The notes under the pieces are model-generated. The model was not told the origin of the DNA and did no database searches. It saw nothing but the letters and a program-made list of their open reading frames with translations. Positions 1 to 40,442 of a stretch of DNA of 40,442 bases are shown here, one piece after another. Both the position numbers and the translations under genes were made by a program. The stretch is from a virus. The stretch covers positions 1 to 40,442 of IMG/VR virus record IMGVR_UViG_3300031949_000092. One strand, written 5' to 3'. The number at the start of each line of letters is the position of its first letter. Positions within the stretch are counted from its first letter, which is position 1.

Positions 1-127
1 ATTTGCCTCTGTTTCACCCACCGTCGTTACTGCCGTTCCCGAAGTAAAAGTTCCACTGCGATTTATGTCATAGACAGGCGTTACGGAATCCCCTGAAACT
101 AACGGTTCAAAAGTTATTTCTAATTTA
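1..127. repeat. 127-bp terminal direct repeat, identical to 40316-40442; a circular-assembly overlap
   Basis: Bases 1-127 are identical to 40316-40442. The repeat lies inside an ORF that reads through the junction in frame. Confidence 0.95.
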
Positions 128-1725
128 ACTGCTTGTTTTGTTTTATTGGGGTCACCGTTGTCAAAAATTCTCGAACGCCATTTAGCTGTTTCATTAGTAG
201 ATTGGTCGTCAGCCTCGACCTTATCAATTCCGTAACTTGTATTATCTCGCCAACCGATATATAAATCTGTTCCAAATGCTTTTACCGCACCAATTTTCAA
301 AGTAGTCCCCTGAGTCGTGCCTGTTGAAATTATGTAGGGAAAATTAAGCGTATTTGTCAACTCCGATGCTTGACTGCCAAACTCATAAACACCCTGCTCA
401 ACTCCAGAAGCGTCATCAGTTACCGCACCGTAGCCTATCACAAGCCTTTCCTCGTATTCGTCAATGGCCCCTGGATAGACCTCGATTATTTTAGTATTTA
501 CCAGCTTCGGCACTTTATCTATTATTTTTGTAAAGGGTTTGCTTCCCGTATAAACCGCACCCCGATTCCCGTAAACGCCCACTATCTCGTTCCTATAAGA
601 CCTTGCGGCATTAGGTGCGCCCATAGGCAAGGGTTCCGCATAGTTGTAGGCGCTTTCCAACCCGTCCCAGAAAAAGCGTTTAGACTCCTCGGCTTCGCTG
701 AAACTCTGCCCTTTCCATGCTTCAACTACTAAATATTCTTCGACCGTATAGACGCTCCTTGCCTCAAATCCTGGGTCGAGCTTTATTTTAGTTGGGTTAA
801 AAGTCCCACCCAATCTGTCAAAGAAACCCAAATACCTCTCATTCCCTACAACCCAGCCCCCGAAGAACCTTGCCATCATGTGCCAGGTCGCACTTATCAA
901 AACCCCGTAGTTGACCGTAAACTCTGCACCCTCTAAATCCGTTGCGACTTCGGTATCAACTCCGCCATCCGCAACCGTGGTCGTAACGTGGAAATGGTAA
1001 CTCTCCCCCGGCTCCGTTCTTAAAGGAGAATCAAAAGTAAAAGTATTATCCCCGACCACTACTGAGCCGTTCACAATAGTTTCGCTCCCCACGCTTCTAT
1101 TGTTTACGTCATGTAAAGTAATTGTCCAATCTCCCGAACCCACAACGTCTATGTCTATAACTATTGAAACCACAGGGTCGCCCCCAGTTGACACGTTTGA
1201 AGTTGCCGTAAAGCTCTGCCTTGCCGTTGCCGCCTCGGAAATCGAAGTGGGTGGTACATAATCGGTTGCACCAGTTCCCCCACCTGTTGTTTGTAAATCC
1301 GAAGTGTTGTGCCAACTAGTCAAAGCGTCATCAAACGCCGGAGAATTATCTAAGGGAAAATACCTGCCTATATTTGTAGCCAAAGCATAATAAAGCCCGT
1401 TATCGTGGACTACCAAACCCTCGCCTGCACCTCCGCTTACCGTTCTTAATAAACTAACCGAGTCGGCGTTGCTTATCGCATAAATCTTGCCTGCTGAGTC
1501 GTAAGCATATCGATTGGTAGACCAAGGGCTACCGTCCTCGAAAAAGTAGGGAAGTCCAGTTACAGTAGTTGAGCTTATCTTGGTAGTTTTCTTGGCTAAA
1601 GTTAAATAATTGGGGTCAGAGAATATATTGGCGCATTTTATAAACCTTGCACTATTTTCAATTCCTGATTTAGAAGAAATTGTAGAAATACCCCCAGCCC
1701 AATTATTTATTTTGAGAGAAGCCAT
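1..1725 (-). CDS. Virion tail/baseplate-like structural protein: N-terminal 575 codons of a 618-aa wrap-around CDS that continues at 40315-40184
   Basis: I checked every minus-strand triplet from 1725 to 1 and found no stop. ATG is at 1725-1723 with an in-frame TAA upstream at 1737-1735. It is absent from the ORF track because it runs off the window edge. Confidence 0.85.
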   Translation of the reverse strand, partial: MASLKINNWAGGISTISSKSGIENSARFIKCANIFSDPNYLTLAKKTTKISSTTVTGLPYFFEDGSPWSTNRYAYDSAGKIYAISNADSVSLLRTVSGGAGEGLVVHDNGLYYALATNIGRYFPLDNSPAFDDALTSWHNTSDLQTTGGGTGATDYVPPTSISEAATARQSFTATSNVSTGGDPVVSIVIDIDVVGSGDWTITLHDVNNRSVGSETIVNGSVVVGDNTFTFDSPLRTEPGESYHFHVTTTVADGGVDTEVATDLEGAEFTVNYGVLISATWHMMARFFGGWVVGNERYLGFFDRLGGTFNPTKIKLDPGFEARSVYTVEEYLVVEAWKGQSFSEAEESKRFFWDGLESAYNYAEPLPMGAPNAARSYRNEIVGVYGNRGAVYTGSKPFTKIIDKVPKLVNTKIIEVYPGAIDEYEERLVIGYGAVTDDASGVEQGVYEFGSQASELTNTLNFPYIISTGTTQGTTLKIGAVKAFGTDLYIGWRDNTSYGIDKVEADDQSTNETAKWRSRIFDNGDPNKTKQAVKLEITFEPLVSGDSVTPVYDINRSGTFTSGTAVTTVGETEAN

Positions 1726-1742
1726 TACTCTATTTTACACCA
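1726..1742 (-). promoter_or_regulatory. -10-like box TAAAAT placed 6 nt from the ATG (leaderless-type promoter variant)
   Basis: Minus strand reads TGGTGTAAAATAGAGTA-ATG. Spacing matches the TATAAT family. No SD is present. Confidence 0.5.
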
Positions 1743-2708
1743 TCAGGAGAGGGTACTCGCCCAAACTTTCAAACGTGCGTCTCCTGAAGTTTTCTTTCTT
1801 CTTACGAGTTGCGAGGAGTTTCTGTCTCTGTAGTCATTAATCAAGCCAATCAAACCGCCTGCCCAGTTCGGTTCTTTTCTTGCCTGATTCTTGCTTACGT
1901 TAAAGTCCCCTGTCCAAAACATATTGTTCCAGTTTTGAGCCTTAGTCAGGCTTTGCCTGAACGAGGCGTAATAATCAGCCAATGCTCCCCAAGCTGGTAA
2001 CTCGTGGTATTCCTCTGGAATCTCAGAACATTGTCCAATCTTATAAGTAACCGTACTTTCCGTGGATTCTTCAAACACCGATTCTAGCTCTAAAATTAAC
2101 GCTGATGTGACTGATCCTATGCGATACCAACTTCCGCGGGGTTCTCCGTTAGAATCCGTAAGTACAAAAAAATCCCCAGGTCTGACATTGGAAAGTGTAC
2201 TCCATGCTGCAGTTCCAGCCTCAGTAACAGTCTCATCATTTTCGGTTACAACTACTGTTCCAGTAGAATAATCTGTGCGTACCAGACCGCCCCCACGCAG
2301 AGAATATTCAATTGTTCCTGTATAAACCGCTTGTGGAATTGGATATATTCCTACATCTCGCTGCCTCTTATAAAAATAAAGTGGAATTGCACCCGCCTGT
2401 ATATCAAGAGCGTTAAGTCTTGCCCATTCATTGTTTGAGTGAATTGGCGTTAAAGGATAGTCCACCGAGCCTATCGTAATCACCAAGCTCTCGATTTCTT
2501 TTATTTCGGGCGGATAGTGATAATACTGTTGCGAAGCTACGGTACTGAAAGTTCTCACAATTTCTGTTAAGTAAGATGGAAGTTTACTAACAACGAAGTT
2601 ATCCCTTGAATTTATATGCCTTTTGAAAAAGGTTTGAGATGCGGTTGAAGTGTCCTTTCCCGCTCCGTCCTGAGCAATTCGTATTTGGTCTCCAAAAGTT
2701 AATCTCAT
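1743..2708 (-). CDS. Virion structural protein (possible adaptor or tail-tubular protein)
   Basis: 321-aa ORF in the tail module with a leaderless-type promoter at its ATG. I recognised no motif. Confidence 0.7.
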   Translation of the reverse strand: MRLTFGDQIRIAQDGAGKDTSTASQTFFKRHINSRDNFVVSKLPSYLTEIVRTFSTVASQQYYHYPPEIKEIESLVITIGSVDYPLTPIHSNNEWARLNALDIQAGAIPLYFYKRQRDVGIYPIPQAVYTGTIEYSLRGGGLVRTDYSTGTVVVTENDETVTEAGTAAWSTLSNVRPGDFFVLTDSNGEPRGSWYRIGSVTSALILELESVFEESTESTVTYKIGQCSEIPEEYHELPAWGALADYYASFRQSLTKAQNWNNMFWTGDFNVSKNQARKEPNWAGGLIGLINDYRDRNSSQLVRRKKTSGDARLKVWASTLS

Positions 2709-2723
2709 ATTTAATTATAACAC
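2709..2723 (-). promoter_or_regulatory. Extended -10 promoter fused to the ATG (GTGTTATAATTAAAT-ATG)
   Basis: TGnTATAAT with 5 nt to the A of the ATG at 2708. Identical copies are at 9272 and 13966. Confidence 0.65.
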
Positions 2724-2727
2724 TTAG

Positions 2728-4527
2728 TTATCTGGGAAATAATAAACTGTTGTCTGAAATAATGTCTTTAATTGCTGTCCCTCCTCCTCCTGCCGTATAG
2801 GTGCAGTAGATGGAATATTTATTGGTATCATGGTCAGCGGTAATAGGAGTAGTCCAAGTCCCATCTCCAACATAGGTATCTGTTGTGGACATATGTCCTT
2901 GATTTGCTGCACCAGAATCATAATATAAAGTAAGAGTTGTGTTGGCATTTCCTATACCAACAATATAATCAACTGCACTAATAGTGGCTCCAGCAGTATT
3001 AACAGTTACCCATGAGGCAGAACCATTTGCATCCTGACTCCAATCATTACCATCAACAAAAGAAAGGTCACTATGTAAATAAAGTGCCACTCCTGTTGTA
3101 GGTGCAGGGCAACTAAAGTAGGCTGTAATGGAAGTCGAGTCCCCTGCCGCACCTGCAAAAACAGAGCCACCATATTTATACTGGCTTGTTATTTCACCAC
3201 CAGTTCCACCGATACTCTCATACCCAAACGTAGGATTGTCTTTAGCTCTGAATGAAGCCATTGCTATTGCCCAATGGTCAGCTCCTATTGTATGAGTAAA
3301 AGTAGTTTCTGCGGCATTTCCTTGTAATTCATATTGTGCGGCAGTATTCCATACCCCCTCGTCTGTTGCGTAAAGTAAAGTTTTATTTCTTCCTGTCTCA
3401 GCAGTATTTAACTCATGCGACATAATATCCACAATTATTTGGAGGTTCATTGTCGGGGTTATAGAATTTGAAGGATTGGCGGTTGTACCAGTTCCACCAC
3501 CAGTTTGGTCTAGGACCGTAGATTGCTCTTGATGTGCATTAACAAAAGAAGAAGCAATTGCTCTTATGCTAAGACTCGGAGTGTTGGGAATACTTATTGT
3601 GTTTGCACCAGAAGTAGGATTAGTTAAATACCACATTTCAGCAGAAGCACCAGGAAACCCTCCAGCACCAGCTTTCACCTGAGTGATTCCAGCTTGACTC
3701 ATTGCTACCCCATTATAAGTCGGCGCACCCCCGCTTCTAGCCACATCATCTCTCCAAGCCAATCCTAATGTTAGCAACCTGTCCGTACCTGTACAAGTAT
3801 GAGAGAAAGTTAGAGGACTTGCCGTTCCAGTTGTTGTTGATTTTGCATCAAAAACTGGGGGAGTCGGGCTTCCGATTAAAACTGGGTAAGTGGCATTGTC
3901 TAAAAACTCTTGAGGGATAGTTTTGGTCATTAACCCCGTTCCATCCTCATTAATAGTTATATTTAATTCTCCATAAACCCATTTACCTGTTGCGTCTATT
4001 GCCTCTGGTCTATAAATATGTAAGGCTTTACCTGCTTTATATTCCATTCCATCGCTTCGATTTATTCCTCCTTTGGTTTTGTGATAAACAGCGTAAGAAC
4101 CCACTACATTATCAGGTCTTTCAGCACCCCCATCTATTTCCTGTTGAGTAAGAGGAGGTTGGTAAAAGAAGTCTAATCCTTTAGTCTGAATGGTAAACTC
4201 AATCTTATTTGAAGTCGGTTTCTCTTTTAATATAACCTCAAACTTAAATCCATCTTCTTGATGACTTATATCGGGTACAAATTCGTAGAAGTGGACTTCT
4301 TTAGTTCCATTTACAAGTTTAATTTTCTCTGCTTCGGTTGAAACTACATAATTGTCAAAGTCTTTTAACCTAAAACTCGCATTTACCTCATTGTCCCACC
4401 GCATTATCTTAACCTGTGGAAAAAAAAGGTGTGGTTGTTTTGAATCCCCTAACTCTAATTGTATTTTGTCAAGGTAGTGTTCCTTCGGAGTAGCATAATA
4501 GGTATTATTCTTAAATTCATAATCCAT
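2728..4527 (-). CDS. Tail/fibre-associated structural protein
   Basis: 599-aa ORF rich in Gly, Thr and Ser. It starts 2 nt after the fibre gene stop. Confidence 0.7.
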   Translation of the reverse strand: MDYEFKNNTYYATPKEHYLDKIQLELGDSKQPHLFFPQVKIMRWDNEVNASFRLKDFDNYVVSTEAEKIKLVNGTKEVHFYEFVPDISHQEDGFKFEVILKEKPTSNKIEFTIQTKGLDFFYQPPLTQQEIDGGAERPDNVVGSYAVYHKTKGGINRSDGMEYKAGKALHIYRPEAIDATGKWVYGELNITINEDGTGLMTKTIPQEFLDNATYPVLIGSPTPPVFDAKSTTTGTASPLTFSHTCTGTDRLLTLGLAWRDDVARSGGAPTYNGVAMSQAGITQVKAGAGGFPGASAEMWYLTNPTSGANTISIPNTPSLSIRAIASSFVNAHQEQSTVLDQTGGGTGTTANPSNSITPTMNLQIIVDIMSHELNTAETGRNKTLLYATDEGVWNTAAQYELQGNAAETTFTHTIGADHWAIAMASFRAKDNPTFGYESIGGTGGEITSQYKYGGSVFAGAAGDSTSITAYFSCPAPTTGVALYLHSDLSFVDGNDWSQDANGSASWVTVNTAGATISAVDYIVGIGNANTTLTLYYDSGAANQGHMSTTDTYVGDGTWTTPITADHDTNKYSIYCTYTAGGGGTAIKDIISDNSLLFPR

Positions 4528-4529
4528 GT

Positions 4530-7067
4530 TTATATTTCATATCCTACTACCGTTACATAAACATTACCTGCCGTAGTCGTAATTATTAGATCAGCTGCAT
4601 CCTCTCCTGAATACCAAGGCACAGGGAATGACTGTACATATCCCGAATTTGCCGCCATCTCCATCTTCCAAATAGCACTATCTCCTCCCGCTAAATCATC
4701 TTCTAAAGTAACTGTTGCTGCTGCTGAAATCCCAATAAAAATGCTTGTGATATACCATCTCTTGCCTGCCGCAGGACTCCAGATTATACCGTCTGTTACC
4801 GCACCGGCATTTGTGTAGTATTTCTTGACATGAACCGTTGCTTCTGCCGCCAAATCCTGCTCAGGAACTCCGGGCTTAGTGTATTGGTATCCCCTTAAAT
4901 CAAAATAAGCATTTACCCTATCATTTGCGGCTACTGCTGCTGAGGCTGAAAGTGCTTTACCACCGATTTTTACAGGTTCTCCTGCATCTATTCCGTCGTG
5001 GGCAACGTCCCCTGAAATGCTCGCCCCGTCAGAGGCAGTATTGTCCCAATCATCCATAATAGCTAATGAAGTTGCGGTTGCAGTTGTGTCAATCTCAATA
5101 GCGTCAAGAACTGCGTTGTCGGTTGCCGAAAGGTTGGCAGTAACCGTTCCTGTAACAGTTACGTCATTGTTTACTCCGAGATTGACAACCAAACCCCCTA
5201 CTGTTTCGAGTGCAGCCTGAGTCGCCTCGGTTGCTATTTCAATGGCTGCGGTATCGGCTAAAATTGCCGTAGTGTCGGCCAGTATTGCGTCAGAATTGAA
5301 GTCCTGCACCCACAATGCACCCTCGGCTGTACCTCTTAATCCTATCCAGTCGGCTTCGATAGGGGTAACTGTGGCAAGAGCGTCATCACGCTCCATTACA
5401 GTAGCATTTCCAATTATGGTTGCGGGAGTAGCGACATCTTCGGAATAAACGGTATCATCAATAAGCTGGAGTGCGGTTAATGCGTCACCATCAACTTGAA
5501 CCGCAAAAGTTCCGGCGTTTGTTACTGCATGGGAGGGAACAGAAGCAAGCGATACTGGCTGAGTTGCTTGCCAGAAAGTTCCCGTTACAGCAACCGTCGG
5601 CATTGTCAAAACGTCTACTTGGACTTCAGTTCCTGTAATAGCTCCGTTTAGTGCAGTTAGACCTGCGTTTGTTACAGCCACAGATTCTGAATCAAGGGTT
5701 ATTTTTACATCGGCAGTTTGTCCTGCACCACCAGTTACAGTTACTACATCAGTTGAGGTTAAGTCACGAATGTCTAAGTTGCTTGCGTCAACGGTTAAAG
5801 AGCCTCCGGCATCGCTAATATGTAAAGCACCGTTCGCCGTTATGTTAAAAGGTGCAACATCGCCATCGGTTACCGTTTGGGGAACGGATTGATAAAGCCC
5901 CCCGACAAGTAGGTGTGAAGAAGTATTGTCCGTCCAGTCAGCGTCGTCAATGTAAACCGCATTGTCCAAAAGTTCTACTGCGGTTTGGATTGAAGTCGTG
6001 TCCCCTGCTATCGTGTCTAAATCTGCCGTTTGTAGTGCCAAGTCTGTCGCGGCGGTATCGGGAAGTGTTGCTAGGGTAACATCATTATTAACCCCCAAAT
6101 CAACCGTAACCGTTCCTGCGATTGAAACTGGTTGCGTGGCTTGCCAAAAGGTTCCGGTAACAGCTAGTGAAGCATTAAGAATATCCACCTGAAGGTCGCC
6201 CGAAGTATCAGTATGAACTGCAAAGATATTACTGCCGTCAGTTCCCATAGCAACCGTTCCTGTCGGGTCGGCATTTATATCTCCATCTGAATATTGAGTC
6301 CCTGCACCAGCACCTACATAATCACCATCTGTATTAGTCAAACGAACCGCTAGGGGATTGGAATTTGTGTAATCAAAAACAGTAGTCAGAATAGCAGCGG
6401 TACCGTCTTTTATCATCCCCTGTTGTGTTCCGTCTGTTTGATTAAGTGCAATATCATCTAATACCGCGTTATCTGTTGCTGATAAATTAGCAGTAACTAC
6501 ATCGGTTGCGGTTAAGTTTCTTATATCTAAGTCGGTTGCGGAAACAACCGTTGTTCCTGAAGGGATAACCCACAAAGCGCCATTGGCGTCGACCCTTAAT
6601 CCAATCGCATCTCCCTCAACCGGCGTGAGTGCGGCTAAAGCATCATCCCTTATAGCAACAGCTAAAGTACCTGTTGGAGTTGCCCCCAATGCCGCGTCGA
6701 CTGCGTATTGCGTCCCGCCGCCAACAGAGTCTATATAAGCCCCCGCGGAAGTAACTAACTGGACATAAGCTGCACCGTAGTCTGTTCCTCTTTGGGCTAC
6801 GTTGTCTCCGTCGGTTGTTACTTGGGTAGCGGGGGTATCTGTTCGTATAAGATTAACGGCTGTTCCGACAGGGTTGGTCGCAGCAACAGCATCTTCCGTA
6901 TATTCCGTTCCACCGGCGATAGAAACGTCTGAGGAGTCTAAATGGACATATAAAGCGCCGGTTGCGGACTTTGCCTGTATGGCAATAGAGTCGCCAAGAG
7001 TATCGTCTAGGGCTATCAATCCTTTGACCGCATTCGGGTCTATCGGGGCCTGAGTTTGGATTCCCAT
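4530..7067 (-). CDS. Large tail fibre/spike protein with shuffled internal repeat modules
   Basis: 845 aa rich in T, A, D, G and V. Duplicated motifs include VTGTFWQATQPVS (x2), NLSATDNAVLD (x2), LGVNNDVT (x2) and RDDALA..TPxExDxIGLR..GALWV (x2). Confidence 0.8.
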   Translation of the reverse strand: MGIQTQAPIDPNAVKGLIALDDTLGDSIAIQAKSATGALYVHLDSSDVSIAGGTEYTEDAVAATNPVGTAVNLIRTDTPATQVTTDGDNVAQRGTDYGAAYVQLVTSAGAYIDSVGGGTQYAVDAALGATPTGTLAVAIRDDALAALTPVEGDAIGLRVDANGALWVIPSGTTVVSATDLDIRNLTATDVVTANLSATDNAVLDDIALNQTDGTQQGMIKDGTAAILTTVFDYTNSNPLAVRLTNTDGDYVGAGAGTQYSDGDINADPTGTVAMGTDGSNIFAVHTDTSGDLQVDILNASLAVTGTFWQATQPVSIAGTVTVDLGVNNDVTLATLPDTAATDLALQTADLDTIAGDTTSIQTAVELLDNAVYIDDADWTDNTSSHLLVGGLYQSVPQTVTDGDVAPFNITANGALHISDAGGSLTVDASNLDIRDLTSTDVVTVTGGAGQTADVKITLDSESVAVTNAGLTALNGAITGTEVQVDVLTMPTVAVTGTFWQATQPVSLASVPSHAVTNAGTFAVQVDGDALTALQLIDDTVYSEDVATPATIIGNATVMERDDALATVTPIEADWIGLRGTAEGALWVQDFNSDAILADTTAILADTAAIEIATEATQAALETVGGLVVNLGVNNDVTVTGTVTANLSATDNAVLDAIEIDTTATATSLAIMDDWDNTASDGASISGDVAHDGIDAGEPVKIGGKALSASAAVAANDRVNAYFDLRGYQYTKPGVPEQDLAAEATVHVKKYYTNAGAVTDGIIWSPAAGKRWYITSIFIGISAAATVTLEDDLAGGDSAIWKMEMAANSGYVQSFPVPWYSGEDAADLIITTTAGNVYVTVVGYEI

Positions 7068-7083
7068 TAACTAATTATAGCAC
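7068..7083 (-). promoter_or_regulatory. Extended -10 promoter fused to the ATG (GTGCTATAATTAGTTA-ATG)
   Basis: TGnTATAAT with 6 nt to the ATG at 7067. An identical copy is at 10049. Confidence 0.65.
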
Positions 7084-7084
7084 T

Positions 7085-7405
7085 CTAGTTTAGTATGCTC
7101 TGAACCCTTTGAAGTTTGTCCTGAAGCTCCTGCTCTTTTTTGTCGAGGGCGATTTGCTTGTCGCGGTTGGCTTGGGTTTGCTTGTGAAGTTCTTTTTTGC
7201 TCTTTTCTATCTCTAATCTTTTATTATCAAGCTCTTTTTCTCTTTCTTTTAAGGATTCAAACTTCTTCATCTGCTCGGTAAGCTCGTTTTCCCTCGCTTT
7301 TATTCTTGCCTCGACTAAAGCCACGAAATCGTCAATTTGCTTCATTATGTCGGCTATCTTGCCCCTTATTTCTTTTATGAATTCGCTTGAATCGTCAAAA
7401 ACCAC
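7085..7405 (-). CDS. Coiled-coil protein
   Basis: 106 aa with a charged heptad-like sequence. GTG start is preceded by GGAGG 5 nt upstream, inside the end of the upstream gene. Confidence 0.65.
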   Translation of the reverse strand: MVFDDSSEFIKEIRGKIADIMKQIDDFVALVEARIKARENELTEQMKKFESLKEREKELDNKRLEIEKSKKELHKQTQANRDKQIALDKKEQELQDKLQRVQSILN

Positions 7406-7657
7406 CTAGACCTCCGTTTCTTTATAAAAATCCCTCTCTTGTATGTCGTGTGATATCTTCGGATTGCCTTTCTTGTTAAACATTTCGTCAATTAAAGCCT
7501 TTCTTACGTGTTTTTCGTACATTGAGTCGACTTTGGTGATTTCCTTAGCTTTTAATACCCAAGTCTTGGGGTGTTCACCGCTCAAATCCCAATTAACCGT
7601 CACATTTTTGTTAAGTGGATTGAATACCGATACAAAATTACGCATTTTCTCTTTCAT
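7406..7657 (-). CDS. Hypothetical protein, paralogous to the N-terminal half of 8362-9000
   Basis: Shares the pattern V(F/Y)NP..(5)..V.V.WDL...(W/F).(L/V).AK with the 212-aa protein. Confidence 0.65.
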   Translation of the reverse strand: MKEKMRNFVSVFNPLNKNVTVNWDLSGEHPKTWVLKAKEITKVDSMYEKHVRKALIDEMFNKKGNPKISHDIQERDFYKETEV

Positions 7658-7808
7658 CTTCCCTTTTAATCAAAAGAAGAAGAATCTGAATGAGGTGTTT
7701 TTTGTGAATCCTGCCTTCTTTGTCCAATTGCATAAAAGATTCGTCAAATTTTTCAGGAGGAATTGTGAACCCAAGTATGTTTGAAACCTGTTGTCTAATA
7801 TTTCCCAT
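7638..7808 (-). CDS. Small hypothetical protein (56 aa, below the ORF-track cut-off)
   Basis: ATG directly follows the TAA of the HNH gene. The frame checked open, and it overlaps the next start by 20 nt. Confidence 0.5.
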   Translation of the reverse strand: MGNIRQQVSNILGFTIPPEKFDESFMQLDKEGRIHKKHLIQILLLLIKREDERENA

Positions 7809-8369
7809 TTAAAATTTACTGTTATTCATAAATAATGCTTTTTCAATTGGCCAACCCAGCATATAGATTCTCCTCCAAAAAGTTCCGTACTTTATTCCAA
7901 AATAGTCAGCCCAATTAGCTACTGTATCTCTGATACCTTTAAATTCGATATAGCGATTTCTGTTAGTATTATTGGCCTGTTCTCTTAATGTTACCCATCT
8001 ACAATTTTCCTTAAAATAACCTTTATCATTATCAATCCTGTCAATTTGTAGTTCATCTTTATAACTTAAATACATATCTTCGTAAAAACCCTTAAATGAT
8101 TGCCATTTATCACAAACATTTATCCCACGAGCGCCATATCTACTATAATTCAGTTGATTAGGATTTTGACATCTACGTTTAATTCCCTCCCATATTCTAT
8201 AAAAACGTGTGCCTTCTAAACCGAACGCTTGTCCTGTTTTGGGATTAAAAGAAACTTGTCCTCTTAAAGTTGCCCAATAACATTTATGAGAACAATATTT
8301 TCTTTTTGAAGCTCTATAAGGATATTCTTCAAACTCTTTTTTACAAACTTGACACTTAAATTTATTCAC
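7809..8369 (-). CDS. Free-standing homing-endonuclease-like protein (zinc finger plus IDRIDNDKGY..NCRWVT..EQ.NN module)
   Basis: N-terminal CxxC..CSHKCY finger. The central YRIW..IKRRC..Y..YGARGI and DRID..NCRW motifs are typical of phage HNH-type homing-nuclease families. Confidence 0.6.
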   Translation of the reverse strand: MNKFKCQVCKKEFEEYPYRASKRKYCSHKCYWATLRGQVSFNPKTGQAFGLEGTRFYRIWEGIKRRCQNPNQLNYSRYGARGINVCDKWQSFKGFYEDMYLSYKDELQIDRIDNDKGYFKENCRWVTLREQANNTNRNRYIEFKGIRDTVANWADYFGIKYGTFWRRIYMLGWPIEKALFMNNSKF

Positions 8370-9000
8370 TTATTTTTTTAATCTCCTTCCTATGGGTTCT
8401 GCGGTGACCAAAATAAGCTATTTTAGTTTTAGTTGAAAAATCACAGTTAGGCCAATCACATCTGTATTCACTGTTGTTTTGTTTTGAAACTGTTGTAGGT
8501 TTTGTTTTATCTTCTTGAACACTTGTTAAAATATCTTTGAAATCTCTGGAACCTAGTTCCTCCTGTTCCTTCTGATACATTGGGTCGACACCATATTGAG
8601 TTTCAACTCCCACATACAAAAGCGAGATTATCTTTTTCGCCTCTTCATTGTTTGGATTGTAAAACTTCTGCTCGAATACCATTTGCTCGTTGGTTTTGAA
8701 AGTCTTGTCCATCGCCGCCATGCCTGCGTCTATCCTTCTTTTGTTCTCCTTGACGATAGCGTCATGGGCTTTGTCATTTAGGATTTTGTCGTACATCTCT
8801 TTGATGTATTTCTCGCTAATGTATCTGGGAAAGACAGCCTCTTGCTTGGCTGGCACACGGAATATCTTGCCACCAGAACGCAAATCCCAGATAACAACGG
8901 CATCCTCATCCATCGGGTTGTAAACTCTCAATAAATCATTACTACGTCTCTCAAGTTCAAGTTGATAGCTACTTTTCTTTTTATCAGGAATTACTGGCAT
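8362..9000 (-). CDS. Hypothetical protein with a C-terminal classical C2H2 zinc finger
   Basis: YRCDWPNCDFSTKTKIAYFGHRRTH fits C-X4-C-X12-H-X3-H. The N-terminal half is paralogous to 7406-7657. Confidence 0.65.
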   Translation of the reverse strand: MPVIPDKKKSSYQLELERRSNDLLRVYNPMDEDAVVIWDLRSGGKIFRVPAKQEAVFPRYISEKYIKEMYDKILNDKAHDAIVKENKRRIDAGMAAMDKTFKTNEQMVFEQKFYNPNNEEAKKIISLLYVGVETQYGVDPMYQKEQEELGSRDFKDILTSVQEDKTKPTTVSKQNNSEYRCDWPNCDFSTKTKIAYFGHRRTHRKEIKKISE

Positions 9001-9001
9001 T

Positions 9002-9271
9002 TTAATTACTTACTTCTAATTGCGGTTTGGGTTCCATTTTCTCGTCAGTTTTCGGTTCGGCTTTAGGAAGTTCGTCTTTATAGGAGAGTTTTATGGCGGG
9101 CCGCTTATCGACTGCATAAACTAGGTTCTCGACCACTGGTACCAATACCTGTGATTCTTGGACAATTAAGATAATGTTATTCACTCTTAGGAAGTTAGCC
9201 AGAAGCTGGTCTGCGGGAACTCTTTTTGGTTTTGCGGTTTCTTCCGCTTTTTTGGCGTTTTTATCTGCCAT
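9002..9271 (-). CDS. Hypothetical structural-module protein
   Basis: 89-aa ORF with a leaderless-type promoter at its ATG. Confidence 0.6.
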   Translation of the reverse strand: MADKNAKKAEETAKPKRVPADQLLANFLRVNNIILIVQESQVLVPVVENLVYAVDKRPAIKLSYKDELPKAEPKTDEKMEPKPQLEVSN

Positions 9272-9286
9272 ATTTAATTATAACAC
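9272..9286 (-). promoter_or_regulatory. Extended -10 promoter fused to the ATG (GTGTTATAATTAAAT-ATG)
   Basis: Identical to the copies at 2709 and 13966. The upstream TAG stop overlaps its first G. Confidence 0.65.
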
Positions 9287-9819
9287 TATTGTGCTGTTAC
9301 TGCTGCATCGGAACTCAAAGGAAGCCATCTAAGGAAAAACTCTATGACTCCGCTTGTCGGTTCTGTAGTTGTTGTATAAACATATTCTATATCGGTATTA
9401 GCTCCATTTTTAGCTACTATTACGAATGGTGAATGATAAAGTGTCTCAAGCGTGGTGGGTTCTGTTATCCTGCCTGCCGCTGATGTTGAAAGTGTCAGAG
9501 CCGCTGCGGCTAAACCTTTCTTAACAAGGAGCGAACCAACCGCTGCTGAAGATACTGTAGTTCCTGTATTAAGAGTTATGTTAACTTGCGCCGTTTGGTC
9601 GTTTAACCTCCAATAAGCTGCCGTTTGGTTTGAACCAAGAACTGTGGTTACAACTCCGTATAAAGCCCTAACTTCAATATTCCCAGTAATTCTCCACAAA
9701 GGAATCACATCGGTTTCATTACTTCCGTCAGTTGTTTTTGAAACCCTTGAAGTAAGTCCGTCTTCTGTTATCGGAACCACATTTGCATCCCTCCAAAAAG
9801 AATCAGCTAGAGTTGGCAT
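9286..9819 (-). CDS. Hypothetical virion protein
   Basis: 177-aa ORF rich in Thr, Ala and Ser, located in the structural module. Confidence 0.65.
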   Translation of the reverse strand: MPTLADSFWRDANVVPITEDGLTSRVSKTTDGSNETDVIPLWRITGNIEVRALYGVVTTVLGSNQTAAYWRLNDQTAQVNITLNTGTTVSSAAVGSLLVKKGLAAAALTLSTSAAGRITEPTTLETLYHSPFVIVAKNGANTDIEYVYTTTTEPTSGVIEFFLRWLPLSSDAAVTAQ

Positions 9820-9835
9820 AATTTAATTATATCAC
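9820..9835 (-). promoter_or_regulatory. Extended -10 promoter fused to the ATG (GTGATATAATTAAATT-ATG)
   Basis: TGnTATAAT with 6 nt to the ATG at 9819. The TAA stop of the upstream gene lies inside the TATAAT hexamer. Confidence 0.65.
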
Positions 9836-10048
9836 TTTCTCTTTTAACCTTATCAGTTTAATTGTTTCACCGAAAGCTTTGTAAATATTGTGCCAGAGGC
9901 TCATTAAACGAGTTAGATTGTCAGTTTGCTCAATCGTGAAGTTATAAGTATCGGAGAATTTATAAGAAGCGACACCATCATCGTTGAACTCAATTTCACC
10001 TTCAATAATTAGTCCGTCAAATTCCAACTTGAAGTCGTGAGTGTACAT
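9827..10048 (-). CDS. Hypothetical protein
   Basis: 73-aa ORF with a leaderless-type promoter at its ATG. Confidence 0.6.
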   Translation of the reverse strand: MYTHDFKLEFDGLIIEGEIEFNDDGVASYKFSDTYNFTIEQTDNLTRLMSLWHNIYKAFGETIKLIRLKEKVI

Positions 10049-10064
10049 TAACTAATTATAGCAC
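10049..10064 (-). promoter_or_regulatory. Extended -10 promoter fused to the ATG (GTGCTATAATTAGTTA-ATG)
   Basis: Identical to the copy at 7068. Confidence 0.65.
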
Positions 10065-10071
10065 TATGAAG

Positions 10072-11073
10072 TTAATCTTCGTCTACATAGACCTCTGTAG
10101 CGTTCAAGGTGCTTCTGTAATTACCAGAGTGAATATCTGTTGCTAATACGTCCATCATGTTTGTGCAAGCGAAGTAGTTTCCACAAAGAGAAGTTACACC
10201 AGTTGCTCCCGCAGGAATACGAACTGCTGCTGCGAAAGTATTGGCACTATCTCTGAAAGAATTATCTCTTATAAGAGTTCCAACCGTTGTTGACGCTGCG
10301 TAAAAGTCAATTCCGTAGTCAGTACCGTCACTTGCTTCAAATTCATTCCTTCTAATAACTGGTCTCTGAACTGTCCTTCCACCGCCTGGTGTTATATAAA
10401 TTCCTGCGTTATCCCACTCTTCAAAGATATTGTCCTCAATAAGGACGTTTGCTGAGCACCCGTCAAGCACTAATCCGTAAGTTCCTTCATTTCCGCCTCT
10501 AAATACACAGTCGTGAACCCAGCAGTTTGCAGAGTTTCCGCCACTCCCCGTCTTTCCTGAACCTGTTACATTCACACCGTCACCGATATACATACCTCCG
10601 TATCCGCCTCCACCGTCAAAAAGGAATCCTGCTACCTCGCAGCTTCTTGCCATTAGCAAAAATGAAAATCCGCTCACGCTCACGTTTCCAACCATAGGAT
10701 ACTTAGTTGTTGCGTCACCCGGTCTGAATTGGTTTTCCCATCCGTAAGTTGCCGAATAAATCCTAACAGTTGGAGTTGTAACTAATACATTTTCCTTCCA
10801 CTTGCCTTGAGTCGAGGATGCCGGCATTACAATAACCGTATCGCTCCTATCTGCCTCACAAGCATCATGGGCTGCCTGAATTGAAGTTTGAACAGCCGTT
10901 GAACCGTCTGGGTAAGTTACATCATGTTCTGCCTTGAACCTGTCATATTCTGCATGGTCTGAGTGAATGGCATAATAGACATTACCCCAGGGATTGAATC
11001 CACCGCCCACGGTGTCACTACCGAGCCATTTTGCTCCTCTATGTACTGCTGGAAAATAATTTCTTGCTAACAT
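10072..11073 (-). CDS. Right-handed parallel beta-helix (pectate-lyase-fold) protein; candidate tailspike or depolymerase
   Basis: Repeated PbH1-like turns are visible: NCWVHDCVFRGGNEG.., ANVLIEDNIFEEWDNAGIY.., PVIRRNEFEAS.., TLIRDNSFRD. Confidence 0.6.
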   Translation of the reverse strand: MLARNYFPAVHRGAKWLGSDTVGGGFNPWGNVYYAIHSDHAEYDRFKAEHDVTYPDGSTAVQTSIQAAHDACEADRSDTVIVMPASSTQGKWKENVLVTTPTVRIYSATYGWENQFRPGDATTKYPMVGNVSVSGFSFLLMARSCEVAGFLFDGGGGYGGMYIGDGVNVTGSGKTGSGGNSANCWVHDCVFRGGNEGTYGLVLDGCSANVLIEDNIFEEWDNAGIYITPGGGRTVQRPVIRRNEFEASDGTDYGIDFYAASTTVGTLIRDNSFRDSANTFAAAVRIPAGATGVTSLCGNYFACTNMMDVLATDIHSGNYRSTLNATEVYVDED

Positions 11074-11075
11074 AT

Positions 11076-11210
11076 TTAAACCTTTCCTGTCCCTTCACAA
11101 TTCGGACAATCGCTTCCATCTTCTAACTTACCTGATTCACACTCAGGACAAATACCATCAGAGATTTTTACTTCTAATTTCTCTTTTTTTTCTTTCTTTT
11201 TACCTGCCAT
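11076..11210 (-). CDS. 44-aa zinc-ribbon protein (CPEC...CPNC), not in the ORF track
   Basis: ATG at 11210, and the frame checked open to the TAA at 11078-11076. It has a Lys/Glu-rich N-terminus and two CxxC pairs. Confidence 0.55.
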   Translation of the reverse strand: MAGKKKEKKEKLEVKISDGICPECESGKLEDGSDCPNCEGTGKV

Positions 11211-11215
11211 AAATT

Positions 11216-11249
11216 AAAAAAGCACCTCGTAAGGTGCTAATTCCTTACG
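11216..11249 (-). terminator. Intrinsic terminator with an overlapping alternative (antiterminator-like) hairpin
   Basis: Minus strand reads CGTAAGG-AATTAGCA-CCTTACG-AGGTGCT-TTTTT. The hairpins AGCACCT/AGGTGCT (followed by a U-run) and CGTAAGG/CCTTACG are mutually exclusive. Confidence 0.7.
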
Positions 11250-11307
11250 GTATCCTGAATATTAAGCAAAAGCTTTTTTGGTTTTTAAACCGCTCTCGTC
11301 AATACCG

Positions 11308-12039
11308 TTATCTGTCTATCTCTAAGTAAACTAATGGGTATTCTGTTGCTACTACTGTGGTCGGTCCAGTTACACCGAACATTGGCTCGGTTACTGCGTC
11401 AACTACTTCGTATTGTCCCGTTCCGGTTCCTGCTCCGAATGTTATCTTGGAACCGATTTGGTCGTTTGCCTCGTCAGCCCATACTGAGCAAGGTCCCCAG
11501 GTTTGGATGTATCCATATTCACTTGTTCCAAGTCCGCCTACCATTATCGGGACTCCTGCCGGAACATAAGTTTGAGTTGTACTACTTTGAACCAGAAGCT
11601 TGTCATATCTGTTGTAAACAAGGTCTGCGTTTGCCTCAGATACTGCTCCTGCGGTATCAACAGCTTCCTTTAAGAAAACCTCAAGTGTTCCGCTTGTAGA
11701 AGATTGAGCATTGTGACCTTCAATCGGATATGCCCTGCCCTCTCCTGTTCCGTCATTCACTACCAGCCAGCCGTCCTTGTATTGCTCTGCCGTTGCCGCC
11801 GTACCTCCGAGAGTTACTTTGACGCTTTTGTCGTTTACCGCCGGTGCTGTCTGGAAAGAAAGGTTATTATGATTAGCAATTGCTGCCGCTCCCGCTCCCA
11901 ACTTGCCTCTACCTATTGCGGTTGCGCAGAAAGCATAATGAAACACTCTGCCGAAAGCATCCTCGTAGCGCGTACCTAAAGATACTTGTCCTGCCGTTGT
12001 TCCTTGTGCTCCTGGTAATATTGCTGCTAGTTTACTCAT
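11308..12039 (-). CDS. Auxiliary head protein (decoration or cement candidate)
   Basis: 243 aa, starting 1 nt after the MCP stop. AGGAG lies 6 nt upstream of its ATG, and a terminator follows the gene. Confidence 0.55.
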   Translation of the reverse strand: MSKLAAILPGAQGTTAGQVSLGTRYEDAFGRVFHYAFCATAIGRGKLGAGAAAIANHNNLSFQTAPAVNDKSVKVTLGGTAATAEQYKDGWLVVNDGTGEGRAYPIEGHNAQSSTSGTLEVFLKEAVDTAGAVSEANADLVYNRYDKLLVQSSTTQTYVPAGVPIMVGGLGTSEYGYIQTWGPCSVWADEANDQIGSKITFGAGTGTGQYEVVDAVTEPMFGVTGPTTVVATEYPLVYLEIDR

Positions 12040-12040
12040 A

Positions 12041-13150
12041 TTAGACTCCTGTTATTGAATGGCCTTGACCGTTTACGTTTGGCCTCCAAGTTGCGATTTG
12101 ACCGATTACATAGAATCTTGCGATTGTTCCTGCCTGGTCGGGCATCATAAGGGGCGGTTGATAAAACCATCCGTTAAAGTTTGAGGGCATTTCCGCTTGT
12201 GCCAAACTCTCCGTTGCGTCTAAAGAACCCAGGTTTACTTTTTCAAGTCCAAGTTTTGCGTATTCGCTCGGTACTACCGTTCTTCCGAACCATCCGAGGG
12301 AATCTTCATTTAATTTATACCAAACAGCAGATGTCGCCTTTTTGTCCTTGATTACCGGCATTCCCCTGTGGTGGAGTGAAAGGAATCCTGCCGCTCCGCC
12401 CAATTTAGCATCAGCAGAACCCTCTCCTCTGACGCTCATCCTTGGAAAACCGCCTGAGTTGTAGTTGGCCCTGACCTGAGGGTCTAAAAGTTCCTCGTAA
12501 AGACTCCAAACTGCAAAAGTTGTTAAGTTAAGATTAGGTACTGCCGCGGCCTCTCCGCCCTTTGCGCAAGCGTCATCCAAAGTAGCAAGCTTGGCTAGAG
12601 TCATTGTTCCCCAGCTTGTGTAGGTTGCATCCAAGACGTCGTAGCTTGACCTTGTTTGTCCCCCGATTGTCGCTGCATTGGTTCCGTTGTCAACTATTGC
12701 CTGAAGGCCGTTTGGAGTATCTCCTGCTCCCGTCCCGTAAGCTGCCTCGGCTATCGCATCAACAGCTTCAAGTGCAGCCTCTTCATACTTATAGGCATCC
12801 AAAGGAATAACTCCCTCCGGTCCTGCGTTTGCGAAAGACTCTAACATTATGCTCACTTTGGGCTGCGTTCCTGCTGTGTGGGCGAATGAAAGAGTTATTT
12901 CATTGTCTTCTGCTGAAGAGTTTAAATTCTCAAGTCCGGTAAACCATTCAAATTGCGAGGATTGCTGGTACTTAATTGTCCAGTCCATTACAACTCCCCT
13001 GAATGGCTTTGCCTTGCCCATCAATCGGGAAAGATAAGTCGGAGCTTCTAATATAGTATCTACGACTTTCCCATGAAGCGCTCGTAATGTTTTACCCTCT
13101 ACTCTGTTTGAAGGGTTGATTCCATCGGGCGTTGTTGAAAATCCTGCCAT
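12041..13150 (-). CDS. Major capsid protein (HK97-fold type, inferred)
   Basis: 369 aa, positioned after the portal and scaffold genes. Size and composition are typical, but no search was run. Confidence 0.7.
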   Translation of the reverse strand: MAGFSTTPDGINPSNRVEGKTLRALHGKVVDTILEAPTYLSRLMGKAKPFRGVVMDWTIKYQQSSQFEWFTGLENLNSSAEDNEITLSFAHTAGTQPKVSIMLESFANAGPEGVIPLDAYKYEEAALEAVDAIAEAAYGTGAGDTPNGLQAIVDNGTNAATIGGQTRSSYDVLDATYTSWGTMTLAKLATLDDACAKGGEAAAVPNLNLTTFAVWSLYEELLDPQVRANYNSGGFPRMSVRGEGSADAKLGGAAGFLSLHHRGMPVIKDKKATSAVWYKLNEDSLGWFGRTVVPSEYAKLGLEKVNLGSLDATESLAQAEMPSNFNGWFYQPPLMMPDQAGTIARFYVIGQIATWRPNVNGQGHSITGV

Positions 13151-13160
13151 GTTTTATTCC

Positions 13161-13186
13161 AAAAAAAATCGGCTCCGTTGAGCCGA
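13161..13186 (-). terminator. Hairpin plus U8 between the scaffold and MCP genes
   Basis: Minus strand reads TCGGCTC-AACG-GAGCCGA followed by TTTTTTTT, ending 10 nt before the MCP ATG. Confidence 0.65.
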
Positions 13187-13205
13187 CTATTTTGTCGTTA
13201 GTATT

Positions 13206-13234
13206 ATTGTAAACTATCTGTCAAATATTAGCAA
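13206..13234 (-). promoter_or_regulatory. Sigma70-like promoter TTGCTA-N17-TACAAT upstream of the MCP leader hairpin
   Basis: -35 at 13234-13229, a 17-nt spacer, and -10 at 13211-13206. Confidence 0.45.
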
Positions 13235-13239
13235 ATCAG

Positions 13240-13965
13240 CTAGATATTGCCTGCCGCTATCTCTTCAAAGCTCTTCTCTTTTATATCCTTGTACTTAAAG
13301 CTTTCCCCTGTTTCCCTTACTTGGGTATTGCCGCTTATCGGTAAATCTGCCCCCGGCGGTCCTTCCAAAACTTGCGGGTGTGCGACCAATATATCTGAAA
13401 TGCTGGGAGTGTATTCAATCCCCTGTGACCTGTTTTGCTCAATCATCTTGCCTATAGCCAGAATAAGTTTCTTTCTTGCGTCATATCCGGCGTCGCCTTC
13501 TTTGGCCTCTTTCATTTGAGGAACTTTGCCTAGCTTCGAAAGCTGGTTGTACTGCGTGTACCAGCCTTGTACTATTCCGTTTATCCTCTCCTGCCTTTGT
13601 GTTTCGGATTGCTTTTCTTCCTTCTCGCCCTCCTCCTCCAGTTTGGCGAACCTTTGCTCCAGTTGCTCATTTACTATCTTTTTAAGAGCATCGGCATCTG
13701 TTGGTAGGGCTTCCTCTTGCTTCTTAGTCAGTCCAAGAGCATCTCCTATCTTCTGGATGACGGATTTGCTTACTTCCTGACTTACAACGCCCGATACGTC
13801 CTTAGTAATTGAATCTTTTAATGAAGCTACCTGCTCGTCTGAAAGTTGCGCTTGCGGTGTAGTCTGAGGTTGTTTCTCGCCTTGAGGTTGAACTTCCTTA
13901 GTCGGAACTTCCTTTGGTATCTCTTGGCCTTTATCCTCATTATTTTGAGCTTTATCGTCAGCCAT
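13240..13965 (-). CDS. Scaffolding protein
   Basis: 241 aa, highly charged (E, K, Q) and helical in character, located between the portal and MCP genes. Confidence 0.65.
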   Translation of the reverse strand: MADDKAQNNEDKGQEIPKEVPTKEVQPQGEKQPQTTPQAQLSDEQVASLKDSITKDVSGVVSQEVSKSVIQKIGDALGLTKKQEEALPTDADALKKIVNEQLEQRFAKLEEEGEKEEKQSETQRQERINGIVQGWYTQYNQLSKLGKVPQMKEAKEGDAGYDARKKLILAIGKMIEQNRSQGIEYTPSISDILVAHPQVLEGPPGADLPISGNTQVRETGESFKYKDIKEKSFEEIAAGNI

Positions 13966-13980
13966 ATTTAATTATAACAC
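13966..13980 (-). promoter_or_regulatory. Extended -10 promoter fused to the ATG (GTGTTATAATTAAAT-ATG)
   Basis: Identical to the copies at 2709 and 9272. Confidence 0.65.
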
Positions 13981-13982
13981 AT

Positions 13983-14144
13983 TTAAGCAGTTGCTTTGTG
14001 AACTGCTTCCATATGTTCATCCATCTTGGTAGGTTTCTTCCCACCCTTGATTAACCCGAATAATCCTTTTTGCTTTTTGCTGAGAGGTCTACCATTAGCC
14101 ATTCCCTCTTTTAACATTATTCCCGCCTTGTGTGGACTTAACAT
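13983..14144 (-). CDS. 53-aa Lys-rich protein, not in the ORF track
   Basis: The frame checked open from the ATG at 14144 to the TAA at 13985-13983. It has its own leaderless-type promoter. Confidence 0.5.
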   Translation of the reverse strand: MLSPHKAGIMLKEGMANGRPLSKKQKGLFGLIKGGKKPTKMDEHMEAVHKATA

Positions 14145-14159
14145 GATTTATTATAACAC
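14145..14159 (-). promoter_or_regulatory. Extended -10 promoter fused to the ATG (GTGTTATAATAAATC-ATG)
   Basis: TGnTATAAT with 5 nt to the ATG at 14144. Confidence 0.6.
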
Positions 14160-14166
14160 TAAGTTT

Positions 14167-16134
14167 CTAACGATTAAAAAGCTTGCTAATCGCACCCGTC
14201 GCTTTTCCAATCAGATTACGAGGCGAACCGCTGGGTACTTCACTAACCGCCTGTGGATTCTGAGGTGAGGGTTGCATTGGTGGTTGGGGTTGGTAAGGCC
14301 CTTGAGGATTACCGAAACTCATTAAGTTCTGTTGATTCATTCCCATTACTTGGTTGGCCACGTCCTGTAACTCCATTCCCTTAGCATACTTTTGGATATA
14401 CATTTCGGGGTTGGTCTGGAACATAAAAAGCATCTCGGCTCTTTTTTCGGCGTCGGTTCTACCTACATCTTGGAAGTAGTTAATAGGGTCGATTAAACCT
14501 AGAGTTGCTTCTTCTTTCGCCATGCGCTCTCGTTTTAGTTTGTCCGTTCCCGATGCCTTGATTGACACTTCCAGTCCATCCTCAATAACATCTGAAGTTA
14601 ACCTTTCTTGAACTTCTCCTCCTTGCCTACCTATTAGTAATTGAAAGTGCTGTGAAGTGTACCTCAATTTAAACATGTGCAAGAGTGCCTCGGCCATCTC
14701 TGTCGCTACCTTGTTTATAGCCAAATCAGAGAAATCATCGGCAATCGTAAAACTTGCCTCTCTTTGGATTTGGGTAGTTGTGGCAACGTCGCTTGTCAGC
14801 TCACCGCTTGCCGCACCCGATATATGAAGTTTCTCCTTCACTCTTTGCTTAGTCCTTTCCAAGTCACCGAACATGGCTTGGCTTGGCTGCTCCTTTTTAA
14901 TGAATGCGTGTACTTCTCCCAAATTGCCGTCTACGACAATATCCTCATCGGGGTCGTTCAAGTCCATCTCCTCAATGGTTTCCTTTTTAAGGCCGGACAT
15001 CGTTGAAAAGACGTGCTTGCCCCTCGCGTCGTCTATCATCTTGGTTATCTGCATTCCACGAGTGTCGTAATTGTCCTGAAGAAGCCTGTTCTCCTCTATG
15101 CGTGATATTTCGTCAAAAGCCGACTCGCCGTATTGCTCATAGCCCATGAATATAAACGGCTTCCTCGGCTTCCCGAAGTAGTTTCTGTAAACAGTCTTCA
15201 TCTCAACACCCGGAACCTGCATACCCATCATCGAGATTTGTGGTAGCATCTCATCCGATACCGGCTTTCCGTTGAAGAACGGCTTTTCCTCGCCGTCCCA
15301 GTCCCAGTTGGGGTTCTTCCTCTTGTCTAAGATGCTCTTCTCGCCCTTGCCGGCTTTCCAGAGTATCCCGCTCATGCTCTCGAACTCCGGCTCTTTGGGG
15401 TCGAAGTTCTCGGCCTTTTCTTTCCAGTCGAACCATATCTCCTGCACTTTTAAGTCGAACGCCCGACCCTCCTCGTCGTTGGTTTCCTTCCAACCTTTAT
15501 CCCTTGCGAAGTCCTTTAACTCATCCTCTTTCTCAGGGAATAAGATTATCCAATCGTAAAGGCACCTCTCTACCTCGTGGATGATGAGCTTCATGTATCT
15601 TTCGTTATTCTTGGTGGCGGAGGTGTCTATCTTTATATACTTAGCCGGTATGACTTCCCACTCAATATCGCCCAGCTTGCCCTTGCTTGAATTCCAGTAG
15701 TATTTAATTACTCCGGTTAAATCTAATGAATGCCGCCTGAAAGCTAGAGTAAGAAGTTGTTTAAGCTCGTCGCTTTGAAGAGTCTTGTTTACAGCCTCGC
15801 TGATTAAGTCGGCAACTTCGGTGGAAACCTGTGATTCAGCGCCGGGGTTAACGATTATGTCGGGAAGCCTCGAAAGGACTAAGGTACGAAGCGTGTCCTC
15901 GCCTTCCTTGATTACATTGTCTATGTACTTCTTCTCGTAGGTTTTTAATTCAACGTCATCTAACTGCCTGCCGAATAAATACTTTGTGTTGGTTTTGCGT
16001 CTTTCGGTAAGTTTCTTGGTCTTATCAAATTCGTCGTATTTCTTCTCGTACTGCTCAATAAAGAAAGCCAGCTTTTTATCCTCTAAGTCGAGATTTAATA
16101 CAGGGGCCGCCTCTTTTCCTTGTTCTTCTTCCAT
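14167..16134 (-). CDS. Portal protein
   Basis: 655 aa, located downstream of TerL (a 96-aa ORF intervenes) and upstream of the scaffold and MCP genes. It has a Pro/Gln-rich C-terminal tail. Confidence 0.75.
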   Translation of the reverse strand: MEEEQGKEAAPVLNLDLEDKKLAFFIEQYEKKYDEFDKTKKLTERRKTNTKYLFGRQLDDVELKTYEKKYIDNVIKEGEDTLRTLVLSRLPDIIVNPGAESQVSTEVADLISEAVNKTLQSDELKQLLTLAFRRHSLDLTGVIKYYWNSSKGKLGDIEWEVIPAKYIKIDTSATKNNERYMKLIIHEVERCLYDWIILFPEKEDELKDFARDKGWKETNDEEGRAFDLKVQEIWFDWKEKAENFDPKEPEFESMSGILWKAGKGEKSILDKRKNPNWDWDGEEKPFFNGKPVSDEMLPQISMMGMQVPGVEMKTVYRNYFGKPRKPFIFMGYEQYGESAFDEISRIEENRLLQDNYDTRGMQITKMIDDARGKHVFSTMSGLKKETIEEMDLNDPDEDIVVDGNLGEVHAFIKKEQPSQAMFGDLERTKQRVKEKLHISGAASGELTSDVATTTQIQREASFTIADDFSDLAINKVATEMAEALLHMFKLRYTSQHFQLLIGRQGGEVQERLTSDVIEDGLEVSIKASGTDKLKRERMAKEEATLGLIDPINYFQDVGRTDAEKRAEMLFMFQTNPEMYIQKYAKGMELQDVANQVMGMNQQNLMSFGNPQGPYQPQPPMQPSPQNPQAVSEVPSGSPRNLIGKATGAISKLFNR

Positions 16135-16150
16135 TATTTAATTATAGCAC
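16135..16150 (-). promoter_or_regulatory. Extended -10 promoter fused to the ATG (GTGCTATAATTAAATA-ATG)
   Basis: TGnTATAAT with 6 nt to the portal ATG. Confidence 0.65.
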
Positions 16151-16151
16151 T

Positions 16152-16442
16152 CTAGTTGACTTCGGGATTTCTTGTGTGAACCAGTCCAGCAAAGGTATAG
16201 TACATTCCGCAATTTTCCCAAGTGCCGTCGCGTCTTTGAACCGAGCCTTTGCATTTTAAAGTAGTATTGGGTATGTATGGAGAACCTCCAGGGACTATCT
16301 GAATTGCGTCGCCCTCGTACTCTATTATCGGTATGCGGCAATTAAAACAGAAGAACATCTTGCGCTTGTCGCCAAAGGCTTCGTTCTCGGAGTCTAACCA
16401 AATCACAACGGATTTTTTGATGCCTGGAGCTGACTTGCTCAT
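16152..16442 (-). CDS. Hypothetical Cys-containing protein between TerL and portal
   Basis: 96-aa ORF with CFNC plus two distal Cys residues. A leaderless-type promoter sits at its ATG. Confidence 0.6.
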   Translation of the reverse strand: MSKSAPGIKKSVVIWLDSENEAFGDKRKMFFCFNCRIPIIEYEGDAIQIVPGGSPYIPNTTLKCKGSVQRRDGTWENCGMYYTFAGLVHTRNPEVN

Positions 16443-16458
16443 TAATTAATTGTATCAC
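16443..16458 (-). promoter_or_regulatory. Extended -10 promoter fused to the ATG (GTGATACAATTAATTA-ATG)
   Basis: TGnTACAAT with 6 nt to the ATG. The TG is supplied by the TGA stop of TerL. Confidence 0.6.
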
Positions 16459-17825
16459 TTCGTAAATTTTGACAAGTCTATTCTGTGAGCGGCGGTGGGT
16501 GATATGAATGGCCTTTGCTTCGGCCTCCCTATCGTGCCAAGTGCAACACCTATTTGTTTTGCAAGACGGTACGACATCTCAAGGGCGTCAAGTGCATCCA
16601 AATACTCTACATCGGGATATTCCTGCATTTCATTCCACAATTCATTTCCTCCCTTAAAAAGAATTTGCCCTGTATTTATCAATGGTTCCATGCCCTCTAT
16701 CCTCTCCTCTTTCTTTCTTTTCTGCTCCAAGCCTATAAATGGTATGTACTTGCCCAGAGCTTTGGACTTATCCTCGATAACCTTTAGGAAATACTTTTGA
16801 AACTGTATTGCCTCGATACCAAACCTGTCGAACTTATATGGTAAGTTTAGAATCCTCCTTATTGTTTCATCCGGCACGACCTGCTCTTCGAAACTTTCGA
16901 CCTCGTAGACTTGGCCTTTTTCGTCGACTCCTAGGACTACCATTCCCACCTTGCTTCCTTTTATCGCTTCCCCTAAAGACAAATCAACCGCACCGCAATA
17001 AACCAATTCAGTTGGCAGATACTCATACTTTTTTGGTTTGAAGTAGGCATATTCGGCTGGATTAGGAAATTCTACTAAATAATATCTTTTCCAATCCTTT
17101 GAGGTAGTTTGTCCTTTCTTCTCCTCAAGATACTTTCTGGTAAATCTTCCTTCTTCAATGGCTTGGTCTAAACTTATTCTTACTTTGTGGTAAAGCGGGT
17201 TATTGTAGGCTTTCTCGAACACGCTCTTTTCAATGCAGTTACCGCTCATTATTAACTTTCCCCAACCTTTTGTTTCCTCCGGCATTCTGACTACTTTTGA
17301 GAATTGCTCTTCGCTTCGTATCAATCCTGCTTCCTCCAAAATAACTATATCGCCGCCCTCTCCAACAACTCTTTCTCCCTCTCGGCTCATTGCCCTTGAC
17401 TCAACTGATGTTACATAAATCCAACCGCCATCTGACCATCTTAGTCCCTGCTTGCTCATAATAATTTTTAATCTTTCAATTTTTTCCGTGTCTATACCAA
17501 TTAAATTACTATAAAGAGGCTGAGAATCTGATACATGAGAAATTACATATTCCATAATTTTATTTGCTTTTTCCTGCGTTCCTGCAACTACTGGTATCTT
17601 TAAATGCCTTACACTAGCCAAATAAATAAGAGCCAAAGCAAGAACCTCTGTTTTTCCATATCTTGTTGGAGCTGATAACCAAAGCCACTTAATCTTGCGA
17701 TTCATTATTTCAGAAAACATTTTCGCCTGACCAGAAGTTAATTCGTAAGGATTTCTTTTGGAGTCTACAAAGTGGCTCTTAACTAGCTTTTTGTATGCTT
17801 CCTGCTTTAAGTTTTGGTCTTTCAT
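16455..17825 (-). CDS. terL: Terminase large subunit
   Basis: 456 aa with Walker A-like SAPTRYGKTE and Walker B-like DIVILEEAG, plus a C-terminal nuclease-like acidic region. Its position follows TerS. Confidence 0.85.
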   Translation of the reverse strand: MKDQNLKQEAYKKLVKSHFVDSKRNPYELTSGQAKMFSEIMNRKIKWLWLSAPTRYGKTEVLALALIYLASVRHLKIPVVAGTQEKANKIMEYVISHVSDSQPLYSNLIGIDTEKIERLKIIMSKQGLRWSDGGWIYVTSVESRAMSREGERVVGEGGDIVILEEAGLIRSEEQFSKVVRMPEETKGWGKLIMSGNCIEKSVFEKAYNNPLYHKVRISLDQAIEEGRFTRKYLEEKKGQTTSKDWKRYYLVEFPNPAEYAYFKPKKYEYLPTELVYCGAVDLSLGEAIKGSKVGMVVLGVDEKGQVYEVESFEEQVVPDETIRRILNLPYKFDRFGIEAIQFQKYFLKVIEDKSKALGKYIPFIGLEQKRKKEERIEGMEPLINTGQILFKGGNELWNEMQEYPDVEYLDALDALEMSYRLAKQIGVALGTIGRPKQRPFISPTAAHRIDLSKFTK

Positions 17826-18258
17826 TTAGTGATTCTATTTCATCTAAAGTGTTTTCTAACCTTTTAAGATATAGAGTAAAATCTCCAGTCTGCTGTATTT
17901 CTTTTTTGTCTATCCATTCAAAGTTATTCTTTAGATTAAAAATAGCACCCGTTTGATTAGGAGTTTCTAATAATCTTGTTTCAACATCTTCATGTACTTT
18001 TTCTCTTGCTTTTTTTATAGTGGGAAGAAACTCGTTCTTTTCAGCATAATCCACAAGCGTTCTTCTGCTCATTTCCAATCTTCTTGCCAACCCGCTCATT
18101 GTATAAGGTGCCGGATGAACTATTAAGATTTCTTTTCCAGTATCTTTGTCATAAATGGTTCTTGTCCGATTATCGCACCATTCAAAATACTCATCTATCT
18201 TTTTTTGCATTTCTTCCGGTGTTTCGAAAATTGGTGGTCTACCGCCTTTGTTCTTCAT
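17779..18258 (-). CDS. terS: Terminase small subunit
   Basis: GGRPPIFETPEEM..IDEYF..C, P.TMSGLARRL and FNLKNNFEW.DK fit the classical phage small-terminase pattern. AGGAG lies 8 nt upstream of the ATG. Confidence 0.8.
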   Translation of the reverse strand: MKNKGGRPPIFETPEEMQKKIDEYFEWCDNRTRTIYDKDTGKEILIVHPAPYTMSGLARRLEMSRRTLVDYAEKNEFLPTIKKAREKVHEDVETRLLETPNQTGAIFNLKNNFEWIDKKEIQQTGDFTLYLKRLENTLDEIESLNERPKLKAGSIQKAS

Positions 18259-18406
18259 TTACTTTCTCCTTTTTCCAATCAAAATGCTCTCTAATGTTTC
18301 TGAATACGTCTTTAGCTGATAAATGCTCTAGTGATTCCAGTCTTTCAAGCAAGAGTTTAAACTCATTAATCTTTTGTTGTGGTTGTTTGGGTTCTTGTTC
18401 TTTCAT
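18239..18406 (-). CDS. 55-aa hypothetical protein, not in the ORF track
   Basis: ATGA overlap with the upstream gene. The open frame overlaps the TerS start by 20 nt. Confidence 0.45.
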   Translation of the reverse strand: MKEQEPKQPQQKINEFKLLLERLESLEHLSAKDVFRNIREHFDWKKEKVNEEQRR

Positions 18407-18663
18407 TTTTCATTTTTATATATTTTATTTATCGTTTCATCCTCTTCGTAGTTTGGATTCTCTTTCTTTTTAAGGTCGGTCAGGGTAGGCCTTTTTGTTG
18501 TACCAAGGCTTTTCATCACTTCCTCATCCGGCAATTCTATAAGAGGTCTAATTGGCGTATTTCTAGGTAATGTATAAAACCTTATAATTTCCTCTTGGGT
18601 TTGGGGCGGTAATCTTGAATCCAATATCTTTATTACTAAATCGTAAACCTTTTGATTAAACAT
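18403..18663 (-). CDS. Hypothetical protein
   Basis: 86-aa ORF, tightly packed with its neighbours. Confidence 0.55.
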   Translation of the reverse strand: MFNQKVYDLVIKILDSRLPPQTQEEIIRFYTLPRNTPIRPLIELPDEEVMKSLGTTKRPTLTDLKKKENPNYEEDETINKIYKNEK

Positions 18664-18880
18664 TCTTTAATATTTCCAATTTCCTTTCTAAAATCGGTAT
18701 TCTTTTGGCTTGCTTCTTTGCGTATTTCAGGCTTTCTTTTGTAGAACAATATTCGCACCATCTCGTATAACCACCATGAATGAAATCCATCATGCTTCCT
18801 TGGCCCACCCAATTTATTGTGGCTTTGCGCTTCTTACAGTTAGTGCAAATATCTAAGTCTTTAGGTTTTTCTCTCGCCAT
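18656..18880 (-). CDS. Zinc-ribbon protein
   Basis: 74 aa with CTNC...CEYC. AGGAG/AAGGA lies upstream of the ATG. Confidence 0.6.
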   Translation of the reverse strand: MAREKPKDLDICTNCKKRKATINWVGQGSMMDFIHGGYTRWCEYCSTKESLKYAKKQAKRIPILERKLEILKNV

Positions 18881-19220
18881 TCCTTGCTCCTTCCGCCTTT
18901 GCTTTTATCAATCTGCCAACTTCCCTTCAAGTCCTTCCAAACATATTTTGCGTTCTTTACTTGTTCTTGAGTAACTTCTAAACCGCTTGTTGAATATTCG
19001 TCTAGATACTCCCGACTAAGCACTCCCCCCCTAAATGGCTGTAAAGCGTCTTTCCTGAATTCACGCCTTCCTTCTTTAATGCTTTCGCTAGTCCATTCTC
19101 TTTCATAGTGCGGTTTGTCTTTGTCTTGTCTGCAAACTTTACAGAAAGTTACTCCATAAACTTCGTCAATTTCTGCCAGCCGTTTATTACAATTACCACA
19201 GAGTATTTTTTTTTAATCAT
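18853..19220 (-). CDS. Zinc-ribbon protein whose ATG is separated from the body by a -1 frame change in an A9 run
   Basis: ATG-ATT-A9 at 19220-19206 (ATGA overlap with the GroEL stop). The 113-codon open frame (CGNC...CKVC) is reached only by a -1 slip or if the run is really A10. Confidence 0.5.
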
Positions 19221-20803
19221 TTCTTTTCCTCCTCAATCTCTGCGACAATGCCTTCCGCAGTAGTGAGAGATATTGCAACTGCAACTGCATTATTTAATGC
19301 TTCAACTAAAACTTGAGTGGGATCAATTATGCCTTCTTTCATCATATTGACAACATCTTCAGTGACAACATTAACTCCATATCCAAATCCTTTTTCTTTT
19401 ACTCTCAACGTCATTTCTCCACTATTTAGCCCTGCATTTCCAAGCAATTTATCAAATGGCTTTCTAATCGCATTTTTTAATATTCGATAAGCATAGTCTT
19501 CATCTTCAGTTTCGGGTTTTAAAACATCATCTATAAACAAAAGAACTGTTTCTCCCCCAGGAACAACCCCATCCTTGATTGATGAGCGAGTTGCAAGGAT
19601 TGCATCTTCACAACGCTCCCTGCGTTCTTCCGCTATAGATTCAACATGTCCCCCCACTCTAATAACATAAACTCCCCCGGTCAGCTTAGCCAGCCTTTCT
19701 CTTAATTTCTCTCTATCAAATTCTTTCTCTTCCTCTTTTAACTGGTTCTTTATTGAGTTAATCCGTTCCTTGATTTTCTTGGGGTCGCCCTTGCCTCCCC
19801 GGATAGTCGTCGCCTCTTTTGTAGAGACTACCTTGTCGGCGTGTCCTAAATCTTTTAATTCAATCTCTTTTAGTTTCATTTTGGCATCGCTTGAGATAAA
19901 CTTCGCACCCACAACCGTCGCTATATCCTGAAGTATGTTTTTGGTGTTGAAGCCCGGTGCCTTAATTGCCAGCATATTCGCCTTGCCGGTTACTTTATTA
20001 TTTATCAAGCTTACCAGTACCATGCCCTCTATGTCTTCCGCTATAACTACAAGGTTTTTCTCCTTTGCCTCGTTCATTTTTATAAACAAGGGCTGAATTT
20101 CAAAAGCGTCATCTAGCTTGTAATCGGTGACCAATATGTTTGCGTTACTTACCGAAGCGGTCATGTTGTCGGGATTTGTCACAAAGTATTCGGTCTTGTA
20201 GCCTGAGTCTATCTGCAAACCCTCCTGATGGTCTATAAAAGTATCCGGTCCCGTTATTTCCTCTGCCGTTATCACCGCGTCAACTCCTGCTTTCTCGTAA
20301 GTTTCGCCTATCAGTTTGCCCATTTGCTCATCCTCCGAACTTATCGTAGCCACTTGGATTTTCTGCTCTTTAGTCTTAACCGGAGTAGAGAGTTCCTTAA
20401 TCCTTTCAACAAGCAAGTCCCGCCCTTTCTCTAAACCGCTTCTCAAACTCATTGGATTTATACCAGCATTCGTAACTTTTAAAGCTTCTTCCATTATTGA
20501 ATAAGCTAGTAAAATCGTTAATGTAGTACCATCTCCCACACTTTCCACAGTTTCTCTCGCGGATTGCTTAATTATCTCCGCTCCTGCACTCTCAAATGGG
20601 TTTTTAGGATTAATGGTCTCACTAACTTTCAGACCATCATGAAGTAATTTTGTCCTGTGTGGTTGCCAAGTAACAATATTTCTGCCACGAATACCTAATG
20701 TAGTTGATACGGCTCGATTTACTCTACTCGCACCTTTTAGTAGTTTTTCTCTAGCTTTTATCCCGTGTATTTCTTTGCTATATTTCATGGATTTATTTCC
20801 CAT
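19217..20803 (-). CDS. groEL: GroEL-type chaperonin (Cpn60)
   Basis: Motifs VGDGTTLTILLA, AIKAPGF, LTGGVYVIRVGG and DGVVPGGE are present. It ends EIEEEKK with no GGM tail. The ATG at 20788 gives a canonical N-terminal length. Confidence 0.9.
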   Translation of the reverse strand: MGNKSMKYSKEIHGIKAREKLLKGASRVNRAVSTTLGIRGRNIVTWQPHRTKLLHDGLKVSETINPKNPFESAGAEIIKQSARETVESVGDGTTLTILLAYSIMEEALKVTNAGINPMSLRSGLEKGRDLLVERIKELSTPVKTKEQKIQVATISSEDEQMGKLIGETYEKAGVDAVITAEEITGPDTFIDHQEGLQIDSGYKTEYFVTNPDNMTASVSNANILVTDYKLDDAFEIQPLFIKMNEAKEKNLVVIAEDIEGMVLVSLINNKVTGKANMLAIKAPGFNTKNILQDIATVVGAKFISSDAKMKLKEIELKDLGHADKVVSTKEATTIRGGKGDPKKIKERINSIKNQLKEEEKEFDREKLRERLAKLTGGVYVIRVGGHVESIAEERRERCEDAILATRSSIKDGVVPGGETVLLFIDDVLKPETEDEDYAYRILKNAIRKPFDKLLGNAGLNSGEMTLRVKEKGFGYGVNVVTEDVVNMMKEGIIDPTQVLVEALNNAVAVAISLTTAEGIVAEIEEEKK

Positions 20804-21101
20804 AAACCATCAACACTTTTCCGAACGGAACTATCCTGAATTGCTCACCCTCAATCTTGAAAGTCTCGAATCCGCCCGCTGAATGAACAAGTGTTTGTCC
20901 GACTTTTACCGGGGATTCGACTATTAGCTTTCTTTCTTCGTCATAATAGGAATCACCAACTTTCAGGACTTTTGCCAACTGTGGGAATTCATCAGCGACT
21001 ATTTCTATTCCTTCGCTTGAAGTTTTATCGAGAGGTTCGACGAGTATATATCCGGCGACAGGTATGAAGTTTTCTATTTTCATCGGTATATTTTTTACCA
21101 T
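20793..21101 (-). CDS. groES: GroES-type co-chaperonin (Cpn10)
   Basis: About 100 aa, overlapping groEL by 11 nt. The pattern GYILVEP...GIEIV...AKVLKVGD...VKVGQTLV resembles Cpn10 beta-barrel spacing. Confidence 0.65.
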   Translation of the reverse strand: MVKNIPMKIENFIPVAGYILVEPLDKTSSEGIEIVADEFPQLAKVLKVGDSYYDEERKLIVESPVKVGQTLVHSAGGFETFKIEGEQFRIVPFGKVLMVYGK

Positions 21102-21116
21102 AACCCTATTATATCA
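21102..21116 (-). promoter_or_regulatory. Extended -10 promoter fused to the groES ATG (TGATATAATAGGGTT-ATG)
   Basis: TGnTATAAT with 6 nt to the ATG. The upstream TAA stop lies inside the hexamer. Confidence 0.6.
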
Positions 21117-21270
21117 AACTTTCAATTTGTTTGATAAATTGCTTATTTAAACTCTTCCGGTTCTCCAATCCTCCGCCTTTACCTTGGTCTTCGTATATAG
21201 GTTTAGCTAACTTTTTAGCCCTCCCATTTTTTACTATCCAGTGAAACTTGTAATCTATTACACGGAGCAT
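21109..21270 (-). CDS. 53-aa hypothetical protein, not in the ORF track
   Basis: The open frame checked clean. It sits downstream of a TTGACA-N18-CATAAT promoter. Confidence 0.45.
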   Translation of the reverse strand: MLRVIDYKFHWIVKNGRAKKLAKPIYEDQGKGGGLENRKSLNKQFIKQIESLI

Positions 21271-21283
21271 TTGGACAGAATTA

Positions 21284-21313
21284 ATTATGTATTATTTATA
21301 GTTTTTTTGTCAA
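21284..21313 (-). promoter_or_regulatory. Sigma70-like promoter TTGACA-N18-CATAAT
   Basis: -35 at 21313-21308 and -10 at 21289-21284, with the ATG 13 nt downstream. Confidence 0.5.
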
Positions 21314-21314
21314 A

Positions 21315-21485
21315 TCAATCCCATGTGTAACCTTGTTCTATCTTAGTAGGTTCTTTAGGTTCTTTTATTCTTTGACGCTCTGCCGCCTCTTTTAACTGCT
21401 CCTCGGTTACATCTAATTTAGTAACGCCTACGATTTGGGCTAAATCTTCTGGGCCAAGCGGTTGTTTGTTAGGTTTTCTTTCCAT
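21315..21485 (-). CDS. 56-aa hypothetical protein, not in the ORF track
   Basis: ATG at 21485 overlaps the end of the upstream gene. The frame is open to the TGA at 21317-21315. Confidence 0.45.
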   Translation of the reverse strand: MERKPNKQPLGPEDLAQIVGVTKLDVTEEQLKEAAERQRIKEPKEPTKIEQGYTWD

Positions 21486-21876
21486 TTATAGAATCTAGGA
21501 GTTTTAAAATATCGTCTAGGGCATGGTTGTAGGTAAATTTCCTGATTCCCTTTTTGTGATGTTTCTTTTTCATTCTTTCTATTTTAATTGAAATCTCTTT
21601 CTCTTTTTCTTTAAGGGCAGTTTCTATAAAATCCCAAATATCATCTAAACCAGCATCAGAACTTTCACAAATAGAAATAATATAATCTTCTCCAAATCTC
21701 TTCTTAAACTCCTCTTTTAACTTTTTATTAGTCATTTTAGTTTTATTCATCTTTGGTCTTATATTACGAGCAACTTCTTCCGCAACCTTCTCGTAAGTTT
21801 CTTTGACAATTTCTGATTGTTTCTTCTTCATTTTGGGTTCAACCCAATTCATTCCAAAGTTTCTTTTAGCGGTCAT
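21469..21876 (-). CDS. Lys/Glu-rich hypothetical protein
   Basis: 135-aa ORF. Confidence 0.6.
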   Translation of the reverse strand: MTAKRNFGMNWVEPKMKKKQSEIVKETYEKVAEEVARNIRPKMNKTKMTNKKLKEEFKKRFGEDYIISICESSDAGLDDIWDFIETALKEKEKEISIKIERMKKKHHKKGIRKFTYNHALDDILKLLDSINGKKT

Positions 21877-21899
21877 TTTGATTTTAAGTTAATAGTTTA

Positions 21900-22007
21900 T
21901 TATCCTATTGAAACTCTCAAATTCTTAGGCAGTCCTTTAAGACGCTCTATGGTAATTTTCTTTTTAAGTTCTTCAAGCTCTTTTTTGGACATCTTTTTCT
22001 TTTTCAT
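21900..22007 (-). CDS. 35-aa Lys-rich peptide
   Basis: ATG at 22007 is preceded by the conserved intergenic element. It contains ITIERLKGL, which recurs as a remnant at about 22620-22650. Confidence 0.35.
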   Translation of the reverse strand: MKKKKMSKKELEELKKKITIERLKGLPKNLRVSIG

Positions 22008-22034
22008 TTATATATAAGGGTAGGGTTGGGATTA
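22008..22034 (-). repeat. Conserved intergenic element, copy A (TAATCCCAACCCTACCCTTATATATAA-ATG)
   Basis: Near-identical to the copy at 22293-22317. It begins with the upstream stop codon and ends at the next ATG. Confidence 0.7.
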
Positions 22035-22292
22035 GACCTCTATAAACCTAGAACCATCTTCAAGTATAATTTCCCTTAAATTTTGTTTTACTTTAATCTT
22101 AGGCTCGTGTCTTACTAACTCTCTATTAAGTGCGTTTAAAACATTGACAAGCCTTCTTTTAATTCTCGCTAGTCTATTCTCAGAACGAGTTTGATTAGGT
22201 GTCCCTACTTTTCCAATTGAAGTTAAAATGCTTAAAGCCTCGTCAGTAAACTTTAGACTTACTAGCCTATTTTTATTTTCTTTCTTTCTCAT
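22032..22292 (-). CDS. Hypothetical basic protein
   Basis: 86-aa ORF. Confidence 0.6.
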   Translation of the reverse strand: MRKKENKNRLVSLKFTDEALSILTSIGKVGTPNQTRSENRLARIKRRLVNVLNALNRELVRHEPKIKVKQNLREIILEDGSRFIEV

Positions 22293-22317
22293 ATATATAA
22301 GGGTAAGGTTGAGATTA
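22293..22317 (-). repeat. Conserved intergenic element, copy B (TAATCTCAACCTTACCCTTATATAT-ATG)
   Basis: Second copy of the element at 22008-22034. Confidence 0.7.
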
Positions 22318-22608
22318 GGGATTTCCTTTAATCCAATCCTCCCCAGACTGACTTCCTATTCCAAATTTGTGGTCAAAACAACCACACCAATCATGTTCAA
22401 AGACAAGCTTACCGAACTTATTTGAATTAGGATTTACAATCACTCCCCAATCTGAACCCAATATCCCCGATAGTTCAACATAATAAGGACAAAATAAAGC
22501 TTGATAACCAACTCTATTTTCATCAAACACATTTGCACTATATTCTCTACTTATAAGTAATTCACATAATTTTTTGTGTATTTGGTTGTGCGTATATTTC
22601 TTTAACAT
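22315..22608 (-). CDS. Hypothetical protein
   Basis: 97-aa ORF with GAGAGGA upstream of the ATG. Confidence 0.6.
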   Translation of the reverse strand: MLKKYTHNQIHKKLCELLISREYSANVFDENRVGYQALFCPYYVELSGILGSDWGVIVNPNSNKFGKLVFEHDWCGCFDHKFGIGSQSGEDWIKGNP

Positions 22609-22677
22609 ATTATCCTCTCTAGCCTCCCTTTAAGCCTTTCTATGGTAATTTCATACATCTCCCAGCTTTAGGGATAG

Positions 22678-23073
22678 TCATAGTTTCTCTGCTAGTTTCT
22701 TTTTTTCTTCTTCAATAAATTTGTGTATCCAGCCATTAATACTTCTAGGATTAACACTAAACTTTTTCATAGCCTCATCCTCTGACTTATGATAATCATC
22801 AATTATCTCAAATATCGACTGGCCAAGAGCTTGACTCTTGTATTGGTTGAAAGCATATTTTCTGCCCTCACTTTCCCCTGTTTCATAGCCCTTGGTGTAT
22901 CCATCTTCGTATAATTTGTGTCCATACATCGCCCAAAGCCACAACTTTCTAAGTCCGCTTACAATTAAATTAAGAGGAATTGGATATGCAATAGCACCAA
23001 GCCTGTCTAGTTCCAAGTATGCAATTCCATATCCTGTTGGTATTTGGTCTCCTTCTTTAATAAACTTCTTCAT
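22678..23073 (-). CDS. Hypothetical protein
   Basis: 131-aa ORF. Confidence 0.6.
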   Translation of the reverse strand: MKKFIKEGDQIPTGYGIAYLELDRLGAIAYPIPLNLIVSGLRKLWLWAMYGHKLYEDGYTKGYETGESEGRKYAFNQYKSQALGQSIFEIIDDYHKSEDEAMKKFSVNPRSINGWIHKFIEEEKKKLAEKL

Positions 23074-23151
23074 ATATCTAAATTTAGCCTTATTAAGAAC
23101 TTATAAATTCTATAAGTGAGGCTAATTGGCTCACTAGCCCCACTTTAGAAT

Positions 23152-24141
23152 CTACTTTAACCACTCCCAGAATGAGAGCGGAAAAGTAACTGATTGCGGT
23201 CCATCTACAACAACCGCCACAACCGTTTCTCCTCCTGCACAAGAGTTTGAAGCCTGCACTCCGAATGTATAACCCAAATTAGGGTTTAAATCGTGAATCG
23301 TGTAGCTTACATAACCTCCCGTTACGGGAATATCTCGTGCTGCGTGCTGCCAATCGGTAGCACTTACTTCTTTGTAATAAAGGTTGGCGTTTGAGCTACT
23401 GGTAAAGAAATTAACAGTTGCATCTGCACCCGCTCTTATTACATGGACGTTGCTTGGAAGAACCAAGGGTGTCGTGTCTGTACATTGTGGTGTACCAGGT
23501 TGCCCTTGCTCTACTTTCACTTCAGGTTCAGGAGTCGGTGTAGGATTCGGCTCACAATCGGTTTTTACACCGACAGTCTGCCAAGGCAGGTACCAATCGT
23601 TCTCCGCACCTCTCCAAAGCCTGTAATCAACAACATGGTCTCCAGAATCCTCTGGGAAGCCAACGACAACACTTTCAAAATGTTCATCGTTTCTTCCGTC
23701 AACATCAACCGTGTTATAGCGTTGACCAAAAGGTTGTCCCGCAAATGGACCATTGGCTATATTTGAAGGAGTAACCTCATCATCTGTCCCTTCCTCCCCG
23801 TCTATCCGATAATCAAAAGAGAAGAAGTATCTGGTTGGGTTTGAGAACTCCAACTGTGCAAATCCGCAATACTCAACCGCACTCATTGAAGGAAGTTCGG
23901 TCTCATCAATATCACAACCTCCTTCAGTATCATAAACCTGTTGGTTGTGAGGAAGTCCCAAGTGCCCGTCATAGGCCTGTTGGTTCTCAAACTCCAAAGT
24001 TATTGACTGAGCTGGATTGTGGTGGCAAAGAACATAGCCGCTAGCTTCAACAGAAGTATCCAAACTCCTATTAAAAAGCAATAGTCCCGCTATTCCTAAA
24101 GTTATTGTTATTAAAAGTATTAGTTTTTTTATAGTAATCAC
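23152..24141 (-). CDS. Secreted or membrane-anchored protein with a Pro/Thr linker and a C-terminal FN3-like domain (moron candidate)
   Basis: GTG start. N-terminal hydrophobic segment LILLITITLGIAGLLLF, PT-rich linker NPTPTPEPE, and an Ig/FN3-like C-terminus. It looks visibly more GC-rich than its neighbours. Confidence 0.65.
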   Translation of the reverse strand: MITIKKLILLITITLGIAGLLLFNRSLDTSVEASGYVLCHHNPAQSITLEFENQQAYDGHLGLPHNQQVYDTEGGCDIDETELPSMSAVEYCGFAQLEFSNPTRYFFSFDYRIDGEEGTDDEVTPSNIANGPFAGQPFGQRYNTVDVDGRNDEHFESVVVGFPEDSGDHVVDYRLWRGAENDWYLPWQTVGVKTDCEPNPTPTPEPEVKVEQGQPGTPQCTDTTPLVLPSNVHVIRAGADATVNFFTSSSNANLYYKEVSATDWQHAARDIPVTGGYVSYTIHDLNPNLGYTFGVQASNSCAGGETVVAVVVDGPQSVTFPLSFWEWLK

Positions 24142-24167
24142 CCCAATTCTAAGCTAAAAAGCTAAAT

Positions 24168-24207
24168 GCTGGGGGCAAATTAATTAGATTTTCTCCCGAC
24201 CCCCAGC
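24168..24207 (-). terminator. 8-bp GC-rich stem-loop between YopX and the moron gene
   Basis: Minus strand reads GCTGGGGG-(24-nt loop)-CCCCCAGC followed by ATTTAGCTTTTT. Confidence 0.4.
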
Positions 24208-24209
24208 TC

Positions 24210-24641
24210 TTAACCTTTTAAATTATTCTTTTTAGTTTCTGAAGAGGTCAATAGTTCTGGGTTTTCGTAAATGTTGCCTATGATTTCGATTCTTTCTCCG
24301 TCATCCATTATTCTCCTGTAACGATTTTCTCCCCAGTCAATCACAAAAGCCATTTCTTTTTCGTTGTATTTAAGAAAACCCCTATCCTCATTGCCATGTT
24401 CATCAGTTACTATTATTTTATCCATCTCATATATCTCTTTTCCACTTTTGTCTTTGAGGCCAATGAATTGCATAAGGATATAATCTACTGGGGCTATATT
24501 TTTCCAAATATCTGAATCACCCGTTTCAATTTGAAGATTACCTTGATTATCAAGTTGAAATATGCTTATCCATCTTTTGGTTGATATATGCCAAGCTCTA
24601 AATTTAATTTCTCTTATTTTGACTTTATCTTCTTTTTTCAT
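24210..24641 (-). CDS. YopX-family protein
   Basis: IKFRAW..., LMQFIGLKDKSGKEIYE.D and IEIIGNIYENPELL match the YopX signature. I chose the ATG at 24641 (M40 of the track ORF), which lies after the upstream stop. Confidence 0.7.
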   Translation of the reverse strand: MKKEDKVKIREIKFRAWHISTKRWISIFQLDNQGNLQIETGDSDIWKNIAPVDYILMQFIGLKDKSGKEIYEMDKIIVTDEHGNEDRGFLKYNEKEMAFVIDWGENRYRRIMDDGERIEIIGNIYENPELLTSSETKKNNLKG

Positions 24642-24660
24642 ATTCTCTCTTTGGTAAAAG

Positions 24661-24894
24661 TTATTTTTGAGAGTTGGACTGATACTCTTTTTCCTTTCGT
24701 GATAGATATTTGTGTCTAACCATATAACGCTCAATTTCACTTTCCTTAAAACTCTCAATAGCGTTGTCTATTCGGACATAAACATCATAACTTGGTTCTC
24801 CATCATTTCGGTTGAGTGGCCTTTCCCAACATTTAACAACTACCCCTATATTTTTTTCTCTTACTACAACCATGTCTGCAAAAGTAAATTTCAT
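24661..24894 (-). CDS. Hypothetical protein
   Basis: 77-aa ORF. Confidence 0.55.
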   Translation of the reverse strand: MKFTFADMVVVREKNIGVVVKCWERPLNRNDGEPSYDVYVRIDNAIESFKESEIERYMVRHKYLSRKEKEYQSNSQK

Positions 24895-24900
24895 ATTCTT

Positions 24901-25143
24901 TTATTTTTGAGAGTTAAAAATGCGTTCTATAGCATCTTCCACTAATTCATTATTGTTAGATTTAAACCATTTCCGAAATTCTTTTAAGAATGATTGGCGT
25001 TGTTGTTTTAAGAGTTGGGAGATGAAAGATTTAACTTCTTCATCGGCAAAATAGTAAACACCATTTGTGGCAATTTCTAATTTACCGAAATACTTTTTAT
25101 CAAACCTCTTAATCCACCCTTTATTTATTTGTTTTTTGGGCAT
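24901..25143 (-). CDS. Hypothetical protein
   Basis: 80-aa ORF. Confidence 0.55.
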   Translation of the reverse strand: MPKKQINKGWIKRFDKKYFGKLEIATNGVYYFADEEVKSFISQLLKQQRQSFLKEFRKWFKSNNNELVEDAIERIFNSQK

Positions 25144-25152
25144 TTAAGTAGT

Positions 25153-25401
25153 CTATAATTCTTTTTCTTTTAAACAATAAGCACAATAAACTGTTTCGAC
25201 ACCCCATCTTCCAGCCCACTCACCTTCATCTGGATTTTTATATCCACCTTTGGGTAGCCAAAAGTGTTTATGCCTTTTCTTTTGTACTTTATTCTTTTTC
25301 ATAAATCCCGATTCCCTTTCTCGTAAATAAATACTGCTAAGATTATGCCGATGGTTAGGCCAAAAAGGAAAAGTGTCATGCTTTAATTTTTGTGAAATCA
25401 T
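25153..25401 (-). CDS. Hypothetical protein (start uncertain)
   Basis: 82-aa ORF. An alternative ATG at 25302 gives a 49-aa basic, Cys-containing protein. Confidence 0.45.
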   Translation of the reverse strand: MISQKLKHDTFPFWPNHRHNLSSIYLRERESGFMKKNKVQKKRHKHFWLPKGGYKNPDEGEWAGRWGVETVYCAYCLKEKEL

Positions 25402-25552
25402 TAATAGCCTCTTGGTAAAGATGTATCATTGCGTTTTGGACGGGCTTTTCTAAGTCAGCGAAGTTAAACCCGTGCAGTTTACAGGTATCTATAATTGTTT
25501 CTAATGATTCTTCTGTTATTTCCTTCTTTTCTTTTTCAGTTAATAGTTTCAT
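25376..25552 (-). CDS. 58-aa acidic protein, not in the ORF track
   Basis: The open frame checked clean from the ATG at 25552 to the TGA at 25378-25376. Confidence 0.45.
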   Translation of the reverse strand: MKLLTEKEKKEITEESLETIIDTCKLHGFNFADLEKPVQNAMIHLYQEAINDFTKIKA

Positions 25553-25564
25553 TTTCTAAATAAA

Positions 25565-25711
25565 TTAAACCGTTGTCCTCCAATATCTAGGCTTCTCTAT
25601 CTTTACCGGATTAACTGAATACTTTTTATTAAGGTATTCCGTGTAGTGCCTAGTACAGTAGCCTATGTATTTGAGTGCTTTTGTTTTGCAACCTGTTTTT
25701 TTACAGTTCAT
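25565..25711 (-). CDS. 48-aa Cys/His-rich protein, not in the ORF track
   Basis: ATG overlaps the end of the NinG-like gene. The sequence contains CKKTGC...CTRH. Confidence 0.4.
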   Translation of the reverse strand: MNCKKTGCKTKALKYIGYCTRHYTEYLNKKYSVNPVKIEKPRYWRTTV

Positions 25712-26072
25712 AGTTTTTTAAGATGGCTTCCAGCTCACCTCTTAATATCTCAAGTTGCCAAGTCTTTATGGGTGTAGCCGCCCTGAATGTCCGGTGCAAC
25801 TCATCATACTTATCTATACCGAACTTACCTATAAAGTAACTTGTCAAAGGGTGCGGGTCGTATTCGTGCAGGTAGTTGCAATTCCAGCATTGTGCGAAAC
25901 AGTTGTCTAAATCCCACCTAGTTGAATATGCTTGCCTTGTAAATAAATGCCCGCAACCTAATTTATCTTTACTCCCGCAAGTTGCGCAATTTTTATCCCT
26001 TGCTATGACTATCTCGCTTACGAGCTTGTCTAACTTTTTAATTAATCCTTTACGACTTATTTTTCTTGGCAT
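25701..26072 (-). CDS. NinG/Rap-like structure-specific nuclease
   Basis: CATCG...GCGHLF.R...RWDLDNCFAQCWNCN matches the NinG-family Cys/His pattern. Confidence 0.55.
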   Translation of the reverse strand: MPRKISRKGLIKKLDKLVSEIVIARDKNCATCGSKDKLGCGHLFTRQAYSTRWDLDNCFAQCWNCNYLHEYDPHPLTSYFIGKFGIDKYDELHRTFRAATPIKTWQLEILRGELEAILKNYEL

Positions 26073-26262
26073 GCTTTCTATAATACTTTTGTGTCGCTGA
26101 CATTAAGCCTCTGGAAACTTGAAATACTTTGCTTATCGGAATAAACACTTTGTCCTCGTCCCCTAAAATAACTAAATGTATTCCTTTAAGCTCGGTGTCC
26201 CAGTACATTTTACAGAATTGAGTGTGTTTAATTTGTACCAGCTCGGTATTTAGTGTTTTCAT
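26050..26262 (-). CDS. Hypothetical protein
   Basis: 70-aa ORF. Confidence 0.5.
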   Translation of the reverse strand: MKTLNTELVQIKHTQFCKMYWDTELKGIHLVILGDEDKVFIPISKVFQVSRGLMSATQKYYRKHAKKNKS

Positions 26263-26922
26263 TTAATAACTAGCAAGATTTTCACCTTGTATTTGGTCGG
26301 AATCTATATTCGGCTTTTTAAGCAAGTTATCTATGGTTTTTTTTGCTTGCGACATTGTTAAGTCGTTGAAACTATTAAGTTTGAAATAGCTTTTGACCAC
26401 TTTCTTTGCTTTTTCCGTTGTTAAGCCTTTTTGTTTAGCAACCGCAAATATCATTTTTCTTTGTCCCTCGCTTGCCGGCCTATCTATACCCATACCTTTT
26501 GTGACTTCCATTATCGGGTCGCTAGTTTCATCTTCAAATTTTCTAGCTGCAGGATAAGTTGCTTTCTTTATTTCATCTACACTTGCAACCGAATCTATTA
26601 CCCCTATACCCATCATTGCTAATGCACGGCCTACGGCGGAAGTTTCGCAGTTTTCCAGCGCCGCGGTCTTATTTACCATTCCCTCGCCCCACCTTGCTTG
26701 GGAGTGTCCGGTAAAGAATCTATTTTTGAAATCTATATTAGGAGTGACTTGGGCCTTAACTACTACCATTTCGGCTTCCGGGGTACTTATGAGTTTAGTT
26801 TTTATTGAGCCGTTTTTGTAGTTTTCATTGAAGTAAATTATCCTATCGGAAACCAATACATAACTTTTACCCTTAATGTTGATTGCTTTATTTTTAAGCG
26901 TCTTATCGGTCATATAATTCAC
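26263..26922 (-). CDS. Rad52/Sak-like single-strand annealing protein (candidate)
   Basis: ALENCETSAVGRALAMMGIG resembles the Rad52-type A..E.(T/S).A..RAL...G.G helix-hairpin motif. The gene sits next to the NinG-like nuclease. Confidence 0.45.
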   Translation of the reverse strand: MNYMTDKTLKNKAINIKGKSYVLVSDRIIYFNENYKNGSIKTKLISTPEAEMVVVKAQVTPNIDFKNRFFTGHSQARWGEGMVNKTAALENCETSAVGRALAMMGIGVIDSVASVDEIKKATYPAARKFEDETSDPIMEVTKGMGIDRPASEGQRKMIFAVAKQKGLTTEKAKKVVKSYFKLNSFNDLTMSQAKKTIDNLLKKPNIDSDQIQGENLASY

Positions 26923-26925
26923 CTC

Positions 26926-27510
26926 CTATTCTAATTTATCTATAAATGCTCCGCTTTTAAATGCGCTCCATGGTGAAAAGCTGCCCTTTTTATCACCTGC
27001 CGTGCCGTTGGCTCTGTCCCAAAGTATATAAGCACAATCTATGTTACCTTTATATTCAACTATCTCTTTTAAGCTGCAACCCTCTATTTTGTCCCAATGG
27101 GTAGAGTTTATTTGAGCAACACCGTAATCCACCGTGCGGTTTTCGTTGTAGGTATTTAGTGCGTCCTCTCTTAATCCCGATTCGCTTTTGAATATCGCTA
27201 AAGCTAAACGGTAATTCTCTATCCCGAATACCTCATAAACATATTTCTCAATATCGGTTTCTAGATCCTCCGGCGCCGGTATTGTTTCTATTATTTTAAT
27301 TATCTCTTGTGTTTCTATTTGTCTATCTTTTATCTCTATCGGCCTTTTAAGCTCTAAATTAACTACTTTATTGAATACAAGCTCGTGAGTAGCCCACCAA
27401 GTGTTTAGTGCCTTTAAAACGCTTGTAGTGAGTCCAGCGACTATAATTACAAGCCCTATAAAGGCTAATAAGTATGTTTTTTTGTTTATATGTATTTTAT
27501 GTTTTAACAT
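26926..27510 (-). CDS. Membrane-anchored lytic transglycosylase (SLT domain)
   Basis: An N-terminal TM segment is followed by FKSESGLRE...VDYGVAQINSTHW, the catalytic Glu-Ser and DYG.xQIN signature. Confidence 0.75.
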   Translation of the reverse strand: MLKHKIHINKKTYLLAFIGLVIIVAGLTTSVLKALNTWWATHELVFNKVVNLELKRPIEIKDRQIETQEIIKIIETIPAPEDLETDIEKYVYEVFGIENYRLALAIFKSESGLREDALNTYNENRTVDYGVAQINSTHWDKIEGCSLKEIVEYKGNIDCAYILWDRANGTAGDKKGSFSPWSAFKSGAFIDKLE

Positions 27511-27665
27511 GAGCCTTTTGCTTCAAATTGGTTATCGAGCCAAGTAGCATGCTTATCAAATTGTGTTATTCTTGCAGGTTGTTGTGAGTGGCAATTAAAA
27601 CACATATCAAACTTAACCGGATGCCAATACTTTTTACACTTAGAACAGAGTTTTTTATTTTCCAT
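27504..27665 (-). CDS. 53-aa zinc-ribbon protein, not in the ORF track
   Basis: Contains CSKC...CFNC. The open frame checked clean and overlaps the SLT start. Confidence 0.5.
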   Translation of the reverse strand: MENKKLCSKCKKYWHPVKFDMCFNCHSQQPARITQFDKHATWLDNQFEAKGSC

Positions 27666-27816
27666 GGTCTTTTAATTCGTCCAGCTTGCCGTCTAAAAAT
27701 GCTTGGAATAAGTCGTTGGCTATGTAGTTTATTACCACCCTGTCGTCAAGGTCTTTCCACTTTCTTATAAGTTCCAATAGCCCTTTGGCTTGTTTTGTAA
27801 AGTCTTTATTTGTCAT
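27655..27816 (-). CDS. 53-aa hypothetical protein, not in the ORF track
   Basis: The open frame checked clean and overlaps both neighbouring genes. Confidence 0.45.
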   Translation of the reverse strand: MTNKDFTKQAKGLLELIRKWKDLDDRVVINYIANDLFQAFLDGKLDELKDHGK

Positions 27817-27973
27817 GTTGTCTTAAAAAAGTAGGAATGTCGGTTTTAGCTATTAAGTACTTTCTGCCGGCTTTTTGGAAAGGAAGCTTGCCGGCTTTAA
27901 CCCAGCGCCTTACAGTCATTGCGCTTACACGCATAATGTCAGCCGCTTCTCTAAGTGTGAGATAACCATTCAT
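27806..27973 (-). CDS. Xis/AlpA/MerR-type HTH DNA-binding protein (55 aa), not in the ORF track
   Basis: LTLREAADIMRVSAMTVRRWVKAGKLP..K.GRKYLI is the HTH_17/excisionase-like signature. A full promoter abuts its ATG. Confidence 0.7.
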   Translation of the reverse strand: MNGYLTLREAADIMRVSAMTVRRWVKAGKLPFQKAGRKYLIAKTDIPTFLRQHDK

Positions 27974-28009
27974 TACTTTATATATACACTAGTATATTTT
28001 ACTTGTCAA
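27974..28009 (-). promoter_or_regulatory. Consensus-like promoter TTGACA-N17-TATATA ending 7 nt from the ATG
   Basis: -35 at 28009-28004 and -10 at 27986-27981, followed by TAAAGTA and then the ATG at 27973. Confidence 0.7.
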
Positions 28010-28209
28010 GGGGATGTTTTTAATTTGCGTTTTTCGCGTATATCTTTCTTTTTTAAATAGTAATAATCTTTCCGGTGCTCACCTTTGCAAAACATGGAAT
28101 TCTTTTCCGAAAGTGGTACCGACTTTAAACAAAAAGCACATATCCTTCTTAGTGCTTGCCAATGTTTTTCAATTGAAGTTTTAGCTAACATATTTATCGC
28201 TTGACACAC
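28006..28209 (-). CDS. Cys-rich hypothetical protein (start uncertain)
   Basis: The track ORF starts at a GTG. The ATG at 28191 (MLAKTS...) is more plausible. Confidence 0.5.
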   Translation of the reverse strand: MCQAINMLAKTSIEKHWQALRRICAFCLKSVPLSEKNSMFCKGEHRKDYYYLKKKDIREKRKLKTSP

Positions 28210-28260
28210 ACGGGACCCGTTTGTTATTTTAGAGCCAACGAGTCGCTAAGCTTTTGAACC

Positions 28261-28428
28261 TCATATTATATTCACGGTGTAAAGCCTCATGGATGCTCTA
28301 ACTTCGGATTCGGTTTTAAACGCAACCAAACTATTGGATGTTAATTGTGGTACGGCTAAACCTTTTAATGTATGCCAGAATCCTTTTAAGTAAGTAGTTT
28401 CTTCTTTTGGTGTGAATTTATTCGGCAT
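28261..28428 (-). CDS. 55-aa hypothetical protein, not in the ORF track
   Basis: The open frame checked clean from the ATG at 28428 to the TGA at 28263-28261. Confidence 0.4.
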   Translation of the reverse strand: MPNKFTPKEETTYLKGFWHTLKGLAVPQLTSNSLVAFKTESEVRASMRLYTVNII

Positions 28429-28439
28429 GAAGTTTACTT

Positions 28440-28694
28440 TTAAGTGCGCAGTATCAACTCTCCAAATACTTCCTCTATGTCTAAGTTGTAGATATCCATG
28501 CTTAATTCAAAATCTAGGTCTTGTTCCATGAACCAATCTATTAAATTATTTTCTTTCAATAAATCGTTGATTGCCTTAATTCCTCTTGTATGTTCTTTGT
28601 GTCCTTTGTTTTTTAATAGCCAGTTAAATATTTCGATGGTTTTATCTTTTGCTTGGGCTTGTTCGCTTGTGGGCAGTTCTAGTTGCTGGCTCAT
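28440..28694 (-). CDS. Hypothetical acidic protein
   Basis: 84-aa ORF with a 4-nt overlap with the upstream gene. Confidence 0.55.
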   Translation of the reverse strand: MSQQLELPTSEQAQAKDKTIEIFNWLLKNKGHKEHTRGIKAINDLLKENNLIDWFMEQDLDFELSMDIYNLDIEEVFGELILRT

Positions 28695-28969
28695 AAGTAA
28701 TTCTCAATTATTGAATACCAAGTGATATTCTTGCCTCCAGGAAGCATACTTAAATCGGGGTATTTCTTGTAGAAAAGAATTGCTCTTAATATGTTCTCCT
28801 CGCTTCGCTCAATCTCGTAAGCTAACCTTTTAATGTTTTTTAAAGTAAAGCTCTCCTCTTCATTTAATGTCTTACCCAATTCCCACCAACCCTCAATCTC
28901 GGCCCAATTTTTAGCAAAAGTATGTTCTACCACTATTGCTTTGCATTCTTCTATAAAGTTAGTTTTCAT
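28691..28969 (-). CDS. Hypothetical protein
   Basis: 92-aa ORF with 4-nt overlaps on both sides. Confidence 0.55.
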   Translation of the reverse strand: MKTNFIEECKAIVVEHTFAKNWAEIEGWWELGKTLNEEESFTLKNIKRLAYEIERSEENILRAILFYKKYPDLSMLPGGKNITWYSIIENYL

Positions 28970-30411
28970 AGAAAGGGAGTTTCCGTGCCTGAATCCTCTG
29001 ACATGTCTGACGATACTGACGCTGAATCCGCCTCGACCCTCACCTCTTCATCTTCAAACCCATATATAAGTTTTAGCTTTGATATTAACTCACTATCATA
29101 AAAAACACCTCTTTTAGTCCCATCTGAACTTCTTTTAGAAGTAAAGCCTATTGCTTTAGTAATTCTACCTATGCTCCTACCGTCTAAGTGCAAATTTTCT
29201 CTCTTACCCTCGTTATACATAGAACTAATAGTTTCAAATGGCAACATAGAAGTACCTTGTTCGACCATTGCTTCTGAATTTAATATTATTTGTAGTATCT
29301 GTGCTTCAAAAGAATCCATTGCTGTTTCTTTCTTTTGTCCTTTAATTAACTTTTTAAGTTCTCTATAATTTTTTTCTACTGAAGGAAATAGAGTTTTAAT
29401 CATTCTTAAATATCCTATTAACATATCTTCTAATCTACCAGTTTCTTCTTTTGGAGTTTTATTAAATTTTTGATTTATATGGGCAAACCTCATGCCTAAT
29501 AACTTTTCCTTTAAATATAATGCTTCTTCTGCTGTTGGCTCAGATAAAAATAATTTAGTAGATGGCTTCATTTCTAAGGTTATCGTTCTTGAGGAACCTA
29601 CATCATCTATCATTCTATTGCTTGTAACTACTGTCGGGCCAAAGACTTCAAATCTAACTGTATCTCTAAATGCGCCCTTTTCAGGAAACAATACTCTTGA
29701 GGCTACAACTCCTTTTTCAGCTCTTCCATAAACCAAATCCTCTGATTGTGCATTAGCCAGCTTTTTGGCAAAGTTCTTTACATCAAATAATAAAGTAGCT
29801 TTATGGTCTCTTCCCCATCTTATTAAATTAGCTTCTCTTAGCGTCTCAGTCATAACTCCACGTCTAGCTATATATATTAAACCCTTAGCGGTTCTCGTTT
29901 TTCCTCTTTCTCGGTCTGCAAAGAAGTAAATAATTGGAGAGAATATAAATTTCTCTATTAAATAAGTATGGAAATCCCATAAAGCTAATAAATCATAATA
30001 TAAGTTATCCGGTAATTCAGATATATCTTTATGATATTTAACCAATTCTTTATATATTTTAAGGCAGTAAGAACAACCTACCCTCGCACGGGTTTTATCG
30101 TCAGTATCGTCAGTAACGTCGTGAAGTTTAGCCTCAGCAACAATTTTTTCATACTCCGGTACTAAATAGTCCAAATCCTCTTTATAAGGAGGGTTATAAA
30201 CTTTATCCTCTATAACTACTTTTTCTAAAACTTTACCGTCAATCATCAAAAACTTGAGTTCTTCACTATTTCTTACTAAATCACACAAACCATCAAAGTT
30301 TGCAGTAAAATAAACTTTTTCTTTCGGTTTACTCTTAGACTTCTTTTTAATACTTTCAGCAGTCATTTCACCAACAGACATTTCTTTTTCTAGTTTTTCT
30401 AGTTTATCCAT
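28966..30411 (-). CDS. Putative replication initiator / P-loop NTPase (primase-helicase-associated type)
   Basis: 481 aa, the largest early gene. It has a degenerate Walker-A-like DRERGKTRTAKG and an acidic C-terminal tail. The assignment is tentative. Confidence 0.35.
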   Translation of the reverse strand: MDKLEKLEKEMSVGEMTAESIKKKSKSKPKEKVYFTANFDGLCDLVRNSEELKFLMIDGKVLEKVVIEDKVYNPPYKEDLDYLVPEYEKIVAEAKLHDVTDDTDDKTRARVGCSYCLKIYKELVKYHKDISELPDNLYYDLLALWDFHTYLIEKFIFSPIIYFFADRERGKTRTAKGLIYIARRGVMTETLREANLIRWGRDHKATLLFDVKNFAKKLANAQSEDLVYGRAEKGVVASRVLFPEKGAFRDTVRFEVFGPTVVTSNRMIDDVGSSRTITLEMKPSTKLFLSEPTAEEALYLKEKLLGMRFAHINQKFNKTPKEETGRLEDMLIGYLRMIKTLFPSVEKNYRELKKLIKGQKKETAMDSFEAQILQIILNSEAMVEQGTSMLPFETISSMYNEGKRENLHLDGRSIGRITKAIGFTSKRSSDGTKRGVFYDSELISKLKLIYGFEDEEVRVEADSASVSSDMSEDSGTETPFL

Positions 30412-30601
30412 TTAAGTATTTATTCGCTCTTTTGAGATATTTAAGTGCAATCTTGTGATACTTCTTATGTTTAAGTCTGCATATTTGCCAGTCTATATTT
30501 TCGTGCTTAAATTCCCAAGAATTAATTAACCAATCAATAGACTTATCAAGGTTAAATTTAAACCTCTCAAAATTAATATAAAAATCACTAGGGATTGCCA
30601 T
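30404..30601 (-). CDS. Hypothetical protein
   Basis: 65-aa ORF. Confidence 0.5.
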   Translation of the reverse strand: MAIPSDFYINFERFKFNLDKSIDWLINSWEFKHENIDWQICRLKHKKYHKIALKYLKRANKYLNG

Positions 30602-30821
30602 CTTTATATTGTTTTCTAAGTTCTTTTATCTCTTGAAGAATATCCTCGACATCTAAAGCCATGGCAAGATAAATTTTAGTTAGCTGAAGTTCGTTCTCCG
30701 GAGTTCCTACCGGGAATCTCTCTTGTGCCTCGCGAATAGTCCAAGTAATCTGGTCAAGACGCTTATATTGACTGCGGAGTCTGTAAAGAAGTTCAATGTC
30801 TACTTTCTCATTCTTACTCAT
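30588..30821 (-). CDS. First early gene, hypothetical
   Basis: 77-aa ORF immediately downstream of the early promoter. Confidence 0.6.
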   Translation of the reverse strand: MSKNEKVDIELLYRLRSQYKRLDQITWTIREAQERFPVGTPENELQLTKIYLAMALDVEDILQEIKELRKQYKDGNP

Positions 30822-30832
30822 ATCTAACCTTT

Positions 30833-30861
30833 AATTTATAGACTTCTTTAAGCCCAGTCAA
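30833..30861 (-). promoter_or_regulatory. Early promoter TTGACT-N17-TAAATT (or N15-TATAAA)
   Basis: -35 at 30861-30856 and -10 at 30838-30833, with the ATG 11 nt downstream. Confidence 0.55.
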
Positions 30862-30988
30862 CTAGCAACTTCTATATCATATCCTTGACAAACTTTCCTA
30901 TATAAGTAAAACTTAAAAAAGCCAATCTTGTAGAAATATTTACTAATGATTATTAGTTAAGTAAAGTACAACTCGAAAGGAAATAGAA

Positions 30989-31023
30989 ACACCCCGGGAT
31001 AACGACTGCGGGGTGTTTTTTTT
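30989..31023. terminator. Strong hairpin terminator at the late/early boundary (A-run / 8-bp GC stem / T-run)
   Basis: ACACCCCG-(12-nt loop)-CGGGGTGT, flanked by T8 on the plus strand. On the minus strand it is followed by TTCTATTTCC. Confidence 0.8.
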
Positions 31024-31032
31024 GTTAAAGGA

Positions 31033-31257
31033 TTAACCTCTAAGTTTGCGGAGGTAATCCAAAACAGTATTTATAAGGTAAAGGAATATTCCTCCTACTA
31101 CCTCTCGGCTTGGTGCAAAGTCGCTCCATTCAAATCCGTCGCCTTGTATGTTTGCCTGCACAAAAATAAGGTAAAGCACTCCAAGCGGTGCTAAAAAGAT
31201 TAAAGCATTATTTAACCATTTTGACCAATCCTTTTTGTTTTCTAATAAAACCTGCAT
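31033..31257 (-). CDS. Holin candidate (two TM segments)
   Basis: 74 aa with hydrophobic segments ALIFLAPLGVLYLIFV and VVGGIFLYLINTVL and a basic C-terminus. GAGGTGA lies 6 nt upstream of the ATG. It is the last gene before the terminator. Confidence 0.6.
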   Translation of the reverse strand: MQVLLENKKDWSKWLNNALIFLAPLGVLYLIFVQANIQGDGFEWSDFAPSREVVGGIFLYLINTVLDYLRKLRG

Positions 31258-31273
31258 TGTGAATCACCTCGAT

Positions 31274-31471
31274 TCAAAGTCTTCCGACTCTCAGAATCAA
31301 CGCCAAAAGCAAACTTGTAAAACTTATCAATTCTAGTATCCATGCGGTCCTCTCCATTTTATTTTTTGGTATTTTTGTTAAATGATTTGTAAACTTGGCA
31401 ATACTAAGCCTAACTTGCCTTACCAACTTCGCAAGCTCGTCCTCTACCGGATATTTACTTTGGTTTCCCAA
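31274..31471 (-). CDS. Small tail-anchored membrane protein (lysis accessory candidate; TTG start uncertain)
   Basis: C-terminal TM segment WILELISFTSLLLALIL. It sits between the endolysin and the holin. Confidence 0.4.
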   Translation of the reverse strand: MGNQSKYPVEDELAKLVRQVRLSIAKFTNHLTKIPKNKMERTAWILELISFTSLLLALILRVGRL

Positions 31472-31479
31472 ATTAAAGC

Positions 31480-32250
31480 CTATTTCTCAAACGTCTTATA
31501 AAGTCTGAAAAATAGCTTGGATAGGGAGTTGGTTTGCGGAGGTTCGTTGGAGATTATAGATTTTTTTAATGTCTTGATTTCTTCTTCAAGTTTTCCTCTA
31601 CTCTCCTCAAGCGTTGAAACGGACTTCTCAAGATCCGTAGTTTTATCAGTAAGTGTTTTAACGCTTTCAGCAAGGTTTTTTACATCACGGGCTTGGTCAA
31701 ACAAAGTTGACTTGACTGCTCCAAATTCCATTGTTCCGAAGTTAATTCCATCTCGTTCTCCTATTTCTAACTTAGTTTTATCCGTAATCACGTTGTCGTC
31801 AATTATAACACTTTCCTCTAATTTAGGCTCAAGCCAACCAACTATATTTGTATAATCATGGGATTGTAAATGAGCCTGCCTACCATTCCAATTCTGGTCA
31901 AATCCTGTAAAAGCATTTACATCTCCTGATATGAAAATATCGATATGTCCAAATCCACCACCTACGCTTGTATTCCAAATTGGTACGTCACCTTTCTTGG
32001 GTGTGTTTGTTAAAGTGTTTGGTATTTTATTGAAAATTGTTGATAACGGGTTAGGAAAGTTCGCCCAATAGCCGTAGGCCGAATTAGAGCCGCTAGGGGG
32101 AGCCGTAATACCAAATACCCCATCTATATATAGTTTGACTATGCTAAGGCATTCTCCGCTGTAACTGGAGTCCGTGGGATAGCCTTTTGTCTTGCCCTGA
32201 TAGTCATTGATAAATCTGTCTACTTTTTCTGATAGTTCTTCTCTTGTCAT
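31480..32250 (-). CDS. CHAP-domain endolysin with a C-terminal coiled coil
   Basis: The Cys motif (SGECLSIVKLY), His motif (GFGHIDIFISG) and FDQNWNG fit the CHAP Cys-His-Asn arrangement. Confidence 0.8.
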   Translation of the reverse strand: MTREELSEKVDRFINDYQGKTKGYPTDSSYSGECLSIVKLYIDGVFGITAPPSGSNSAYGYWANFPNPLSTIFNKIPNTLTNTPKKGDVPIWNTSVGGGFGHIDIFISGDVNAFTGFDQNWNGRQAHLQSHDYTNIVGWLEPKLEESVIIDDNVITDKTKLEIGERDGINFGTMEFGAVKSTLFDQARDVKNLAESVKTLTDKTTDLEKSVSTLEESRGKLEEEIKTLKKSIISNEPPQTNSLSKLFFRLYKTFEK

Positions 32251-32567
32251 GTAAGTAAATCAATAATAGTCTTTAACTGCGAGAGCAGGAATCCTATTCC
32301 AATTGCACCTGCCAATAAGAATTTCCAAAGCCTTTTAGTCTCCTTCATCCAAACAAACATTTGGTCGTGTTCTTTAAGTCTTCTGTCCGGGTCGGAAACT
32401 GTTACCAGCTTTTCGTAGCCATTCATCCGCAGTTCAAGTGCCGTCATTCTGGTTCCAAGGCCGTCTTTTAGGTCTTTAATGTCTAAAGAAAGACGGTCAA
32501 CCTTGGCATCCACACGAATTAACACGTCGTGGTCTACCTGTCGTCTTTGGTCTATTGTCATTGACAT
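32247..32567 (-). CDS. Coiled-coil protein with a C-terminal TM anchor
   Basis: 106 aa with the TM segment FLLAGAIGIGFLLSQL, adjacent to the endolysin. Confidence 0.55.
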   Translation of the reverse strand: MSMTIDQRRQVDHDVLIRVDAKVDRLSLDIKDLKDGLGTRMTALELRMNGYEKLVTVSDPDRRLKEHDQMFVWMKETKRLWKFLLAGAIGIGFLLSQLKTIIDLLT

Positions 32568-32572
32568 ATCAT

Positions 32573-33232
32573 TTAAAGTATTGCGAGAAAGCCTGATTGT
32601 TCTTTATATAAAGTTAAAATTTCTGCATCTGTTAAATATCTGTTAAACACACCCAAATCATCAATTATTGCCGAAGAAGGATTGCTGCCTGCTCCATCAG
32701 CACCTATACCGAAAGTGTTTAACCCTCCTCCTGCCGTTCCTAAAGCACCAGAGGCTACTTGAGTACCGTTTATATATAAATAAACATTAGCTCCATTTCT
32801 CATCATTACCATGTGATAAAAATTAGCTGTTCCAAGAGTGATATTGTAAGTCGGTCCGCCTCCGCCTTGGTCAACAACCAAACGCCGTGTTCCAGCGTTG
32901 TAGCTGTAATATAATTGACAATATGAAGATGTGGGAAAATTGATATTAAAGAATGTATAATTTCCCGCACCTATCTCGGTTTGTAATTTAACCCAAAAAG
33001 GTACAGCCCAATTAGTCGCATTTGTAATTCCTATGGCGTCTGTTCTGGATAAATACTTATTCGGATTTGACGCACCAAAGTCAGCGCCATTAGTGTATTT
33101 AGCAGGATTAAAAGCAACAGTATTATTATTGGTTAAATTACTAGAACCCTTGTTATCCGAAACATCTTCAAGTCTATAATAATGAAGAAGATTTGCATCA
33201 CTAAATAATGATATTGTTGCAAGTTCTGCCAT
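32573..33232 (-). CDS. LamG/concanavalin-A-like lectin domain protein (receptor-binding candidate)
   Basis: The end LYINGTQVASG...IDDLGVFNRYLTDAEILTLY is the typical Laminin_G_3 ending. Confidence 0.75.
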   Translation of the reverse strand: MAELATISLFSDANLLHYYRLEDVSDNKGSSNLTNNNTVAFNPAKYTNGADFGASNPNKYLSRTDAIGITNATNWAVPFWVKLQTEIGAGNYTFFNINFPTSSYCQLYYSYNAGTRRLVVDQGGGGPTYNITLGTANFYHMVMMRNGANVYLYINGTQVASGALGTAGGGLNTFGIGADGAGSNPSSAIIDDLGVFNRYLTDAEILTLYKEQSGFLAIL

Positions 33233-33233
33233 T

Positions 33234-34175
33234 TTATGCCTCCGCTATTGCGACTACGATATTCCAAGTAGGAGTTGCCGAATTATAAATACAACCTATA
33301 TAGTGAGTTTTATTGGCTACTGTAGTTGTGGGAGCCGTGCATCCAATGGCTGTAAATCCAGTCCAAGTTAAACCTTTAGCCACTCCTGCGTCTTTAAGTC
33401 TAATTATTAGTTTTTGCCCATTAACAGGCGTTCCTGTAACTGTAAATTCCGTAGCATTAGCAATAGCAGTTAATTGATATTGGTCGGTAACATCAACATC
33501 TATTACTGCGGTTGCGTCATCCGTAGTCGTAACCACTCTCGGAGATATTCTTTTATTGGTCATCGTAACCGTTCCACTTGCAACATGAGCCTTAACCGAT
33601 TGCTGAGAGGGTACTTTGGTAGCTGAGTCTGTCGCCATATCATCCTCATCTAACATCCAAGCCGCACCTGATAATGAGGTCATGTCGTGAAGCCCGTCGG
33701 GAGTTACTGCAAGCGTTGCTGATGTCCCCGTTGTTGTCTCCGCCGTAGTTGCTAATTCAACCTTGCCTGCCGTAGTTGAATCCGCAGCCGTCACTAAATC
33801 TGTTACATCACTGTCAACTGATACAACGCCCGTATCTGCCCTAATAACCCCTGTAAGCCCCACAGGTAAGGTCACAGTCCCTGTAAAAGTAGGGGAGGCA
33901 AGAGGAGCTGCTCCCAAAGAGGTTAAGGCTGCTGCTGCACTTGTAGCGCCTGTTCCTCCTTGTGCCACCGATAAGGCGGTAGTAAGGCCAGACAACGATG
34001 TAATATCAGAGTTGGCACCCGAAGCCGCAAGACCGCTGATTAAATTAGACCTTGTAATATTTTTGGAAGTTCCATCGGCTGAGTCTGATGTGTCACTTAC
34101 ATCAACAATATAAAGTTTATCTCCAGAAGCCACCGAAGATAAACCCGTCAGAGAAGTTAGTTTGCTATCAGCCAT
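33234..34175 (-). CDS. Tail fibre protein
   Basis: The N-terminus has SKLTSL..L...DKLYIVD and LSVAQGGTGATSAAAALTSLGAAPLASPTFTGTVT, a widespread phage fibre motif. Confidence 0.8.
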   Translation of the reverse strand: MADSKLTSLTGLSSVASGDKLYIVDVSDTSDSADGTSKNITRSNLISGLAASGANSDITSLSGLTTALSVAQGGTGATSAAAALTSLGAAPLASPTFTGTVTLPVGLTGVIRADTGVVSVDSDVTDLVTAADSTTAGKVELATTAETTTGTSATLAVTPDGLHDMTSLSGAAWMLDEDDMATDSATKVPSQQSVKAHVASGTVTMTNKRISPRVVTTTDDATAVIDVDVTDQYQLTAIANATEFTVTGTPVNGQKLIIRLKDAGVAKGLTWTGFTAIGCTAPTTTVANKTHYIGCIYNSATPTWNIVVAIAEA

Positions 34176-34830
34176 AAATAAATTCCTCCTTTCTCATTCT
34201 CGGATTCATATAACTTTTAGTTTTTTTATGGCAGTCCACGCAAAGTGTCCTACCATTGTCAATAGCAAGTCGTAGTTCTGGAAATAAAGCAAAGGGTTTA
34301 ACGTGGTCAGCGTGCAAATCGGTATTACCCCTTACTCCACATTTAGTACAACTATAATTATCTCTAGTAAAAACGGCTATCCTCCACAAGAGATATTCCG
34401 TAGAAGTTCTAATTTTATGATTTAACGGAGTAATTCCACCCTTCCAAGATGGATTTTCTTTTCCACGATAATGTGGAAGTCTTCTTGCACTCCCTAATTT
34501 TTTATGTGTATTACTCATTTTTTTTCTAGTTTGTTTAGAAGATTTTTTACCATACATCGGATTTTTGTTACCCATTTTTGTTTCACTTAAATGTTTTTTA
34601 GTAATTTCGGTGTGTTTAAAACCTAATCCATTTTTGTTCCCTATAAGCTTCTTCCTTATTTTTATACGAGTTTCTGGTTTCATTGGATGTTCTTTGCCCT
34701 TCAGTGAGATAGAGTAACATTTATGACTACAAAATTTACTGTCTTTAAAGACAGGAGAAACTAAATATTTTTCTGAACAAGTTAAGCAAATTTTTTCAAC
34801 TTTAGCATAGTTCCATGGTCTATTTATCAT
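34168..34830 (-). CDS. HNH homing endonuclease with NUMOD-like repeats
   Basis: HADHVKPF...NGRTLCVDCHKKT is the HNH core. It also has repeated GKxHP/GNKNP..K motifs and the N-terminal CxxC..CSHKCY finger shared with 7809-8369. Confidence 0.8.
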   Translation of the reverse strand: MINRPWNYAKVEKICLTCSEKYLVSPVFKDSKFCSHKCYSISLKGKEHPMKPETRIKIRKKLIGNKNGLGFKHTEITKKHLSETKMGNKNPMYGKKSSKQTRKKMSNTHKKLGSARRLPHYRGKENPSWKGGITPLNHKIRTSTEYLLWRIAVFTRDNYSCTKCGVRGNTDLHADHVKPFALFPELRLAIDNGRTLCVDCHKKTKSYMNPRMRKEEFIYG

Positions 34831-34845
34831 ATATATATTTTATCA
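34831..34845 (-). promoter_or_regulatory. Extended -10 promoter fused to the HNH ATG (TGATAAAATATATAT-ATG)
   Basis: TGnTAAAAT with 6 nt to the ATG. The TG comes from the upstream TGA stop. Confidence 0.55.
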
Positions 34846-35052
34846 TGAAGAATAATTTGTCGAATTTACAGTAGATTTGGAGAAATTTACATTATTCACT
34901 TCACCACTCTCAATTATTAGTTTAGAAACCCCGTCTTCAAAGAGTAAGAAGCTACTATTATCTTCTAACAGTAAATAAAACTCATCTCCGCCAACCGATT
35001 TTTGATACCCCGTAGAGTTGGGGTTAGATTTAGAAAAGTTTGTAGAAACCAT
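34843..35052 (-). CDS. Hypothetical Ser/Asn-rich protein
   Basis: 69-aa ORF with a leaderless-type promoter at its ATG. Confidence 0.55.
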   Translation of the reverse strand: MVSTNFSKSNPNSTGYQKSVGGDEFYLLLEDNSSFLLFEDGVSKLIIESGEVNNVNFSKSTVNSTNYSS

Positions 35053-35067
35053 TAACTAATTATACAC
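35053..35067 (-). promoter_or_regulatory. -10 promoter fused to the ATG (GTGTATAATTAGTTA-ATG)
   Basis: TATAAT with an adjacent TG, 6 nt to the ATG at 35052. Confidence 0.6.
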
Positions 35068-35075
35068 GATGAAGA

Positions 35076-35423
35076 TTAACTGATTCCGAGGGATGCTCTA
35101 GCTATCTTATTCTCTGTATCCAAAGTATTTTTAAGAGCTTTTAAAGAAATTTCTGCTTCAAACGACCGCGCTGGTGGCGTCCCAGGAACTGCTGGTGCCT
35201 CACCAAGGGTGGTGGCAGCAATACTTTCTGGAGTTTGGCCTGCCATTCCACCAATTTGAGACACTTCGGTTGTAATATTAGGAGGCAAATTAGACGTTCC
35301 GGGAGCCGCCGGGCTCGTTTGCTCCAAAGCAGGTATGGACATTCCGCGCTTTTTTAAGGCCGCCGCCAAAGCTGAACCCCCACCTAATGCGTTTCCGAAG
35401 CTTCCTGAACTTTGATTCTCCAT
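35076..35423 (-). CDS. Hypothetical Gly/Ala/Pro-rich protein
   Basis: 115-aa ORF preceded by a structured leader. Confidence 0.6.
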   Translation of the reverse strand: MENQSSGSFGNALGGGSALAAALKKRGMSIPALEQTSPAAPGTSNLPPNITTEVSQIGGMAGQTPESIAATTLGEAPAVPGTPPARSFEAEISLKALKNTLDTENKIARASLGIS

Positions 35424-35478
35424 AAAAATACTCCGTCTTTTGAACGGAGTTATTTCTCCTTAATAAATTATAACACAC
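35424..35478 (-). promoter_or_regulatory. Extended -10 promoter, AAGGAG at the 5' end, terminator-like hairpin, U-run, then AUG
   Basis: Minus strand reads GTGTGTTATAAT-TTATT-AAGGAGAAATAA-CTCCGT-TCAAAAG-ACGGAG-TATTTTT-ATG. The architecture matches 39429-39481. Confidence 0.6.
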
Positions 35479-35482
35479 GAAG

Positions 35483-35653
35483 TTACTTCTTCTTGGCTAA
35501 ACTCTTGTCTTGGTATAATTCTTTTCTTACAAGGTGTTTAACAAGTTCGCTTTGCGACATTCCATTCTTTTTACAATAAGATTGCATATCCTCAAATACA
35601 TCCTGTGGAAAAGAAAAAGAAGTTATAACGTTTCTATCAATTGCTTCTGACAT
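35483..35653 (-). CDS. Ribbon-helix-helix (Arc/Mnt/CopG-type) regulator
   Basis: I chose the ATG at 35653 (MSEAIDRNVITSFSFPQDVFEDMQSYCKKNGMSQSELVKHLV...), which gives a beta-strand then two-helix RHH layout. A promoter abuts this ATG. Confidence 0.65.
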   Translation of the reverse strand: MSEAIDRNVITSFSFPQDVFEDMQSYCKKNGMSQSELVKHLVRKELYQDKSLAKKK

Positions 35654-35689
35654 TTGATTTATTATAGTTATTATAATATAATAATGCAA
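35649..35689. promoter_or_regulatory. Overlapping divergent promoters around a perfect 17-bp palindrome (operator candidate)
   Basis: Minus strand: TTGCAT (35689-35684)-N17-TATAAT (35666-35661), 7 nt to the ATG at 35653. Plus strand: TATAAT (35672-35677), 6 nt to the ATG at 35684. Palindrome TTATTATAATATAATAA at 35668-35684. Confidence 0.6.
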
Positions 35690-35998
35690 GTGAGAAAAGT
35701 AATAATTAAATTACCGACAGAAAGAGTTAATAAATTTAGACTTCAATTAACCGGAACCAAAGGAAGACGGTTCTTGCGTGCATCGTCGATTCTAAACGCT
35801 CTGTCCTACTACAAATTCAGAGAAAAAACGGCAATTACAGTAAAAGAGTACATAGATGGCTCTTATGAAAATATTAATCAAACACTAGCCTCAACAGATA
35901 AGAATTATTTGTTATTTGCTGCGGCTTGTTTTTTAGAGGATTTTTTGTCTGATGATGTAATGAATAATGTAATAAAAAGGTATGCACCAAAACCATGA
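35684..35998 (+). CDS. Hypothetical protein, first gene of the only plus-strand operon
   Basis: I chose the ATG at 35684 (the track ORF starts at a TTG at 35654). It has an ATGA overlap with the next gene. Confidence 0.6.
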   Translation: MQVRKVIIKLPTERVNKFRLQLTGTKGRRFLRASSILNALSYYKFREKTAITVKEYIDGSYENINQTLASTDKNYLLFAAACFLEDFLSDDVMNNVIKRYAPKP

Positions 35999-36270
35999 AA
36001 ACACTTAAATTCTACAAAGACATGGATAAAATGCGCGAATACAGGAAACGCAGTAAAAAGAACAACTATAAACGGGGTAATTTCATTGAAGTTCCATACA
36101 TAAGATATACCGGCGACGAGGACTGGGAACTCCTTTTCTCCGACAAAAGCGACAGGCAAATAGCGATGGAACTCAAAAGGAGCGTCGAGTCAATTCAACT
36201 GAGAAGATGGAAGATTCTATCGGGTAAAGTTAATAGCTCTTATTCATTGAAAGGAAGTGAAGCGATATGA
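35995..36270 (+). CDS. Myb/SANT-like or sigma-r4-like HTH protein
   Basis: GDEDWELLFSDKSDRQIAMELKRSVESIQLRRWKI resembles a Myb-type W..(E/D)..L...IA..L.R....(I/C)..RW repeat. It has ATGA overlaps on both sides. Confidence 0.5.
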   Translation: MKTLKFYKDMDKMREYRKRSKKNNYKRGNFIEVPYIRYTGDEDWELLFSDKSDRQIAMELKRSVESIQLRRWKILSGKVNSSYSLKGSEAI

Positions 36271-36461
36271 TTTGGTTTATTATAATTTTACTATTACTAA
36301 TAGGATGGTTATTTGGTCCGAATATTGACCAATCTGAAAGAAATCGCAGAAACAAATTGGACGAAAGGATAAAAAAAAGATTCACGGATAAAGATGCACT
36401 AAAAAGTTATGAAGAAATGCAAAAGGAAATTAATGAGCAATCATCCTGGCCGTTTTTGTAA
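36267..36461 (+). CDS. Small N-terminally anchored membrane protein
   Basis: TM segment IWFIIILLLLIGWLF followed by a charged tail. Its 3' end overlaps the convergent virion gene by 32 nt. Confidence 0.55.
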   Translation: MIWFIIILLLLIGWLFGPNIDQSERNRRNKLDERIKKRFTDKDALKSYEEMQKEINEQSSWPFL

Positions 36462-38535
36462 GTATTGAAGGTCGCATTGCTTGTGCTGCTGCTTCAAGAG
36501 GAGGACCAAAAACAGTTCCTGCAATACCTCCGGCAATAGCTCCTGGTACACCCCCCAGAATAGACCCGCCAATAAGACCACTTATTCCACCTCCTATTTT
36601 ACCAACTCTACCAGCCATAAATGCCGAATTAGCAGCTTCTTCTGTTAAATCAATCATCTGATTAATTCTTACAAATGGTAATTGTAAATGTCTAATATCG
36701 CCGAGAGTTTTAGCCTGTAGATACTCATTTGCCAATTTTGGCGAAACACTCTCTAATTCCGAAAGTATCTCTGGATTTTTGAAACCCAAAAGAATATCTT
36801 GCTCACCAGCCATTATTTCTAAAGACGACATTATTTCATCGGCAGCCGCTAAATAAGCATTACCTATACCAATATTTTTTACATTACCCGTTAAATAAGT
36901 ATTAGTCTTTAGATATTGATATCCAAGTTTCTCTAATCTTTTTGCGGTATCATAGGCATCAAGCGGATTTACTTTCATAACTTCTTTACCAGTTTTTTCC
37001 GCTCCTGCGATATTTCTTAATATTCTGCTCTTTTCGATAGGTGTAAGTTCAATAACTTCTTTAAGCATATTTTCAGCCGCCCCCGCTGCTTTTCCTACCT
37101 CAACCTCTCCCTGCAAGCTTCCAATTGCATTTCTTGTGACCTTAGTTAAAACTCCGGTATCTCCTGTAACCTTGGATGCAATATCACTCATTTCATCTAA
37201 ACTTCCCGATACACCATAATCGAGCATCTTAGCTGAAGTTTCTATCGGTCTTAAATTTCTAGCTCTTTTAGTGGGAACTATAAATGCTGAAGAAAAAGTT
37301 TTCGCTGCGATTTCGCCTCTGGTAGGTAAGATTCCACCAACCCTACTAACCGGAGCAACTTCTTCGACCTCACCCAACGCTTTCTTGGCTATTCCTATCT
37401 CCGTAATATCCTCTGCCTTTGCGGCCATCTTGGCAACGCCCGCCTCTTCACTTGTAACGCCCGCGAGTTTACCGGCCTTGAGCTTCTTCAATCCTGAAAG
37501 AAAGGGAATTACATCCAATATCGTGTTAACAGGATGCTCATACGCTTGCTCTAACGGGTGGGTAATGAGGTTTTTATACTCTTCCACTATACTTCCGAGC
37601 ATCGCTTGTCCTGTTTCCGTTCTAACGAAGTCAACTCCCGGTCCGAAAATCGAAGGTCCGATTGTAGATATTTCTTCTCCTACTTGTTGGAAAGCACTGG
37701 GTAGATTAACAACTCCCTCGACTAATCCTTGAAGGTCGTTTAGTACGTTTTCACCGAAGCCTGCGAGACTTTTTTTTTCCGCAGTTGCTTCTTCAACGGC
37801 TCGAAGTTCCTCCGGTGGGGCCGTTTCAAAACTAGGAATAGCCTCTTCCGCGACTTGCTTTTCAACGCCATTCCCTTCATCCAAATTTAATCCTGAGAGT
37901 AATTTGTCTGAAAACTCTTTAGCTTGTTCTGGTGTCTGTCCCGCCTCAATAAGACGTGTTTCTAGTTGCTTTGCTAAATTGTTCAATTTTATCTGTGCTT
38001 CAGCATCTGTGTCTCCAATATCGGGCAGGCTCTCTGCAAGCGCCGCCCTTTCCTCATCCGACAGCGCCCTCCCCGTTTGGTTTGCTATCGCTCCAGCAAG
38101 GGAAAATGAAACATTTTCTCTTAAACCCTCAAAAGCACTGATGTCAGGCTCGATAGACCTCGCAATTCCGCCGATTATCCCAGGCTTTTCCGCCTCGCCC
38201 GCCGGCACTCTTAACCTTCCCCTGAAAGGTTTGGATATATTTTTTCTTGTCTCCTCAAGGAGTTTTATGTCAGAACCCAAAGTTCTCGCTAAACTGACTT
38301 TTTCCTGCTGGGCTTCGGTACCGATACCCGACTCGATGTCTTTCAGTTTAATCTCGGCTTCTTTTCTGGCTAATACTTTTTCCGGAGCCTGGCCCGTTTG
38401 GTATTCCGCAACTAATTTAGGACTTATCGCCCCCAACTCTCCGGCCTGCACGCCCGCCTTTACCTCACCTGTTTTGGTGTTGTAAATATCAACGGTTCCG
38501 TCTGGATTGTATTTTGAAATAGGCATAGTTACCAA
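36430..38535 (-). CDS. Internal virion/ejection protein candidate (large, helical, Gly-zipper C-terminus)
   Basis: 701 aa rich in Ala, Glu, Gly and Lys. The C-terminus has IGGGISGLIGGSILGGVPGAIAGGIAG, a membrane-insertion-like segment. Confidence 0.55.
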   Translation of the reverse strand: MVTMPISKYNPDGTVDIYNTKTGEVKAGVQAGELGAISPKLVAEYQTGQAPEKVLARKEAEIKLKDIESGIGTEAQQEKVSLARTLGSDIKLLEETRKNISKPFRGRLRVPAGEAEKPGIIGGIARSIEPDISAFEGLRENVSFSLAGAIANQTGRALSDEERAALAESLPDIGDTDAEAQIKLNNLAKQLETRLIEAGQTPEQAKEFSDKLLSGLNLDEGNGVEKQVAEEAIPSFETAPPEELRAVEEATAEKKSLAGFGENVLNDLQGLVEGVVNLPSAFQQVGEEISTIGPSIFGPGVDFVRTETGQAMLGSIVEEYKNLITHPLEQAYEHPVNTILDVIPFLSGLKKLKAGKLAGVTSEEAGVAKMAAKAEDITEIGIAKKALGEVEEVAPVSRVGGILPTRGEIAAKTFSSAFIVPTKRARNLRPIETSAKMLDYGVSGSLDEMSDIASKVTGDTGVLTKVTRNAIGSLQGEVEVGKAAGAAENMLKEVIELTPIEKSRILRNIAGAEKTGKEVMKVNPLDAYDTAKRLEKLGYQYLKTNTYLTGNVKNIGIGNAYLAAADEIMSSLEIMAGEQDILLGFKNPEILSELESVSPKLANEYLQAKTLGDIRHLQLPFVRINQMIDLTEEAANSAFMAGRVGKIGGGISGLIGGSILGGVPGAIAGGIAGTVFGPPLEAAAQAMRPSILTKTARMIAH

Positions 38536-39428
38536 CCATCGTCTCCTAAAGTTCCCAACTTCCCTTTCTTTTCGGTTCTTAATAAATTCCCTGCAAAGTC
38601 AAAAATACCAATTCTATCTCCTAAATCTACAAAATCTATATTGCTAGCGGTTTGCTCAAGCTGTGCCAGTTGCGTGGCTCTGTTTAACTGCGCTACATCT
38701 AATGTGGTTTGTCTTGATAAATTTGCCAATTCTCTATCTAAATCCGAACTAATTTGCTGTTTGAACAAGTCAAACTCCTGCCCGATGTTCTGACCCAACA
38801 TTTGTGCTTCCAAACCTAGTCCAGTAAAAGCCGCTTGTGTTCTTGAACCGAATTCACTTAAAAGGTTCTGAAGACCCGCTCCGCTTGCTTCCAGTCCTCT
38901 TGTTGCCGACTCTATCGCGGGTTGCAGTCCCTTAATCTCTGCCGCTGTCCTTCCTGCAAGCTGTCCTGCCGTTACTCCTTGTCCCGATAACGCCTGCTGT
39001 ACGGCTTGTGGCAAGTCGCGGATAGTACCCGATATTCCCCTTGCTGCCGTACCTGCCGCCCCGAAAGTCTGAAAAGCCTCCGGAATGCCCATGGCTTGTC
39101 TAACGGCCTCCAGTTCTTCAGGTACTTTCTGGAGCCTTCCGGTAAATTCTCCTAGCCTTCCTCTTTCTTCCTCTTGAAAGGTTGCCGCTTTTTGTTCCTC
39201 CGGTGAAGTTCCCGGTTGGAAAAGTCTGGCTATGTTTTGCCCCTCCGTGCTTCCCGTAAAGCTCGTACCAGGTACGTCTTGAAGCTGAAAGGTTTGACCT
39301 GCCGTTAATGGAGCGTTTGTGGGCAAGCCCGTAAATTGACCATAGACTGAAGTCGTGCCGCCGTACTGCTTCATTAAGTCATCCAATGTCTTACCGGCTA
39401 AATTTTCGGGAACTTTATAATAGGCCAT
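38529..39428 (-). CDS. Internal virion protein candidate
   Basis: 299 aa rich in Gly, Gln, Ala and Thr with low complexity. It overlaps the downstream gene by 7 nt. Confidence 0.55.
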   Translation of the reverse strand: MAYYKVPENLAGKTLDDLMKQYGGTTSVYGQFTGLPTNAPLTAGQTFQLQDVPGTSFTGSTEGQNIARLFQPGTSPEEQKAATFQEEERGRLGEFTGRLQKVPEELEAVRQAMGIPEAFQTFGAAGTAARGISGTIRDLPQAVQQALSGQGVTAGQLAGRTAAEIKGLQPAIESATRGLEASGAGLQNLLSEFGSRTQAAFTGLGLEAQMLGQNIGQEFDLFKQQISSDLDRELANLSRQTTLDVAQLNRATQLAQLEQTASNIDFVDLGDRIGIFDFAGNLLRTEKKGKLGTLGDDGW

Positions 39429-39481
39429 TAAAAAATAAAACCCCAGCGGTTTGCTGGAGTAGTTTCTCCTTATTTATTATA
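39429..39481 (-). promoter_or_regulatory. TATAAT, AAGGAG at the 5' end, terminator-like hairpin, U-run, then AUG (second copy of this architecture)
   Basis: Minus strand reads TATAAT-AAAT-AAGGAGAAACTA-CTCCAGC-AAACC-GCTGGGG-TTTTATTTTTTA-ATG. Confidence 0.55.
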
Positions 39482-39486
39482 CTACA

Positions 39487-39663
39487 TCACCTTTTAGGTT
39501 TGTGTTCAGGGTACTTTTTATCTTGAATATATTTTTTGATATTCTGTGCGGTAGCTTTTACGTCATCAACCATTTTGGTATTTGCTTCCACTGTGATACC
39601 CTTCTTTTCATCCTCGGTGTCATACTGAATAGCCGCGCCTTCATAAATTCTTATTCTTTTCAT
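39487..39663 (-). CDS. 58-aa hypothetical protein (start revised)
   Basis: The ATG at 39663 forms an ATGA overlap with the upstream stop and is preceded by AAGGGGGG. The track ORF start at 39705 lies inside the upstream gene. Confidence 0.55.
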   Translation of the reverse strand: MKRIRIYEGAAIQYDTEDEKKGITVEANTKMVDDVKATAQNIKKYIQDKKYPEHKPKR

Positions 39664-40187
39664 GCATCCCCCCTTGATATAATTGCTCTGGATTGAACAA
39701 TCCAAACAACAGTCTCTGCTCCACCTGAGCTATTTTTTACTGCGGTTTTATAAACTGTATTATTTCCGTCTGTTGCAAAATGAATTTCACTACCGCTACT
39801 TACATAAAATCTTTTACCTCCAACTTTATATTGAGGCATTGCCATAGGGCCATAAACCTCAAAATCACCGGTTGTCGTCCTCCAAGGAATTTGATTATTT
39901 TGCGGGTCAATTGCCGATAGGCTGTCCGCATCAAAAAAAGCAATCATAAAGGGACAAAGACCTATTCTTATCAAAGGGTCAATCGTGGAGGTGCTTTTTG
40001 TAGTTAAAGTCGTTGTAACACCATCATTAAAACTAAAAGTTCCATTGGTTGTATTTGAATTTTTAAGAAAATCCTGTGGAAGCTGTCTTGGCTTAACCGA
40101 GGTGGGTAAAATATCCCGCCTGCCGACTCTCGCTTTAAACTGAGTAGCCGAAACTCCTGCCGGCGGGATGTCATTAAAACCGTTCAT
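39660..40187 (-). CDS. Virion structural protein, hypothetical
   Basis: 175-aa ORF with an ATGA overlap with the wrap-around gene. Confidence 0.65.
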   Translation of the reverse strand: MNGFNDIPPAGVSATQFKARVGRRDILPTSVKPRQLPQDFLKNSNTTNGTFSFNDGVTTTLTTKSTSTIDPLIRIGLCPFMIAFFDADSLSAIDPQNNQIPWRTTTGDFEVYGPMAMPQYKVGGKRFYVSSGSEIHFATDGNNTVYKTAVKNSSGGAETVVWIVQSRAIISRGDA

Positions 40188-40442
40188 TCCTCTTCCCCTT
40201 CATCCGTTAATTCCTCATAAATGAGATTGACTCCTGTTATTCGAGGAAACGTAACTGCTGAGCTTAAAAAATCGAAACCGAATTCAATCTCCTTGATTGG
40301 CATATTTATGTAGAGATTTGCCTCTGTTTCACCCACCGTCGTTACTGCCGTTCCCGAAGTAAAAGTTCCACTGCGATTTATGTCATAGACAGGCGTTACG
40401 GAATCCCCTGAAACTAACGGTTCAAAAGTTATTTCTAATTTA
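40184..40442 (-). CDS. C-terminal end of the 618-aa wrap-around structural protein (40316-40442 duplicates 1-127)
   Basis: The frame checked open from 40315 down to the TGA at 40186-40184. The protein ends ...LIYEELTDEGEEE. Confidence 0.85.
   Translation of the reverse strand, partial: KLEITFEPLVSGDSVTPVYDINRSGTFTSGTAVTTVGETEANLYINMPIKEIEFGFDFLSSAVTFPRITGVNLIYEELTDEGEEE
40316..40442. repeat. Second copy of the 127-bp terminal overlap
   Basis: Identical to bases 1-127. Confidence 0.95.

Follow-up and report, generated by a model that had tools for sequence, protein, structure and literature searches.

A short box repeated along this phage genome is probably a host-type extended -10 promoter fused directly to the ATG of the gene that follows, giving leaderless transcription units. 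The window, i.e., the whole 40,442-nt stretch of viral DNA that was analyzed, contains 14 to 16 candidate units of this kind, most likely expressed as mRNAs that start at the start codon (Table 1). All robust leaderless candidates start with ATG, and GTG and TTG starts are confined to other gene classes.

The motif is both frequent and oriented. GTGNTATAAT had 10 matches, all 10 on the coding (minus) strand, versus 0.25 expected from shuffles, and TGNTATAAT had 13 matches in the window versus 2.25 expected. The ATG of a gene lies 5 to 7 nt downstream of 11 of the 21 TATAAT boxes on the minus (coding) strand. Every motif copy listed in a first-pass annotation of this DNA was found on the minus strand, and the copies reported as identical are so (GTGTTATAAT-taaat at 2708, 9271, and 13965; GTGCTATAAT-tagtta at 7067 and 10048). 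The GTGn-TATAAT form said to be shared by all copies holds for most of them: TG stands one base 5′ of the hexamer in 11 of 13 window boxes, the exceptions being 35052 and 1725, where GTG abuts the hexamer and the “n” of TGn is missing, and the 21101 copy lacks the first G. The hexamer is an exact TATAAT in 10 of the 13 boxes and TACAAT or TAAAAT in the remainder, with a spacer of 5 or 6 nt to the ATG. A search for Shine-Dalgarno (SD) cores found no GGAG, GAGG, or AGGA in the 5- to 7-nt spacers of the leaderless candidates, in agreement with the earlier description of the motif genes as lacking an SD.

Only 7 to 23 nt separate the upstream stop codon from the start in the 14 to 16 window candidates, and individual promoters would be squeezed into these gaps, some of them overlapping the stop codon. 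The leading G of the box of the 9271 gene is the final base of the upstream TAG, the TGA within the box of the 9819 gene doubles as the TGA stop codon of the gene before it, and the hexamer of the 21101 gene contains the upstream TAA. The plus-strand box of the 35684 gene overlaps the promoter of the RHH gene. The ORF opened by ATG 1725 has 575 open codons up to the window edge and runs off the window.

Table 1. Promoter box plus ATG units and leader cassettes in the window
Coordinates	Strand	Elements	Spacer to ATG	ATG	Gene or product
1723..1740	-	GTG abutting TAAAAT	agagta (6 nt)	1725	tail-fibre-like ORF
2706..2723	-	GTGTTATAAT	taaat	2708	tail fibre protein, 321 aa
7065..7083	-	GTGCTATAAT	tagtta	7067	845 aa
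9269..9286	-	GTGTTATAAT	taaat	9271	89 aa
9817..9835	-	GTGATATAAT	taaatt	9819	177 aa
10046..10064	-	GTGCTATAAT	tagtta	10048	73 aa
13963..13980	-	GTGTTATAAT	taaat	13965	241 aa
14142..14159	-	GTGTTATAAT	aaatc	14144	53 aa
16132..16150	-	GTGCTATAAT	taaata	16134	portal, 655 aa
16440..16458	-	GTGATACAAT	taatta	16442	96 aa
21099..21116	-	TTGATATAAT / TGATATAAT box	agggtt	21101	GroES-like, 102 aa
34828..34845	-	TGATAAAAT	atatat	34830	HNH endonuclease, 220 aa
35050..35067	-	GTG abutting TATAAT	tagtta	35052	69 aa
35651..35689	-	full promoter: TTGCAT, 17 nt, TATAAT	7 nt	35653	RHH regulator
35672..35686	+	divergent TATAAT	ataata	35684	104 aa
27971..28009	-	full promoter: TTGACA, 17 nt, TATATA	7 nt	27973	55 aa
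35421..35475	-	leader cassette: TGTTATAAT; P1 GGAG/CTCC; terminator-like P2 CTCCGT/ACGGAG; U-run		35423	
39426..39481	-	leader cassette: TATAAT; P1 GGAG/CTCC; P2 CTCCAGC/GCTGGGG; U-run		39428	
13148..13234	-	leader cassette: TTGCTA, 17 nt, TACAAT; P1 CGAC/GTCG; P2 13188-13167; U8		13150	major head gene
11208..11262	-	two overlapping hairpins (11249-11228, 11238-11221); U-run		11210	

The same signal was found in a family-wide scan of about 80 related phage fragments with 1,824 called genes. The gene caller favors ATG and longest-fit starts, which could somewhat inflate the following counts. TGNTATAAT lies on the coding strand 273 times and on the noncoding strand 14 times in these fragments, and 40% of its boxes stand 4 to 8 nt before an ORF-opening ATG, with a mode of 6 nt, versus 3.4% at random positions. 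TGnTANNNT at a distance (d) of 6 nt occurs 127 times among the called genes, against a background of about 3. The motif is specific to start codons in the window and in the relatives, rather than equally frequent elsewhere. A frequency matrix conditioned on TANNNT only, so that all other positions were unselected, gave T-17 at 44%, R-16 at 66%, T-15 at 62%, and G-14 at 50%, with T/A/A at positions -10 to -8. These unconditioned positions yield TRTGnTATAAT, the sigma-A extended -10 signature, and at the sequence level the matrix shows no trace of a -35. A simple -35/-10 consensus scan of the window likewise gave no enrichment over shuffles, which is what promoters lacking a -35 box would give.

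Individual orthologues support the same picture. In the close relative L002, six orthologous junctions retain TATAAT but differ in the “n” and in the sequence and length (5 or 6) of the spacer. Homologues of the 13965 and 16442 genes are of the leaderless type in 17 of 26 and 11 of 15 scored cases, respectively, with the window gene counted in each. The box is fused to the ATG in about 24 portal orthologues, and in about 45 others the same box precedes a 40- to 50-nt hairpin leader; in relatives it stands 20 to 55 nt from the ATG, ahead of SD or hairpin leaders. Its presence at such varied distances from the ATG of orthologous genes indicates a function that is independent of touching the AUG, and occurrence of one box both fused to an ATG and before a hairpin leader, as for the portal gene, points to a promoter and not to a translation signal. 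Judged by its sequence context, the box behaves as a promoter rather than as an AUG-tied translation signal.

The motif itself, its statistics and spacing, its family-wide conservation, and its occurrence irrespective of ATG distance in relatives are the observations from which we infer the 5′ ends, polymerase, sigma factor, and translation route of the candidate units. The extended -10 box (TRTGnTATAAT, with no -35) would be of the sigma-70/sigma-A type and recognized by the host RNA polymerase holoenzyme. The preferred transcription start, 6 to 7 nt after the hexamer, would coincide with the A of the ATG, and the canonical spacing between a -10 box and the transcription start is 6 nt. Four sites have d=5, where polymerase would have to begin transcription 6 nt past the hexamer if the mRNA is leaderless, and these count against the reading. 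Each boxed gene would head its own transcript with a 5′-terminal AUG, to which ribosomes would bind without an SD sequence. Only the first cistron of an mRNA can be leaderless, so the phage would supply many single genes with a promoter of their own, and intervening genes would depend on an SD, stop-start coupling, or a structured leader. The first-pass interpretation of the motif as a promoter of leaderless units is supported at the sequence level by strand and start-codon specificity, the 6-nt peak, and a TRTG consensus without -35, all of which were found.

Searches of Pfam, PHROGs, and PDB sequences recognized no sigma factor, RNA polymerase, or antiterminator among the phage proteins and gave no identity for the 701-aa and 481-aa proteins. 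No tRNA genes were found in the window.

Terminators are absent between most units in the window, and read-through polycistronic RNAs must therefore also exist. An A/U-rich box could additionally aid internal initiation or re-initiation on such RNAs. In one alternative, the promoters are real, yet the proteins come mainly from long read-through transcripts, with the short A/U-rich, unstructured box helping 70S ribosomes to re-initiate or to scan once past the upstream stop, and leaderless translation is minor or absent. The proximity of the stop codons and the scarcity of terminators fit this explanation, as do the many other window genes that have neither SD nor promoter and are clearly coupled. 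However, coupling requires no perfect TGnTATAAT at a fixed distance of 6 nt, and the coupled genes of the same genome lack the box. Moreover, the same -10-to-ATG spacing is seen at 35653, 35684, and 27973, genes that open divergent units and cannot be coupled. This alternative to leaderless expression is considered unlikely.

Somewhat less probable still is the use of the boxes as phage-specific late promoters by a phage-modified polymerase, as with the T4 late promoter TATAAATA and gp55 or with a -35-blocking factor such as that of Thermus phage P23-45; the transcripts would remain leaderless. Boxes without a -35 cluster in the structural module, and the promoters of the regulatory region carry -35 boxes, which suggests two promoter classes. 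Nevertheless, the consensus is TGnTATAAT and not TATAAATA, an ordinary host-type sequence that also precedes the early-region genes 34830 and 35052, and no sigma-like or polymerase-binding protein was recognized, though many small ORFs are without annotation. An RNA-level signal in polycistronic RNA, either a processing site making 5′-AUG ends or a non-SD site for ribosomes or a protein, would also be strictly strand specific and directly 5′ of the AUG, but it is very improbable given the match to the sigma-A consensus (which extends to the single base between TG and the hexamer and to the TRTG positions farther upstream), the distant boxes before SD or hairpin leaders in relatives, the proper -35 boxes at 17 nt that accompany the box in CPR genomes and in the phage's regulatory region, and the lack of any relevant Rfam match at the gathering threshold or at an E value of ≤1.

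The remaining genes of the window start with an SD, by stop-start coupling, or behind a hairpin/U-run leader. The two initiation modes proposed previously, SD or coupled versus leaderless, make a slightly oversimplified picture, as they leave out this leader class and the many coupled genes with neither SD nor promoter. The SD examples given before 7405, 12039, 34175, and 33232 are correct. Three full-consensus promoters had also been placed close to their ATGs; those at 27974-28009 and 35654-35689 each end 7 nt from the ATG, whereas that before ATG 30821 is short-leadered rather than leaderless, its 13-nt leader containing a weak AAAGG.

The leader cassettes have a recurrent order of promoter, small hairpin, terminator, and ATG, in which the two hairpins overlap. 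An AGGAG 5′ of the leader hairpins was considered as a distant SD and rejected, since the segment covaries with the arm of the terminator and in many cases does not look like an SD (for instance, in the pairs CGAG/CTCG, GGAC/GTCC, AGC/GCT, and CGAC/GTCG).

Several known elements resemble the box in part. Extended -10 (TGn) promoters, including those with the Gram-positive “-16 region” TRTG, reportedly share with it a TG one base 5′ of TATAAT, the preceding T and R, and the lack of a -35; classical examples have ordinary 5′ untranslated regions, whereas the phage box is fused to the start codon. The lambda cI mRNA transcribed from PRM is leaderless. It encodes a regulator in a divergent switch region, and its promoter +1 falls on the AUG, a situation similar to that predicted here for the RHH gene (35653) and for the divergent gene at 35684, but lambda has one such gene and this phage about 15, mostly structural. 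The start-associated sequences of Cluster K mycobacteriophages are also short conserved repeats, which directly precede the start codons of certain phage genes; they are said to contain a ribosome-binding site and to be translational, unlike the phage motif, which is a -10 box without an SD.

The leaderless, -10-adjacent mechanism is already known in Deinococcus-Thermus, Actinobacteria, and the Thermus phage phiYS40, and this phage family would be a new case of it. In Deinococcus, experiments identified TANNNT 6 to 7 bp upstream of ORFs as the -10 element of leaderless genes (Zhong et al. 2025, PMC12340547). The “-10 region adjacent to ORF” genes of Deinococcus-Thermus, like those of the phage, have TANNNT by the start codon and no SD and coexist with an SD-led class. 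Unlike them, the phage has a full TGnTATAAT in the 7- to 23-nt gaps of a structural module, a GC content of ~40%, and a different, probably CPR, host lineage, and its units are predicted from sequence. Leaderless transcriptomes are described for Actinobacteria such as M. tuberculosis (Cortes 2013, as cited in PMC12641261). The middle and late mRNAs of Thermus thermophilus phage phiYS40 are mostly leaderless (Sevostyanova et al. 2007, as summarized in PMC3594737), and phiYS40 is reported there to shift host IF2/IF3 levels. Leaderless mRNAs are predicted for the present phage as well, but phiYS40 is large, infects a Thermus host, and is unrelated to it.

The hosts of the phage family may be CPR bacteria, as Levybacteria-type CPR loci share the signature of a -10 at 6 nt and no SD. 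The comparison with candidate hosts that the first-pass annotation had proposed gave TANNNT at d=6 in 14 of 55 genes of these loci (P=1e-7) and zero SD cores in those sampled. A literature search found no reports of leaderless genes in CPR, Patescibacteria, or Saccharibacteria. Host assignment through the phage GroEL was rejected; the protein is equidistant from CPR and Chloroflexi GroELs, with 42 to 44.5% identity to those of CPR3, WWE3, Levybacteria-type, and Chloroflexi lineages alike. Megablast of the region against GenBank phages gave no matches, tblastn with the portal gave two distant matches only (a TM7 phage and Manatee Spring virus), and the large terminase matched only distant Mu-like nuclease domains in tblastn, uninformative on the host. 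The single host-assigned distant relative, a TM7 phage, uses SD leaders. Related whole-phage contigs are scattered over Brocadia, Gammaproteobacteria, and Patescibacteria MAGs, and this binning is therefore unreliable. The contig itself stems from an assembly of run SRR9005073 and of JGI/ENA samples. A broader, tentative proposal is that this chaperonin-encoding, ~40-kb phage family mirrors CPR hosts in which leaderless initiation is the default, with one promoter per gene, and that the leader of the portal and major head genes might be a new antitermination or attenuation switch, setting the timing of late genes or raising their expression.

If confirmed, the structural module of these phages would be transcribed from a dozen or more host-type promoters, each mRNA beginning at the AUG, in contrast to the usual single late operon. 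Start codons and promoters of the family could then be annotated far more reliably, as each box would point to the true start. To our knowledge, there is almost no experimental knowledge of transcription and translation signals in CPR bacteria; leaderless translation would be a major mode in the hosts, which are probably CPR bacteria, and the short boxes would represent ready-made minimal expression signals for CPR-type organisms.

The window covers almost all of a phage genome (~40 kb, ~40% GC) in which the minus strand carries nearly every gene. In addition to the tabulated genes, tail fibre proteins, an HNH endonuclease, a NinG-like nuclease and YopX are recognisable. No close relative was found among the GenBank phages searched; its proteins place the phage in a large family of uncultured 38-42 kb contigs. 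The GroES/GroEL pair is common to most relatives and is shared with the distantly related TM7 phage DolZOral124_53_65 (~39 kb). Proteins of 701 aa (36430-38535, minus strand) and 481 aa (28966-30411, minus strand) had no match in Pfam, PHROGs or PDB sequence searches; they are presumably replication proteins and may have a polymerase-type function.

Coordinates of principal genes and hairpin leaders in the window
Feature	Coordinates	Strand
Small terminase	18258-17779	-
Large terminase	17825-16455	-
Portal	16134-14167	-
Major head protein	13150-12041	-
RHH regulator	35653-35483	-
GroES-like protein, 102 aa	21101-20793	-
GroEL, 528 aa	20803-19217	-
Leader before 39428	39426-39481	-
Leader before 35423	35421-35475	-
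Leader before 13150 (major head)	13148-13234	-
Leader before 11210	11208-11262	-

An extended -10 box fused directly to ATG recurs in the window far more often than composition predicts. GTGNTATAAT is present in 10 copies, exclusively on the minus strand (0.25 expected from dinucleotide shuffles), and TGNTATAAT in 13 copies (2.25 expected). Of 21 minus-strand TATAAT hexamers, 11 precede the ATG of a real gene by 5-7 nt, compared with ~0.1 expected for ~65 gene starts in 40 kb. All box coordinates listed in the first-pass annotation hold on re-inspection, as do its three identical copies (2708, 9271 and 13965), its identical pair (7067 and 10048) and its examples of Shine-Dalgarno (SD) sequences before internal genes; a search of the spacers of the box genes likewise found no SD core. 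The recurrent box-ATG arrangement is confirmed. Hexamer variants occur at 16442 (TACAAT), 34830 (TAAAAT) and 1725 (TAAAAT), and the ORF from 1725 is open for 575 codons and reaches the window edge. Three perfect TGNTATAAT boxes are also found away from gene starts, at 31802-31810 (minus strand), within the CHAP-like gene 31480-32250, and at 35511-35519 and 39675-39683, both on the plus strand and antisense to minus-strand genes. These boxes could drive internal or antisense transcripts.

Fourteen minus-strand gene starts are robust leaderless candidates (1725, 2708, 7067, 9271, 9819, 10048, 13965, 14144, 16134, 16442, 21101, 34830, 35052 and 35653), and 27973 and the plus-strand 35684 are further candidates. 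The start codon is ATG throughout, and the upstream stop codon is 7-23 nt away. Two of these stop codons are embedded in the box itself, the TGA of TGATATAAT at 9827-9829 (box 9826-9835, minus strand) and the TAA within TATAAT at 21109-21111 (box 21108-21116, minus strand), indicating tight packing of promoters. An SD precedes ~12 genes, and most of the remainder either overlap the preceding stop codon or lie ≤2 nt from it, which indicates translational coupling. Leaderless initiation is possible only for the first cistron of an RNA, so each gene requiring independent, efficient initiation has presumably been given its own promoter. At 35651-35689, predicted leaderless promoters lie back-to-back and overlap: TTGCAT-17-TATAAT-7-ATG for the RHH regulator (minus strand) and TATAAT-6-ATG for a 104-aa gene (plus strand). 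This region looks like a genetic switch.

The same organisation extends to 80 related IMG/VR loci, fetched via portal alignment, in which coding-strand copies of TGNTATAAT number 273 and opposite-strand copies 14. Spacing between the hexamer and the first ORF-opening ATG after it has three modes: a sharp maximum at 6 nt (68 cases, with 120 within 5-9 nt), a small group at ~22-25 nt with an SD in between, and a third at ~40-48 nt. The motif is specific to start codons across these loci, with 40% in the 4-8 nt bin versus 3.4% for random positions. In 127 of 1824 called genes, the start codon is preceded by TGnTANNNT ending at a distance of 6 nt (background, ~3 per offset), and SD cores are likewise enriched, at 5-9 nt; thus, the two initiation modes proposed earlier for this genome coexist in the family. 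When gene starts were picked by TANNNT at 5-9 nt alone and other positions were then read, T-17 (44%), R-16 (66%), T-15 (62%), G-14 (50%) and T/A/A at -10 to -8 were preferred, and the -35 region of these starts held no signal. We take this unconditioned pattern to be the extended -10 element plus the TRTG "-16 region" of Gram-positive sigma-A promoters.

The box might instead act in RNA as a translation signal; three comparisons separate this reading from that of a promoter. First, ~24 of 76 portal genes have the box fused to ATG, and in ~45 the box is separated from ATG by 15-20 nt followed by a GC-rich hairpin and a U-run; an SD precedes a few. The box is thus kept at the head of portal orthologues while its distance to AUG jumps between ~6 and ~45 nt, as for a promoter and unlike an AUG-tied RNA signal. 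Second, the close relative L002 retains TATAAT at six orthologous junctions but departs from the window in the "n", in spacer sequence and even in spacer length (5 vs 6). Third, the RHH gene, the divergent plus-strand 35684 gene and the 27973 gene are incapable of translational coupling and yet keep this spacing (6-7 nt); proper -35 boxes lie at 17 nt in two of the three. The interpretation as leaderless transcription units is supported by every test possible from sequence alone.

Of 1600 unique upstream regions, 70 contain a hairpin plus U-run ending ≤22 nt from the start codon (1.85 expected after shuffling), as does only 1 of 732 gene-internal stretches. In the four window leaders and in many instances among related phage loci, the recurrent order is -10 box, small hairpin (P1), terminator-like hairpin (P2), U-run and ATG. 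P1 is a 3- to 5-bp helix that can form between the bottom of the hairpin 5' arm and the sequence immediately preceding the hairpin, often with an AAUUUA or ACACA loop. Its 3' strand is the bottom of the P2 5' arm, and these common nucleotides make P1 and P2 mutually exclusive. Each upstream segment matches its own hairpin better than those of other instances (mean complementarity score of 3.10 versus 1.94 ± 0.17 with upstream segments swapped; 69 instances), and 0 of 1000 permutations reached the observed value; P1 covaries with its own terminator, with varied pair types (GAGG/CCTC, CGAG/CTCG, GGAC/GTCC, AGC/GCT and CGAC/GTCG). Predicted folds give -4.7 to -5.7 kcal/mol for P1 in nascent RNA and -13 to -16 kcal/mol for P2 in the full leader. 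Within the family, this leader is usual for the major head gene and is found at roughly half of portal genes; none of 58 major-head homologues is leaderless, and at least 30 have it. It had no match in Rfam, and we read it as a putative attenuator or antiterminator-terminator element, or possibly a 5' stabiliser.

CPR bacteria are the suggested but unproven hosts. The sole host-assigned relative is the TM7 (Saccharibacteria) phage (38.8 kb, with a Cpn60 gene and a portal 22.6% identical), which has TGnTAnAAT promoters with ~25-nt SD leaders. One related 39.8-kb contig was binned with a Patescibacteria MAG, but others in Brocadia and Gammaproteobacteria bins; the phage GroEL shows the same distance to its CPR and its Chloroflexi counterparts. 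Because the phage uses both initiation modes, a functional anti-SD is required of its host. Loss of the anti-SD is reported for part of Parcubacteria (PMC9297842). Among cellular CPR loci fetched around GroEL, three (L087, L091 and L092) encode GroELs that share 77-82% identity with named Levybacteria proteins. Their 55 genes include none with an SD core within 4-11 nt and 14 in which TANNNT precedes ATG by exactly 6 nt (P ~1e-7; e.g., TTGACA-17-TAGACT-6-ATG). WWE3 locus L085 and CPR3 locus L086 resemble this pattern, and SDs are in use in the WWE3-like L090. The gene organisation of L087, L091, L092, L085 and L086 looks pervasively leaderless; no description of leaderless genes in CPR was found in the literature searched.

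In Deinococcus radiodurans, TANNNT lies 6-7 bp upstream of ~1/3 of ORFs, and experiments established it as the -10 element in the promoters of leaderless genes; it has a spacing requirement and is boosted when a -35 is placed at 17 bp (PMC12340547). Most middle and late mRNAs of Thermus phage phiYS40 reportedly lack leaders (PMC3594737). The mechanism is therefore already of a known kind, and what is new here is its probable presence in an uncharacterised phage family. Two leads worth following are the overlapping-hairpin leader and, in some CPR lineages, gene starts that are leaderless and lack an SD.

Follow-up and report, generated by a model that had tools for sequence, protein, structure and literature searches.

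The 97-nt spacer that separates the head genes from the tail genes in the virus analysed here (IMG/VR record IMGVR_UViG_3300031949_000092, positions 1 to 40,442, a stretch referred to throughout as the window) is, we believe with moderate confidence, a three-helix transcription attenuator, made up on the minus strand of an anti-antiterminator (P1), an antiterminator (A) and a terminator (B). At the level of sequence, predicted folding and comparison with relatives, the three helices exist and overlap in the way described here, and all three have been maintained by compensatory change. P1 closes a small sensor hairpin, strictly conserved and common to about twenty related phages. The components of the spacer, in the order in which they are transcribed, are as follows.

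11310-11308, minus strand: stop codon UAA of the upstream 243-aa gene, the last base of which is the first base of P1
11308-11301, minus strand: 5' strand of P1, ACGGUAUU (putative anti-antiterminator, 8 bp, with an invariant U.G pair at its end), from the spacer MFE and covariation
11300-11298 and 11297-11295, minus strand: 5' half of the core, consisting of the GAC bulge and the GAG of P2, respectively, invariant in 17 of 17 aligned sensors and in further instances
11294-11260, minus strand: variable insert in the P2 loop, 35 nt, ending in UAAUA, from the alignment and an alternative fold
11259-11257 and 11256-11255, minus strand: 3' half of the core, consisting of the UUC of P2 and the AG bulge, respectively, from the alignment
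11254-11247, minus strand: 3' strand of P1, GAUACCGU, the last three bases of which, CGU (11249-11247), are the first three of A
11249-11243, minus strand: 5' arm of hairpin A, CGUAAGG (putative antiterminator), from the sequence, folding and comparison with relatives
11242-11235, minus strand: AATTAGCA, between the arms of A, read from the sequence
11234-11228, minus strand: 3' arm of hairpin A, CCUUACG, made up of the B loop and the 3 nt of the B 5' arm that precede it
11238-11221, minus strand: hairpin B, AGCACCU, UACG loop and AGGUGCU, a putative intrinsic terminator stem-loop (7 bp, 4 of them G-C)
11220-11216, minus strand: terminator U-run UUUUU, followed by AAUUU, read from the sequence; the ATG at 11210 comes next

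Hairpins A and B were already described in an earlier note on this DNA, and re-reading the minus strand showed the coordinates (11249-11216) and sequence given there to be exact to the base. The 5' arm of B lies at 11238-11232, and its inner three bases together with the UACG loop form the 3' arm of A. Helices A and B therefore cannot coexist, which confirms the mutual exclusion proposed in that note. The description of B as a textbook intrinsic terminator is also apt as far as form is concerned, since the stem of 7 bp is G+C-rich, the loop is short and the U-run follows immediately; that B stops the host polymerase is presumed from these canonical features alone. The free-energy comparison of the two folds that had been called for earlier gives -9.4 kcal/mol for B folded alone (z -4.5 relative to dinucleotide shuffles) and -7.8 kcal/mol for A folded alone (z -5.7), and in the MFE structure of the 35-nt segment (-11.8 kcal/mol) B is the helix formed. 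In 1000 shuffles of the 45 nt that precede B, with B itself left unchanged, a competitor matching A in stability (-8.1 kcal/mol in context) was obtained with p = 0.001. The 33-mer of the A/B element occurs once within the window. Both hairpins are among the 22 sites reported by a simple terminator scan of the window, against 15.3 +/- 4.0 expected; the scan thus over-calls terminators and a match to A or B is by itself no evidence. A role of the B 3' arm (AGGUG) as an SD sequence was considered and is unlikely at a distance of 12-15 nt from the AUG.

The comparison with relatives started from the 243-aa protein, which has 146 homologues in metagenomes. The surrounding DNA was taken from viral and metagenome contigs, and the spacer after the gene was read in at least 115 distinct loci. 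In more than 20 relatives a hairpin with a U-run follows the homologous gene, with stem sequences that differ, and in many spacers a segment located 5-18 nt upstream can pair with the terminator loop and the inner 5' arm, in sequences other than that of the window. The A helix comprises 6-9 bp with a dG of -6.6 to -11.9 kcal/mol in 19 of the 23 loci of this architecture, and in these 19 it occupies 2-4 nt of the B 5' arm together with the B loop. Per-locus shuffles gave p values of 0.001-0.09; local A is weak or absent in L012, L151, L164 and L165. Twelve distinct versions of the outer six A pairs were found, for example CGUAAGG, GCAAAGG, CGAUAUGA, UUGCAGG, GCAGAAGGU and UAAUUAAGA. The arms (5' / 3') read as follows in individual loci.

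L006, L087 and L126: A CGUAAGG / CCUUACG, with B stems that differ
L009: A CGUAAAGA / UCUUUACG
L179: A CGUAAGAGU / ACUUUUACG
L013: A CGAUAUGA / UCAUAUCG; B AACCCUCA / UGAGGGUU
L155: A UUGCAGG / CCUGCAA
L010: A GCAAAGGA / UCCUUUGC
L166: A GCAAAGG / CCUUUGC
L174: A GCAGAAGGU / ACCUUUUGC
L165: A UAAUUAAGA / UCUUAAUUG

The covariation score of A is 1.21 compared to 0.28 in shuffles, a value reached by 0 of 1000 shuffles, where the A helices were ascertained by a pairing search, so that the paired fraction in this test is 1 by construction, and where the loci are phylogenetically related, so that counts overstate the number of independent events. The possibility that hairpin A is simply a chance complement beside an ordinary terminator is scarcely credible on these data. 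A 7-bp complement within 30 nt is admittedly no extreme rarity, and terminators are over-called by the pattern scan, but besides the shuffling result in the window there is the overlap in the relatives, which recurs with different sequences at a frequency far above that of control terminators. In the control, a competitor of -6.5 kcal/mol or better was found at 7 of 109 other terminator-like sites in the loci and the window; of these seven, two belong to this family and another two represent a single inverted repeat in L306, and the proportion of other terminator-like sites with such a competitor is about 3-6%. Plain long-loop terminators at the same position (L004, L086, L028 and L022) have no competitor better than -3.1 kcal/mol, and even two close relatives, L004 (84% protein identity) and L005 (69%), have a plain terminator. 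As the overlap is present in 19 of 23 loci with changed sequences and is rare in controls, we conclude that it is not due to chance and that A has been selected as a helix.

The MFE structure of the window spacer pairs ACGGUAUU with GAUACCGU to give P1. The conserved hairpin that P1 closes (11308-11247) had been missed by the earlier note. In an alignment of 17 sequences, both sides of P1 have changed at 6 of 7 pairs and 94.7% of the cells are paired; the covariation score is 0.60 compared to 0.12 in shuffles, with 0 of 500 shuffles reaching P1 and slid controls scoring 0.07-0.08. Within the sensor, 13 bases (the U.G pair, the GAC bulge, GAG/UUC and the AG bulge) are invariant in the 17 sensors, while the neighbouring protein is only 29-64% identical. 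The alignment demonstrates that this core, referred to here as type I, is under sequence-specific constraint. The P2 loop consists of 4-5 nt of any sequence in minimal relatives, compared to the 35-nt insert in the window, the UAAUA end of which can pair with the P1 5' strand as a decoy in an alternative nascent fold. A covariance model of the sensor (R1) has a single match in the window, at 11247-11308 on the minus strand (35.1 bits, E 3.4e-6), and its matches in the loci are confined to this genomic position. The gap between GACGAG and UUCAG is 4, 5 or 15-37 nt among members, and since gap lengths vary, not in multiples of three, and the frame is not kept (it differs between the window and L126), the conservation of the core is not due to coding. 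A reading of TTGACG as a promoter was also rejected, as some members have ATGACG and the distance to -10-like hexamers varies by more than 30 nt. No conserved long-range partner for the core (CUCGUC or CCUGAA) was found within 200-250 nt, single cases occurring in L012 and L166.

The 3' strand of P1 and the 5' arm of A have 2-4 nt in common in each of the 12 elements computed; in L151 and L269 they do not overlap (0 nt). The earlier note had looked for a factor that stabilises A directly. This was probably the wrong input, as A shares its first 2-4 bases with the covarying upstream P1. We propose instead a logic of three tiers, with the helices transcribed in the order P1, A and then B. P1, when fully zipped, would hold the outer three bases of A, and A in turn would sequester the B loop and the three bases of the B 5' arm next to it. 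With the sensor folded or held shut, A would be cut to 4 bp, B would form with the polymerase on the U-run and transcription would stop after the head genes. With P1 frayed or kept open, A would form first and persist, and the polymerase would read through into the 44-aa, beta-helix and tail genes. A would be a kinetic trap that B must displace, because termination needs B to be formed while the polymerase is still on the U-run, and it would be attacked by P1 at its outer end and by B at its inner end.

Folding predictions are in keeping with this proposal. In all 11 relatives tested with RNAfold, the full-length RNA folds into P1, P2 and B, and RNA that stops short of the B 3' arm adopts A. 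In the nascent RNA, the states with full P1 and with full A, each with the helix enforced, differ by -4.5 to +2.5 kcal/mol, and these near-equal energies suggest that the switch is poised; in the full-length RNA, P1+B is favoured by 3.5-16 kcal/mol. For the window the predicted Boltzmann probability of A, P(A), stays at 0.96-0.99 once the A 3' arm has been exposed and until B is complete but for its last 2 nt, whereupon the RNA is predicted to flip to P1+B. Availability of the P1 5' strand lowers the estimated A-to-B barrier from about 12-14 to about 5-7 kcal/mol in minimal elements, on which the findpath barriers rest, and these are nested-structure estimates and hence upper bounds; in the window and L177 the A-state carries a different insert fold. 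The energy models leave out the polymerase and pseudoknotted toeholds, one of which could form between UGCU and the AGCA left unpaired in the A loop.

If the helices behave in this way, the balance between A and P1 would set read-through and would presumably be shifted by a trans-acting factor reading the invariant core. The conservation of the sensor sequence suggests that read-through into the tail genes is regulated rather than a fixed leak. The earlier note had viewed the site as a competition between antiterminator and terminator at the head/tail boundary. That competition has been kept in relatives in which the arms have wholly changed, and its conditional control is presumed from the conservation of the sensor only. 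Alternatively, A and P1 could be tuned to a constant termination efficiency, giving a hard-wired head:tail ratio with nothing sensed, and the upstream core could serve as an RNase processing or stability site or as a signal in the translation of the gene that follows. Phage terminators are typically leaky: in LUZ7 more than 60% have an efficiency of less than 50%, and T7 balances its expression with inefficient terminators (PMC9163698, citing T7 for the latter). Some relatives have a plain terminator or fill P1 with a plain loop, the sensor stands alone, with no terminator, in L015, L023 and L281, and no effector has been found, all of which would fit a fixed leak. On the other hand, the strength of the stem or of the U-run alone could set a leak, and two extra overlapping helices kept by compensation in about 20 lineages would be an expensive way of doing so; in addition, states with full P1 and full A that nearly match in energy, together with 13 invariant sensor bases, look like the features of a switch. 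We therefore consider a fixed leak rather unlikely and retain the regulated attenuator as our working model.

The genes around the spacer are as follows.

16455-17825: terminase large subunit
14167-16134: 655-aa ORF with no family match, in a portal/scaffold-like position (a guess from position)
13240-13965: 241-aa ORF with no family match, in a portal/scaffold-like position (a guess from position)
12041-13150: major head protein (MCP), phrog_9953, E 1.8e-22
11308-12039: 243-aa all-beta protein, downstream of the MCP gene, with a fold without known match
11076-11210, minus strand: 44-aa ORF with a Lys-rich N-terminus and CPEC...CPNC, the first gene past the putative switch
10072-11073: 333-aa beta-helix protein, PF13229, with the tail genes after it

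The setting given in the earlier note is thus largely as stated, in that the element adjoins the MCP and 243-aa genes on one side and the 44-aa ORF and beta-helix gene on the other; the head role of the 243-aa protein comes from its position only. The model of this protein is confident (pLDDT 88) and has no significant match in the PDB, the best capsid-related matches having E >= 0.04, and we would guess from position alone that it is a head decoration protein. The gene that had been called a zinc ribbon is there, as a 44-aa ORF with a CxxC...CxxC arrangement, but the label derives from the cysteine pattern only, and its sole Pfam match falls under the cut-off. Among the proteins of the window, family searches recognised no RNA-binding regulator. 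GenBank phages have no DNA similarity to the window and GenBank has no match for the 243-aa protein; for the MCP it has two distant relatives only, at 28-32% identity. One of these, MW202566, has a spacer of 22 nt after the positionally homologous gene, which could not accommodate the switch. Among the closest GenBank phages by MCP is a TM7 (Saccharibacteria) phage, which also carries a chaperonin, and one homologue sits in a Patescibacteria MAG. Together, the MCP kinship and the MAG homologue are a weak hint of a host link to Saccharibacteria/Patescibacteria. A prophage/host search of 185,579 species genomes found no protein relatives. The DNA pattern ATTGACGAG N4-5 TTCAGGAT has 120 matches in these genomes, 12 of which have any P1-like flanking pairs, and none of the 12 has an adjacent terminator or A helix. 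These matches were rejected as sensors and, by pattern inspection only, read as coding (I-D-E-x-x-Q-D).

An unbiased scan of 2.9 million viral contigs for a DNA pattern gave 119 matches, of which 109 lack P1 and are due to chance. Ten pass the P1 filter, including two (L251 and L317) that have neither a terminator nor an A helix and also look like chance. The eight true matches tested all lie where an MCP-proximal head gene borders the tail genes. The full order MCP, 243-aa gene, sensor is seen in seven, and L335 has MCP, sensor, beta-helix. L174 and L335 carry their genes in the order MCP, switch, beta-helix gene, 243-aa gene, so that it is the head/tail boundary and not the 243-aa gene that the element tracks.

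The content of P1 varies among relatives. In six sequences the P1 slot holds a different sensor, type II, a three-way junction with the organisation P1-UGNU-P2-CAUUG-P3-UAG-P1', in which P1 again ends in U.G and for which RNAalifold gives a structure with 6 covarying pairs. L087 has a plain 14-nt loop within P1, and L183 has some other content. As the type II, L087 and L183 variants all keep the P1/A/B overlaps, the inside of P1 is replaceable, and the three-helix platform can work without the type I core. Conversely, in L015/L029, L023 and L281 a type I sensor without a terminator lies immediately before the next start codon. These sensor-only lineages resemble riboswitch families in using either a transcriptional or a translational platform. 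The smallest sensor is a hairpin of 31 nt and the minimal whole element is about 60 nt long (for example, in L126/L319).

The distance between P1 and the upstream stop codon bears on the possibility of ribosome-coupled attenuation, in which a ribosome at the stop would cover the P1 5' strand, leading to A and read-through, while uncoupled RNA would form P1 and terminate. In the window the final base of the stop codon is also the first of P1, and among 30 elements there are 10 in which P1 starts at -3 to +1 nt relative to the stop and 16 in which the distance is no more than 10 nt. Masking nt 1-13 also raises P(A) of the window at 90-96 nt from 0.00-0.04 to 0.13-0.53. In the remaining 14 of the 30, however, P1 lies 11-74 nt past the stop, beyond a terminating ribosome, and ribosome coupling is therefore not the general mechanism. 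There is moreover no leader peptide or leader ORF at the element, and the invariant core would be left unexplained. As an account of the element as a whole we find ribosome coupling distinctly improbable, and the ribosome, one of the candidates of the earlier note, would be at most an added input; it may contribute in some lineages, that of the window included.

Rfam 15 has no match in the window at gathering scores. At E <= 10 the region 11150-11350 yields terminator-shaped noise only, and at E <= 1 nothing relevant was found in 27 related loci. A catalogue published in 2023 lists 8,495 candidate structured RNAs from IMG/VR (PMC10690425) and may already contain this motif. A conserved hairpin with a terminator and a U-tail resembles many sRNAs, and the weak Rfam matches are all to terminator-shaped sRNAs, so we considered whether the spacer could be the body of a sRNA derived from a 3'-UTR, with the core as the seed for target pairing. 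Those Rfam matches are, however, far under gathering scores, and the core lies mostly within helices and bulges and offers no single-stranded seed. The conservation of A would remain unexplained, as would the sensor-only versions without terminator directly before a start codon. The sRNA explanation is therefore very unlikely, and we return to the attenuator.

As regards the effector of the proposed attenuator, we favour a protein of phage or host origin over a metabolite, since the genes under control are structural and have no visible metabolic link. More tentatively, we speculate that types I and II may be two new classes of sensor RNA for one effector, either a protein that reports the assembly state of the phage (for example, an unassembled head protein) or a small molecule, and that they time the expression of tail genes relative to head genes, through a shared terminator platform or, in the sensor-only variants, a ribosome-binding site, in widespread uncultivated phages, possibly of Saccharibacteria/CPR bacteria. 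We regard this wider reading as possible rather than probable. If it is true, the element would be the first known riboswitch-like device gating the transition from head to tail genes in a phage late operon. The existence of an effector would in any case imply one or two new classes of regulatory RNA and a new coupling of assembly to expression in phages; if there is none, the element would be a worked example of a head:tail ratio hard-wired by a kinetic RNA trap. The minimal version of about 60 nt is small enough for the effector question to be tested directly. Phage transcriptomics has revealed terminators with infection-dependent read-through for which a mechanism is lacking (PMC9163698). 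The element is a concrete, sequence-defined candidate for such a cis mechanism at what is the most consequential point of a late operon, the boundary between heads and tails.

Several known RNA elements share features with the one described here. The type I core, with GACGAG(G) and UUCAGGA, echoes the guanidine-III riboswitch (ykkC-III), but in the type I sensor both stretches lie within one hairpin. The guanidine-III riboswitch contains ACGAGG and UCAGGA and is an H-type pseudoknot with these stretches on different sides of P1. As the topology differs, the Rfam model has no match at E <= 10 and the gene context is unrelated, the similarity was treated as coincidence. The boxA/boxB of lambda nut and the put sites of HK022 are, like the element, cis-acting phage RNA hairpins with conserved loops or bulges. 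They enable the polymerase to pass terminators, but they do so by modifying it processively and need no hairpin that competes with the terminator, and the Rfam search gave no sequence or model match to elements of this type. Inspection of the sensor alignment does not support a kink-turn, in which tandem sheared G.A/A.G pairs would follow a 3-nt bulge, as the strand opposite GAC-GA reads AG-G and not GA, and loop E, hammerhead, CsrA site and boxA/boxB were likewise ruled out by inspection.

With respect to placement, the closest parallel is the T-phi terminator of T7, an intrinsic terminator that also lies right after abundant head genes and before tail genes, and at which partial read-through is held to set the head:tail ratio (PMC9163698). 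The element differs from T-phi in that two extra conserved helices overlap its terminator. T-phi has, to our knowledge, no competing antiterminator or sensor helix. Attenuation at trp and pyrBI resembles the element in that a ribosome on the first strand chooses between alternative hairpins, and in the window the first strand starts at the stop codon; the element has no leader peptide and no regulatory codons, however, and in about half of the relatives P1 is beyond the ribosome. In the PyrR-controlled pyr leaders of Bacillus and in OFF riboswitches (purine, TPP and SAM-I), the folded or bound sensor leads to termination, as is proposed for the element. The element has the same order of helices as these systems and the same sharing of bases between sensor, antiterminator and terminator, and in both the conserved bases are in the sensor while the platform helices covary freely. 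Judged by its predicted mechanism the element is thus a known kind of device, and it is outside every Rfam family, having no sequence or covariance-model similarity to the PyrR site or to any riboswitch class. Its placement is also unusual, as it lies not in a 5' leader but at the end of a coding gene within a phage late operon, where T7 has the plain leaky T-phi. It further differs from PyrR leaders and OFF riboswitches in that its sensor can be as small as 31 nt and in that at least two unrelated sensor folds occupy one slot.

The type I sensor of the window, the hairpin closed by P1, carries a long insert that may take part in the switch.

11260-11294, minus strand: long insert in the type I sensor; possible pairing of the insert end with the P1 5' strand

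The UAAUA at the 3' end of this insert is able to pair with GUAUU in the P1 5' strand, which would give an alternative sensor fold in which the P1 3' strand is freed for hairpin A, the antiterminator. This fold is used in the predicted MFE of the nascent window RNA. The related locus L177 has the same insert feature, and the two probably share it by descent. In a second related locus, L012, the antiterminator strand could be the sensor core itself.

L012 1034-1115: complementarity between the conserved sensor core and the terminator

This segment has no local hairpin A, and its core AUGACGAG could pair without a mismatch (8/8) with CUCGUCAU of the terminator 5' arm and loop.

A third motif is found in the spacer after the homologue of the 243-aa protein in L018, L021, L032, L034 and L178. 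Its layout, P1(CCUU)-U(G/U)AC-P2-AG-P1'(AGGG), is that of the type I sensor except that P2 is free, being variable in sequence and covarying among these loci. In all of them the terminator is absent, and the next gene is a different one, tail-fibre-like and with ..LEDxxPxxKY.. at the N-terminus of its product; the motif lies immediately 5' of the ribosome-binding site of this gene. The third motif may be related to the type I sensor and act on translation.

In relatives, the gene right after the switch is variable yet always small and Lys-rich (L001, L005, L013, L126, L166, L175, L179 and others), and the beta-helix gene comes next. Depending on the relative, the peptide that it encodes is zinc-finger-like (CxxCxGxG), carries an ADYGDF motif or contains GFYKGY..W(L)R..PDHPDF.

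A further terminator-like hairpin lies on the other side of the major head protein (MCP) gene.

13167-13188, with 13206-13234, minus strand: strong terminator-like hairpin and promoter-like site

The hairpin, a 9-bp stem followed by U8, ends only 17 nt ahead of the MCP ATG, and a promoter-like TTGCTA-17-TACAAT lies upstream of it; L001 and L006 have the same layout. Two terminator-like hairpins thus flank the MCP and 243-aa genes, and after each come a U-run, an A/U-rich spacer and ATGG. The pre-MCP one has no competing hairpin.

Other features lie elsewhere in the window.

39441-39459 and 35431-35449 (approximate), minus strand: look-alike pair of early-region sites, TATAAT..AAGGAGAAA..short hairpin..T-run
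34168-34830, minus strand: HNH endonuclease with NUMOD3 motif, among early and middle genes
19217-20803, minus strand: GroEL-like chaperonin (PF00118, E 3.9e-48)
20793-21101, minus strand: GroES-like protein (PF00166), directly upstream of the GroEL-like gene

The two look-alike sites may represent a repeated unit of promoter and leader, and the HNH/NUMOD3 protein is probably a homing endonuclease. A Cpn60 gene is also present in the distantly related TM7 phage DolZOral124_53_65, and the chaperonin genes in both hint at a Saccharibacteria/CPR host.

Follow-up and report, generated by a model that had tools for sequence, protein, structure and literature searches.

GroES>GroEL and GroEL>GroES operons of viral origin were described in detail in 2017 by Marine et al. 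(ISME J 11:2479; PMC5649160), using marine or estuarine data. The same study reported unusual co-chaperonin loops – a polar substitution in the mobile-loop triplet is found in 23% of viral GroES (PMC5649160), and Asn or Ser stands in place of the loop Gly in clusters 15 and 18 – as well as small heat-shock protein genes lying upstream in 25 contigs. For the folding of their own proteins, other phages encode only half of the system. T4 and RB49 encode a co-chaperonin only (gp31 and CocO, respectively), while Pseudomonas phage EL (gp146), OBP and AR9 encode only a GroEL-like chaperonin; PMC7185714 describes EL-type phage chaperonins as acting without a co-chaperonin, and PMC5649160 likewise states this independence for EL gp146.

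The first-pass annotation of the sequence discussed here had listed only these half-systems – a co-chaperonin alone or a GroEL alone – as the known phage solutions, a view contradicted both by Marine et al. and by annotated pairs in RefSeq phages. Flavobacterium phages vB_FspM_immuto_2-6A (NC_055915) and elemoE_6-9C (NC_055854) and Cellulophaga phages Calle_1 (NC_062744) and phi38:1 carry both Cpn10 and Cpn60, adjacent or nearly so, in genomes of 60–160 kb, albeit in the opposite gene order in elemo and with an ORF standing between the two genes in Calle_1. A closer counterpart is GenBank MW202566.1 (Caudoviricetes sp. ctHkR962, from Manatee Spring), circular and of similar size to our phage at 38,956 bp, in which a 107-aa Cpn10-like ORF (annotated ‘mhsp60’), groeL, small ORFs, terL, an ORF of about 95 aa and the portal gene follow one another in the order also found here. 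Viral GroES–GroEL pairs, and indeed this lineage, were thus already known, and the novelty originally claimed for the present locus was overstated.

The window – the whole stretch of DNA analysed, 40,442 nucleotides of IMG/VR virus record IMGVR_UViG_3300031949_000092 – repeats its ends exactly over 127 nt and therefore represents a circular, closed genome of 40,315 bp, in keeping with its earlier description as a 40-kb genome. The best explanation of the locus as a whole, to which we assign a probability of roughly 80%, is a complete, native, phage-encoded group I chaperonin operon, made up of a Cpn10/GroES-type lid and a Cpn60/GroEL-type ATPase that together would fold late proteins of the phage. 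The features on which the discussion draws are the following:

1..127, no strand: terminal direct repeat, identical to 40316–40442 (assembly overlap)
12041..13150, minus: major capsid protein (MCP); PHROG 9953 major head protein, 1.8e-22
13240..13965, minus: scaffold-position protein of 241 aa, assigned by position and kept in relatives; TGtTATAAT-N5-ATG; no family match
14167..16134, minus: portal, a homologue of the one annotated in MW202566 (E 1e-40); its own TGcTATAAT-N6-ATG
16152..16442, minus: conserved 96-aa protein, always ahead of the portal gene; in 49 loci; no Pfam match
16455..17825, minus: terminase large subunit (terL); PHROG 38, 4.3e-32
17779..18258, minus: terminase small subunit (terS); Pfam GP3_package, 5.8e-23; PHROG 606, 7.5e-27
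18239..19216, minus: small ORFs between GroEL and terS (18853–19023; 18656–18880, with CxxC...CxxC; 18403–18663; 18239–18406)
19217..20788, minus: group I chaperonin GroEL/Cpn60, 523 aa (the longest ORF, from 20803, has 528 aa)
20793..21101, minus: Cpn10/GroES-type co-chaperonin, 102 aa (alternative start at 21083, giving 96 aa)
21108..21137, minus: sigma-70-type promoter of the pair; -35 TTATCA, 18-nt spacer, extended -10 TGaTATAAT; 10/12 matches, TG present

Both chaperonin ORFs lie where they had been placed, on the minus strand at 19217..20803 (528 aa) and 20793..21101 (102 aa). The 11-nt overlap attributed to them, however, holds only for the longest GroEL ORF, starting at 20803; from the second ATG, at 20788, the Cpn10 stop is instead followed by a 4-nt spacer. 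This second start, which opens the protein with MKYSKE, agrees with the consensus N-terminus of the clade, with the GroEL profile and with the gene call in the database (523 aa, P0001), and is the likely one. With the two genes co-oriented and adjoining, and the Cpn10 stop a mere 4 nt ahead of the likely GroEL start, their translation is probably coupled.

Searches with the Pfam profiles for the two families matched both ORFs far above chance. For the co-chaperonin, the match to Pfam Cpn10 (PF00166; 25.6 bits against a gathering score of 21.1, E 1.3e-5) is accompanied by matches to PHROG 3188 (6e-6) and to Mycobacterium tuberculosis Cpn10 (1hx5; E 8.8e-5), and phmmer with the M. tuberculosis Cpn10 as query recovers the phage protein at 4e-6; these scores are modest, falling under every NCBIfam GroES cut-off. 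Whether the 102-aa ORF folds like a Cpn10 at all, a point on which the first-pass annotation had made its reading hinge, is answered by structure prediction, which yields a Cpn10 β-barrel. The AlphaFold2 (AF2) model (pLDDT 88.4, pTM 0.80) drops below a pLDDT of 50 only in mobile-loop residues, and the top 35 Foldseek matches in the PDB are Cpn10, GroES or gp31 throughout, the best being M. tuberculosis Cpn10 (1p3h_A; TM 0.79). A roof hairpin is formed in the model by strands 46–48 and 53–55; T4 gp31, which lacks this hairpin, ranks only 34th in the search.

The mobile loop, SSEGIEI (residues 22–28 of the 96-aa form), is predicted to be disordered. It is about four residues shorter than that of E. 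coli GroES, and I-E-I takes the place of the I25-V26-L27 triplet. Related Cpn10 proteins retain a hydrophobic-x-hydrophobic loop motif in the family alignment, many of them with Ser, Asn or Asp at the loop Gly. Set against the published description of the Marine et al. proteins, rather than against the deposited sequences KU595435–KU595540, the pair shares with their GroES>GroEL clade the canonical adjacent order on a viral contig and a GroEL set apart from cellular GroEL, and with their co-chaperonins an altered mobile loop – its hydrophobic triplet interrupted by a polar or charged residue – combined with a preserved roof hairpin (PMC5649160). By the same description, the present phage differs in showing no upstream small heat-shock protein gene, in the conserved linkage of its lineage to terS, portal and head genes, which Marine et al. 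do not mention, and in keeping the loop Gly (SEGIEI), so that it may belong to a sister subgroup of their clusters (PMC5649160).

The larger protein matches Pfam Cpn60_TCP1 (PF00118) with E 3.9e-48 (164.8 bits; cut-off 34.3), PHROG 5725 at 8e-114 and PDB sequences at 1e-106, and exceeds the cut-offs of the NCBIfam GroEL subfamily models PRK00013 (458.8 bits against 397) and PRK12849 (456.8 against 352). As it stays below that of the strict equivalog TIGR02348 (446.6 against 582.1), it is best described as a divergent member of the group I chaperonins. The AF2 monomer model (pLDDT 88.7) has the three-domain equatorial–intermediate–apical fold, with a TM score of 0.90 to E. coli GroEL (1mnf/1kp8) and of 0.89–0.91 over 523 columns to E. 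coli, Enterococcus faecium and other GroEL structures. All of the motifs by which the protein had first been recognised – VGDGTTLTILLA, AIKAPGF, GGVYVIRVGG and VPGGE – are present, and so are the divergent features noted at the time: a C-terminus ending in EIEEEKK without GGM repeats, and FNTKN where GFGDRRK would be expected, which corresponds to a two-residue deletion.

The ATP-binding and hydrolysis site appears intact, judging from the residues conserved: D52, D87, G88, T89, T90, D398, G414, G415 and D495 are all kept. Across 60 loci of the clade, the aspartates of this set together with G414 and G415 are invariant, while G88, T89 and T90 are found in 58–59 of the 60. Substitutions within the site comprise P33I, T91L and G416E, the last of which is shared by all 60 loci and – along with the loss of two residues from GFGDRRK and a tail that is short and charged in place of the GGM repeats – is a signature of the viral clade. 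Among the hydrophobic residues through which the apical helices H and I bind substrate and GroES, Y199, Y203, F204 and L259 are kept and L237F and V263I are conservative, while L234Q and V264N introduce polar residues; the residues making inter-ring contacts in E. coli (R452, E461, S463 and V464) are all replaced. Taken together, the I-E-I loop, the apical L234Q and V264N changes and the clade-invariant G416E suggest a lid and a cage that have co-adapted as a cognate pair.

Comparison with E. coli GroEL/GroES (PDB 1AON, 1KP8) thus reveals a common architecture – three-domain Cpn60 fold, Cpn10 β-barrel, mobile loop and roof hairpin, the same groES–groEL operon order, and conservation of D52, D87, D398, D495, Y199, Y203 and F204 – on a background of only 38% sequence identity for GroEL and about 21–25% for GroES. 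Identity to the GroEL of the Flavobacterium and Cellulophaga phages is similarly low (31–37%), and MW202566.1, for all its shared gene order and homologous portal, is a distant relative, with 35.7% identity in GroEL, 21% in Cpn10, an unrelated terL and no similarity at the DNA level.

Downstream of the pair, terS, terL, portal, a scaffold-sized ORF and MCP are found, as the first-pass annotation had stated. The small ORFs at 18239..19216, of which only two are called in the database record, gave no family match in Pfam or PHROG, and two or three small ORFs occupy this place in relatives too. Pfam and PHROG scans of most of the other large ORFs (599, 845, 481, 701 and 299 aa) likewise returned no match, and no tRNA gene was found in the phage genome.

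The module GroES–GroEL–small ORFs–terS–(terL)–small protein–portal recurs on about 60 IMG/VR contigs, and 460 IMG/VR stretches encode a related portal, which makes for a well-populated lineage. In about 58 loci Cpn10 directly precedes GroEL; downstream of the pair, terS and the portal gene are each found in 40 and the small protein in 49, and the position of the pair upstream of terS and head genes is held even where GroEL identity falls to about 35%. An HMM built from the terL of this phage matches only four related loci, which places terL outside the conserved module. Such proximity to head genes is lineage-specific, since the immuto and Calle_1 pairs adjoin DNA polymerase and other replication genes, and none of the immuto, elemo and Calle_1 pairs lies upstream of a packaging/head module. 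A DNA-level search of 50,697 phage records with 20 kb of phage sequence, and a tblastn search of the same records with Cpn10, gave no match, so the lineage has no close cultured relatives there.

The pair is predicted to be transcribed from its own extended -10 promoter with leaderless geometry. The leaderless-type promoter proposed earlier is supported as a motif (TTATCA-18-TGaTATAAT-6-ATG, 21137–21099), its -10 box ending 6 nt before the ATG at 21101. TATAAT-N5-7-ATG occurs at 11 ORF starts on the minus strand, against 2.8 ± 1.6 expected; in addition to Cpn10, these are the starts of ten genes, mostly structural, including portal, scaffold and tail genes. Sharing a promoter type with mostly structural genes makes a late, morphogenesis-linked role plausible. 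Among related loci, 13 of 58 keep the -10/ATG motif at the Cpn10 start, the closest relatives included. An intrinsic terminator was looked for 3′ of GroEL and none was found.

What might such an operon do for the phage? Head assembly of lambda, T4 and HK97 depends on GroEL/ES. The phage GroEL would assemble into a heptameric ring or rings capped by the phage’s own Cpn10, and the ATP-driven complex would encapsulate and fold late proteins of the phage – most likely those of the head module, with MCP (12041–13150) and portal (14167–16134) as candidate clients. With a pair of its own, the phage would rely less, in virion morphogenesis, on how much GroEL/ES the host supplies or how compatible it is. 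The suggestion that the pair is a dedicated capsid-folding machine is plausible in so far as synteny and the shared promoter type favour it. Against it, of the 24 informative relatives that possess this portal–scaffold–MCP module, 8 carry no chaperonin in the region fetched, which reached up to about 10 kb to each side of the portal gene; MCP is conserved in relatives with and without chaperonin. This capsid type is, accordingly, not strictly dependent on a phage-encoded chaperonin, and the pair is better regarded as a frequent but dispensable accessory of it.

These pair-less relatives also lend weight to a broader alternative, in which the two genes serve auxiliary proteostasis or stress adaptation, helping infected cells to fold proteins in general – for instance at low temperature, or when phage protein synthesis weighs on them – with no link to the capsid in particular. 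Viral GroEL/GroES are indeed widespread across unrelated phage types and in varied genomic contexts, and a 2026 virome study counts them among cold-adaptation-associated genes (PMC13547368). It is the fixed position ahead of terS and the head genes, retained in this lineage even at about 35% GroEL identity, and the start motif in common with portal, scaffold and tail genes that speak for a link to morphogenesis instead, and lead us to regard a purely general role as possible, if somewhat unlikely.

A further proposal concerns the host, whose own chaperonin might be incompatible, limiting or targeted, so that the phage would compensate with an orthogonal pair; hosts with reduced genomes, possibly of the CPR/Patescibacteria, come to mind. 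The nearest cellular homologues do appear to be from this group, although the link is weak: GroEL is 41–44% identical to WWE3, CPR3 and a Patescibacteria MAG (as compared with 38% to E. coli/Salmonella), and GroES is 37% identical to a Patescibacteria GroES in cellular context, with which it has the AGYILVEP strand in common. The shortened I-E-I loop and the L234Q and V264N changes, which look co-varied, would also fit insulation from the host system. In the phylogeny, the phage GroEL falls in a viral/short-contig clade of 92 leaves (bootstrap 100) within a viral clade of 113 leaves (bootstrap 90), neither of which includes a named cellular sequence, and a bipartition of viral plus CPR-like sequences from the rest has a bootstrap of 84 – in a neighbour-joining tree, however, with long branches and with outgroups picked as top matches. 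The tree that was to reveal a donor or host clade thus separates the viral clade from cellular GroEL but, as regards the donor, offers just this weak CPR/Patescibacteria connection. Moreover, CPR GroELs have none of the viral signatures (G416E, deletion or tail), CPR bacteria do carry GroES/GroEL, the phage genome has no tRNA gene to point to a host, and a scan of GTDB species genomes with GroEL – relying on exact peptide words of the query and hence of limited sensitivity – found no prophage or MAG copy, only the unrelated host GroEL of Wohlfahrtiimonas (38% identity). On balance, we consider host compensation unlikely. Quite doubtful, too, is the more elaborate scenario that joins these strands, namely an insulated, co-evolved lid and cage of ancient CPR/Patescibacteria origin, expressed within a late-morphogenesis regulon through leaderless TGnTATAAT-ATG starts in a widespread family of ~40-kb phages that perhaps still infect CPR hosts. 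Were an insulated, CPR-derived system of this kind real, the pair would mark an otherwise unrecognised group of CPR phages.

Could GroEL instead work alone, in the manner of EL gp146, with the small ORF a decayed or repurposed remnant of Cpn10? The weak Cpn10 HMM scores and the shortened loop with Glu in mid-triplet might be read in this way, and chaperonins independent of a co-chaperonin are documented in phages (PMC7185714 and, for EL gp146, PMC5649160). Yet the phage GroEL is not of the EL gp146 type, being only about 23% identical to EL-type proteins and accompanied by a cognate Cpn10; the latter lies immediately upstream of GroEL in about 58 loci, its predicted fold is intact, its loop is flexible and retains the hydrophobic-x-hydrophobic motif, and polar triplet residues are common in viral GroES (PMC5649160). 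We therefore hold this reading to be highly improbable.

Finally, recent capture of host genes, contamination or chimeric joining of a bacterial groESL locus to a phage contig – artefacts that do occur, several top tblastn matches in the phage database being bacterial groL on mislabelled or contaminated records (Salmonella, Enterococcus, Staphylococcus) – is effectively refuted by a best cellular GroEL identity of only about 44%, by native composition (a GC content of 0.408, where the genome has 0.403; a codon-usage correlation of 0.81; and neither a GC nor a codon break), by the circularity of the contig, by the presence of such a pair, likewise placed, in GenBank MW202566 and on about 60 independent viral contigs, by the well-supported viral-only clade and by the phage-type promoter motif. 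In sum, the first-pass annotation was right to recognise a complete phage GroES–GroEL pair, which is also apparently functional: the two folds, the catalytic residues, the adjacency of the genes, their native codon usage and their conservation on viral contigs all point the same way.

None of this changes the principle, given the operons and unusual loops described in 2017 (PMC5649160) and the several cultured phages that carry pairs. Among complete phage genomes known to encode an entire chaperonin system, this one is nonetheless one of the smallest; the pair takes up about 5% of its 40 kb, and its small size makes it a convenient model for asking why small phages pay for a folding machine of their own and whether viral lid/cage pairs become orthogonal to those of the host. 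The conserved place ahead of head genes supplies concrete candidate clients, and the relatives that lack the pair a built-in comparison.

Within the GroEL>GroES group, the iterated Cpn10 HMM also picks up a protein of 201 aa, but without Pfam or hhalign support, and this match may reflect profile drift. Independent phmmer searches with E. coli GroES and M. tuberculosis Cpn10 as queries confirm 53 of the Cpn10 calls, that of the present phage among them.

The chaperonin genes and the head genes that follow them occupy these positions in the window:

20793-21101, minus strand: Cpn10 (GroES) ORF, 102 aa
19217-20803, minus strand: Cpn60 (GroEL) ORF, 528 aa in its longest form
16455-17825, minus strand: terL
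14167-16134, minus strand: portal
13240-13965, minus strand: scaffold-position protein
12041-13150, minus strand: MCP

Both chaperonin ORFs lie where the first-pass annotation had placed them, and all the motifs it quoted are found in the GroEL ORF, including the C-terminus EIEEEKK without GGM repeats; in alignment, the replacement of GFGDRRK by FNTKN amounts to a 2-residue deletion. The GroEL ORF matches Pfam Cpn60_TCP1 (E 3.9e-48) and PHROG 5725 'chaperonin groEL' (8e-114), exceeds the cut-offs of the NCBIfam GroEL subfamily models (PRK00013, 458.8 bits, cut-off 397) and stays under that of the strict equivalog TIGR02348 (446.6 bits, with 582.1 needed). The 102-aa ORF scores 25.6 bits against Pfam Cpn10, slightly over the gathering score of 21.1, and it also matches PHROG 3188 'co-chaperonin GroES' (6e-6) and aligns over its full span with Mycobacterium tuberculosis Cpn10 (1hx5, E 8.8e-5). 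The 11-nt overlap between the genes, as first described, disappears if GroEL starts at its second ATG (MKYSKE..., 20788), leaving 4 nt between them; this start is likely because it fits the clade consensus, the N-terminus of the GroEL profile and the gene as called in the database (P0001, 523 aa).

AlphaFold2 models of both proteins, with database homologues as input alignments, are of high confidence. The Cpn10 model (pLDDT 88.4, pTM 0.80) has a single segment under 50, residues 22-28 of the 96-aa form (SSEGIEI), at the position of the GroES mobile loop, and its best 35 Foldseek matches in the PDB are exclusively Cpn10, GroES, Hsp10, Cpn20 or T4 gp31 chains, headed by M. tuberculosis Cpn10 (TM 0.79). 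The doubt whether the 102-aa ORF has a Cpn10 fold is therefore answered, at the level of predicted structure, in favour of that fold. The GroEL model (pLDDT 88.7) superposes over its full length on apo E. coli GroEL with a TM of 0.89-0.90. The identification of a complete phage GroES–GroEL pair is correct, and predicted structures now back it.

With E. coli numbering assigned via Salmonella GroEL, the nucleotide-site residues D52, D87, G88, T89, T90, D398, G414, G415 and D495 are all kept in the window GroEL; G88, T89 and T90 are kept in 58-59 of 60 related viral loci, and the other six are invariant there. The protein also carries P33I and T91L, as well as G416E, which is found in 60/60 loci and hence throughout the viral clade. 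In the apical domain, Y199, Y203, F204 and L259 are retained, L237F and V263I are conservative changes, and L234Q and V264N are polar ones. None of the E. coli inter-ring contacts is retained (R452D, E461N, S463G, V464E), and because all are replaced the number of rings is not inferable. A short charged tail replaces the GGM repeats throughout the viral clade. In alignment, the window Cpn10 has the N-terminal strand, roof hairpin, VGD turn and C-terminal strands; its mobile loop is, however, about 4 residues shorter than that of E. coli GroES, whose I25-V26-L27 corresponds to I-E-I, and its relatives retain the hydrophobic-x-hydrophobic pattern at this triplet.

The possibility that the pair is a contaminant can be dismissed: composition along the window shows no GC step at the chaperonin locus (GroEL gene GC 0.408, GC3 0.370; genome GC 0.403), GroEL codon usage is native (relative usage correlates with the remaining genome at r = 0.81, among the top values of all genes), and the closest cellular GroEL is only ~44% identical. 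The contig itself is a closed circular genome of 40,315 bp, since bases 1-127 are repeated exactly as a terminal direct repeat at 40316-40442.

Recent capture from a host fares no better. In a neighbour-joining tree of 169 GroEL sequences (518 columns, Kimura distances, 100 bootstraps), the window GroEL falls inside a 92-leaf clade (bootstrap 100) consisting only of viral or short-contig sequences, itself nested in a 113-leaf viral GroES>GroEL clade (bootstrap 90); as no named cellular sequence lies within either, the tree speaks against such a capture. For an older cellular source there is a weak lead to CPR bacteria. The closest named cellular GroELs are those of CPR bacteria (WWE3, CPR3; 42-44% identity, with E. 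coli and Salmonella at 38%), the bipartition of viral plus CPR-like sequences from the rest has a bootstrap of 84, and a Cpn10-family profile search retrieved, from a Patescibacteria MAG, a GroES in clearly cellular context, 37% identical and sharing the N-terminal AGYILVEP strand with the window Cpn10. This lead is weakened by outgroups that were the query's own top matches, by a distance-based method applied to long branches and by CPR GroELs having none of the viral signatures (G416E, the deletion, the tail); a CPR origin, if any, would on this sequence evidence be ancient. No close copy of the window GroEL was found in GTDB species genomes, and no tRNA genes were found in the window.

The pair belongs to a sizeable viral lineage. 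GroEL has dozens of homologues in a large protein database (45-80% identity), most from 35-44 kb contigs, and a profile of the clade retrieved 80 IMG/VR loci, on all ORFs of which HMMs built from the window proteins were run. A Cpn10-like ORF (85-130 aa) lies directly upstream of GroEL in ~58 loci; 53 of the Cpn10 calls were confirmed independently when E. coli GroES and M. tuberculosis Cpn10 served as single-sequence queries. Downstream of the pair come terS (40 loci), a conserved 80-160-aa protein (49) and the portal (40), followed by scaffold- and MCP-position proteins in every locus with long enough flanks. The window type of terL, by contrast with the conserved terS, pre-portal small protein and portal, occurs in only 4 of ~60 related loci (L003-L068), which, together with the unrelated terL of the phage MW202566 described below, suggests that terL has been swapped out inside an otherwise stable head module. 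One relative (GroEL 60% identical; Logan SRR26786825, 39.6 kb) encodes a tyrosine integrase (L006:156-1244), so the lineage probably includes temperate members; the ORFs scanned in the window yielded no integrase.

Viral pairs of this kind have been described before. Marine et al. 2017 (PMC5649160) found GroES on 133 of 337 virome contigs with GroEL, ordered GroES>GroEL in 63/133 and GroEL>GroES in 70/133, with separate GroEL clades for each order; the second or third residue of the loop triplet was polar or charged in 23% of viral GroES, Asn or Ser stood in place of the loop glycine in GroES>GroEL clusters, and the roof hairpin was deleted in GroEL>GroES clusters. All these features are seen in our alignment. 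A second viral group (L071-L088) has the order GroEL>GroES, a GroEL at 33-34% identity and a Cpn10 without the roof hairpin. About 5 kb downstream, this group also encodes a 201-aa protein (L071:6917-7522 and equivalents in L072-L088) that matches an iterated Cpn10 HMM (~1e-25), is not recognised by Pfam and reaches an hhalign probability of only 4.8%; this could be a tandem Cpn10-like protein that has diverged very far, or the match could stem from profile drift.

Nor do known phages supply one partner only, as had been stated, because cultured phages and MW202566.1 carry both genes. Annotated pairs occur in the RefSeq genomes of the cultured Flavobacterium phages immuto_2-6A (160 kb, GroES>GroEL, adjoining polA) and elemoE_6-9C (60 kb, GroEL>GroES) and Cellulophaga phage Calle_1 (73 kb, Cpn10-ORF-GroEL, adjoining polA). 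Cultured Bacteroides phage DAC23 (MT074142.1, 179 kb) carries an unannotated one: two genes at its genome end (L095:315-578 and 592-2214), are both labelled 'hypothetical protein', yet one is clearly a Cpn10 (Pfam 1.2e-21) and the other a homologue of GroEL, sharing 38% identity with the window protein. Precedent in a ~40-kb genome is provided by GenBank MW202566.1, a circular phage of 38,956 bp with the order Cpn10-like ORF, groeL, small ORFs, terL, ~95-aa ORF and portal, the last homologous to the window portal (E 1e-40). Database matches to 'phage GroEL' nonetheless need checking, since five records among the top GroEL matches in the phage database (OR848861, OR846590, OR844996, AGRM01000005 and CAKLQH020000021) are bacterial sequence or contigs with a cellular groS-groL locus (Salmonella, Enterococcus, Staphylococcus, Acinetobacter).

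Upstream of the Cpn10 ATG at 21101, a promoter scan finds TTATCA-18 nt-TGaTATAAT, with the -10 box ending 6 nt short of the ATG. The coding strand has 12 instances of TATAAT-N5-7-ATG (2.8 +/- 1.6 in shuffles); 11 of the 12 open directly into ORFs 53 aa or more in length, and most have the TGn extension:

ATGs at 35653, 35052, 21101, 16134, 14144, 13965, 10048, 9819, 9271, 7067 and 2708, minus strand: TGnTATAAT-N5-7-ATG starts, mostly of structural ORFs

Among the genes so led are those of the portal, the scaffold-position protein, Cpn10 and two tail proteins (845 and 321 aa), and the sites coincide with repeat families D2 and D3 of the window. The extended -10 box leaves no space for a Shine-Dalgarno sequence before the ATG, and the pattern suggests that leaderless late transcripts are widespread in this phage. 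The same arrangement stands at the in-frame Cpn10 start in 13/58 related loci, the closest ones included. These sequence motifs support the earlier proposal that the pair has its own putative leaderless-type promoter; they also favour the 102-aa start of Cpn10 and suggest that the pair is regulated together with structural genes. Downstream of GroEL, no terminator was detected.

The first-pass annotation had seen in the pair a dedicated capsid-folding machine. Its fixed position ahead of the head genes agrees with this, but the same head module also occurs without it. A portal profile search of IMG/VR gave 460 relatives, the best 80 of which were fetched; where ~7.8 kb or more of sequence precedes the portal, 16 loci have the Cpn10–GroEL pair upstream of it, and in 8 no chaperonin is present within the fetched region (at most ~10 kb each side of the portal). 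The latter keep the small protein, portal, scaffold and MCP, with MCP HMM E-values (1e-89 to 1e-120) comparable to those of deeper pair-carrying members, and because of these 8 loci the pair is a frequent, positionally fixed companion of the head module rather than an obligatory one. It is present in all relatives with a portal identity of at least 40% and enough sequence to judge. Host GroEL/ES is presumably enough for some members of the lineage. Where present, the pair would most likely serve the ATP-driven folding of late phage proteins, with head proteins as prime candidate clients by analogy with lambda, T4 and HK97, whose head assembly depends on GroEL/ES. The novelty of the window is limited, it being a compact further member of a viral GroES>GroEL lineage described earlier; modest additions are that, across ~60 viral contigs, the pair keeps a conserved place in front of terS, portal and the head genes, the TGnTATAAT-ATG start motif it has in common with other genes, the invariance of G416E in the clade and the dispensability of the pair for the same head type.

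Four further features of the window may be recorded:

18656-18880, minus strand: 74-aa ORF with two CxxC pairs, zinc-ribbon-like
21994-22035 and 22277-22318: 42-nt direct repeat, 81% identical
7809-8369: HNH endonuclease gene (PHROG 3377, 4e-49)
34168-34830: HNH endonuclease gene (PHROG 8446, 7e-14)

The 74-aa ORF, for which no family match was found, lies just past GroEL, where the database record leaves 550 nt without a called gene. The repeat lies 1-1.5 kb ahead of the chaperonin operon, upstream of two small ORFs that follow one another, and may act as a promoter or operator. The two HNH genes have structural and tail genes around them and are probably homing or mobile elements.

Follow-up and report, generated by a model that had tools for sequence, protein, structure and literature searches.

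The analysed stretch of DNA, hereafter the window, comprises the 40,442 nucleotides of the virus record IMGVR_UViG_3300031949_000092. The genome resembles that of a phage, almost all of its genes lie on the minus strand, and its products include a large and a small terminase, GroEL, GroES, a CHAP lysin, a tail fibre and an HNH endonuclease. The window was free of tRNA and tmRNA genes, and no close DNA relative was present among the GenBank phages. Its capsid protein matched that of a TM7 (Saccharibacteria) phage in which Cpn60 is likewise encoded, and a further capsid homologue is deposited as part of a Patescibacteria MAG, thus the window probably represents a phage of a Patescibacteria/CPR host. 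More than 430 capsid homologues were observed; the clade is large and uncultivated. On the strand that carries the genes, ten starts presented the pattern TATAAT-N5-6-ATG, usually with TGn in front of the hexamer. Against an expectation of 1.24 the pattern had 11 matches, a number reached in none of 100 shuffles. A -10 element abutting the reading frame is a signature of leaderless mRNAs and has been described for Deinococcus-Thermus (PMC12340547). The promoters of Deinococcus-Thermus and of Thermus phages share with the window phage this background architecture, TGnTATAAT-N5-6-ATG. Many genes of the window phage start without any Shine-Dalgarno sequence (SD), others are SD-led. By its sequence, the default gene start of this phage appears to be promoter-fused and leaderless. 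A literature search on leaderless expression in Saccharibacteria/Patescibacteria or their phages yielded nothing relevant. Two gene starts, termed copies 1 and 2, are exceptions: about 40 nt are inserted between a leaderless-type promoter and the ATG, a difference to the Deinococcus-Thermus promoters that adds to the different probable host. That the same promoters abut an ATG directly elsewhere in the genome is a context beyond the earlier note on this DNA.

Copy 1 lies on the minus strand upstream of gene B (35076-35423, minus), which codes for an Ala/Gly/Pro-rich protein of 115 amino acids with no assigned function; an RHH/CopG-like gene (35483-35653) is located directly upstream of the leader. 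The leader begins with an extended -10 promoter, TGTTATAAT (35475-35467), of the motif class common to the 10 promoters directly abutting ATGs; a -35 hexamer was not recognisable. After a short ttatt follows AAGGAG (35461-35456). The TATAAT-N5-6-ATG spacing of the leaderless genes places the predicted transcription start at A35461 or A35460, 6-7 nt past the -10 element, and GGAG (35459-35456) would then occupy positions 2-6 of the RNA. This 5'-terminal segment is complementary to CUCC (35449-35446). Between both lies the spacer AAAUAA (35455-35450), an A/U-rich loop with an A-tract; when the whole leader is folded, it can pair with the U-run. Terminator scan and RNA folding identified an intrinsic-terminator hairpin at 35450-35430, ACUCCGUU-caaaa-GACGGAGU, with the arms ACUCCGU(U)-loop-(G)ACGGAGU, i.e., a stem of 7-8 bp with 4 GC pairs and a loop of 5-7 nt, within the range of intrinsic terminators (GC-rich stems of about 5-14 bp, loops of 3-8 nt). 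CUCC is thus common to the mini-hairpin and to the terminator 5' arm. The U-run AUUUUU (35429-35424) leads directly into the AUG of gene B (35423-35421). The order promoter, AAGGAG, hairpin, U-run and AUG 35423 had been read from the DNA in the earlier note; on the minus strand both the order and the coordinates proved right. The folding of the leader that had been proposed as a check gave -13.3 kcal/mol with z = -3.6 for copy 1, and -4.9 kcal/mol for the mini-hairpin GGAG/CUCC of 4 bp with a 6-nt loop.

The announced recurrence of the design at about 39429-39481 was also found. The twin, copy 2, extends from 39481 to 39426 on the minus strand and precedes gene A (38529-39428, minus), a 299-aa protein of the virion module that is followed by an overlapping 701-aa gene. 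Here TATAAT (39481-39476) is preceded by TAG, not TGn, and is separated by aaat from AAGGAG (39471-39466), of which GGAG (39469-39466) has its partner CUCC at 39459-39456. AAACU links AAGGAG with the hairpin ACUCCAGC-aaacc-GCUGGGGU (39460-39440), detected by the terminator scan; with an 8-bp stem, 5 GC pairs and a 5-nt loop it has the stem of an intrinsic terminator. The tail after the hairpin is UUUAUUUUUUA with the U-rich tract UUUUAUUUUUU, and the U-run (39439-39430, tail U4AU6A) is followed by the AUG of gene A (39428-39426). Both copies thus present the same order of elements. Exact matches to TAAGGAGAAA were confined to copies 1 and 2 within the window. In the terminator scan of the window both hairpins were scored as terminator-like, in both a U-rich tract lies immediately 3' of the stem as in intrinsic terminators, and both dominate the fold of their leader. 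Several other features were considered and dismissed. A bidirectional terminator was ruled out, the opposite strand being without a U-run. A hidden leader ORF was excluded by the lack of ATG, GTG and TTG in the leaders of copies 1 and 2; an in-frame AUA in copy 1 is separated from the SD by only 2 nt. Another promoter between terminator and AUG, which would render the gene leaderless, was discarded as no usable -10 element fits into 0-11 nt. An SD concealed in the 3' arm was rejected as well: GGAG and the AUG are 7 nt apart in copy 1, but in other leaders, with GGGG in the 3' arm, the distance is 11-13 nt, and the arrangement is not conserved.

A third leader precedes the major capsid gene at 13211-13148 on the minus strand (13234-13148 with the full promoter). 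It has a promoter-like TTGCTA-17-TACAAT (13234-13206), a first segment CGAC (13197-13194) that is not SD-like and pairs with GUCG (13187-13184), and a hairpin (13188-13167) followed by U8 and the AUG at 13150. A capsid gene needs high expression, yet it sits behind a strong terminator, which is odd.

Homologues of the 299-aa gene A protein were traced to their contigs; these relatives are referred to by labels such as L002. The gene order was conserved. The leader design was present upstream of gene A in L002, L006, L011, L013, L016 and L017, with different compensating stems, e.g., ACUCCGC/GCGGGGU in L002, AUCUCAUC/GAUGGGAU in L006 and AUCCUAC/GUGGGAU in L011. For L006 the deposited gene start lies inside the loop, the real start being MA... 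after the U-run. Gene A is leaderless, with the promoter directly at the ATG, in L008, L009/L010/L014 and L012; orthologues in relatives at a greater distance lack the leader. For gene B, the window and L002 have the leader, whereas L006, L008 and L009 have a leaderless gene with a conserved N-terminus. L002 carries a further leader before a third gene (gene C), the orthologue of which in the window (7067) is leaderless. Since the orthologues of all three genes split between leader-bearing and leaderless ones, the leader seems to be a cassette that is inserted or lost between promoter and ATG. Other routes to related loci were less productive: among viral contigs, neither a scan for the exact leader pattern nor locus searches with gene A or gene B as single proteins gave a match, and searches with the gene A alignment returned one short metagenome locus and one viral locus, but no genome.

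The locus search with the capsid alignment returned 42 viral contigs. Nearly all had a consensus promoter (often TTGACA-16/18-TATAAT), 5-9 nt, [A/U]AGGNN, 5-6 A/U-rich nt and a GC-rich hairpin starting with NNCC, followed by U6-9, 0-45 nt and the ATG. Altogether, the architecture occurred in at least 46 leaders of related phages, most of which (about 40 relatives) precede the major capsid gene. That the design exceeds chance follows mainly from its presence at orthologous genes of relatives and at about 40 capsid genes, not from the window alone. The capsid leader of L026 has AGGAGAAAUAACUCC, which is identical to copy 1 over 15 nt and suggests a capsid-type leader as the origin of the copies at genes A and B. 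When 54 sources were searched with a covariance model of the terminator only, 49 elements were recovered, including all known copies, additional ones upstream of other genes in L056 and L058 and a tandem pair in L036. The model detected no element in the leaderless relatives and none in the TM7 phage (L020). The U-run was near-invariant over the 49 family members. The distance from U-run to AUG ranged in the family from 0 to about 45 nt. Rfam (release 15) had no match to the leader at gathering thresholds nor at E<=5; three weak matches elsewhere in the sequence were chance-like. Without an Rfam match and without a description found in the literature, the family appears to be previously uncatalogued.

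The 5' GGAG had been proposed to pair with the CUCC of the terminator arm in a three-segment geometry, and covariation in about 46 homologous leaders backs this pairing. The 5' strand and the stem base formed at least four contiguous Watson-Crick pairs in 33 of 47 distinct leaders, compared with 21 % for mismatched partners; this value was reached in none of 20000 partner permutations, and composition-preserving shuffles averaged 6.4 and did not exceed 15 against the 33 observed, although the descent relation among the leaders makes such shuffle statistics overstate independence. At least 16 pair types were present, with a mini-hairpin loop of mostly 5-6 nt. The mini-hairpin was tested on the model-derived alignment, which was fitted to the terminator only. 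In its four columns 74.5 % of the cells were paired versus 53.6 % in shuffles (0/500 as high), and the covariation score was 0.62 versus 0.24 in shuffles and at most 0.28 in slid controls. For the terminator helix 79.2 % of the cells were paired versus 66.0 % in shuffles (0/500), with 32 G-U pairs versus 2 A-C mismatches. Opposite a U in the shared strand the 5' strand has A in 13 leaders, and the 3' arm has mostly a wobble G, in 18 leaders. The enrichment of G-U pairs, the usual mark of an RNA helix, was only modest for the 4-bp helix, with internal G-U pairs in 5-6 leaders and A-C mismatches only at the helix ends. In copy 1 the helix GGAG 35459-35456/CUCC 35449-35446 takes up the base of the terminator 5' arm and excludes the terminator, as in an attenuator. 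By these alignments, both the terminator helix and the 5' mini-hairpin covary, and the two are mutually exclusive. Folding of truncated transcripts showed that the mini-hairpin has the lowest energy as long as the final 2-3 nt of the 3' arm are missing, thus it would compete for those bottom pairs that termination needs. With -2.4 to -5 kcal/mol for the mini-hairpin and -6.6 to -12 kcal/mol for the terminator, the terminator wins at equilibrium; any effect of the mini-hairpin must therefore be kinetic and could be small.

With moderate confidence we interpret copy 1 and its twin as promoter-proximal intrinsic-terminator attenuators with a built-in 5' competitor strand. A host sigma-70-type polymerase would start the RNA from the extended -10 promoter at about A35461/35460. 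The GGAG would fold back onto the CUCC located 10 nt downstream and form the 4-bp mini-hairpin at the 5' end. The same CUCC would be claimed as the bottom of the terminator 5' arm, in a GC-rich stem of 7-8 bp ahead of the U-run. As the helices could not coexist, the pre-formed mini-hairpin may compete for the bottom pairs whose closure triggers RNA release. Termination would then be partial, and the balance of the helices would set, possibly in a regulated manner, the share of polymerases entering the virion gene. Translation from the AUG past the U-run would do without an SD close by, as in many other genes of this phage. We infer transcription start, termination and read-through from the sequence. 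An attenuator in front of the gene was one of three roles initially suggested, and it was the best of them as both helices covary; its description as regulated found no counterpart in a sensor. The search for one revealed no leader ORF and no Rfam aptamer, and none of the 29 distinct proteins of the window that were scanned with Pfam and/or PHROGs was recognisable as an antiterminator. If the 5' hairpin should be without effect, what remains would be a common terminator at an unusual site, behind a promoter.

The other readings concern the AAGGAG as ribosome binding site, as mRNA stabiliser, as functional end of a small RNA or as DNA operator. As a split ribosome binding site, the 5'-terminal AAGGAG would serve as SD for the AUG 35423, the hairpin shortening the spacer as in the T4 genes 38 and 25, which likewise have an SD-like sequence and a stable hairpin before the AUG. 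AAGGAG matches the SD perfectly, other genes of the phage have SDs, and copies 1 and 2 have none between U-run and AUG. In folded copy 1 the single-stranded spacing is 5+6 = 11 nt, a borderline value and the same as in T4 gene 25, for which a split site working at 11 nt has been reported (PMC3014915). The pairing of A-tract and U-run in the full fold would even place AAGG and AUG at opposite ends of one helix. But the effective spacing grows to 16 nt in copy 2 and ranges from 11 to 21 nt across the leaders of genes A and B, whereas 5-11 nt are functional; in the family the U-run ends up to about 45 nt before the AUG. Besides the SD sub-words GGAG, GAGG and AGGA, non-SD strands of equal complementarity are common (CGAC, GGUA, GGCU, AGCG, GAAG, GAGA, GAGC and CGAG). 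Gene A of L013, a Zn-type gene of L018 (ATG 11959) and several capsid genes have their own AGGAGG near the AUG, yet keep the 5' strand. The near-invariant, terminator-grade run of U6-9 is needless for a spacer hairpin, and many genes of the window phage start without an SD. Since non-SD 5' strands are common and members with their own SD retain the strand, complementarity to the stem base rather than SD identity, or ribosome binding, is the conserved property, and the earlier emphasis on AAGGAG as SD was not borne out. We consider the split site unlikely, and the evidence speaks against it as a general role; a secondary translational role of the AAGGAG is kept as a minority option for copy 1, because its folded spacing equals that of T4 gene 25. 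The SD-like end may alternatively bind ribosomes without initiation, as do STAB-SD elements, an established kind of element, or the polypurine stretch of SP82, and/or the 5' hairpin may protect against 5'-end-dependent decay. In the E. coli rnd leader, a hairpin with a U-run reportedly acts as stability or ribosome-loading element. A purine-rich element, in every promoter-linked copy 0-3 nt from the predicted 5' end, fits to such a stabiliser, as does the concentration of the family on capsid mRNA, which is expected to be abundant and stable; in window copies 1 and 2 only, an SD-like AAGGAG at +1 to +6 lacks a start codon 5-10 nt downstream. SD-likeness is not conserved in the homologues, though, and once the terminator has formed, the 5' strand is a free tail of 10-12 nt and not protective. 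Two covarying exclusive helices are more than a plain stabiliser needs, and the second unit of the tandem pair in L036 is not located at a 5' end. This explanation is quite improbable in our judgement.

Promoter, short segment, terminator and U-tail also constitute the minimal anatomy of a small RNA. An RNA of about 40 nt with the free 5' end AAGGAGAAA could act in trans, as decoy of the 16S anti-SD or as seed for CU-rich targets, and for a phage leaning on leaderless genes an anti-SD decoy would be selectively neutral with respect to those genes. On the other hand, the phage also has SD-led genes, the 5' sequences vary widely even within one phage with no common target evident, and a trans seed is not required to covary with the stem base. 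The position immediately upstream of a gene start, without exception and with promoter-fused orthologues, indicates a role in cis. The terminated RNA of about 40 nt is an expected by-product, and nothing tested points to an own function of the autonomous RNA of about 45 nt suggested before, so that we regard a small-RNA factory as very unlikely. Finally, GGAG-N6-CUCC forms a palindrome at +2 to +15 of the DNA, a possible operator for a dimeric phage repressor such as the RHH protein encoded at 35483-35653, and the apparent covariation would be half-site symmetry. Two 4-bp arms with a 6-bp spacer are a typical geometry for protein binding, the RHH/CopG-like gene is the direct upstream neighbour of copy 1, and G-U pairs are not clearly enriched in the short helix. 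Against an operator, L002 has the leader of gene B but no RHH gene upstream of it, the variable inner positions covary and are not conserved, which fits RNA pairing better than base-specific recognition, and G-U pairs occur internally while A-C mismatches are confined to helix ends. Moreover, one phage holds several pair types, GGAG/CUCC and CGAC/GUCG in the window and four kinds in L002/L018, therefore RNA pairing is favoured over a single DNA-binding protein. The operator is hardly credible to us.

Among known systems, the nearest analogue of the proposed attenuator is pyrG of Bacillus subtilis, where the attenuator's pyrimidine-rich 5' portion is paired by G residues at the 5' end of the RNA (PMC7039003). 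Both present promoter, 5'-terminal purine segment, terminator with a pyrimidine-rich 5' arm pairing with the 5' end, and gene. The pyrG leader is CTP-sensitive, extra G residues being added by slippage at the GGGC start under low CTP. Its pairing strand is thus made by slippage, whereas the complementary 4 nt of the phage leader are hard-coded, and the phage leaders control virion genes. The start run of at least three G residues is absent from most of them: copies 1 and 2 start with AAGGAG or AGGAG, and slippage-prone runs were observed only in L016 (GGGG) and at gene C of L002 (GGG). With the trp, pyrBI, T-box and riboswitch platforms the leader shares two exclusive helices with a common strand, one intrinsic terminator and the position between promoter and coding region. 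It differs from them in having neither leader peptide nor aptamer nor a known family, in an antiterminator of only 4 bp at the extreme 5' end and in a size of the whole element of about 40 nt. The lambdoid pR'-6S RNA-tR' region with Q resembles it in a strong, constitutive-looking promoter followed at once by a terminator, in the late or virion genes downstream and in the short terminated RNAs to be expected; in contrast to one late operon, the window phage has several separate units per genome. A Q-like antiterminator was not recognised among the 29 distinct window proteins scanned with Pfam and/or PHROGs, Q families being diverse. A sigma-dependent, -10-like pause element (TANNNT) was not enriched in the initially transcribed region, with 10 of 46 leaders versus 11.1 expected.

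The leader would be a variation on terminator/antiterminator attenuation, itself a known mechanism. If the model holds, it would be among the smallest attenuator designs known (about 40 nt), operating without aptamer or leader peptide, and a hard-coded version of the pyrG pairing of 5' end and terminator in the form of a portable cassette before capsid and other virion genes. To our knowledge, essentially nothing is known about late-gene control in phages of CPR/Patescibacteria hosts; the leader offers a direct handle on it, and that these phages use leaderless promoters throughout the genome has been exposed as well. Short, sequence-diverse and backed by covariation, the leader is easily tested in vitro and a potential tunable terminator part. 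An extended reading sees in the leaders a new family of minimal 'self-competing terminator' RNAs and has a factor bound to the free 5' strand operate the switch, the family gating virion-gene transcription across a large clade of phages of Patescibacteria (CPR); we consider it speculative and improbable. As variants of this extended reading, the anti-SD of the 30S subunit might sense ribosome availability at genes A and B, or the terminated RNAs might be anti-SD decoys, which, if true, would bias translation towards the leaderless mRNAs of the phage. A second, attenuator-like leader type with a 7-bp alternative helix is located at 11249-11221 of the window, showing a probable use of alternative-hairpin control by this phage elsewhere, too.

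In the window, the motif TATAAT-N5-6-ATG was matched 11 times, against 1.24 matches expected. Minus-strand gene starts with the extended form TGnTATAAT-N5-6-ATG were located at 35052, 21101, 16134, 14144, 13965, 10048, 9819, 9271, 7067 and 2708, and two further starts on this strand, at 16442 and 35653, had the same arrangement with a weaker -10 element. Since TGnTATAAT lies only 5-6 nt from the ATG, the sequence implies that the mRNAs from these starts would be leaderless and that a putative promoter of this kind precedes almost every virion gene. The arrangement was also present in the related phages L008, L009 and L012; no report of it in phages of CPR/Patescibacteria was found in the literature. 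Between 35640 and 35700, leaderless-type promoters on both strands are divergent and overlapping. On the minus strand, CTATAATAAATCAA-ATG forms the start of an RHH/CopG-like gene (35653-35483), and on the plus strand TATAATATAATA-ATG opens a three-gene module (35654-36461). This region may be a small regulatory switch within the virion module.

Leaders consisting of a competitor strand, a terminator hairpin and a U-run were also present in relatives. A tandem pair of these units precedes a single capsid gene in L036 (2384-2471); the second unit has no promoter of its own, thus the competitor and terminator unit is not strictly tied to the transcript 5' end. In the 4265-4325 region of L006, the deposited start of the homologue (P0010, 366 aa) of gene A, the 299-aa virion-module protein, falls inside the leader hairpin loop, and the true start is likely the conserved MA... 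start past the U-run. A second attenuator-like leader, unlike this family, was observed on the minus strand of the window at 11262-11076. Its predicted alternative helix, CGUAAGG (11249-11243) with CCUUACG (7 bp, -9.3 kcal/mol), and a terminator, AGCACCU-uacg-AGGUGCU (11238-11221) followed by U5, are mutually exclusive. Directly after the terminator and U5, an AUG at 11210 begins a zinc-ribbon ORF of 44 aa (MAGKKKEKKEKLEVKISDGICPECESGKLEDGSDCPNCEGTGKV) that is not among the listed genes. Pairing of the alternative helix was kept, with compensatory changes, in L018, L019/L022, L023, L024, L027 and L030.

An HNH/NUMOD3 homing-endonuclease-like gene (34168-34830, minus strand) has the small virion genes on one side and the tail-fibre gene on the other; since the related phages L002 and L009 lack it at the corresponding position, this gene was probably inserted as a mobile element. 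A weak, sub-threshold Rfam match to the rpsB sRNA (40188-40314, minus strand; 27.9 bits, gathering score 40; E = 0.1) was probably due to chance, and the matched region looks like coding sequence. The two window ends (1-1742 and 40188-40442) seem to hold parts of one nozzle-like gene, whose product in relatives has about 610 aa; the source contig has 40456 nt, and a circularly permuted complete genome is consistent with these observations. The minus strand also encodes GroEL (528 aa, 19217-20803) and GroES (102 aa, 20793-21101). Cpn60 is also carried by the distantly related TM7 phage DolZOral124_53_65, and one homologue of the capsid protein is assigned to a Patescibacteria MAG; taken together with the chaperonin pair, these matches point to a CPR bacterium as host.

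Follow-up and report, generated by a model that had tools for sequence, protein, structure and literature searches.

In acr-aca operons, small effector genes stand behind a strong promoter together with the gene of a helix-turn-helix (HTH) autorepressor. SieA of P22 and Imm of T4 block the DNA entry of competing phages, and in P22 the promoters Pant and Pmnt overlap. According to the Hendrix/Juhala definition as quoted in PMC2629481, a moron is an independently expressed insertion in a phage operon. An example is the "ant moron" of P22-like phages: between their ejection gene 16 and their tailspike gene 9 lies a block which is hyper-variable and expressed independently, and which comprises immI (mnt, arc, sar, ant) with its ribbon-helix-helix (RHH) repressors, the membrane exclusion protein SieA, and hkcC (PMC2629481). 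For phages encoding RtcB and tRNAs, these have been interpreted as a means for the repair or replacement of cleaved tRNAs (PMC7824862).

The phage studied here is uncultured and has a circularly permuted genome of approximately 40.4 kb; in the following, the window is the whole stretch of 40,442 nucleotides that was analysed. An earlier note on this DNA had described an RHH gene which diverges from a translationally coupled three-gene plus-strand operon in the late region. This layout was confirmed: the four ORFs lie at 35653..35483 (RHH) and 35684-36461 (genes A, B, and C), and both junctions of the operon (A/B and B/C) are ATGA overlaps. Our preferred reading, which we consider slightly better than an even bet, is that of an accessory cassette of the moron type. 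It would occupy a slot of the late region which tolerates recombination and is located between two minus-strand transcription units, would be repressed by the RHH protein, and would be filled with cargo acting on the host. By analogy, the locus is comparable to the ant moron of P22 and not to an immI switch. The features of the locus are compiled in Table 1.

Table 1. Features of the island and its borders, in positions of the window
Feature	Position	Strand	Basis
Boundary element downstream of the RHH stop codon	35423..35476	-	Motif match, terminator scan, fold z-score
RHH gene (ribbon-helix-helix DNA-binding protein), 56 aa	35483..35653	-	Profile matches
Dyad-symmetric control region, candidate RHH operator	35640..35703	.	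Inverted repeat and promoter-like elements
Predicted RHH promoter	-35 TTGCAT 35689..35684; -10 TATAAT 35666..35661	-	Consensus-type
Predicted A promoter, -35-like element	CTGACA 35647-35652 or TTGATT 35654-35659	+	Consensus-type
Predicted A promoter, -10 box	TATAAT 35672-35677	+	Consensus-type
Alternative -10 boxes of A	TATTAT 35669-35674; TATAAT 35677-35682	+	Consensus-type
Gene A, 104 aa, lead gene of the cassette	35684..35998	+	~16 homologues
Gene B, 91 aa, ATGA-coupled to A	35995..36270	+	ORF; transitive HTH homology
Gene C, 64 aa, ATGA-coupled to B	36267..36461	+	Hydropathy
Convergent overlap (32 nt) of the 3' ends of C (+) and the 701-aa gene (-)	36430..36461	.	ORF coordinates

Codon usage and AT skew agree in that A-B-C is the sole plus-strand coding cluster of the window, as the earlier note had claimed for its "only plus-strand operon". 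The codon-usage scores are positive for all four genes (A 0.16, C 0.14, RHH 0.18, and, weakly, B 0.06 bits/codon) and not positive for the ORFs antisense to them; the sign of the AT skew is reversed in the region of the island only. The other long plus-strand ORFs score negative: the one at 7443-7784 was rejected as a second plus-strand gene with a codon usage of -0.29 bits/codon, and the value of the one at 370-732 is negative as well (-0.41 bits/codon). As expected of a moron, the composition of the island is unlike that of its neighbours: its GC content is 0.333, whereas the 701-aa and 115-aa genes on its flanks have 0.438 and 0.489, respectively, and its genes reach codon scores of 0.06-0.18 versus 0.23-0.58 for core genes. 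An Rfam scan of the whole window gave no family at the gathering threshold.

A comparison of the window with the loci L004-6, L019, and L003 showed that the slot is conserved, while its cargo is variable: p299, p701, p115, p69, and the fibre gene are kept, and the content differs at one position among these syntenic relatives, which is a further characteristic of morons. In the closest relative (L004-6; 63% identity for p701, 50% for p299, and 43% for p115), the slot contains, in the same orientation, A, an 82-aa transmembrane (TM) protein, and a tiny TM peptide; RHH, B, and HNH are missing. The slot of the more distant L019 is occupied by a homologue of B (71%) and by TM proteins, A and RHH being absent, and that of L003 by three unrelated membrane or Cys-rich proteins. 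More distant relatives possess A-led cassettes on the opposite strand: in L010-12, the cassette encodes RtcB, directly followed by tRNA-Pro(TGG), and TM proteins; in L017, it encodes a 50-aa TM peptide. Compared to the closest relative, RHH and B are additions specific to this phage, B being found in the L019 slot, too. PADLOC and NCBIfam searches with the cargo of the relatives yielded nothing informative.

A is the conserved lead protein of the cassette. It must be regarded as a genuine gene because of its homologues, which form a new family of small phage proteins. With a pI of 11.4, the N-terminal half of A is basic; the C-terminal half is acidic (pI 4.3). A LACFL motif is invariant in the family alignment, in which Met1 of the closest homologue corresponds to an alternative start of A (GTG 35690). 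The AF2 model has a pLDDT of 94.8 and the predicted topology b-b-b-a-b-b-a-a. When this model was compared with the folds in PDB and BFVD, no match had an E-value below 0.001; a PDB profile search gave no match at all, and the comparison with Pfam, PHROG, NCBIfam, and PADLOC gave 0 matches. On the basis of its N-terminus (KVIIKLPTERV), A had been a candidate for an RHH-like or Arc-like protein, which the AF2 topology and the lack of an RHH profile or fold match do not support. At this point, the immI parallel drawn in the earlier note does not hold. A was not found in a collection comprising one genome per bacterial or archaeal species, which gave no prophage or host clue, and neither family A nor family B was found in 50,697 GenBank phage records. 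In the lineage L014-16, A and the large genes on either side of it point in one direction, and in other phages it is found among early genes; for this reason, A may be a regular phage gene and not accessory cargo.

B consists of a basic N-terminal segment and a Myb/SANT- or sigma-70-region-4-like HTH. Its previous classification as Myb/SANT-like is supported indirectly by multi-repeat homologues of residues 36-80, which match Myb_DNA-binding (7e-7) and Sigma70_r4_2 (1e-12), but a Pfam search with B and 40 family members gave no direct match. The matches of B in the PDB are weak (a designed HTH repeat with E 0.006, B-Myb with E 0.2, and c-Myb), and its single-sequence AF2 model was unusable (pLDDT 45). 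A word-indexed protein search returned only B itself; the family surfaced only in an exhaustive HMMER search, which gave 85 cluster representatives. These are small HTH proteins adjoining varied small genes. B itself is possibly another regulator, of the Aca-like kind, or a protein acting on the host.

An Aca-like B would fit an anti-defence operon of the acr-aca type, with A as a counter-defence effector whose expression from a strong promoter would set in at once, B as autorepressor, and RHH as an extra brake specific to this phage. We regard this alternative as unlikely, although several findings are in its favour: the varied small genes next to the members of the B family, the location of A among early genes in other phages, and the A promoter of L004, which is near-consensus (TTGACA-18-TATAAT) and lies 6 nt before the ATG. 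Moreover, RtcB and tRNA-Pro(TGG) in the cassette of L010-12 would, following the reading of PMC7824862, serve tRNA repair or replacement. On the other hand, A occurs mostly without an HTH partner, and among the loci examined the A-B pairing is restricted to this window. The most constant cargo are membrane proteins, which are untypical of acr loci. In addition, A, B, and C are without matches in Pfam, NCBIfam, and PADLOC, which models defence and not anti-defence proteins, and A is without a fold match. The earlier note had also compared the island to anti-defence loci; due to the HTH-type protein B and the distant A-led cassette with RtcB and tRNA-Pro, this comparison fits better than the one with immI.

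C is, as assumed before, a 64-aa membrane protein: according to hydropathy, it is a single-pass protein with one N-terminal TM segment (residues 1-22), which is followed by a charged helical tail. No informative match was found in Pfam, PHROG, and NCBIfam, where weak matches to an ATP-synthase-b-like topology were seen. BLAST detected no similarity to the 82-aa TM protein of the closest relative, and the similarity to a 31-aa peptide in L002 is confined to the hydrophobic segment. The cassette ends in every relative, and in every version of the slot, with at least one small, non-homologous TM or secreted protein. The gene of the closest homologue of A lies on a short contig, where an ATGA overlap couples it to the gene of a secreted, Cys-rich protein. 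Superinfection exclusion or an effect on the envelope would be candidate functions of C and its analogues. One could go further and understand the whole island as an exclusion cassette, in which C and its analogues block DNA entry and A and B have accessory or regulatory tasks. The sieA gene in the positionally analogous ant moron (PMC2629481) and the fact that lysis functions are covered elsewhere in the genome are in agreement with this idea. We rate it as quite improbable: C comprises just 64 aa and has neither homology to a known Sie protein nor an informative profile match, its likeness to the relatives' cargo does not exceed the hydrophobic segment shared with the L002 peptide, and no evidence of a temperate phage was found.

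The lysis functions are located in a complete-looking block (31033-32567), which encodes an XhlA-like 106-aa protein, a CHAP-type endolysin, and two small TM proteins. Because these genes are found elsewhere, C is not needed as a holin. The N-terminal TM segment and the charged helix of C, together with a weak PHROG match to an Rz-like spanin (E 0.085), would suit a lysis-timing module, in which a holin, antiholin or spanin-like protein C is controlled by RHH. Given the separate lysis block and an E-value that is not significant, we consider such a module highly improbable. Convergent overlaps comparable to that of C and the 701-aa gene exist in the relatives (~62 nt in L010, 33 nt in L019, 7 nt in L017, and 4 nt in L003). 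At the junction of C and the 701-aa gene, there is no terminator-like site and no stable fold. A plus-strand terminator of the cassette, which would belong to a moron, was not found; this is a point against our preferred reading.

The assignment of the 56-aa protein to the RHH repressors, which had been made by inspection, is supported by several profile collections. Among the Pfam models, only RepB-RCR_reg (PF10723) is above the gathering score (24 bits versus a cutoff of 21, E 3.7e-5); RHH_5 (E 6.9e-5), RHH_1, and RHH_4 are sub-threshold. The PHROG family of Arc-like repressors is matched with E 1.2e-4, the NCBIfam matches to RepA-regulatory, aCcr1, and NikR models are weak, and the alignment with NikR from the PDB (E 0.07) spans the RHH domain, i.e. 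the strand and both helices. Judged from these profile matches, the protein should possess the N-terminal β-strand and the two subsequent helices which characterize the superfamily. No RHH homologue was detected in 27 fetched loci, and a word-indexed search of 5.8 billion protein sequences returned only the protein itself. For RHH, the conserved pairing in related phages whose absence the earlier note had named as a refutation was not observed: no relative pairs RHH with the cassette.

These findings bear on the question whether the island is a true immI-type switch, in which RHH corresponds to Mnt, the divergent operon encodes an antirepressor, and both control a lysogeny decision. As in immI, an RHH gene is divergent from an operon in the late region directly upstream of fibre genes, and the predicted -10/-35 elements (consensus-type predictions) overlap like those of Pant and Pmnt of P22; to this extent, the likeness proposed before is valid. 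However, no Pfam, PHROG or NCBIfam match to an antirepressor family (Ant; Bro-N, KilAC, ANT) was found for A, B, and C, the first gene does not encode an Arc-like RHH protein, and the RHH gene is missing from all relatives. Neither an integrase nor a CI-type repressor is present among the ORFs scanned and the precomputed Pfam calls. Finally, the orientation is inverted compared to P22, as the operon and not the regulator opposes late transcription. We see only a very slim chance for a switch of this type.

In our preferred reading, the RHH-repressed moron-type cassette, one control region would serve both transcription units. The start codons of RHH and A are 30 bp apart. The palindrome mentioned in the earlier note does exist as an imperfect inverted repeat with arms of 27 nt (35640-35666 and 35677-35703), which are complementary at 20/27 positions (74%). 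It is the only dyad of such quality with a 10-nt loop in the window, and one equally good occurred in 5 of 1000 local Markov shuffles, which makes it unusual for this genome. The predicted -10 boxes of both promoters are located back-to-back inside the dyad at a distance of 5 bp, and the two best sigma-70-like plus-strand sites of the region are within the control region. For RHH and A, TATAAT precedes the ATG by 6-7 nt (7 nt for the RHH gene, whose leaderless-type start is without SD), which is the leaderless geometry used phage-wide. TATAAT-N4-8-ATG occurs 11 times on the minus strand and in each case, including that of the RHH gene, starts an ORF of at least 50 aa (11/11); on the plus strand, the only occurrence starting such an ORF belongs to A. 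The late motif GTGNTATAATTA occurs 11 times versus one expected occurrence, each time on the minus strand; it is missing from the promoters of RHH and A, which are without the late-type TGn extension. Three copies of TTATTATA are found in the control region, 9 bp apart. The copies are possible operator half-sites at most; since this 8-mer equals the -10 box plus AA, they may be alternative promoters instead. Note that a generic sigma-70 scan gave no enrichment over shuffles; all promoters are consensus-type predictions in AT-rich DNA.

From this architecture, a mode of regulation can be proposed. A-B-C would be transcribed as one leaderless or near-leaderless tricistronic mRNA. The predicted promoter of A has a -35/-10 form like the early promoters of the phage and no late TGn extension, and therefore the expression of A-B-C is probably early and independent of late control. 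The core of the RHH promoter would overlap the cassette promoter completely. Due to this overlap and the back-to-back arrangement of the -10 boxes, RHH dimers positioned on the dyad would shut off both promoters, and RHH is probably a repressor of both. Its binding would bring about autoregulation and a temporal or dosage control of the cassette; additionally, it would relieve the head-on collision with the convergent transcription coming from the 701-aa gene. The cargo would probably act on the host and not on the virion.

The island follows a block of large virion-module genes of unknown function and precedes the fibre genes, a location which parallels that of the P22 ant moron (PMC2629481). 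The 701-aa neighbour (p701), putatively an internal virion protein according to the earlier note, is without a match in Pfam, PHROGs, NCBIfam, and GenBank phages. On the other side, the island had been placed next to fibre genes: the fibre label of the 313-aa protein is supported by PHROG, but three genes intervene, which encode a 115-aa protein, a 69-aa protein, and an HNH-NUMOD3 endonuclease. A composite boundary element separates RHH from the 115-aa gene; it consists, in this order, of a late-type extended -10 (GTGTTATAAT, 35476..35467), AAGGAGAAA, a hairpin (35450..35430), a U-run, and the ATG of the 115-aa gene (35423), and its fold z-score is -3.8. A copy of the late promoter motif is found at 35476..35465, directly upstream of the 115-aa gene. 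The 299-aa gene is preceded by the same composite of promoter, A-tract, hairpin, and U-tract, which weakens the case for the hairpin as a dedicated RHH terminator. Judged from its sequence, the boundary element could restart or gate late transcription on the minus strand and might also be where the RHH transcript ends. Contrary to what had been claimed, late transcription need not cross the island to reach the late genes downstream of it, since the late promoter motif makes crossing unnecessary; the idea of antisense transcription through the island can be retained insofar as read-through is likely, because no terminator was found after the 701-aa gene.

The search for relatives gave few clues to the host. 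Among GenBank phages, the only trace of a close relative was one 96-nt fibre match, and tblastn with A, B, and p701 gave no match; relatives of p701 were not found in IMG/VR. For the capsid protein, two distant matches were found among GenBank phages, one of which is a TM7 phage (28.5%). A literature search on Saccharibacteria phages gave nothing relevant. With this one distant capsid match as its basis, the host is perhaps a Patescibacteria/Saccharibacteria-like bacterium.

A more far-reaching proposal combines these observations. A clade of uncultured phages, which possibly infect Patescibacteria (CPR), might keep a counter-oriented cargo bay where the virion module ends; it would be led by A, from an undescribed family of small proteins with a new fold, and RtcB plus tRNA, membrane exclusion proteins, and Myb-like regulators would be swapped in it. 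In the phage studied here, the bay would be RHH-gated via two fully overlapping, divergent leaderless promoters. These would constitute a minimal bidirectional switch: because translation would need a 5'-terminal AUG, only transcripts from a gene's own promoter would be translatable. We advance this proposal tentatively and have more doubt than confidence in it. If our preferred reading is right, genes for host interaction (anti-defence, superinfection exclusion, and RNA repair) can be sought in this slot, in a group of phages of which none has been cultured and hardly any gene is annotated. The families A (about 16 proteins) and B (85 cluster representatives) are widespread in metagenomes, and for A there is a confident predicted model without a structural neighbour. 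The 37-bp control region is predicted to unite, in a compact and testable form, two leaderless promoters which exclude each other and are controlled by one small repressor. With the TATAAT-N5-7-ATG rule, transcription can be mapped by prediction with a clarity unusual for an uncultured phage, and the rule would likewise set limits to how the host initiates translation.

The comparison with known systems can be summarized as follows. With acr-aca operons, the locus shares small genes behind a strong-looking promoter and a small HTH protein (B) from a widespread family with varied contexts, and the cassette of a more distant phage carries RtcB and a tRNA, which are clearly cargo of a counter-defence type. 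It differs from them in that A, B, and C match no family searched, most A-led cassettes lack B, the locus has a second regulator in the divergent RHH, and the most constant cargo are membrane proteins. Compared to repressors of the CopG/RepB-regulator, Arc/Mnt, and NikR N-terminal type, the scores of the 56-aa RHH protein are marginal, with one Pfam model above threshold, and the operator is a predicted one. Its size and profile matches spanning the β-strand and both helices resemble these repressors, and its gene abuts a dyad-symmetric, promoter-overlapping site, as expected of an autoregulator.

The differences to the ant moron of P22 concern components and polarity: there is no homologous protein, and neither Ant nor an Arc-like first gene was found here; it is the operon that is directed against late transcription and the RHH gene that shares its direction, which is the reverse of P22. 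RHH was detected in one genome only, the promoters appear leaderless, and no evidence of a temperate lifestyle was found. In contrast, the general design is similar. In both cases, a hyper-variable block of non-morphogenetic genes (probably so in the phage studied here) is located in the late region directly upstream of fibre or tailspike genes, and its content varies between otherwise syntenic relatives. Both contain membrane-protein genes and the gene of an RHH repressor that diverges from a small operon; the promoters of the two units overlap, in the case studied here according to prediction, and either block could modulate read-through into the downstream late genes.

The window is a circularly permuted version of a metagenomic phage contig of ~40.4 kb (ENA ERZ27256953 k141_3196476). 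The 618-aa gene cut by the window ends (1-275 and 40188-40442) is intact on the permuted contig; consequently the genome is circular or terminally redundant, with a length of ~40.4 kb. The table lists its gene blocks and the features of the island, which consists of the plus-strand genes A, B and C and the divergent ribbon-helix-helix (RHH) gene. The island ORFs and both ATGA overlaps were exactly as the earlier note had described them, and codon usage and AT skew across the window confirmed the island as the sole plus-strand coding cluster. Two other long plus-strand ORFs were rejected as genes: the ORF at 370-732 has a negative codon-usage score, and the 113-aa ORF at 7443-7784 scores -0.29 bits/codon, the real genes at this place being the minus-strand 83-aa and 56-aa ORFs beneath it, whose scores are positive. 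Among the minus-strand genes, that of a Cpn10/GroES-like protein (102 aa) adjoins the gene of a GroEL chaperonin (528 aa), and there are two HNH endonuclease genes. One of these, which also encodes NUMOD3, is located between a fibre gene and the 69-aa gene; the closest relative lacks it, and it probably represents a homing insertion beside the island.

Gene blocks, predicted promoters and repeat elements of the window
Feature	Position	Strand	Details
Early genes		minus	include NinG, YopX, HTH_17 protein, Cpn10/GroEL pair
After early genes		minus	small and large terminase, 655-aa gene in portal position, major capsid protein
Next block		minus	large unknown proteins (845, 599, 321, 618, 175, 299, 701 aa), then island
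Past island		minus	115-aa and 69-aa genes, HNH-NUMOD3 endonuclease, fibre-like proteins (313 and 219 aa)
Last block		minus	XhlA-like 106-aa protein, CHAP-type endolysin, two small TM proteins
Cpn10/GroEL genes	19217-21101	minus	
HNH-NUMOD3 gene	34168-34830	minus	
Second HNH gene	7809-8369	minus	
RHH gene	35653..35483	minus	56 aa
Gene A	35684-35998	plus	104 aa
Gene B	35995-36270	plus	91 aa
Gene C	36267-36461	plus	64 aa
Copies of GTGNTATAATTA	2712-2723, 7072-7083, 9275-9286, 9824-9835, 10053-10064, 13969-13980, 14148-14159, 16139-16150, 16447-16458, 31800-31811, 35465-35476	minus	extended -10 motif
Predicted RHH promoter	35666..35661 (TATAAT)	minus	TTGCAT, 17 nt, TATAAT, 7 nt, ATG
Predicted A promoter	35672-35677	plus	TATAAT, 6 nt, ATG
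Overlapping alternative -10 boxes for A	35669-35674; 35677-35682	plus	TATTAT; TATAAT
Dyad between RHH and A	35640-35666 / 35677-35703		27-nt arms, 20/27 complementary
Composite element, left edge	35423-35476	minus	directly 3' of RHH stop; late-type GTGTTATAAT (35476..35467), AAGGAGAAA, hairpin, U-run, ATG of 115-aa gene
Near-identical composite leader	39428-39486	minus	upstream of 299-aa gene

There are 11 copies of the extended -10 motif GTGNTATAATTA, all of them on the minus strand; the expected number is 1.06. Nine of these copies lie 4-6 nt before an ATG that lacks a Shine-Dalgarno sequence; viewed from the start codons, nine of the 11 minus-strand sites of the geometry TATAAT-N4-8-ATG bear the motif, and every one of the 11 opens an ORF of 50 aa or more. 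Judging by this recurrent geometry, many late genes of the phage seem to be transcribed from extended -10 promoters into leaderless mRNAs, which would imply a host that is efficient at translating 5'-terminal AUGs. The capsid protein matched only two sequences, one from an uncultured Caudoviricetes genome (32%) and one from TM7 phage DolZOral124_53_65 (28.5%), whose circular genome of 38.8 kb encodes a Cpn60 chaperonin as well. The CHAP endolysin would suit a host with exposed peptidoglycan, and the host may, as a plausible guess, be Patescibacteria-like.

On the plus strand, gene A is the only occurrence of TATAAT-N4-8-ATG that starts an ORF. The start codons of RHH and A are 30 bp apart, both without a Shine-Dalgarno sequence, and these two are the only sites of this geometry without a TG adjoining the -10 box. 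Instead they possess -35-like hexamers, as do the promoter-like sites of the early region, which argues for a different, probably earlier promoter class. The two predicted -10 boxes stand back-to-back with 5 bp between them, each -35 falling within the initial codons of the gene opposite; if both promoters are real, RNA polymerase could sit at only one of them at a time. The downstream alternative box for A precedes by 7 nt a GTG (35690) that aligns with Met1 of the closest A homologue. Centred between the two start codons is a dyad, the sole one of such quality in the window among those with a 10-nt loop; it was equalled in 5 of 1000 local shuffles. As a candidate operator for RHH it is the natural choice. 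The three copies of TTATTATA within it, 9 bp apart, may be RHH half-sites or simply the -10 boxes themselves.

The assignment of the 56-aa protein to the ribbon-helix-helix class was accepted on the strength of profile matches and an alignment with NikR from the PDB, which spans the β-strand and both helices. Pfam RepB-RCR_reg exceeds its gathering score, RHH_5, RHH_1 and RHH_4 match below threshold, and weak matches were obtained with the Arc-like and CopG-like repressor families of PHROG and with the RepA-regulatory, aCcr1 and NikR models of NCBIfam. No homologue was detected by tblastn in the 25 loci fetched, nor is there an RHH-like gene among those called on two further 1-kb contigs (L026, L027).

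Protein A founds a family of ~16 proteins of 99-134 aa, in whose alignment the motif YLL(Y/F)xxACFLE(D)(Y/F)L is invariant or almost so. Its N-terminal half is strongly basic (pI 11.4), its C-terminal half acidic (pI 4.3). An AF2 model computed from the family alignment (pLDDT 94.8) has the topology b-b-b-a-b-b-a-a; Foldseek found no neighbour below E 0.001 in PDB and BFVD, and none of the profile libraries searched gave a match. Inside the gene, over the codons of the conserved LACFL motif region, lies an inverted repeat (35878-35935), the only other window locus with 27-nt arms, at least 20/27 pairing and a loop of 0-20 nt. Protein B looked like an orphan in a word-indexed search, which returned nothing beyond itself; an exhaustive HMMER search gave 85 cluster representatives, mostly full-length and of 77-100 aa. 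Their consensus has YRNRxRKxNY as its basic N-terminus and continues with (W/Y)TxxED...TDRELAxxLxRSVxSIQxxRxRL. The Myb/SANT-like HTH proposed for B is reasonable, as multi-repeat relatives of this C-terminal unit, rather than B itself, match Pfam Myb_DNA-binding and Sigma70_r4_2. Protein C has a single N-terminal TM helix and a charged tail.

At the right edge of the island, C and the convergent 701-aa gene overlap by 32 nt at their 3' ends, and no terminator-like site or stable structure was found there. The other examined lineages show this convergent overlap too, despite having unrelated TM proteins at the end of the cassette. The composite element at the left edge and its near-identical counterpart share a TATAAT with TG 1-3 nt upstream, 5 nt, AAGGAGAAA, a hairpin (ACTCC...GGRGT; z = -3.8 for 35450..35430 upstream of the 115-aa gene), a U-run and an ATG. 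This arrangement, which resembles lambda PR'-tR', has the appearance of an intrinsic terminator or attenuator close to the promoter; an SD-hairpin-AUG bridge would be the alternative. The closest relative's 118-aa homologue of the 115-aa protein is preceded by TGTTATAAT and 6 nt, without a hairpin. The capsid gene likewise has a hairpin and U-run ahead (13188..13167). The island is thus at the junction of two late transcription units. Late transcription need not cross the island antisense, as the earlier note had supposed, for the downstream genes to be expressed, since these have their own predicted late-type promoter (35476..35467). Read-through from the 701-aa gene is nevertheless likely, because no terminator was found to stop these polymerases. 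RHH would be poorly translated from read-through RNA if it depends on a 5'-terminal AUG.

In the closest relative (L004-6; identities 63% for the 701-aa, 50% for the 299-aa and 43% for the 115-aa protein, 52% for the fibre N-terminus), the slot, in the same position and orientation, is made up of A (33%), a TM protein of 82 aa and a hydrophobic 31-aa peptide; RHH, B and HNH are absent from these loci. The predicted promoter of its A is TTGACA-18-TATAAT, 6 nt, ATG. In L019-21, which contain neither A nor RHH, the opposite-strand genes are a flipped homologue of the 115-aa late gene (first in the cluster; L019 5324-5641, plus strand), a Zn-ribbon peptide, a TM protein, B (71%) and another TM protein; the inversion boundary thus shifts between lineages. 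The slot of L003 is occupied by three unrelated membrane or Cys-rich proteins. In more distant phages (L010-12, L017-18), where the large proteins are only positional analogues of the 701-aa protein, the cassettes are A, RtcB, tRNA-Pro(TGG), a 106-aa protein and two TM proteins (L010-12), and A with a 50-aa TM peptide (L017-18). In L010 (6001-8369, plus strand) the tRNA directly follows the RtcB RNA ligase (382 aa), an arrangement suggestive of a module for tRNA repair and replacement, and the two small TM proteins are multi-TM; the true start of its A homologue, called at 134 aa, is probably an internal GTG 9 nt past a TATACT box. The A homologue of L017 (region 586-708) has a leader of ~95 nt that contains two inverted repeats, AAGTCTTGCGA/TCGCAAGACTT and TAGATAAGG/CCTTATCTA, which are nested; this start is not leaderless, and the leader may be a structured regulatory one. 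Elsewhere, A lies between large late genes in the same direction (L014-16), among early or regulatory genes (L007-9, L013, L025), or is ATGA-coupled to a secreted Cys-rich protein (L026).

Judged from these sequences, what is conserved is the slot, often with A leading, and cargo and regulators turn over. This constancy with changing content fits the moron concept, as do the island's lower GC content (0.333; flanks 0.44-0.49) and its less adapted codon usage. We propose that the cassette is accessory, aimed at the host or the cell envelope and probably expressed early, and that RHH was acquired in the window phage, where it would repress a pair of mutually exclusive promoters. In the distant relative, RtcB and the tRNA suggest counter-defence, phage RtcB and tRNAs being interpreted as repairing or replacing cleaved tRNAs (PMC7824862); small membrane proteins, which are ubiquitous, suggest exclusion or an effect on the envelope. 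The island combines two uncharacterised protein families with the predicted divergent promoter architecture. The proposed likeness to immI of P22 did not extend to homology, as two defining features, an Arc-type first gene and the Ant antirepressor, are absent. A close parallel of the slot, as a block of variable content, is the ant moron of P22-like phages: flanked by ejection gene 16 and tailspike gene 9, it occurs with ten content types in sixteen genomes and houses mnt, arc, ant and sieA (PMC2629481).

Follow-up and report, generated by a model that had tools for sequence, protein, structure and literature searches.

A candidate divergent promoter switch within 36 bp beside a ribbon-helix-helix gene of an uncultured phage

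Introduction

Two genes of opposite orientation, one of which encodes a presumed ribbon-helix-helix (RHH) repressor, start only 30 bp apart in the phage genome analyzed here. The question raised by this locus is whether so short a stretch of DNA could hold two promoters together with an operator through which the RHH protein would control both. The locus lies in a viral sequence of 40,442 nucleotides (IMG/VR record IMGVR_UViG_3300031949_000092), which was analyzed over its full length and is referred to below as the window. It was singled out in a first-pass annotation of the window, made by a model from the sequence and its open reading frames alone.

Results

The window represents a phage genome of ∼40.3 kb that was assembled as a circle and has a 127-nt exact terminal repeat, and the gene calls of the source assembly were available from the matching ENA contig k141_3196476 of ERZ27256953. 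The genes identified include those for the major head protein, the large and small terminase subunits, an SU10-type adaptor, and a tail fibre, as well as an endolysin, two HNH endonucleases, and a GroEL-like chaperonin. Nearly all genes are carried by the minus strand, and the sole plus-strand cluster is a three-gene island at 35684-36461. No integrase or lysogeny genes and no ParA-like or Rep-like protein were found in the ORFs scanned, PADLOC gave no defence or toxin-antitoxin match, and searches for Rfam families and tRNAs returned none. The phage represents an uncultured lineage without a close relative among GenBank phages or in IMG/VR. Neither megablast of 30000-40442 nor tblastn of the 104-aa protein of the first island gene matched any GenBank phage, peptide-pattern scans of IMG/VR with the 104-aa, RHH, and 701-aa proteins revealed no close relative, and a genome contig scan with alignment A1 gave no match. 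For the GroEL-like protein and the large terminase subunit, the only matches are distant (<40% identity) and come from phages that infect a wide variety of hosts.

The gene on the minus-strand side of the spacer encodes a protein of 56 aa, and gene calling in the source assembly selects the same ATG codons for this gene and for the first island gene, giving 56 aa and 104 aa. The first-pass annotation had described the 56-aa product as an RHH-type protein, and this assignment is upheld with marginal support. Pfam family PF10723 (RepB-RCR_reg) is matched at 24.0 bits, marginally above the cut-off of 21, and two further families remain below their cut-offs (RHH_5, 23 vs 26 bits; RHH_1, 13.9 vs 20.5 bits). 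PHROG 582, an Arc-like repressor family, is matched with E=1.2e-4, NCBIfam returns RHH matches that are all weak and also a weak RepA regulatory match, and the best sequence match in the PDB is the RHH domain of NikR (E=0.07). A single-sequence AF2 model of the monomer, of low confidence (pLDDT 67.6), begins with an extended N-terminal segment, which is followed by helices at 17-29 and 34-47; the beta-strand of RHH proteins forms only in the dimer. The Foldseek list obtained with this model is dominated by RHH proteins (NikR, ParG, Arc, and CopG), every E-value being >0.5. On the basis of the PF10723 match, the Arc-like PHROG match, and the RHH-dominated Foldseek list, the protein is marginally RHH-like. 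A word-indexed search of 5.8 billion proteins for homologues returned the query alone.

The RHH gene is followed by a hairpin of -15.3 kcal/mol (z=-2.2) and a T-run, the likely terminator listed in Table 1, and a short monocistronic RHH transcript is therefore likely. The next gene encodes a low-complexity protein of 115 aa that is also conserved in relatives lacking the RHH gene. In view of the hairpin and T-run, this 115-aa neighbour, and the empty PADLOC result, no toxin gene co-transcribed with the RHH gene was found, and no rep gene adjoins the RHH gene, which is followed by the predicted terminator instead. On the upstream side, no minus-strand terminator is predicted between the gene for a 698-aa protein and the RHH gene.

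The island on the plus strand comprises genes for proteins of 104, 91, and 64 aa, the last of which has a hydrophobic N-terminal segment and is a predicted membrane protein. The AF2 model of the 104-aa protein (pLDDT 85) has a beta-beta-beta-alpha-beta-beta-alpha-alpha layout, for which no fold match was found in the PDB or BFVD and no family in Pfam or PHROG. The idea that this protein is a second RHH protein, analogous to Mnt, was rejected on account of the confident alpha/beta model and the absence of any RHH match in Pfam or PHROG; carrying neither RHH nor Ant domains, the 104-aa protein does not qualify as an antirepressor or second RHH partner. Its homologues are P0002, P0003, and proteins of L019 and L020. 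GTG 35690 aligns with Met1 of P0002 and of the L020 protein (two of three homologues), and P0003 aligns with ATG 35684. The plus-strand gene may start at either of these codons, and both of the corresponding -10 boxes may be used. No terminator is predicted for the island operon, whose third gene overlaps the convergent 698-aa gene by 32 nt, so that unrepressed island transcription would collide with late transcription, and such a collision is a plausible reason for repressing the island.

Table 1. Features of the divergent locus and its surroundings, in coordinates of the window; promoter, operator, and terminator assignments are predictions.
Feature	Position	Strand	Remarks
Likely terminator of the RHH gene: hairpin then AUUUUU, 32 nt past the stop codon	35430..35450	-	8 pairs, tail ATTTTTATGG
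Gene for 56-aa RHH protein, presumed repressor, ATG 35653	35483..35653	-	profile and fold matches
Extended two-fold symmetry about 35671.5	35640..35703	.	27-nt arms, 20/27 complementary, inverted repeat I1
Shared control region, both putative promoters on opposite strands	35654..35689	.	read from sequence and promoter scan
-35-like TTGATT of mirror-image plus promoter; abuts RHH ATG	35654..35659	+	promoter scan
Repeat H1, TTATTATA, direct copy; covers -10 of RHH promoter	35659..35666	+	
-10 TATAAT of RHH promoter; 17 nt from -35, 7 nt before ATG 35653	35661..35666	-	
Repeat H2, TTATTATA, left arm of palindrome; in spacer of RHH promoter	35668..35675	+	inverted repeat I15
-10 TATAAT of plus promoter proposed in first-pass annotation; 6 nt before ATG 35684	35672..35677	+	
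-10 TATAAT of mirror-image plus promoter; 7 nt before GTG 35690, 1 nt before ATG 35684	35677..35682	+	
Repeat H3, TATAATAA (plus-strand letters), inverted copy, right arm of palindrome; covers plus -10	35677..35684	-	
-35-like TTGCAT of RHH promoter; contains plus-strand ATG	35684..35689	-	3/6 vs TTGACA, TTG kept
First island gene, 104 aa (102 aa from GTG 35690), function not assigned, not RHH	35684..35998	+	
Second island gene, 91 aa	35995..36270	+	family searches without significant match
Third island gene, 64 aa, hydrophobic N-terminal segment	36267..36461	+	overlaps 3' end of convergent 698-aa gene by 32 nt

For the minus strand, the first-pass annotation proposed a promoter TTGCAT-N17-TATAAT-N7-ATG, and precisely these elements are present, with TTGCAT at 35689..35684, TATAAT at 35666..35661, and the RHH ATG at 35653; its statement that the -35-like hexamer covers the ATG of the plus-strand gene is likewise borne out. 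For the plus strand it relied on the TATAAT at 35672-35677, and here too the 6-nt distance to ATG 35684 is as described and the position expected for a -35 hexamer at 17-nt spacing (35649-35654) does contain the RHH ATG. This plus promoter is accordingly retained as to its -10 box and its spacing to the ATG, but it lacks a TGn as well as a usable -35: the hexamer found at 17 nt is poor (GACATT), and CTGACA occurs only at 19-nt spacing. A mirror-image arrangement, TTGATT-N17-TATAAT(35677-35682)-N7-GTG(35690), fits the consensus better. In a sigma-70 scan, the consensus of which may not be that of the host, TTGATT-17-TATAAT scores 10/12, joint best on either strand in 30000-40442, and the two best plus-strand sigma-70 matches of 30000-40442 both fall inside this region. 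The plus promoter is most likely TTGATT-N17-TATAAT(35677-35682) with a predicted start near GTG 35690; the overlapping TATAAT at 35672-35677, with a predicted start at ATG 35684, may serve in addition or in its place.

The cassettes on the two strands mirror one another, each consisting of a -35-like hexamer, N17, a -10 box, N7, and a start codon, which is ATG on the minus strand and GTG on the plus strand. By consensus sequence, divergent overlapping promoter cores are found within 35654-35689, and the proposal that two promoter-like cassettes interdigitate on a single 36-bp stretch is supported. Such matches are not enriched, with 27 sigma-70-like matches in the scan vs 23 expected and 20 sites genome-wide with a -35 at the level of TTGCAT vs 18.4 expected. 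The spacer is 93% A+T and contains four perfect TATAAT hexamers within 22 bp.

The first-pass annotation also held that both mRNAs would be leaderless. This claim is well supported, more so than any other part of its interpretation, and the predicted transcripts fit a genome-wide habit in the placement of -10 boxes relative to start codons. The RHH gene reads TATAAT-7 nt-ATG and the island TATAAT-6 nt-ATG or TATAAT-7 nt-GTG, leaving no room for a Shine-Dalgarno sequence at either start codon. In eleven other genes the ATG is preceded, at a distance of 5-6 nt, by TATAAT or TACAAT, and the 6 nt between the TATAAT at 35672-35677 and ATG 35684 agree with the spacing in these other leaderless promoters of the phage. 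TGn precedes the hexamer in ten of these genes, and the eleventh (35052) reads GTG-TATAAT-6 nt-ATG, the GTG directly abutting the hexamer at 35059-35064. Ten of the 14 TGnTA[TC]AAT sites are located 5-6 nt before a gene ATG, most of them in the structural-gene region, and GTGnTATAATTA occurs 11 times, vs 1.06 expected, always on the minus strand. A Shine-Dalgarno-like motif, even loosely defined, is found for only 22 of 55 genes. As judged from these arrangements, a -10 box 5-7 nt before the start codon appears to be a normal expression mode in this lineage. The -10 consensus of the phage itself continues as TATAAT-TA, not TATAAT-AA. The divergent pair departs from this class in that TGn is absent and -35-like hexamers are present, which points to a second class of promoter.

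The perfect 17-bp palindrome reported at 35668-35684 is confirmed in its letters; it reads TTATTATAATATAATAA, that is, TTATTATA-A-TATAATAA, with 8-bp arms and one central base. Its description as an ideal operator is, in contrast, statistically weak. The comparison with shuffled AT-matched sequence that the first-pass annotation had recommended was carried out, and the palindrome alone is not significant: it arises in 3.4-3.7% of composition-matched shuffles of the 30-36-nt AT-rich stretch and in 8.5-9.2% of randomisations in which both -35 and both -10 hexamers are fixed. Palindromes are more frequent once the promoters are fixed because opposed TATAAT boxes seed inverted repeats. Over the whole window, 2 perfect palindromes have arms of 8 or more and a loop no longer than 3, the expectation under a Markov-1 model being 3.3.

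A third copy of the 8-mer at 35659-35666, missed in the first-pass annotation, expands the palindrome to TTATTATA-G-TTATTATA-A-TATAATAA, an array with the arrangement → → ← in which the repeat centres are 9 and 8 bp apart and a small palindrome, TAT-T-ATA, lies within each repeat. In mono- or dinucleotide shuffles, the frequency of three non-overlapping copies is 1-4e-4, a figure to be read with the (TTA)n-like low complexity of the local sequence in mind, which dinucleotide shuffles model incompletely. Randomisations that retain the promoter hexamers yield the three-copy array in 0.3-0.4% of cases. As regards a repeated operator beyond the promoter elements, then, the palindrome is not significant, the three-copy array is significant, and the relatives lack the repeats. 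The array spans 26 bp and occurs once, no other copy with up to 3 mismatches being found in the genome, as expected for the site of a local autoregulator. Because TATAATAA is essentially a -10 box followed by AA, the three copies could also be stacked -10 elements and no operator. The exact triple-repeat pattern was encountered in IMG/VR in L006 and L007 only, unrelated and very AT-rich contigs without an RHH gene nearby, and these occurrences were judged to be due to chance.

The array is embedded in a wider dyad, not reported in the first-pass annotation, which mirrors the -35, the -10, and the start codon of both cassettes. Its arms (35640-35666 vs 35677-35703) rank at the top of the 40,362 window positions for that geometry, and the outer 19 nt taken alone pair at 12/19, a level reached at 23/40,362 positions. 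The array, the better plus promoter, and the dyad are stronger evidence than the palindrome.

Relatives (L008-L019) were reached via the neighbouring 698-aa protein, with which they share 43-61% identity. In most of them a small opposite-strand island directly follows the 698-aa gene and ends in a small hydrophobic protein; L008, L009, L018, and L019 have small ORFs with a hydrophobic N-terminus at the site of the third island gene. Most also keep a short divergent spacer, which measures 21-36 bp (L008), 24-39 bp (L018), or ∼90 bp (L014 and L017). Since the relatives keep both the island and the short spacer, the close packing of predicted divergent promoters at this site is a lineage trait. 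No RHH gene and no TTATTATA repeats were found at the syntenic site of the related phages. In L008 and L009 the slot of the RHH gene is taken by an HNH-like zinc-finger gene, and in L018 two leaderless promoters of the extended -10 type stand back to back, without a repressor gene or repeats. The RHH gene and the repeats are probably an addition found, among these relatives, only in this phage. That the relatives run the same type of island without an RHH protein counts against the interpretation of the locus as an RHH-controlled switch.

Discussion

The interpretation that we tentatively prefer, with somewhat less than even confidence, is that two mirror-image promoters share 35654-35689 and that RHH dimers bind the repeats between them, repressing the island and autoregulating the RHH gene. 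The minus promoter, with a start at ∼35653-35654, would give rise to a short leaderless and monocistronic RHH mRNA ending at the hairpin at 35450..35430. The plus promoter would drive the three-gene island (104 aa, 91 aa, and the 64-aa membrane protein) head-on into the late structural genes. Each predicted start site sits at the -35 of the other promoter, and because the core elements of both promoters occupy the same 36 bp, the geometry implies that one RNA polymerase would exclude the other. Binding of RHH dimers to the three TTATTATA repeats (→ → ←) would cover both -10 boxes and thus would shut off transcription of the island and, once more of the sites are occupied, that of the RHH gene as well. 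In its most ambitious form, which we regard as doubtful, this proposal would make the 36 bp a minimal, near-perfect two-fold-symmetric toggle composed of two -35-N17--10-N7-start cassettes, each starting at the -35 of the other and both leaderless. A single RHH protein would read the → → ← array, shutting the island first, which would free the DNA for its own promoter, and then itself. Such a toggle would reside in an undescribed lineage whose structural genes have -35-less extended -10 leaderless promoters.

The statistics of the repeats lend themselves to another explanation, namely that the promoters are real and that the palindrome and the 8-mer array are a by-product of opposed -10 boxes packed in AT-rich DNA. 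The RHH gene would then have two tandem -10s and the island two or three, and the RHH protein would recognise the wider dyad TTGATTTATTATA/TATAATAATGCAA or act at another target. An 8-bp-arm palindrome does arise in 8.5-9.2% of randomisations with the four hexamers fixed, the repeat unit equals TATAAT plus AA where four TATAAT lie within 22 bp, the wider dyad stands out more strongly in the statistics, and L018 has back-to-back divergent leaderless promoters across a 24-39-bp spacer with neither RHH gene nor repeats. We nevertheless consider this explanation, the main rival, somewhat less likely than the preferred one, inasmuch as the third in-register copy is still rare (0.3-0.4%) after conditioning on the promoters, the -10 consensus of the phage runs TATAAT-TA and not TATAAT-AA, and autoregulated RHH repressors are usually encoded right next to a repeat array, as here (PMC2724298).

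Doubt may extend to the promoters themselves, which in one direction or in both could be chance matches to the consensus, the RHH gene then being expressed mainly by read-through of upstream late transcription. The sigma-70-like matches are indeed not enriched (27 vs 23 and 20 vs 18.4 expected), for a consensus that may not be that of the host polymerase, and the lack of a predicted minus-strand terminator between the 698-aa and RHH genes would permit read-through. This possibility is nonetheless clearly improbable when it is considered that the island, as the only plus-strand cluster, needs a promoter of its own for which only 30 bp are available, that the TATAAT-to-ATG spacing is the same as at eleven other gene starts, and that nowhere else in the window are -35, -10, and start codon mirrored in this way. 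Least probable by a wide margin is a role of the RHH protein outside any promoter switch, as an antitoxin, as a partition protein of the ParG/omega type, or as a replication regulator of the CopG/RepB type, with repeats that would be centromere- or origin-like. Although the best Pfam match, PF10723, is a regulator family of rolling-circle plasmid replication, NCBIfam gives a weak RepA regulatory match, and RHH antitoxins and ParG appear in the list of fold matches, the hairpin terminator and the presence of the next gene, for 115 aa, in RHH-less relatives leave no toxin or Rep in the operon. PADLOC was empty, the ORFs scanned contain no ParA-like or Rep-like protein, and the array is just 26 bp in a single occurrence.

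By analogy, the closest precedent for the preferred switch would be the immI region of P22, with Arc (and Mnt) acting on the overlapping promoters Pant and Pmnt. Arc represses these two divergent, overlapping promoters via one operator (PMC2724298), in the gene order 16-sieA-mnt-ant-9 (PMC11016777). In both phages a small RHH protein (53 aa for Arc, 56 aa here) adjoins a short control region and the module lies within the late/structural region, here between the 698-aa virion-type gene and the tail-fibre genes; the putative operator would likewise lie inside two divergent overlapping promoters, so that one repressor could shut both. The present locus differs in having no detectable Arc/Mnt orthology beyond a remote family-level match and in lacking an antirepressor and a second RHH protein, the divergent 104-aa protein being of a different, unmatched fold. 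Both mRNAs are predicted to be leaderless here, and no integrase or lysogeny genes were found. The operator of Arc is a 21-bp element with two subsites, whereas the candidate operator here is an all-A/T three-copy array with 8-9-bp spacing.

Arrays of short sites are known from other RHH proteins: the omega heptads of inc18 plasmids, the met-boxes of MetJ, and the boxes of ParG are 7-8 bp sites bound cooperatively by successive RHH dimers. The array described here resembles them in combining direct and inverted sites, 7-9 bp apart, that overlap a promoter. It differs in having three copies, the sequence of which is indistinguishable from stacked -10 boxes, in the lack of partition or metabolic partner genes, and in being a putative binding site.

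Operators situated between divergent promoters that overlap, in combination with a regulator whose mRNA is leaderless, are found in the C proteins of restriction-modification systems and in QseC/QseM of ICEMlSymR7A, where the overlapping promoters couple two transcription units (PMC8789080, PMC5333194). C proteins and QseC are helix-turn-helix proteins with GC-containing dyad operators that control restriction enzymes or quorum-sensing antiactivators, whereas the protein at the present locus is of the RHH type and would control a phage gene island. Minimal RHH repressors of the pMV158 CopG / PF10723 type have an operator that overlaps their own promoter (PMC2724298), and PF10723 is the best-scoring family of the 56-aa protein. 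CopG, however, is co-transcribed with the rep gene that it controls; the RHH gene here is followed by a predicted terminator and no rep gene.

Control of divergent, overlapping promoters by an RHH protein is already established for P22 Arc, as are leaderless regulators encoded between overlapping promoters for the C proteins and QseC, so that current understanding would be unchanged. The switch would be of a familiar type, and what sets it apart is its extreme compactness together with two predicted leaderless transcripts. If confirmed, it would be among the most compact natural promoter-competition switches known, with 36 bp serving two leaderless genes through two promoters and one operator, would be a useful synthetic-biology part, and would provide a first handle on gene regulation in this uncultured phage lineage. 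Arguably more informative about this genome is the phage-wide class of leaderless extended -10 promoters; the same -10-to-ATG arrangement is present at the orthologous genes of the relatives L008 and L018.

Promoter-like motif throughout the phage

A promoter-like motif, (t)AGTGnTATAATTAaaT, lies 5-6 nt upstream of the ATG of at least 10 minus-strand genes in the window, the majority of them in the structural-gene region. Eleven occurrences are observed against 1.06 expected, every one on the minus strand, and the sites lack a conserved -35 element. The same arrangement is present in L008 and L018, two of the related contigs reached through the neighboring 698-aa virion-type gene. This pattern implies a predicted class of extended -10 promoters, extending across the whole phage, that would give rise to leaderless mRNAs.

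Between an extended -10 motif, GTGTTATAAT, and the ATG of the gene for the 115-aa MENQSSGSFG protein lie a hairpin and T-run, which come within ∼16 nt downstream of the motif. The orthologue in related contig L009 is preceded by the same order of promoter, hairpin, and gene, whereas the orthologues in L008 and L018 have a plain leaderless promoter. One possibility is that the hairpin acts as an attenuator; another is that it terminates the upstream gene.

Opposite-strand island and the RHH site

The small island of genes on the opposite strand, directly 3' of the ∼700 aa virion-type gene, is conserved in relatives, and its last gene always encodes a small hydrophobic or transmembrane protein and overlaps the 3' end of the ∼700 aa gene. 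Both L019, another such relative, and the contig L020 encode a homologue of the island's 104-aa protein directly upstream of a small transmembrane protein; the gene for the L020 homologue is also located just downstream of an M23-like lysin gene. These transmembrane and lysin neighbors hint that the function of the island is related to lysis or to the membrane.

The position occupied in the window by the 56-aa ribbon-helix-helix (RHH) gene is filled in L008 and L009 by a Cys-rich HNH-like or zinc-finger gene, which suggests that this site is a hot spot where genes are inserted and replaced. The window itself contains two HNH endonuclease genes. In the more distant relatives L014 and L017, the island and the gene for the small terminase subunit diverge from a spacer that is flanked by a conserved inverted repeat, ACAACGCT...AGCGTTGT; this repeat may be a different operator, for some other regulator.

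Coordinates of features in the window and related contigs
Feature	Contig	Positions (strand)
Opposite-strand island	window	35684-36461
	L008	8111-8731
	L009	8061-8219
	L018	5357-5485
	L019	2071-2530
	L020	2478-2999
(t)AGTGnTATAATTAaaT-type sites	window	2714-2723, 7074-7083, 9277-9286, 9826-9835, 10055-10064, 13971-13980, 14150-14159, 16141-16150, 16449-16458, 21108-21116, 35059-35064 (-)
GTGTTATAAT, hairpin, T-run	window	35476..35424 (-)
Promoter-hairpin-gene order	L009	8923-8990
HNH-like/zinc-finger gene in RHH position	L008	8768-9316
	L009	8319-8918
HNH endonuclease genes	window	7809-8369 and 34168-34830 (-)
Inverted repeat flanking spacer	L014	7554-7619
	L017	5521-5578
Terminal direct repeat	window	1-127 = 40316-40442
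Chaperonin gene	window	19217-20803 (-)

Genome ends and chaperonin gene

The ends of the window carry an exact direct repeat of 127 nt, and the window is thus a circular assembly of ∼40,315 bp. At the left end, a long ORF on the minus strand runs off the window and presumably carries on over the circular junction.

This 40-kb phage also encodes a GroEL/Cpn60-type chaperonin of full length (Pfam E=3.9e-48). Its identity to the GroEL proteins of phages or bacteria in the phage collection reaches only ∼38%.
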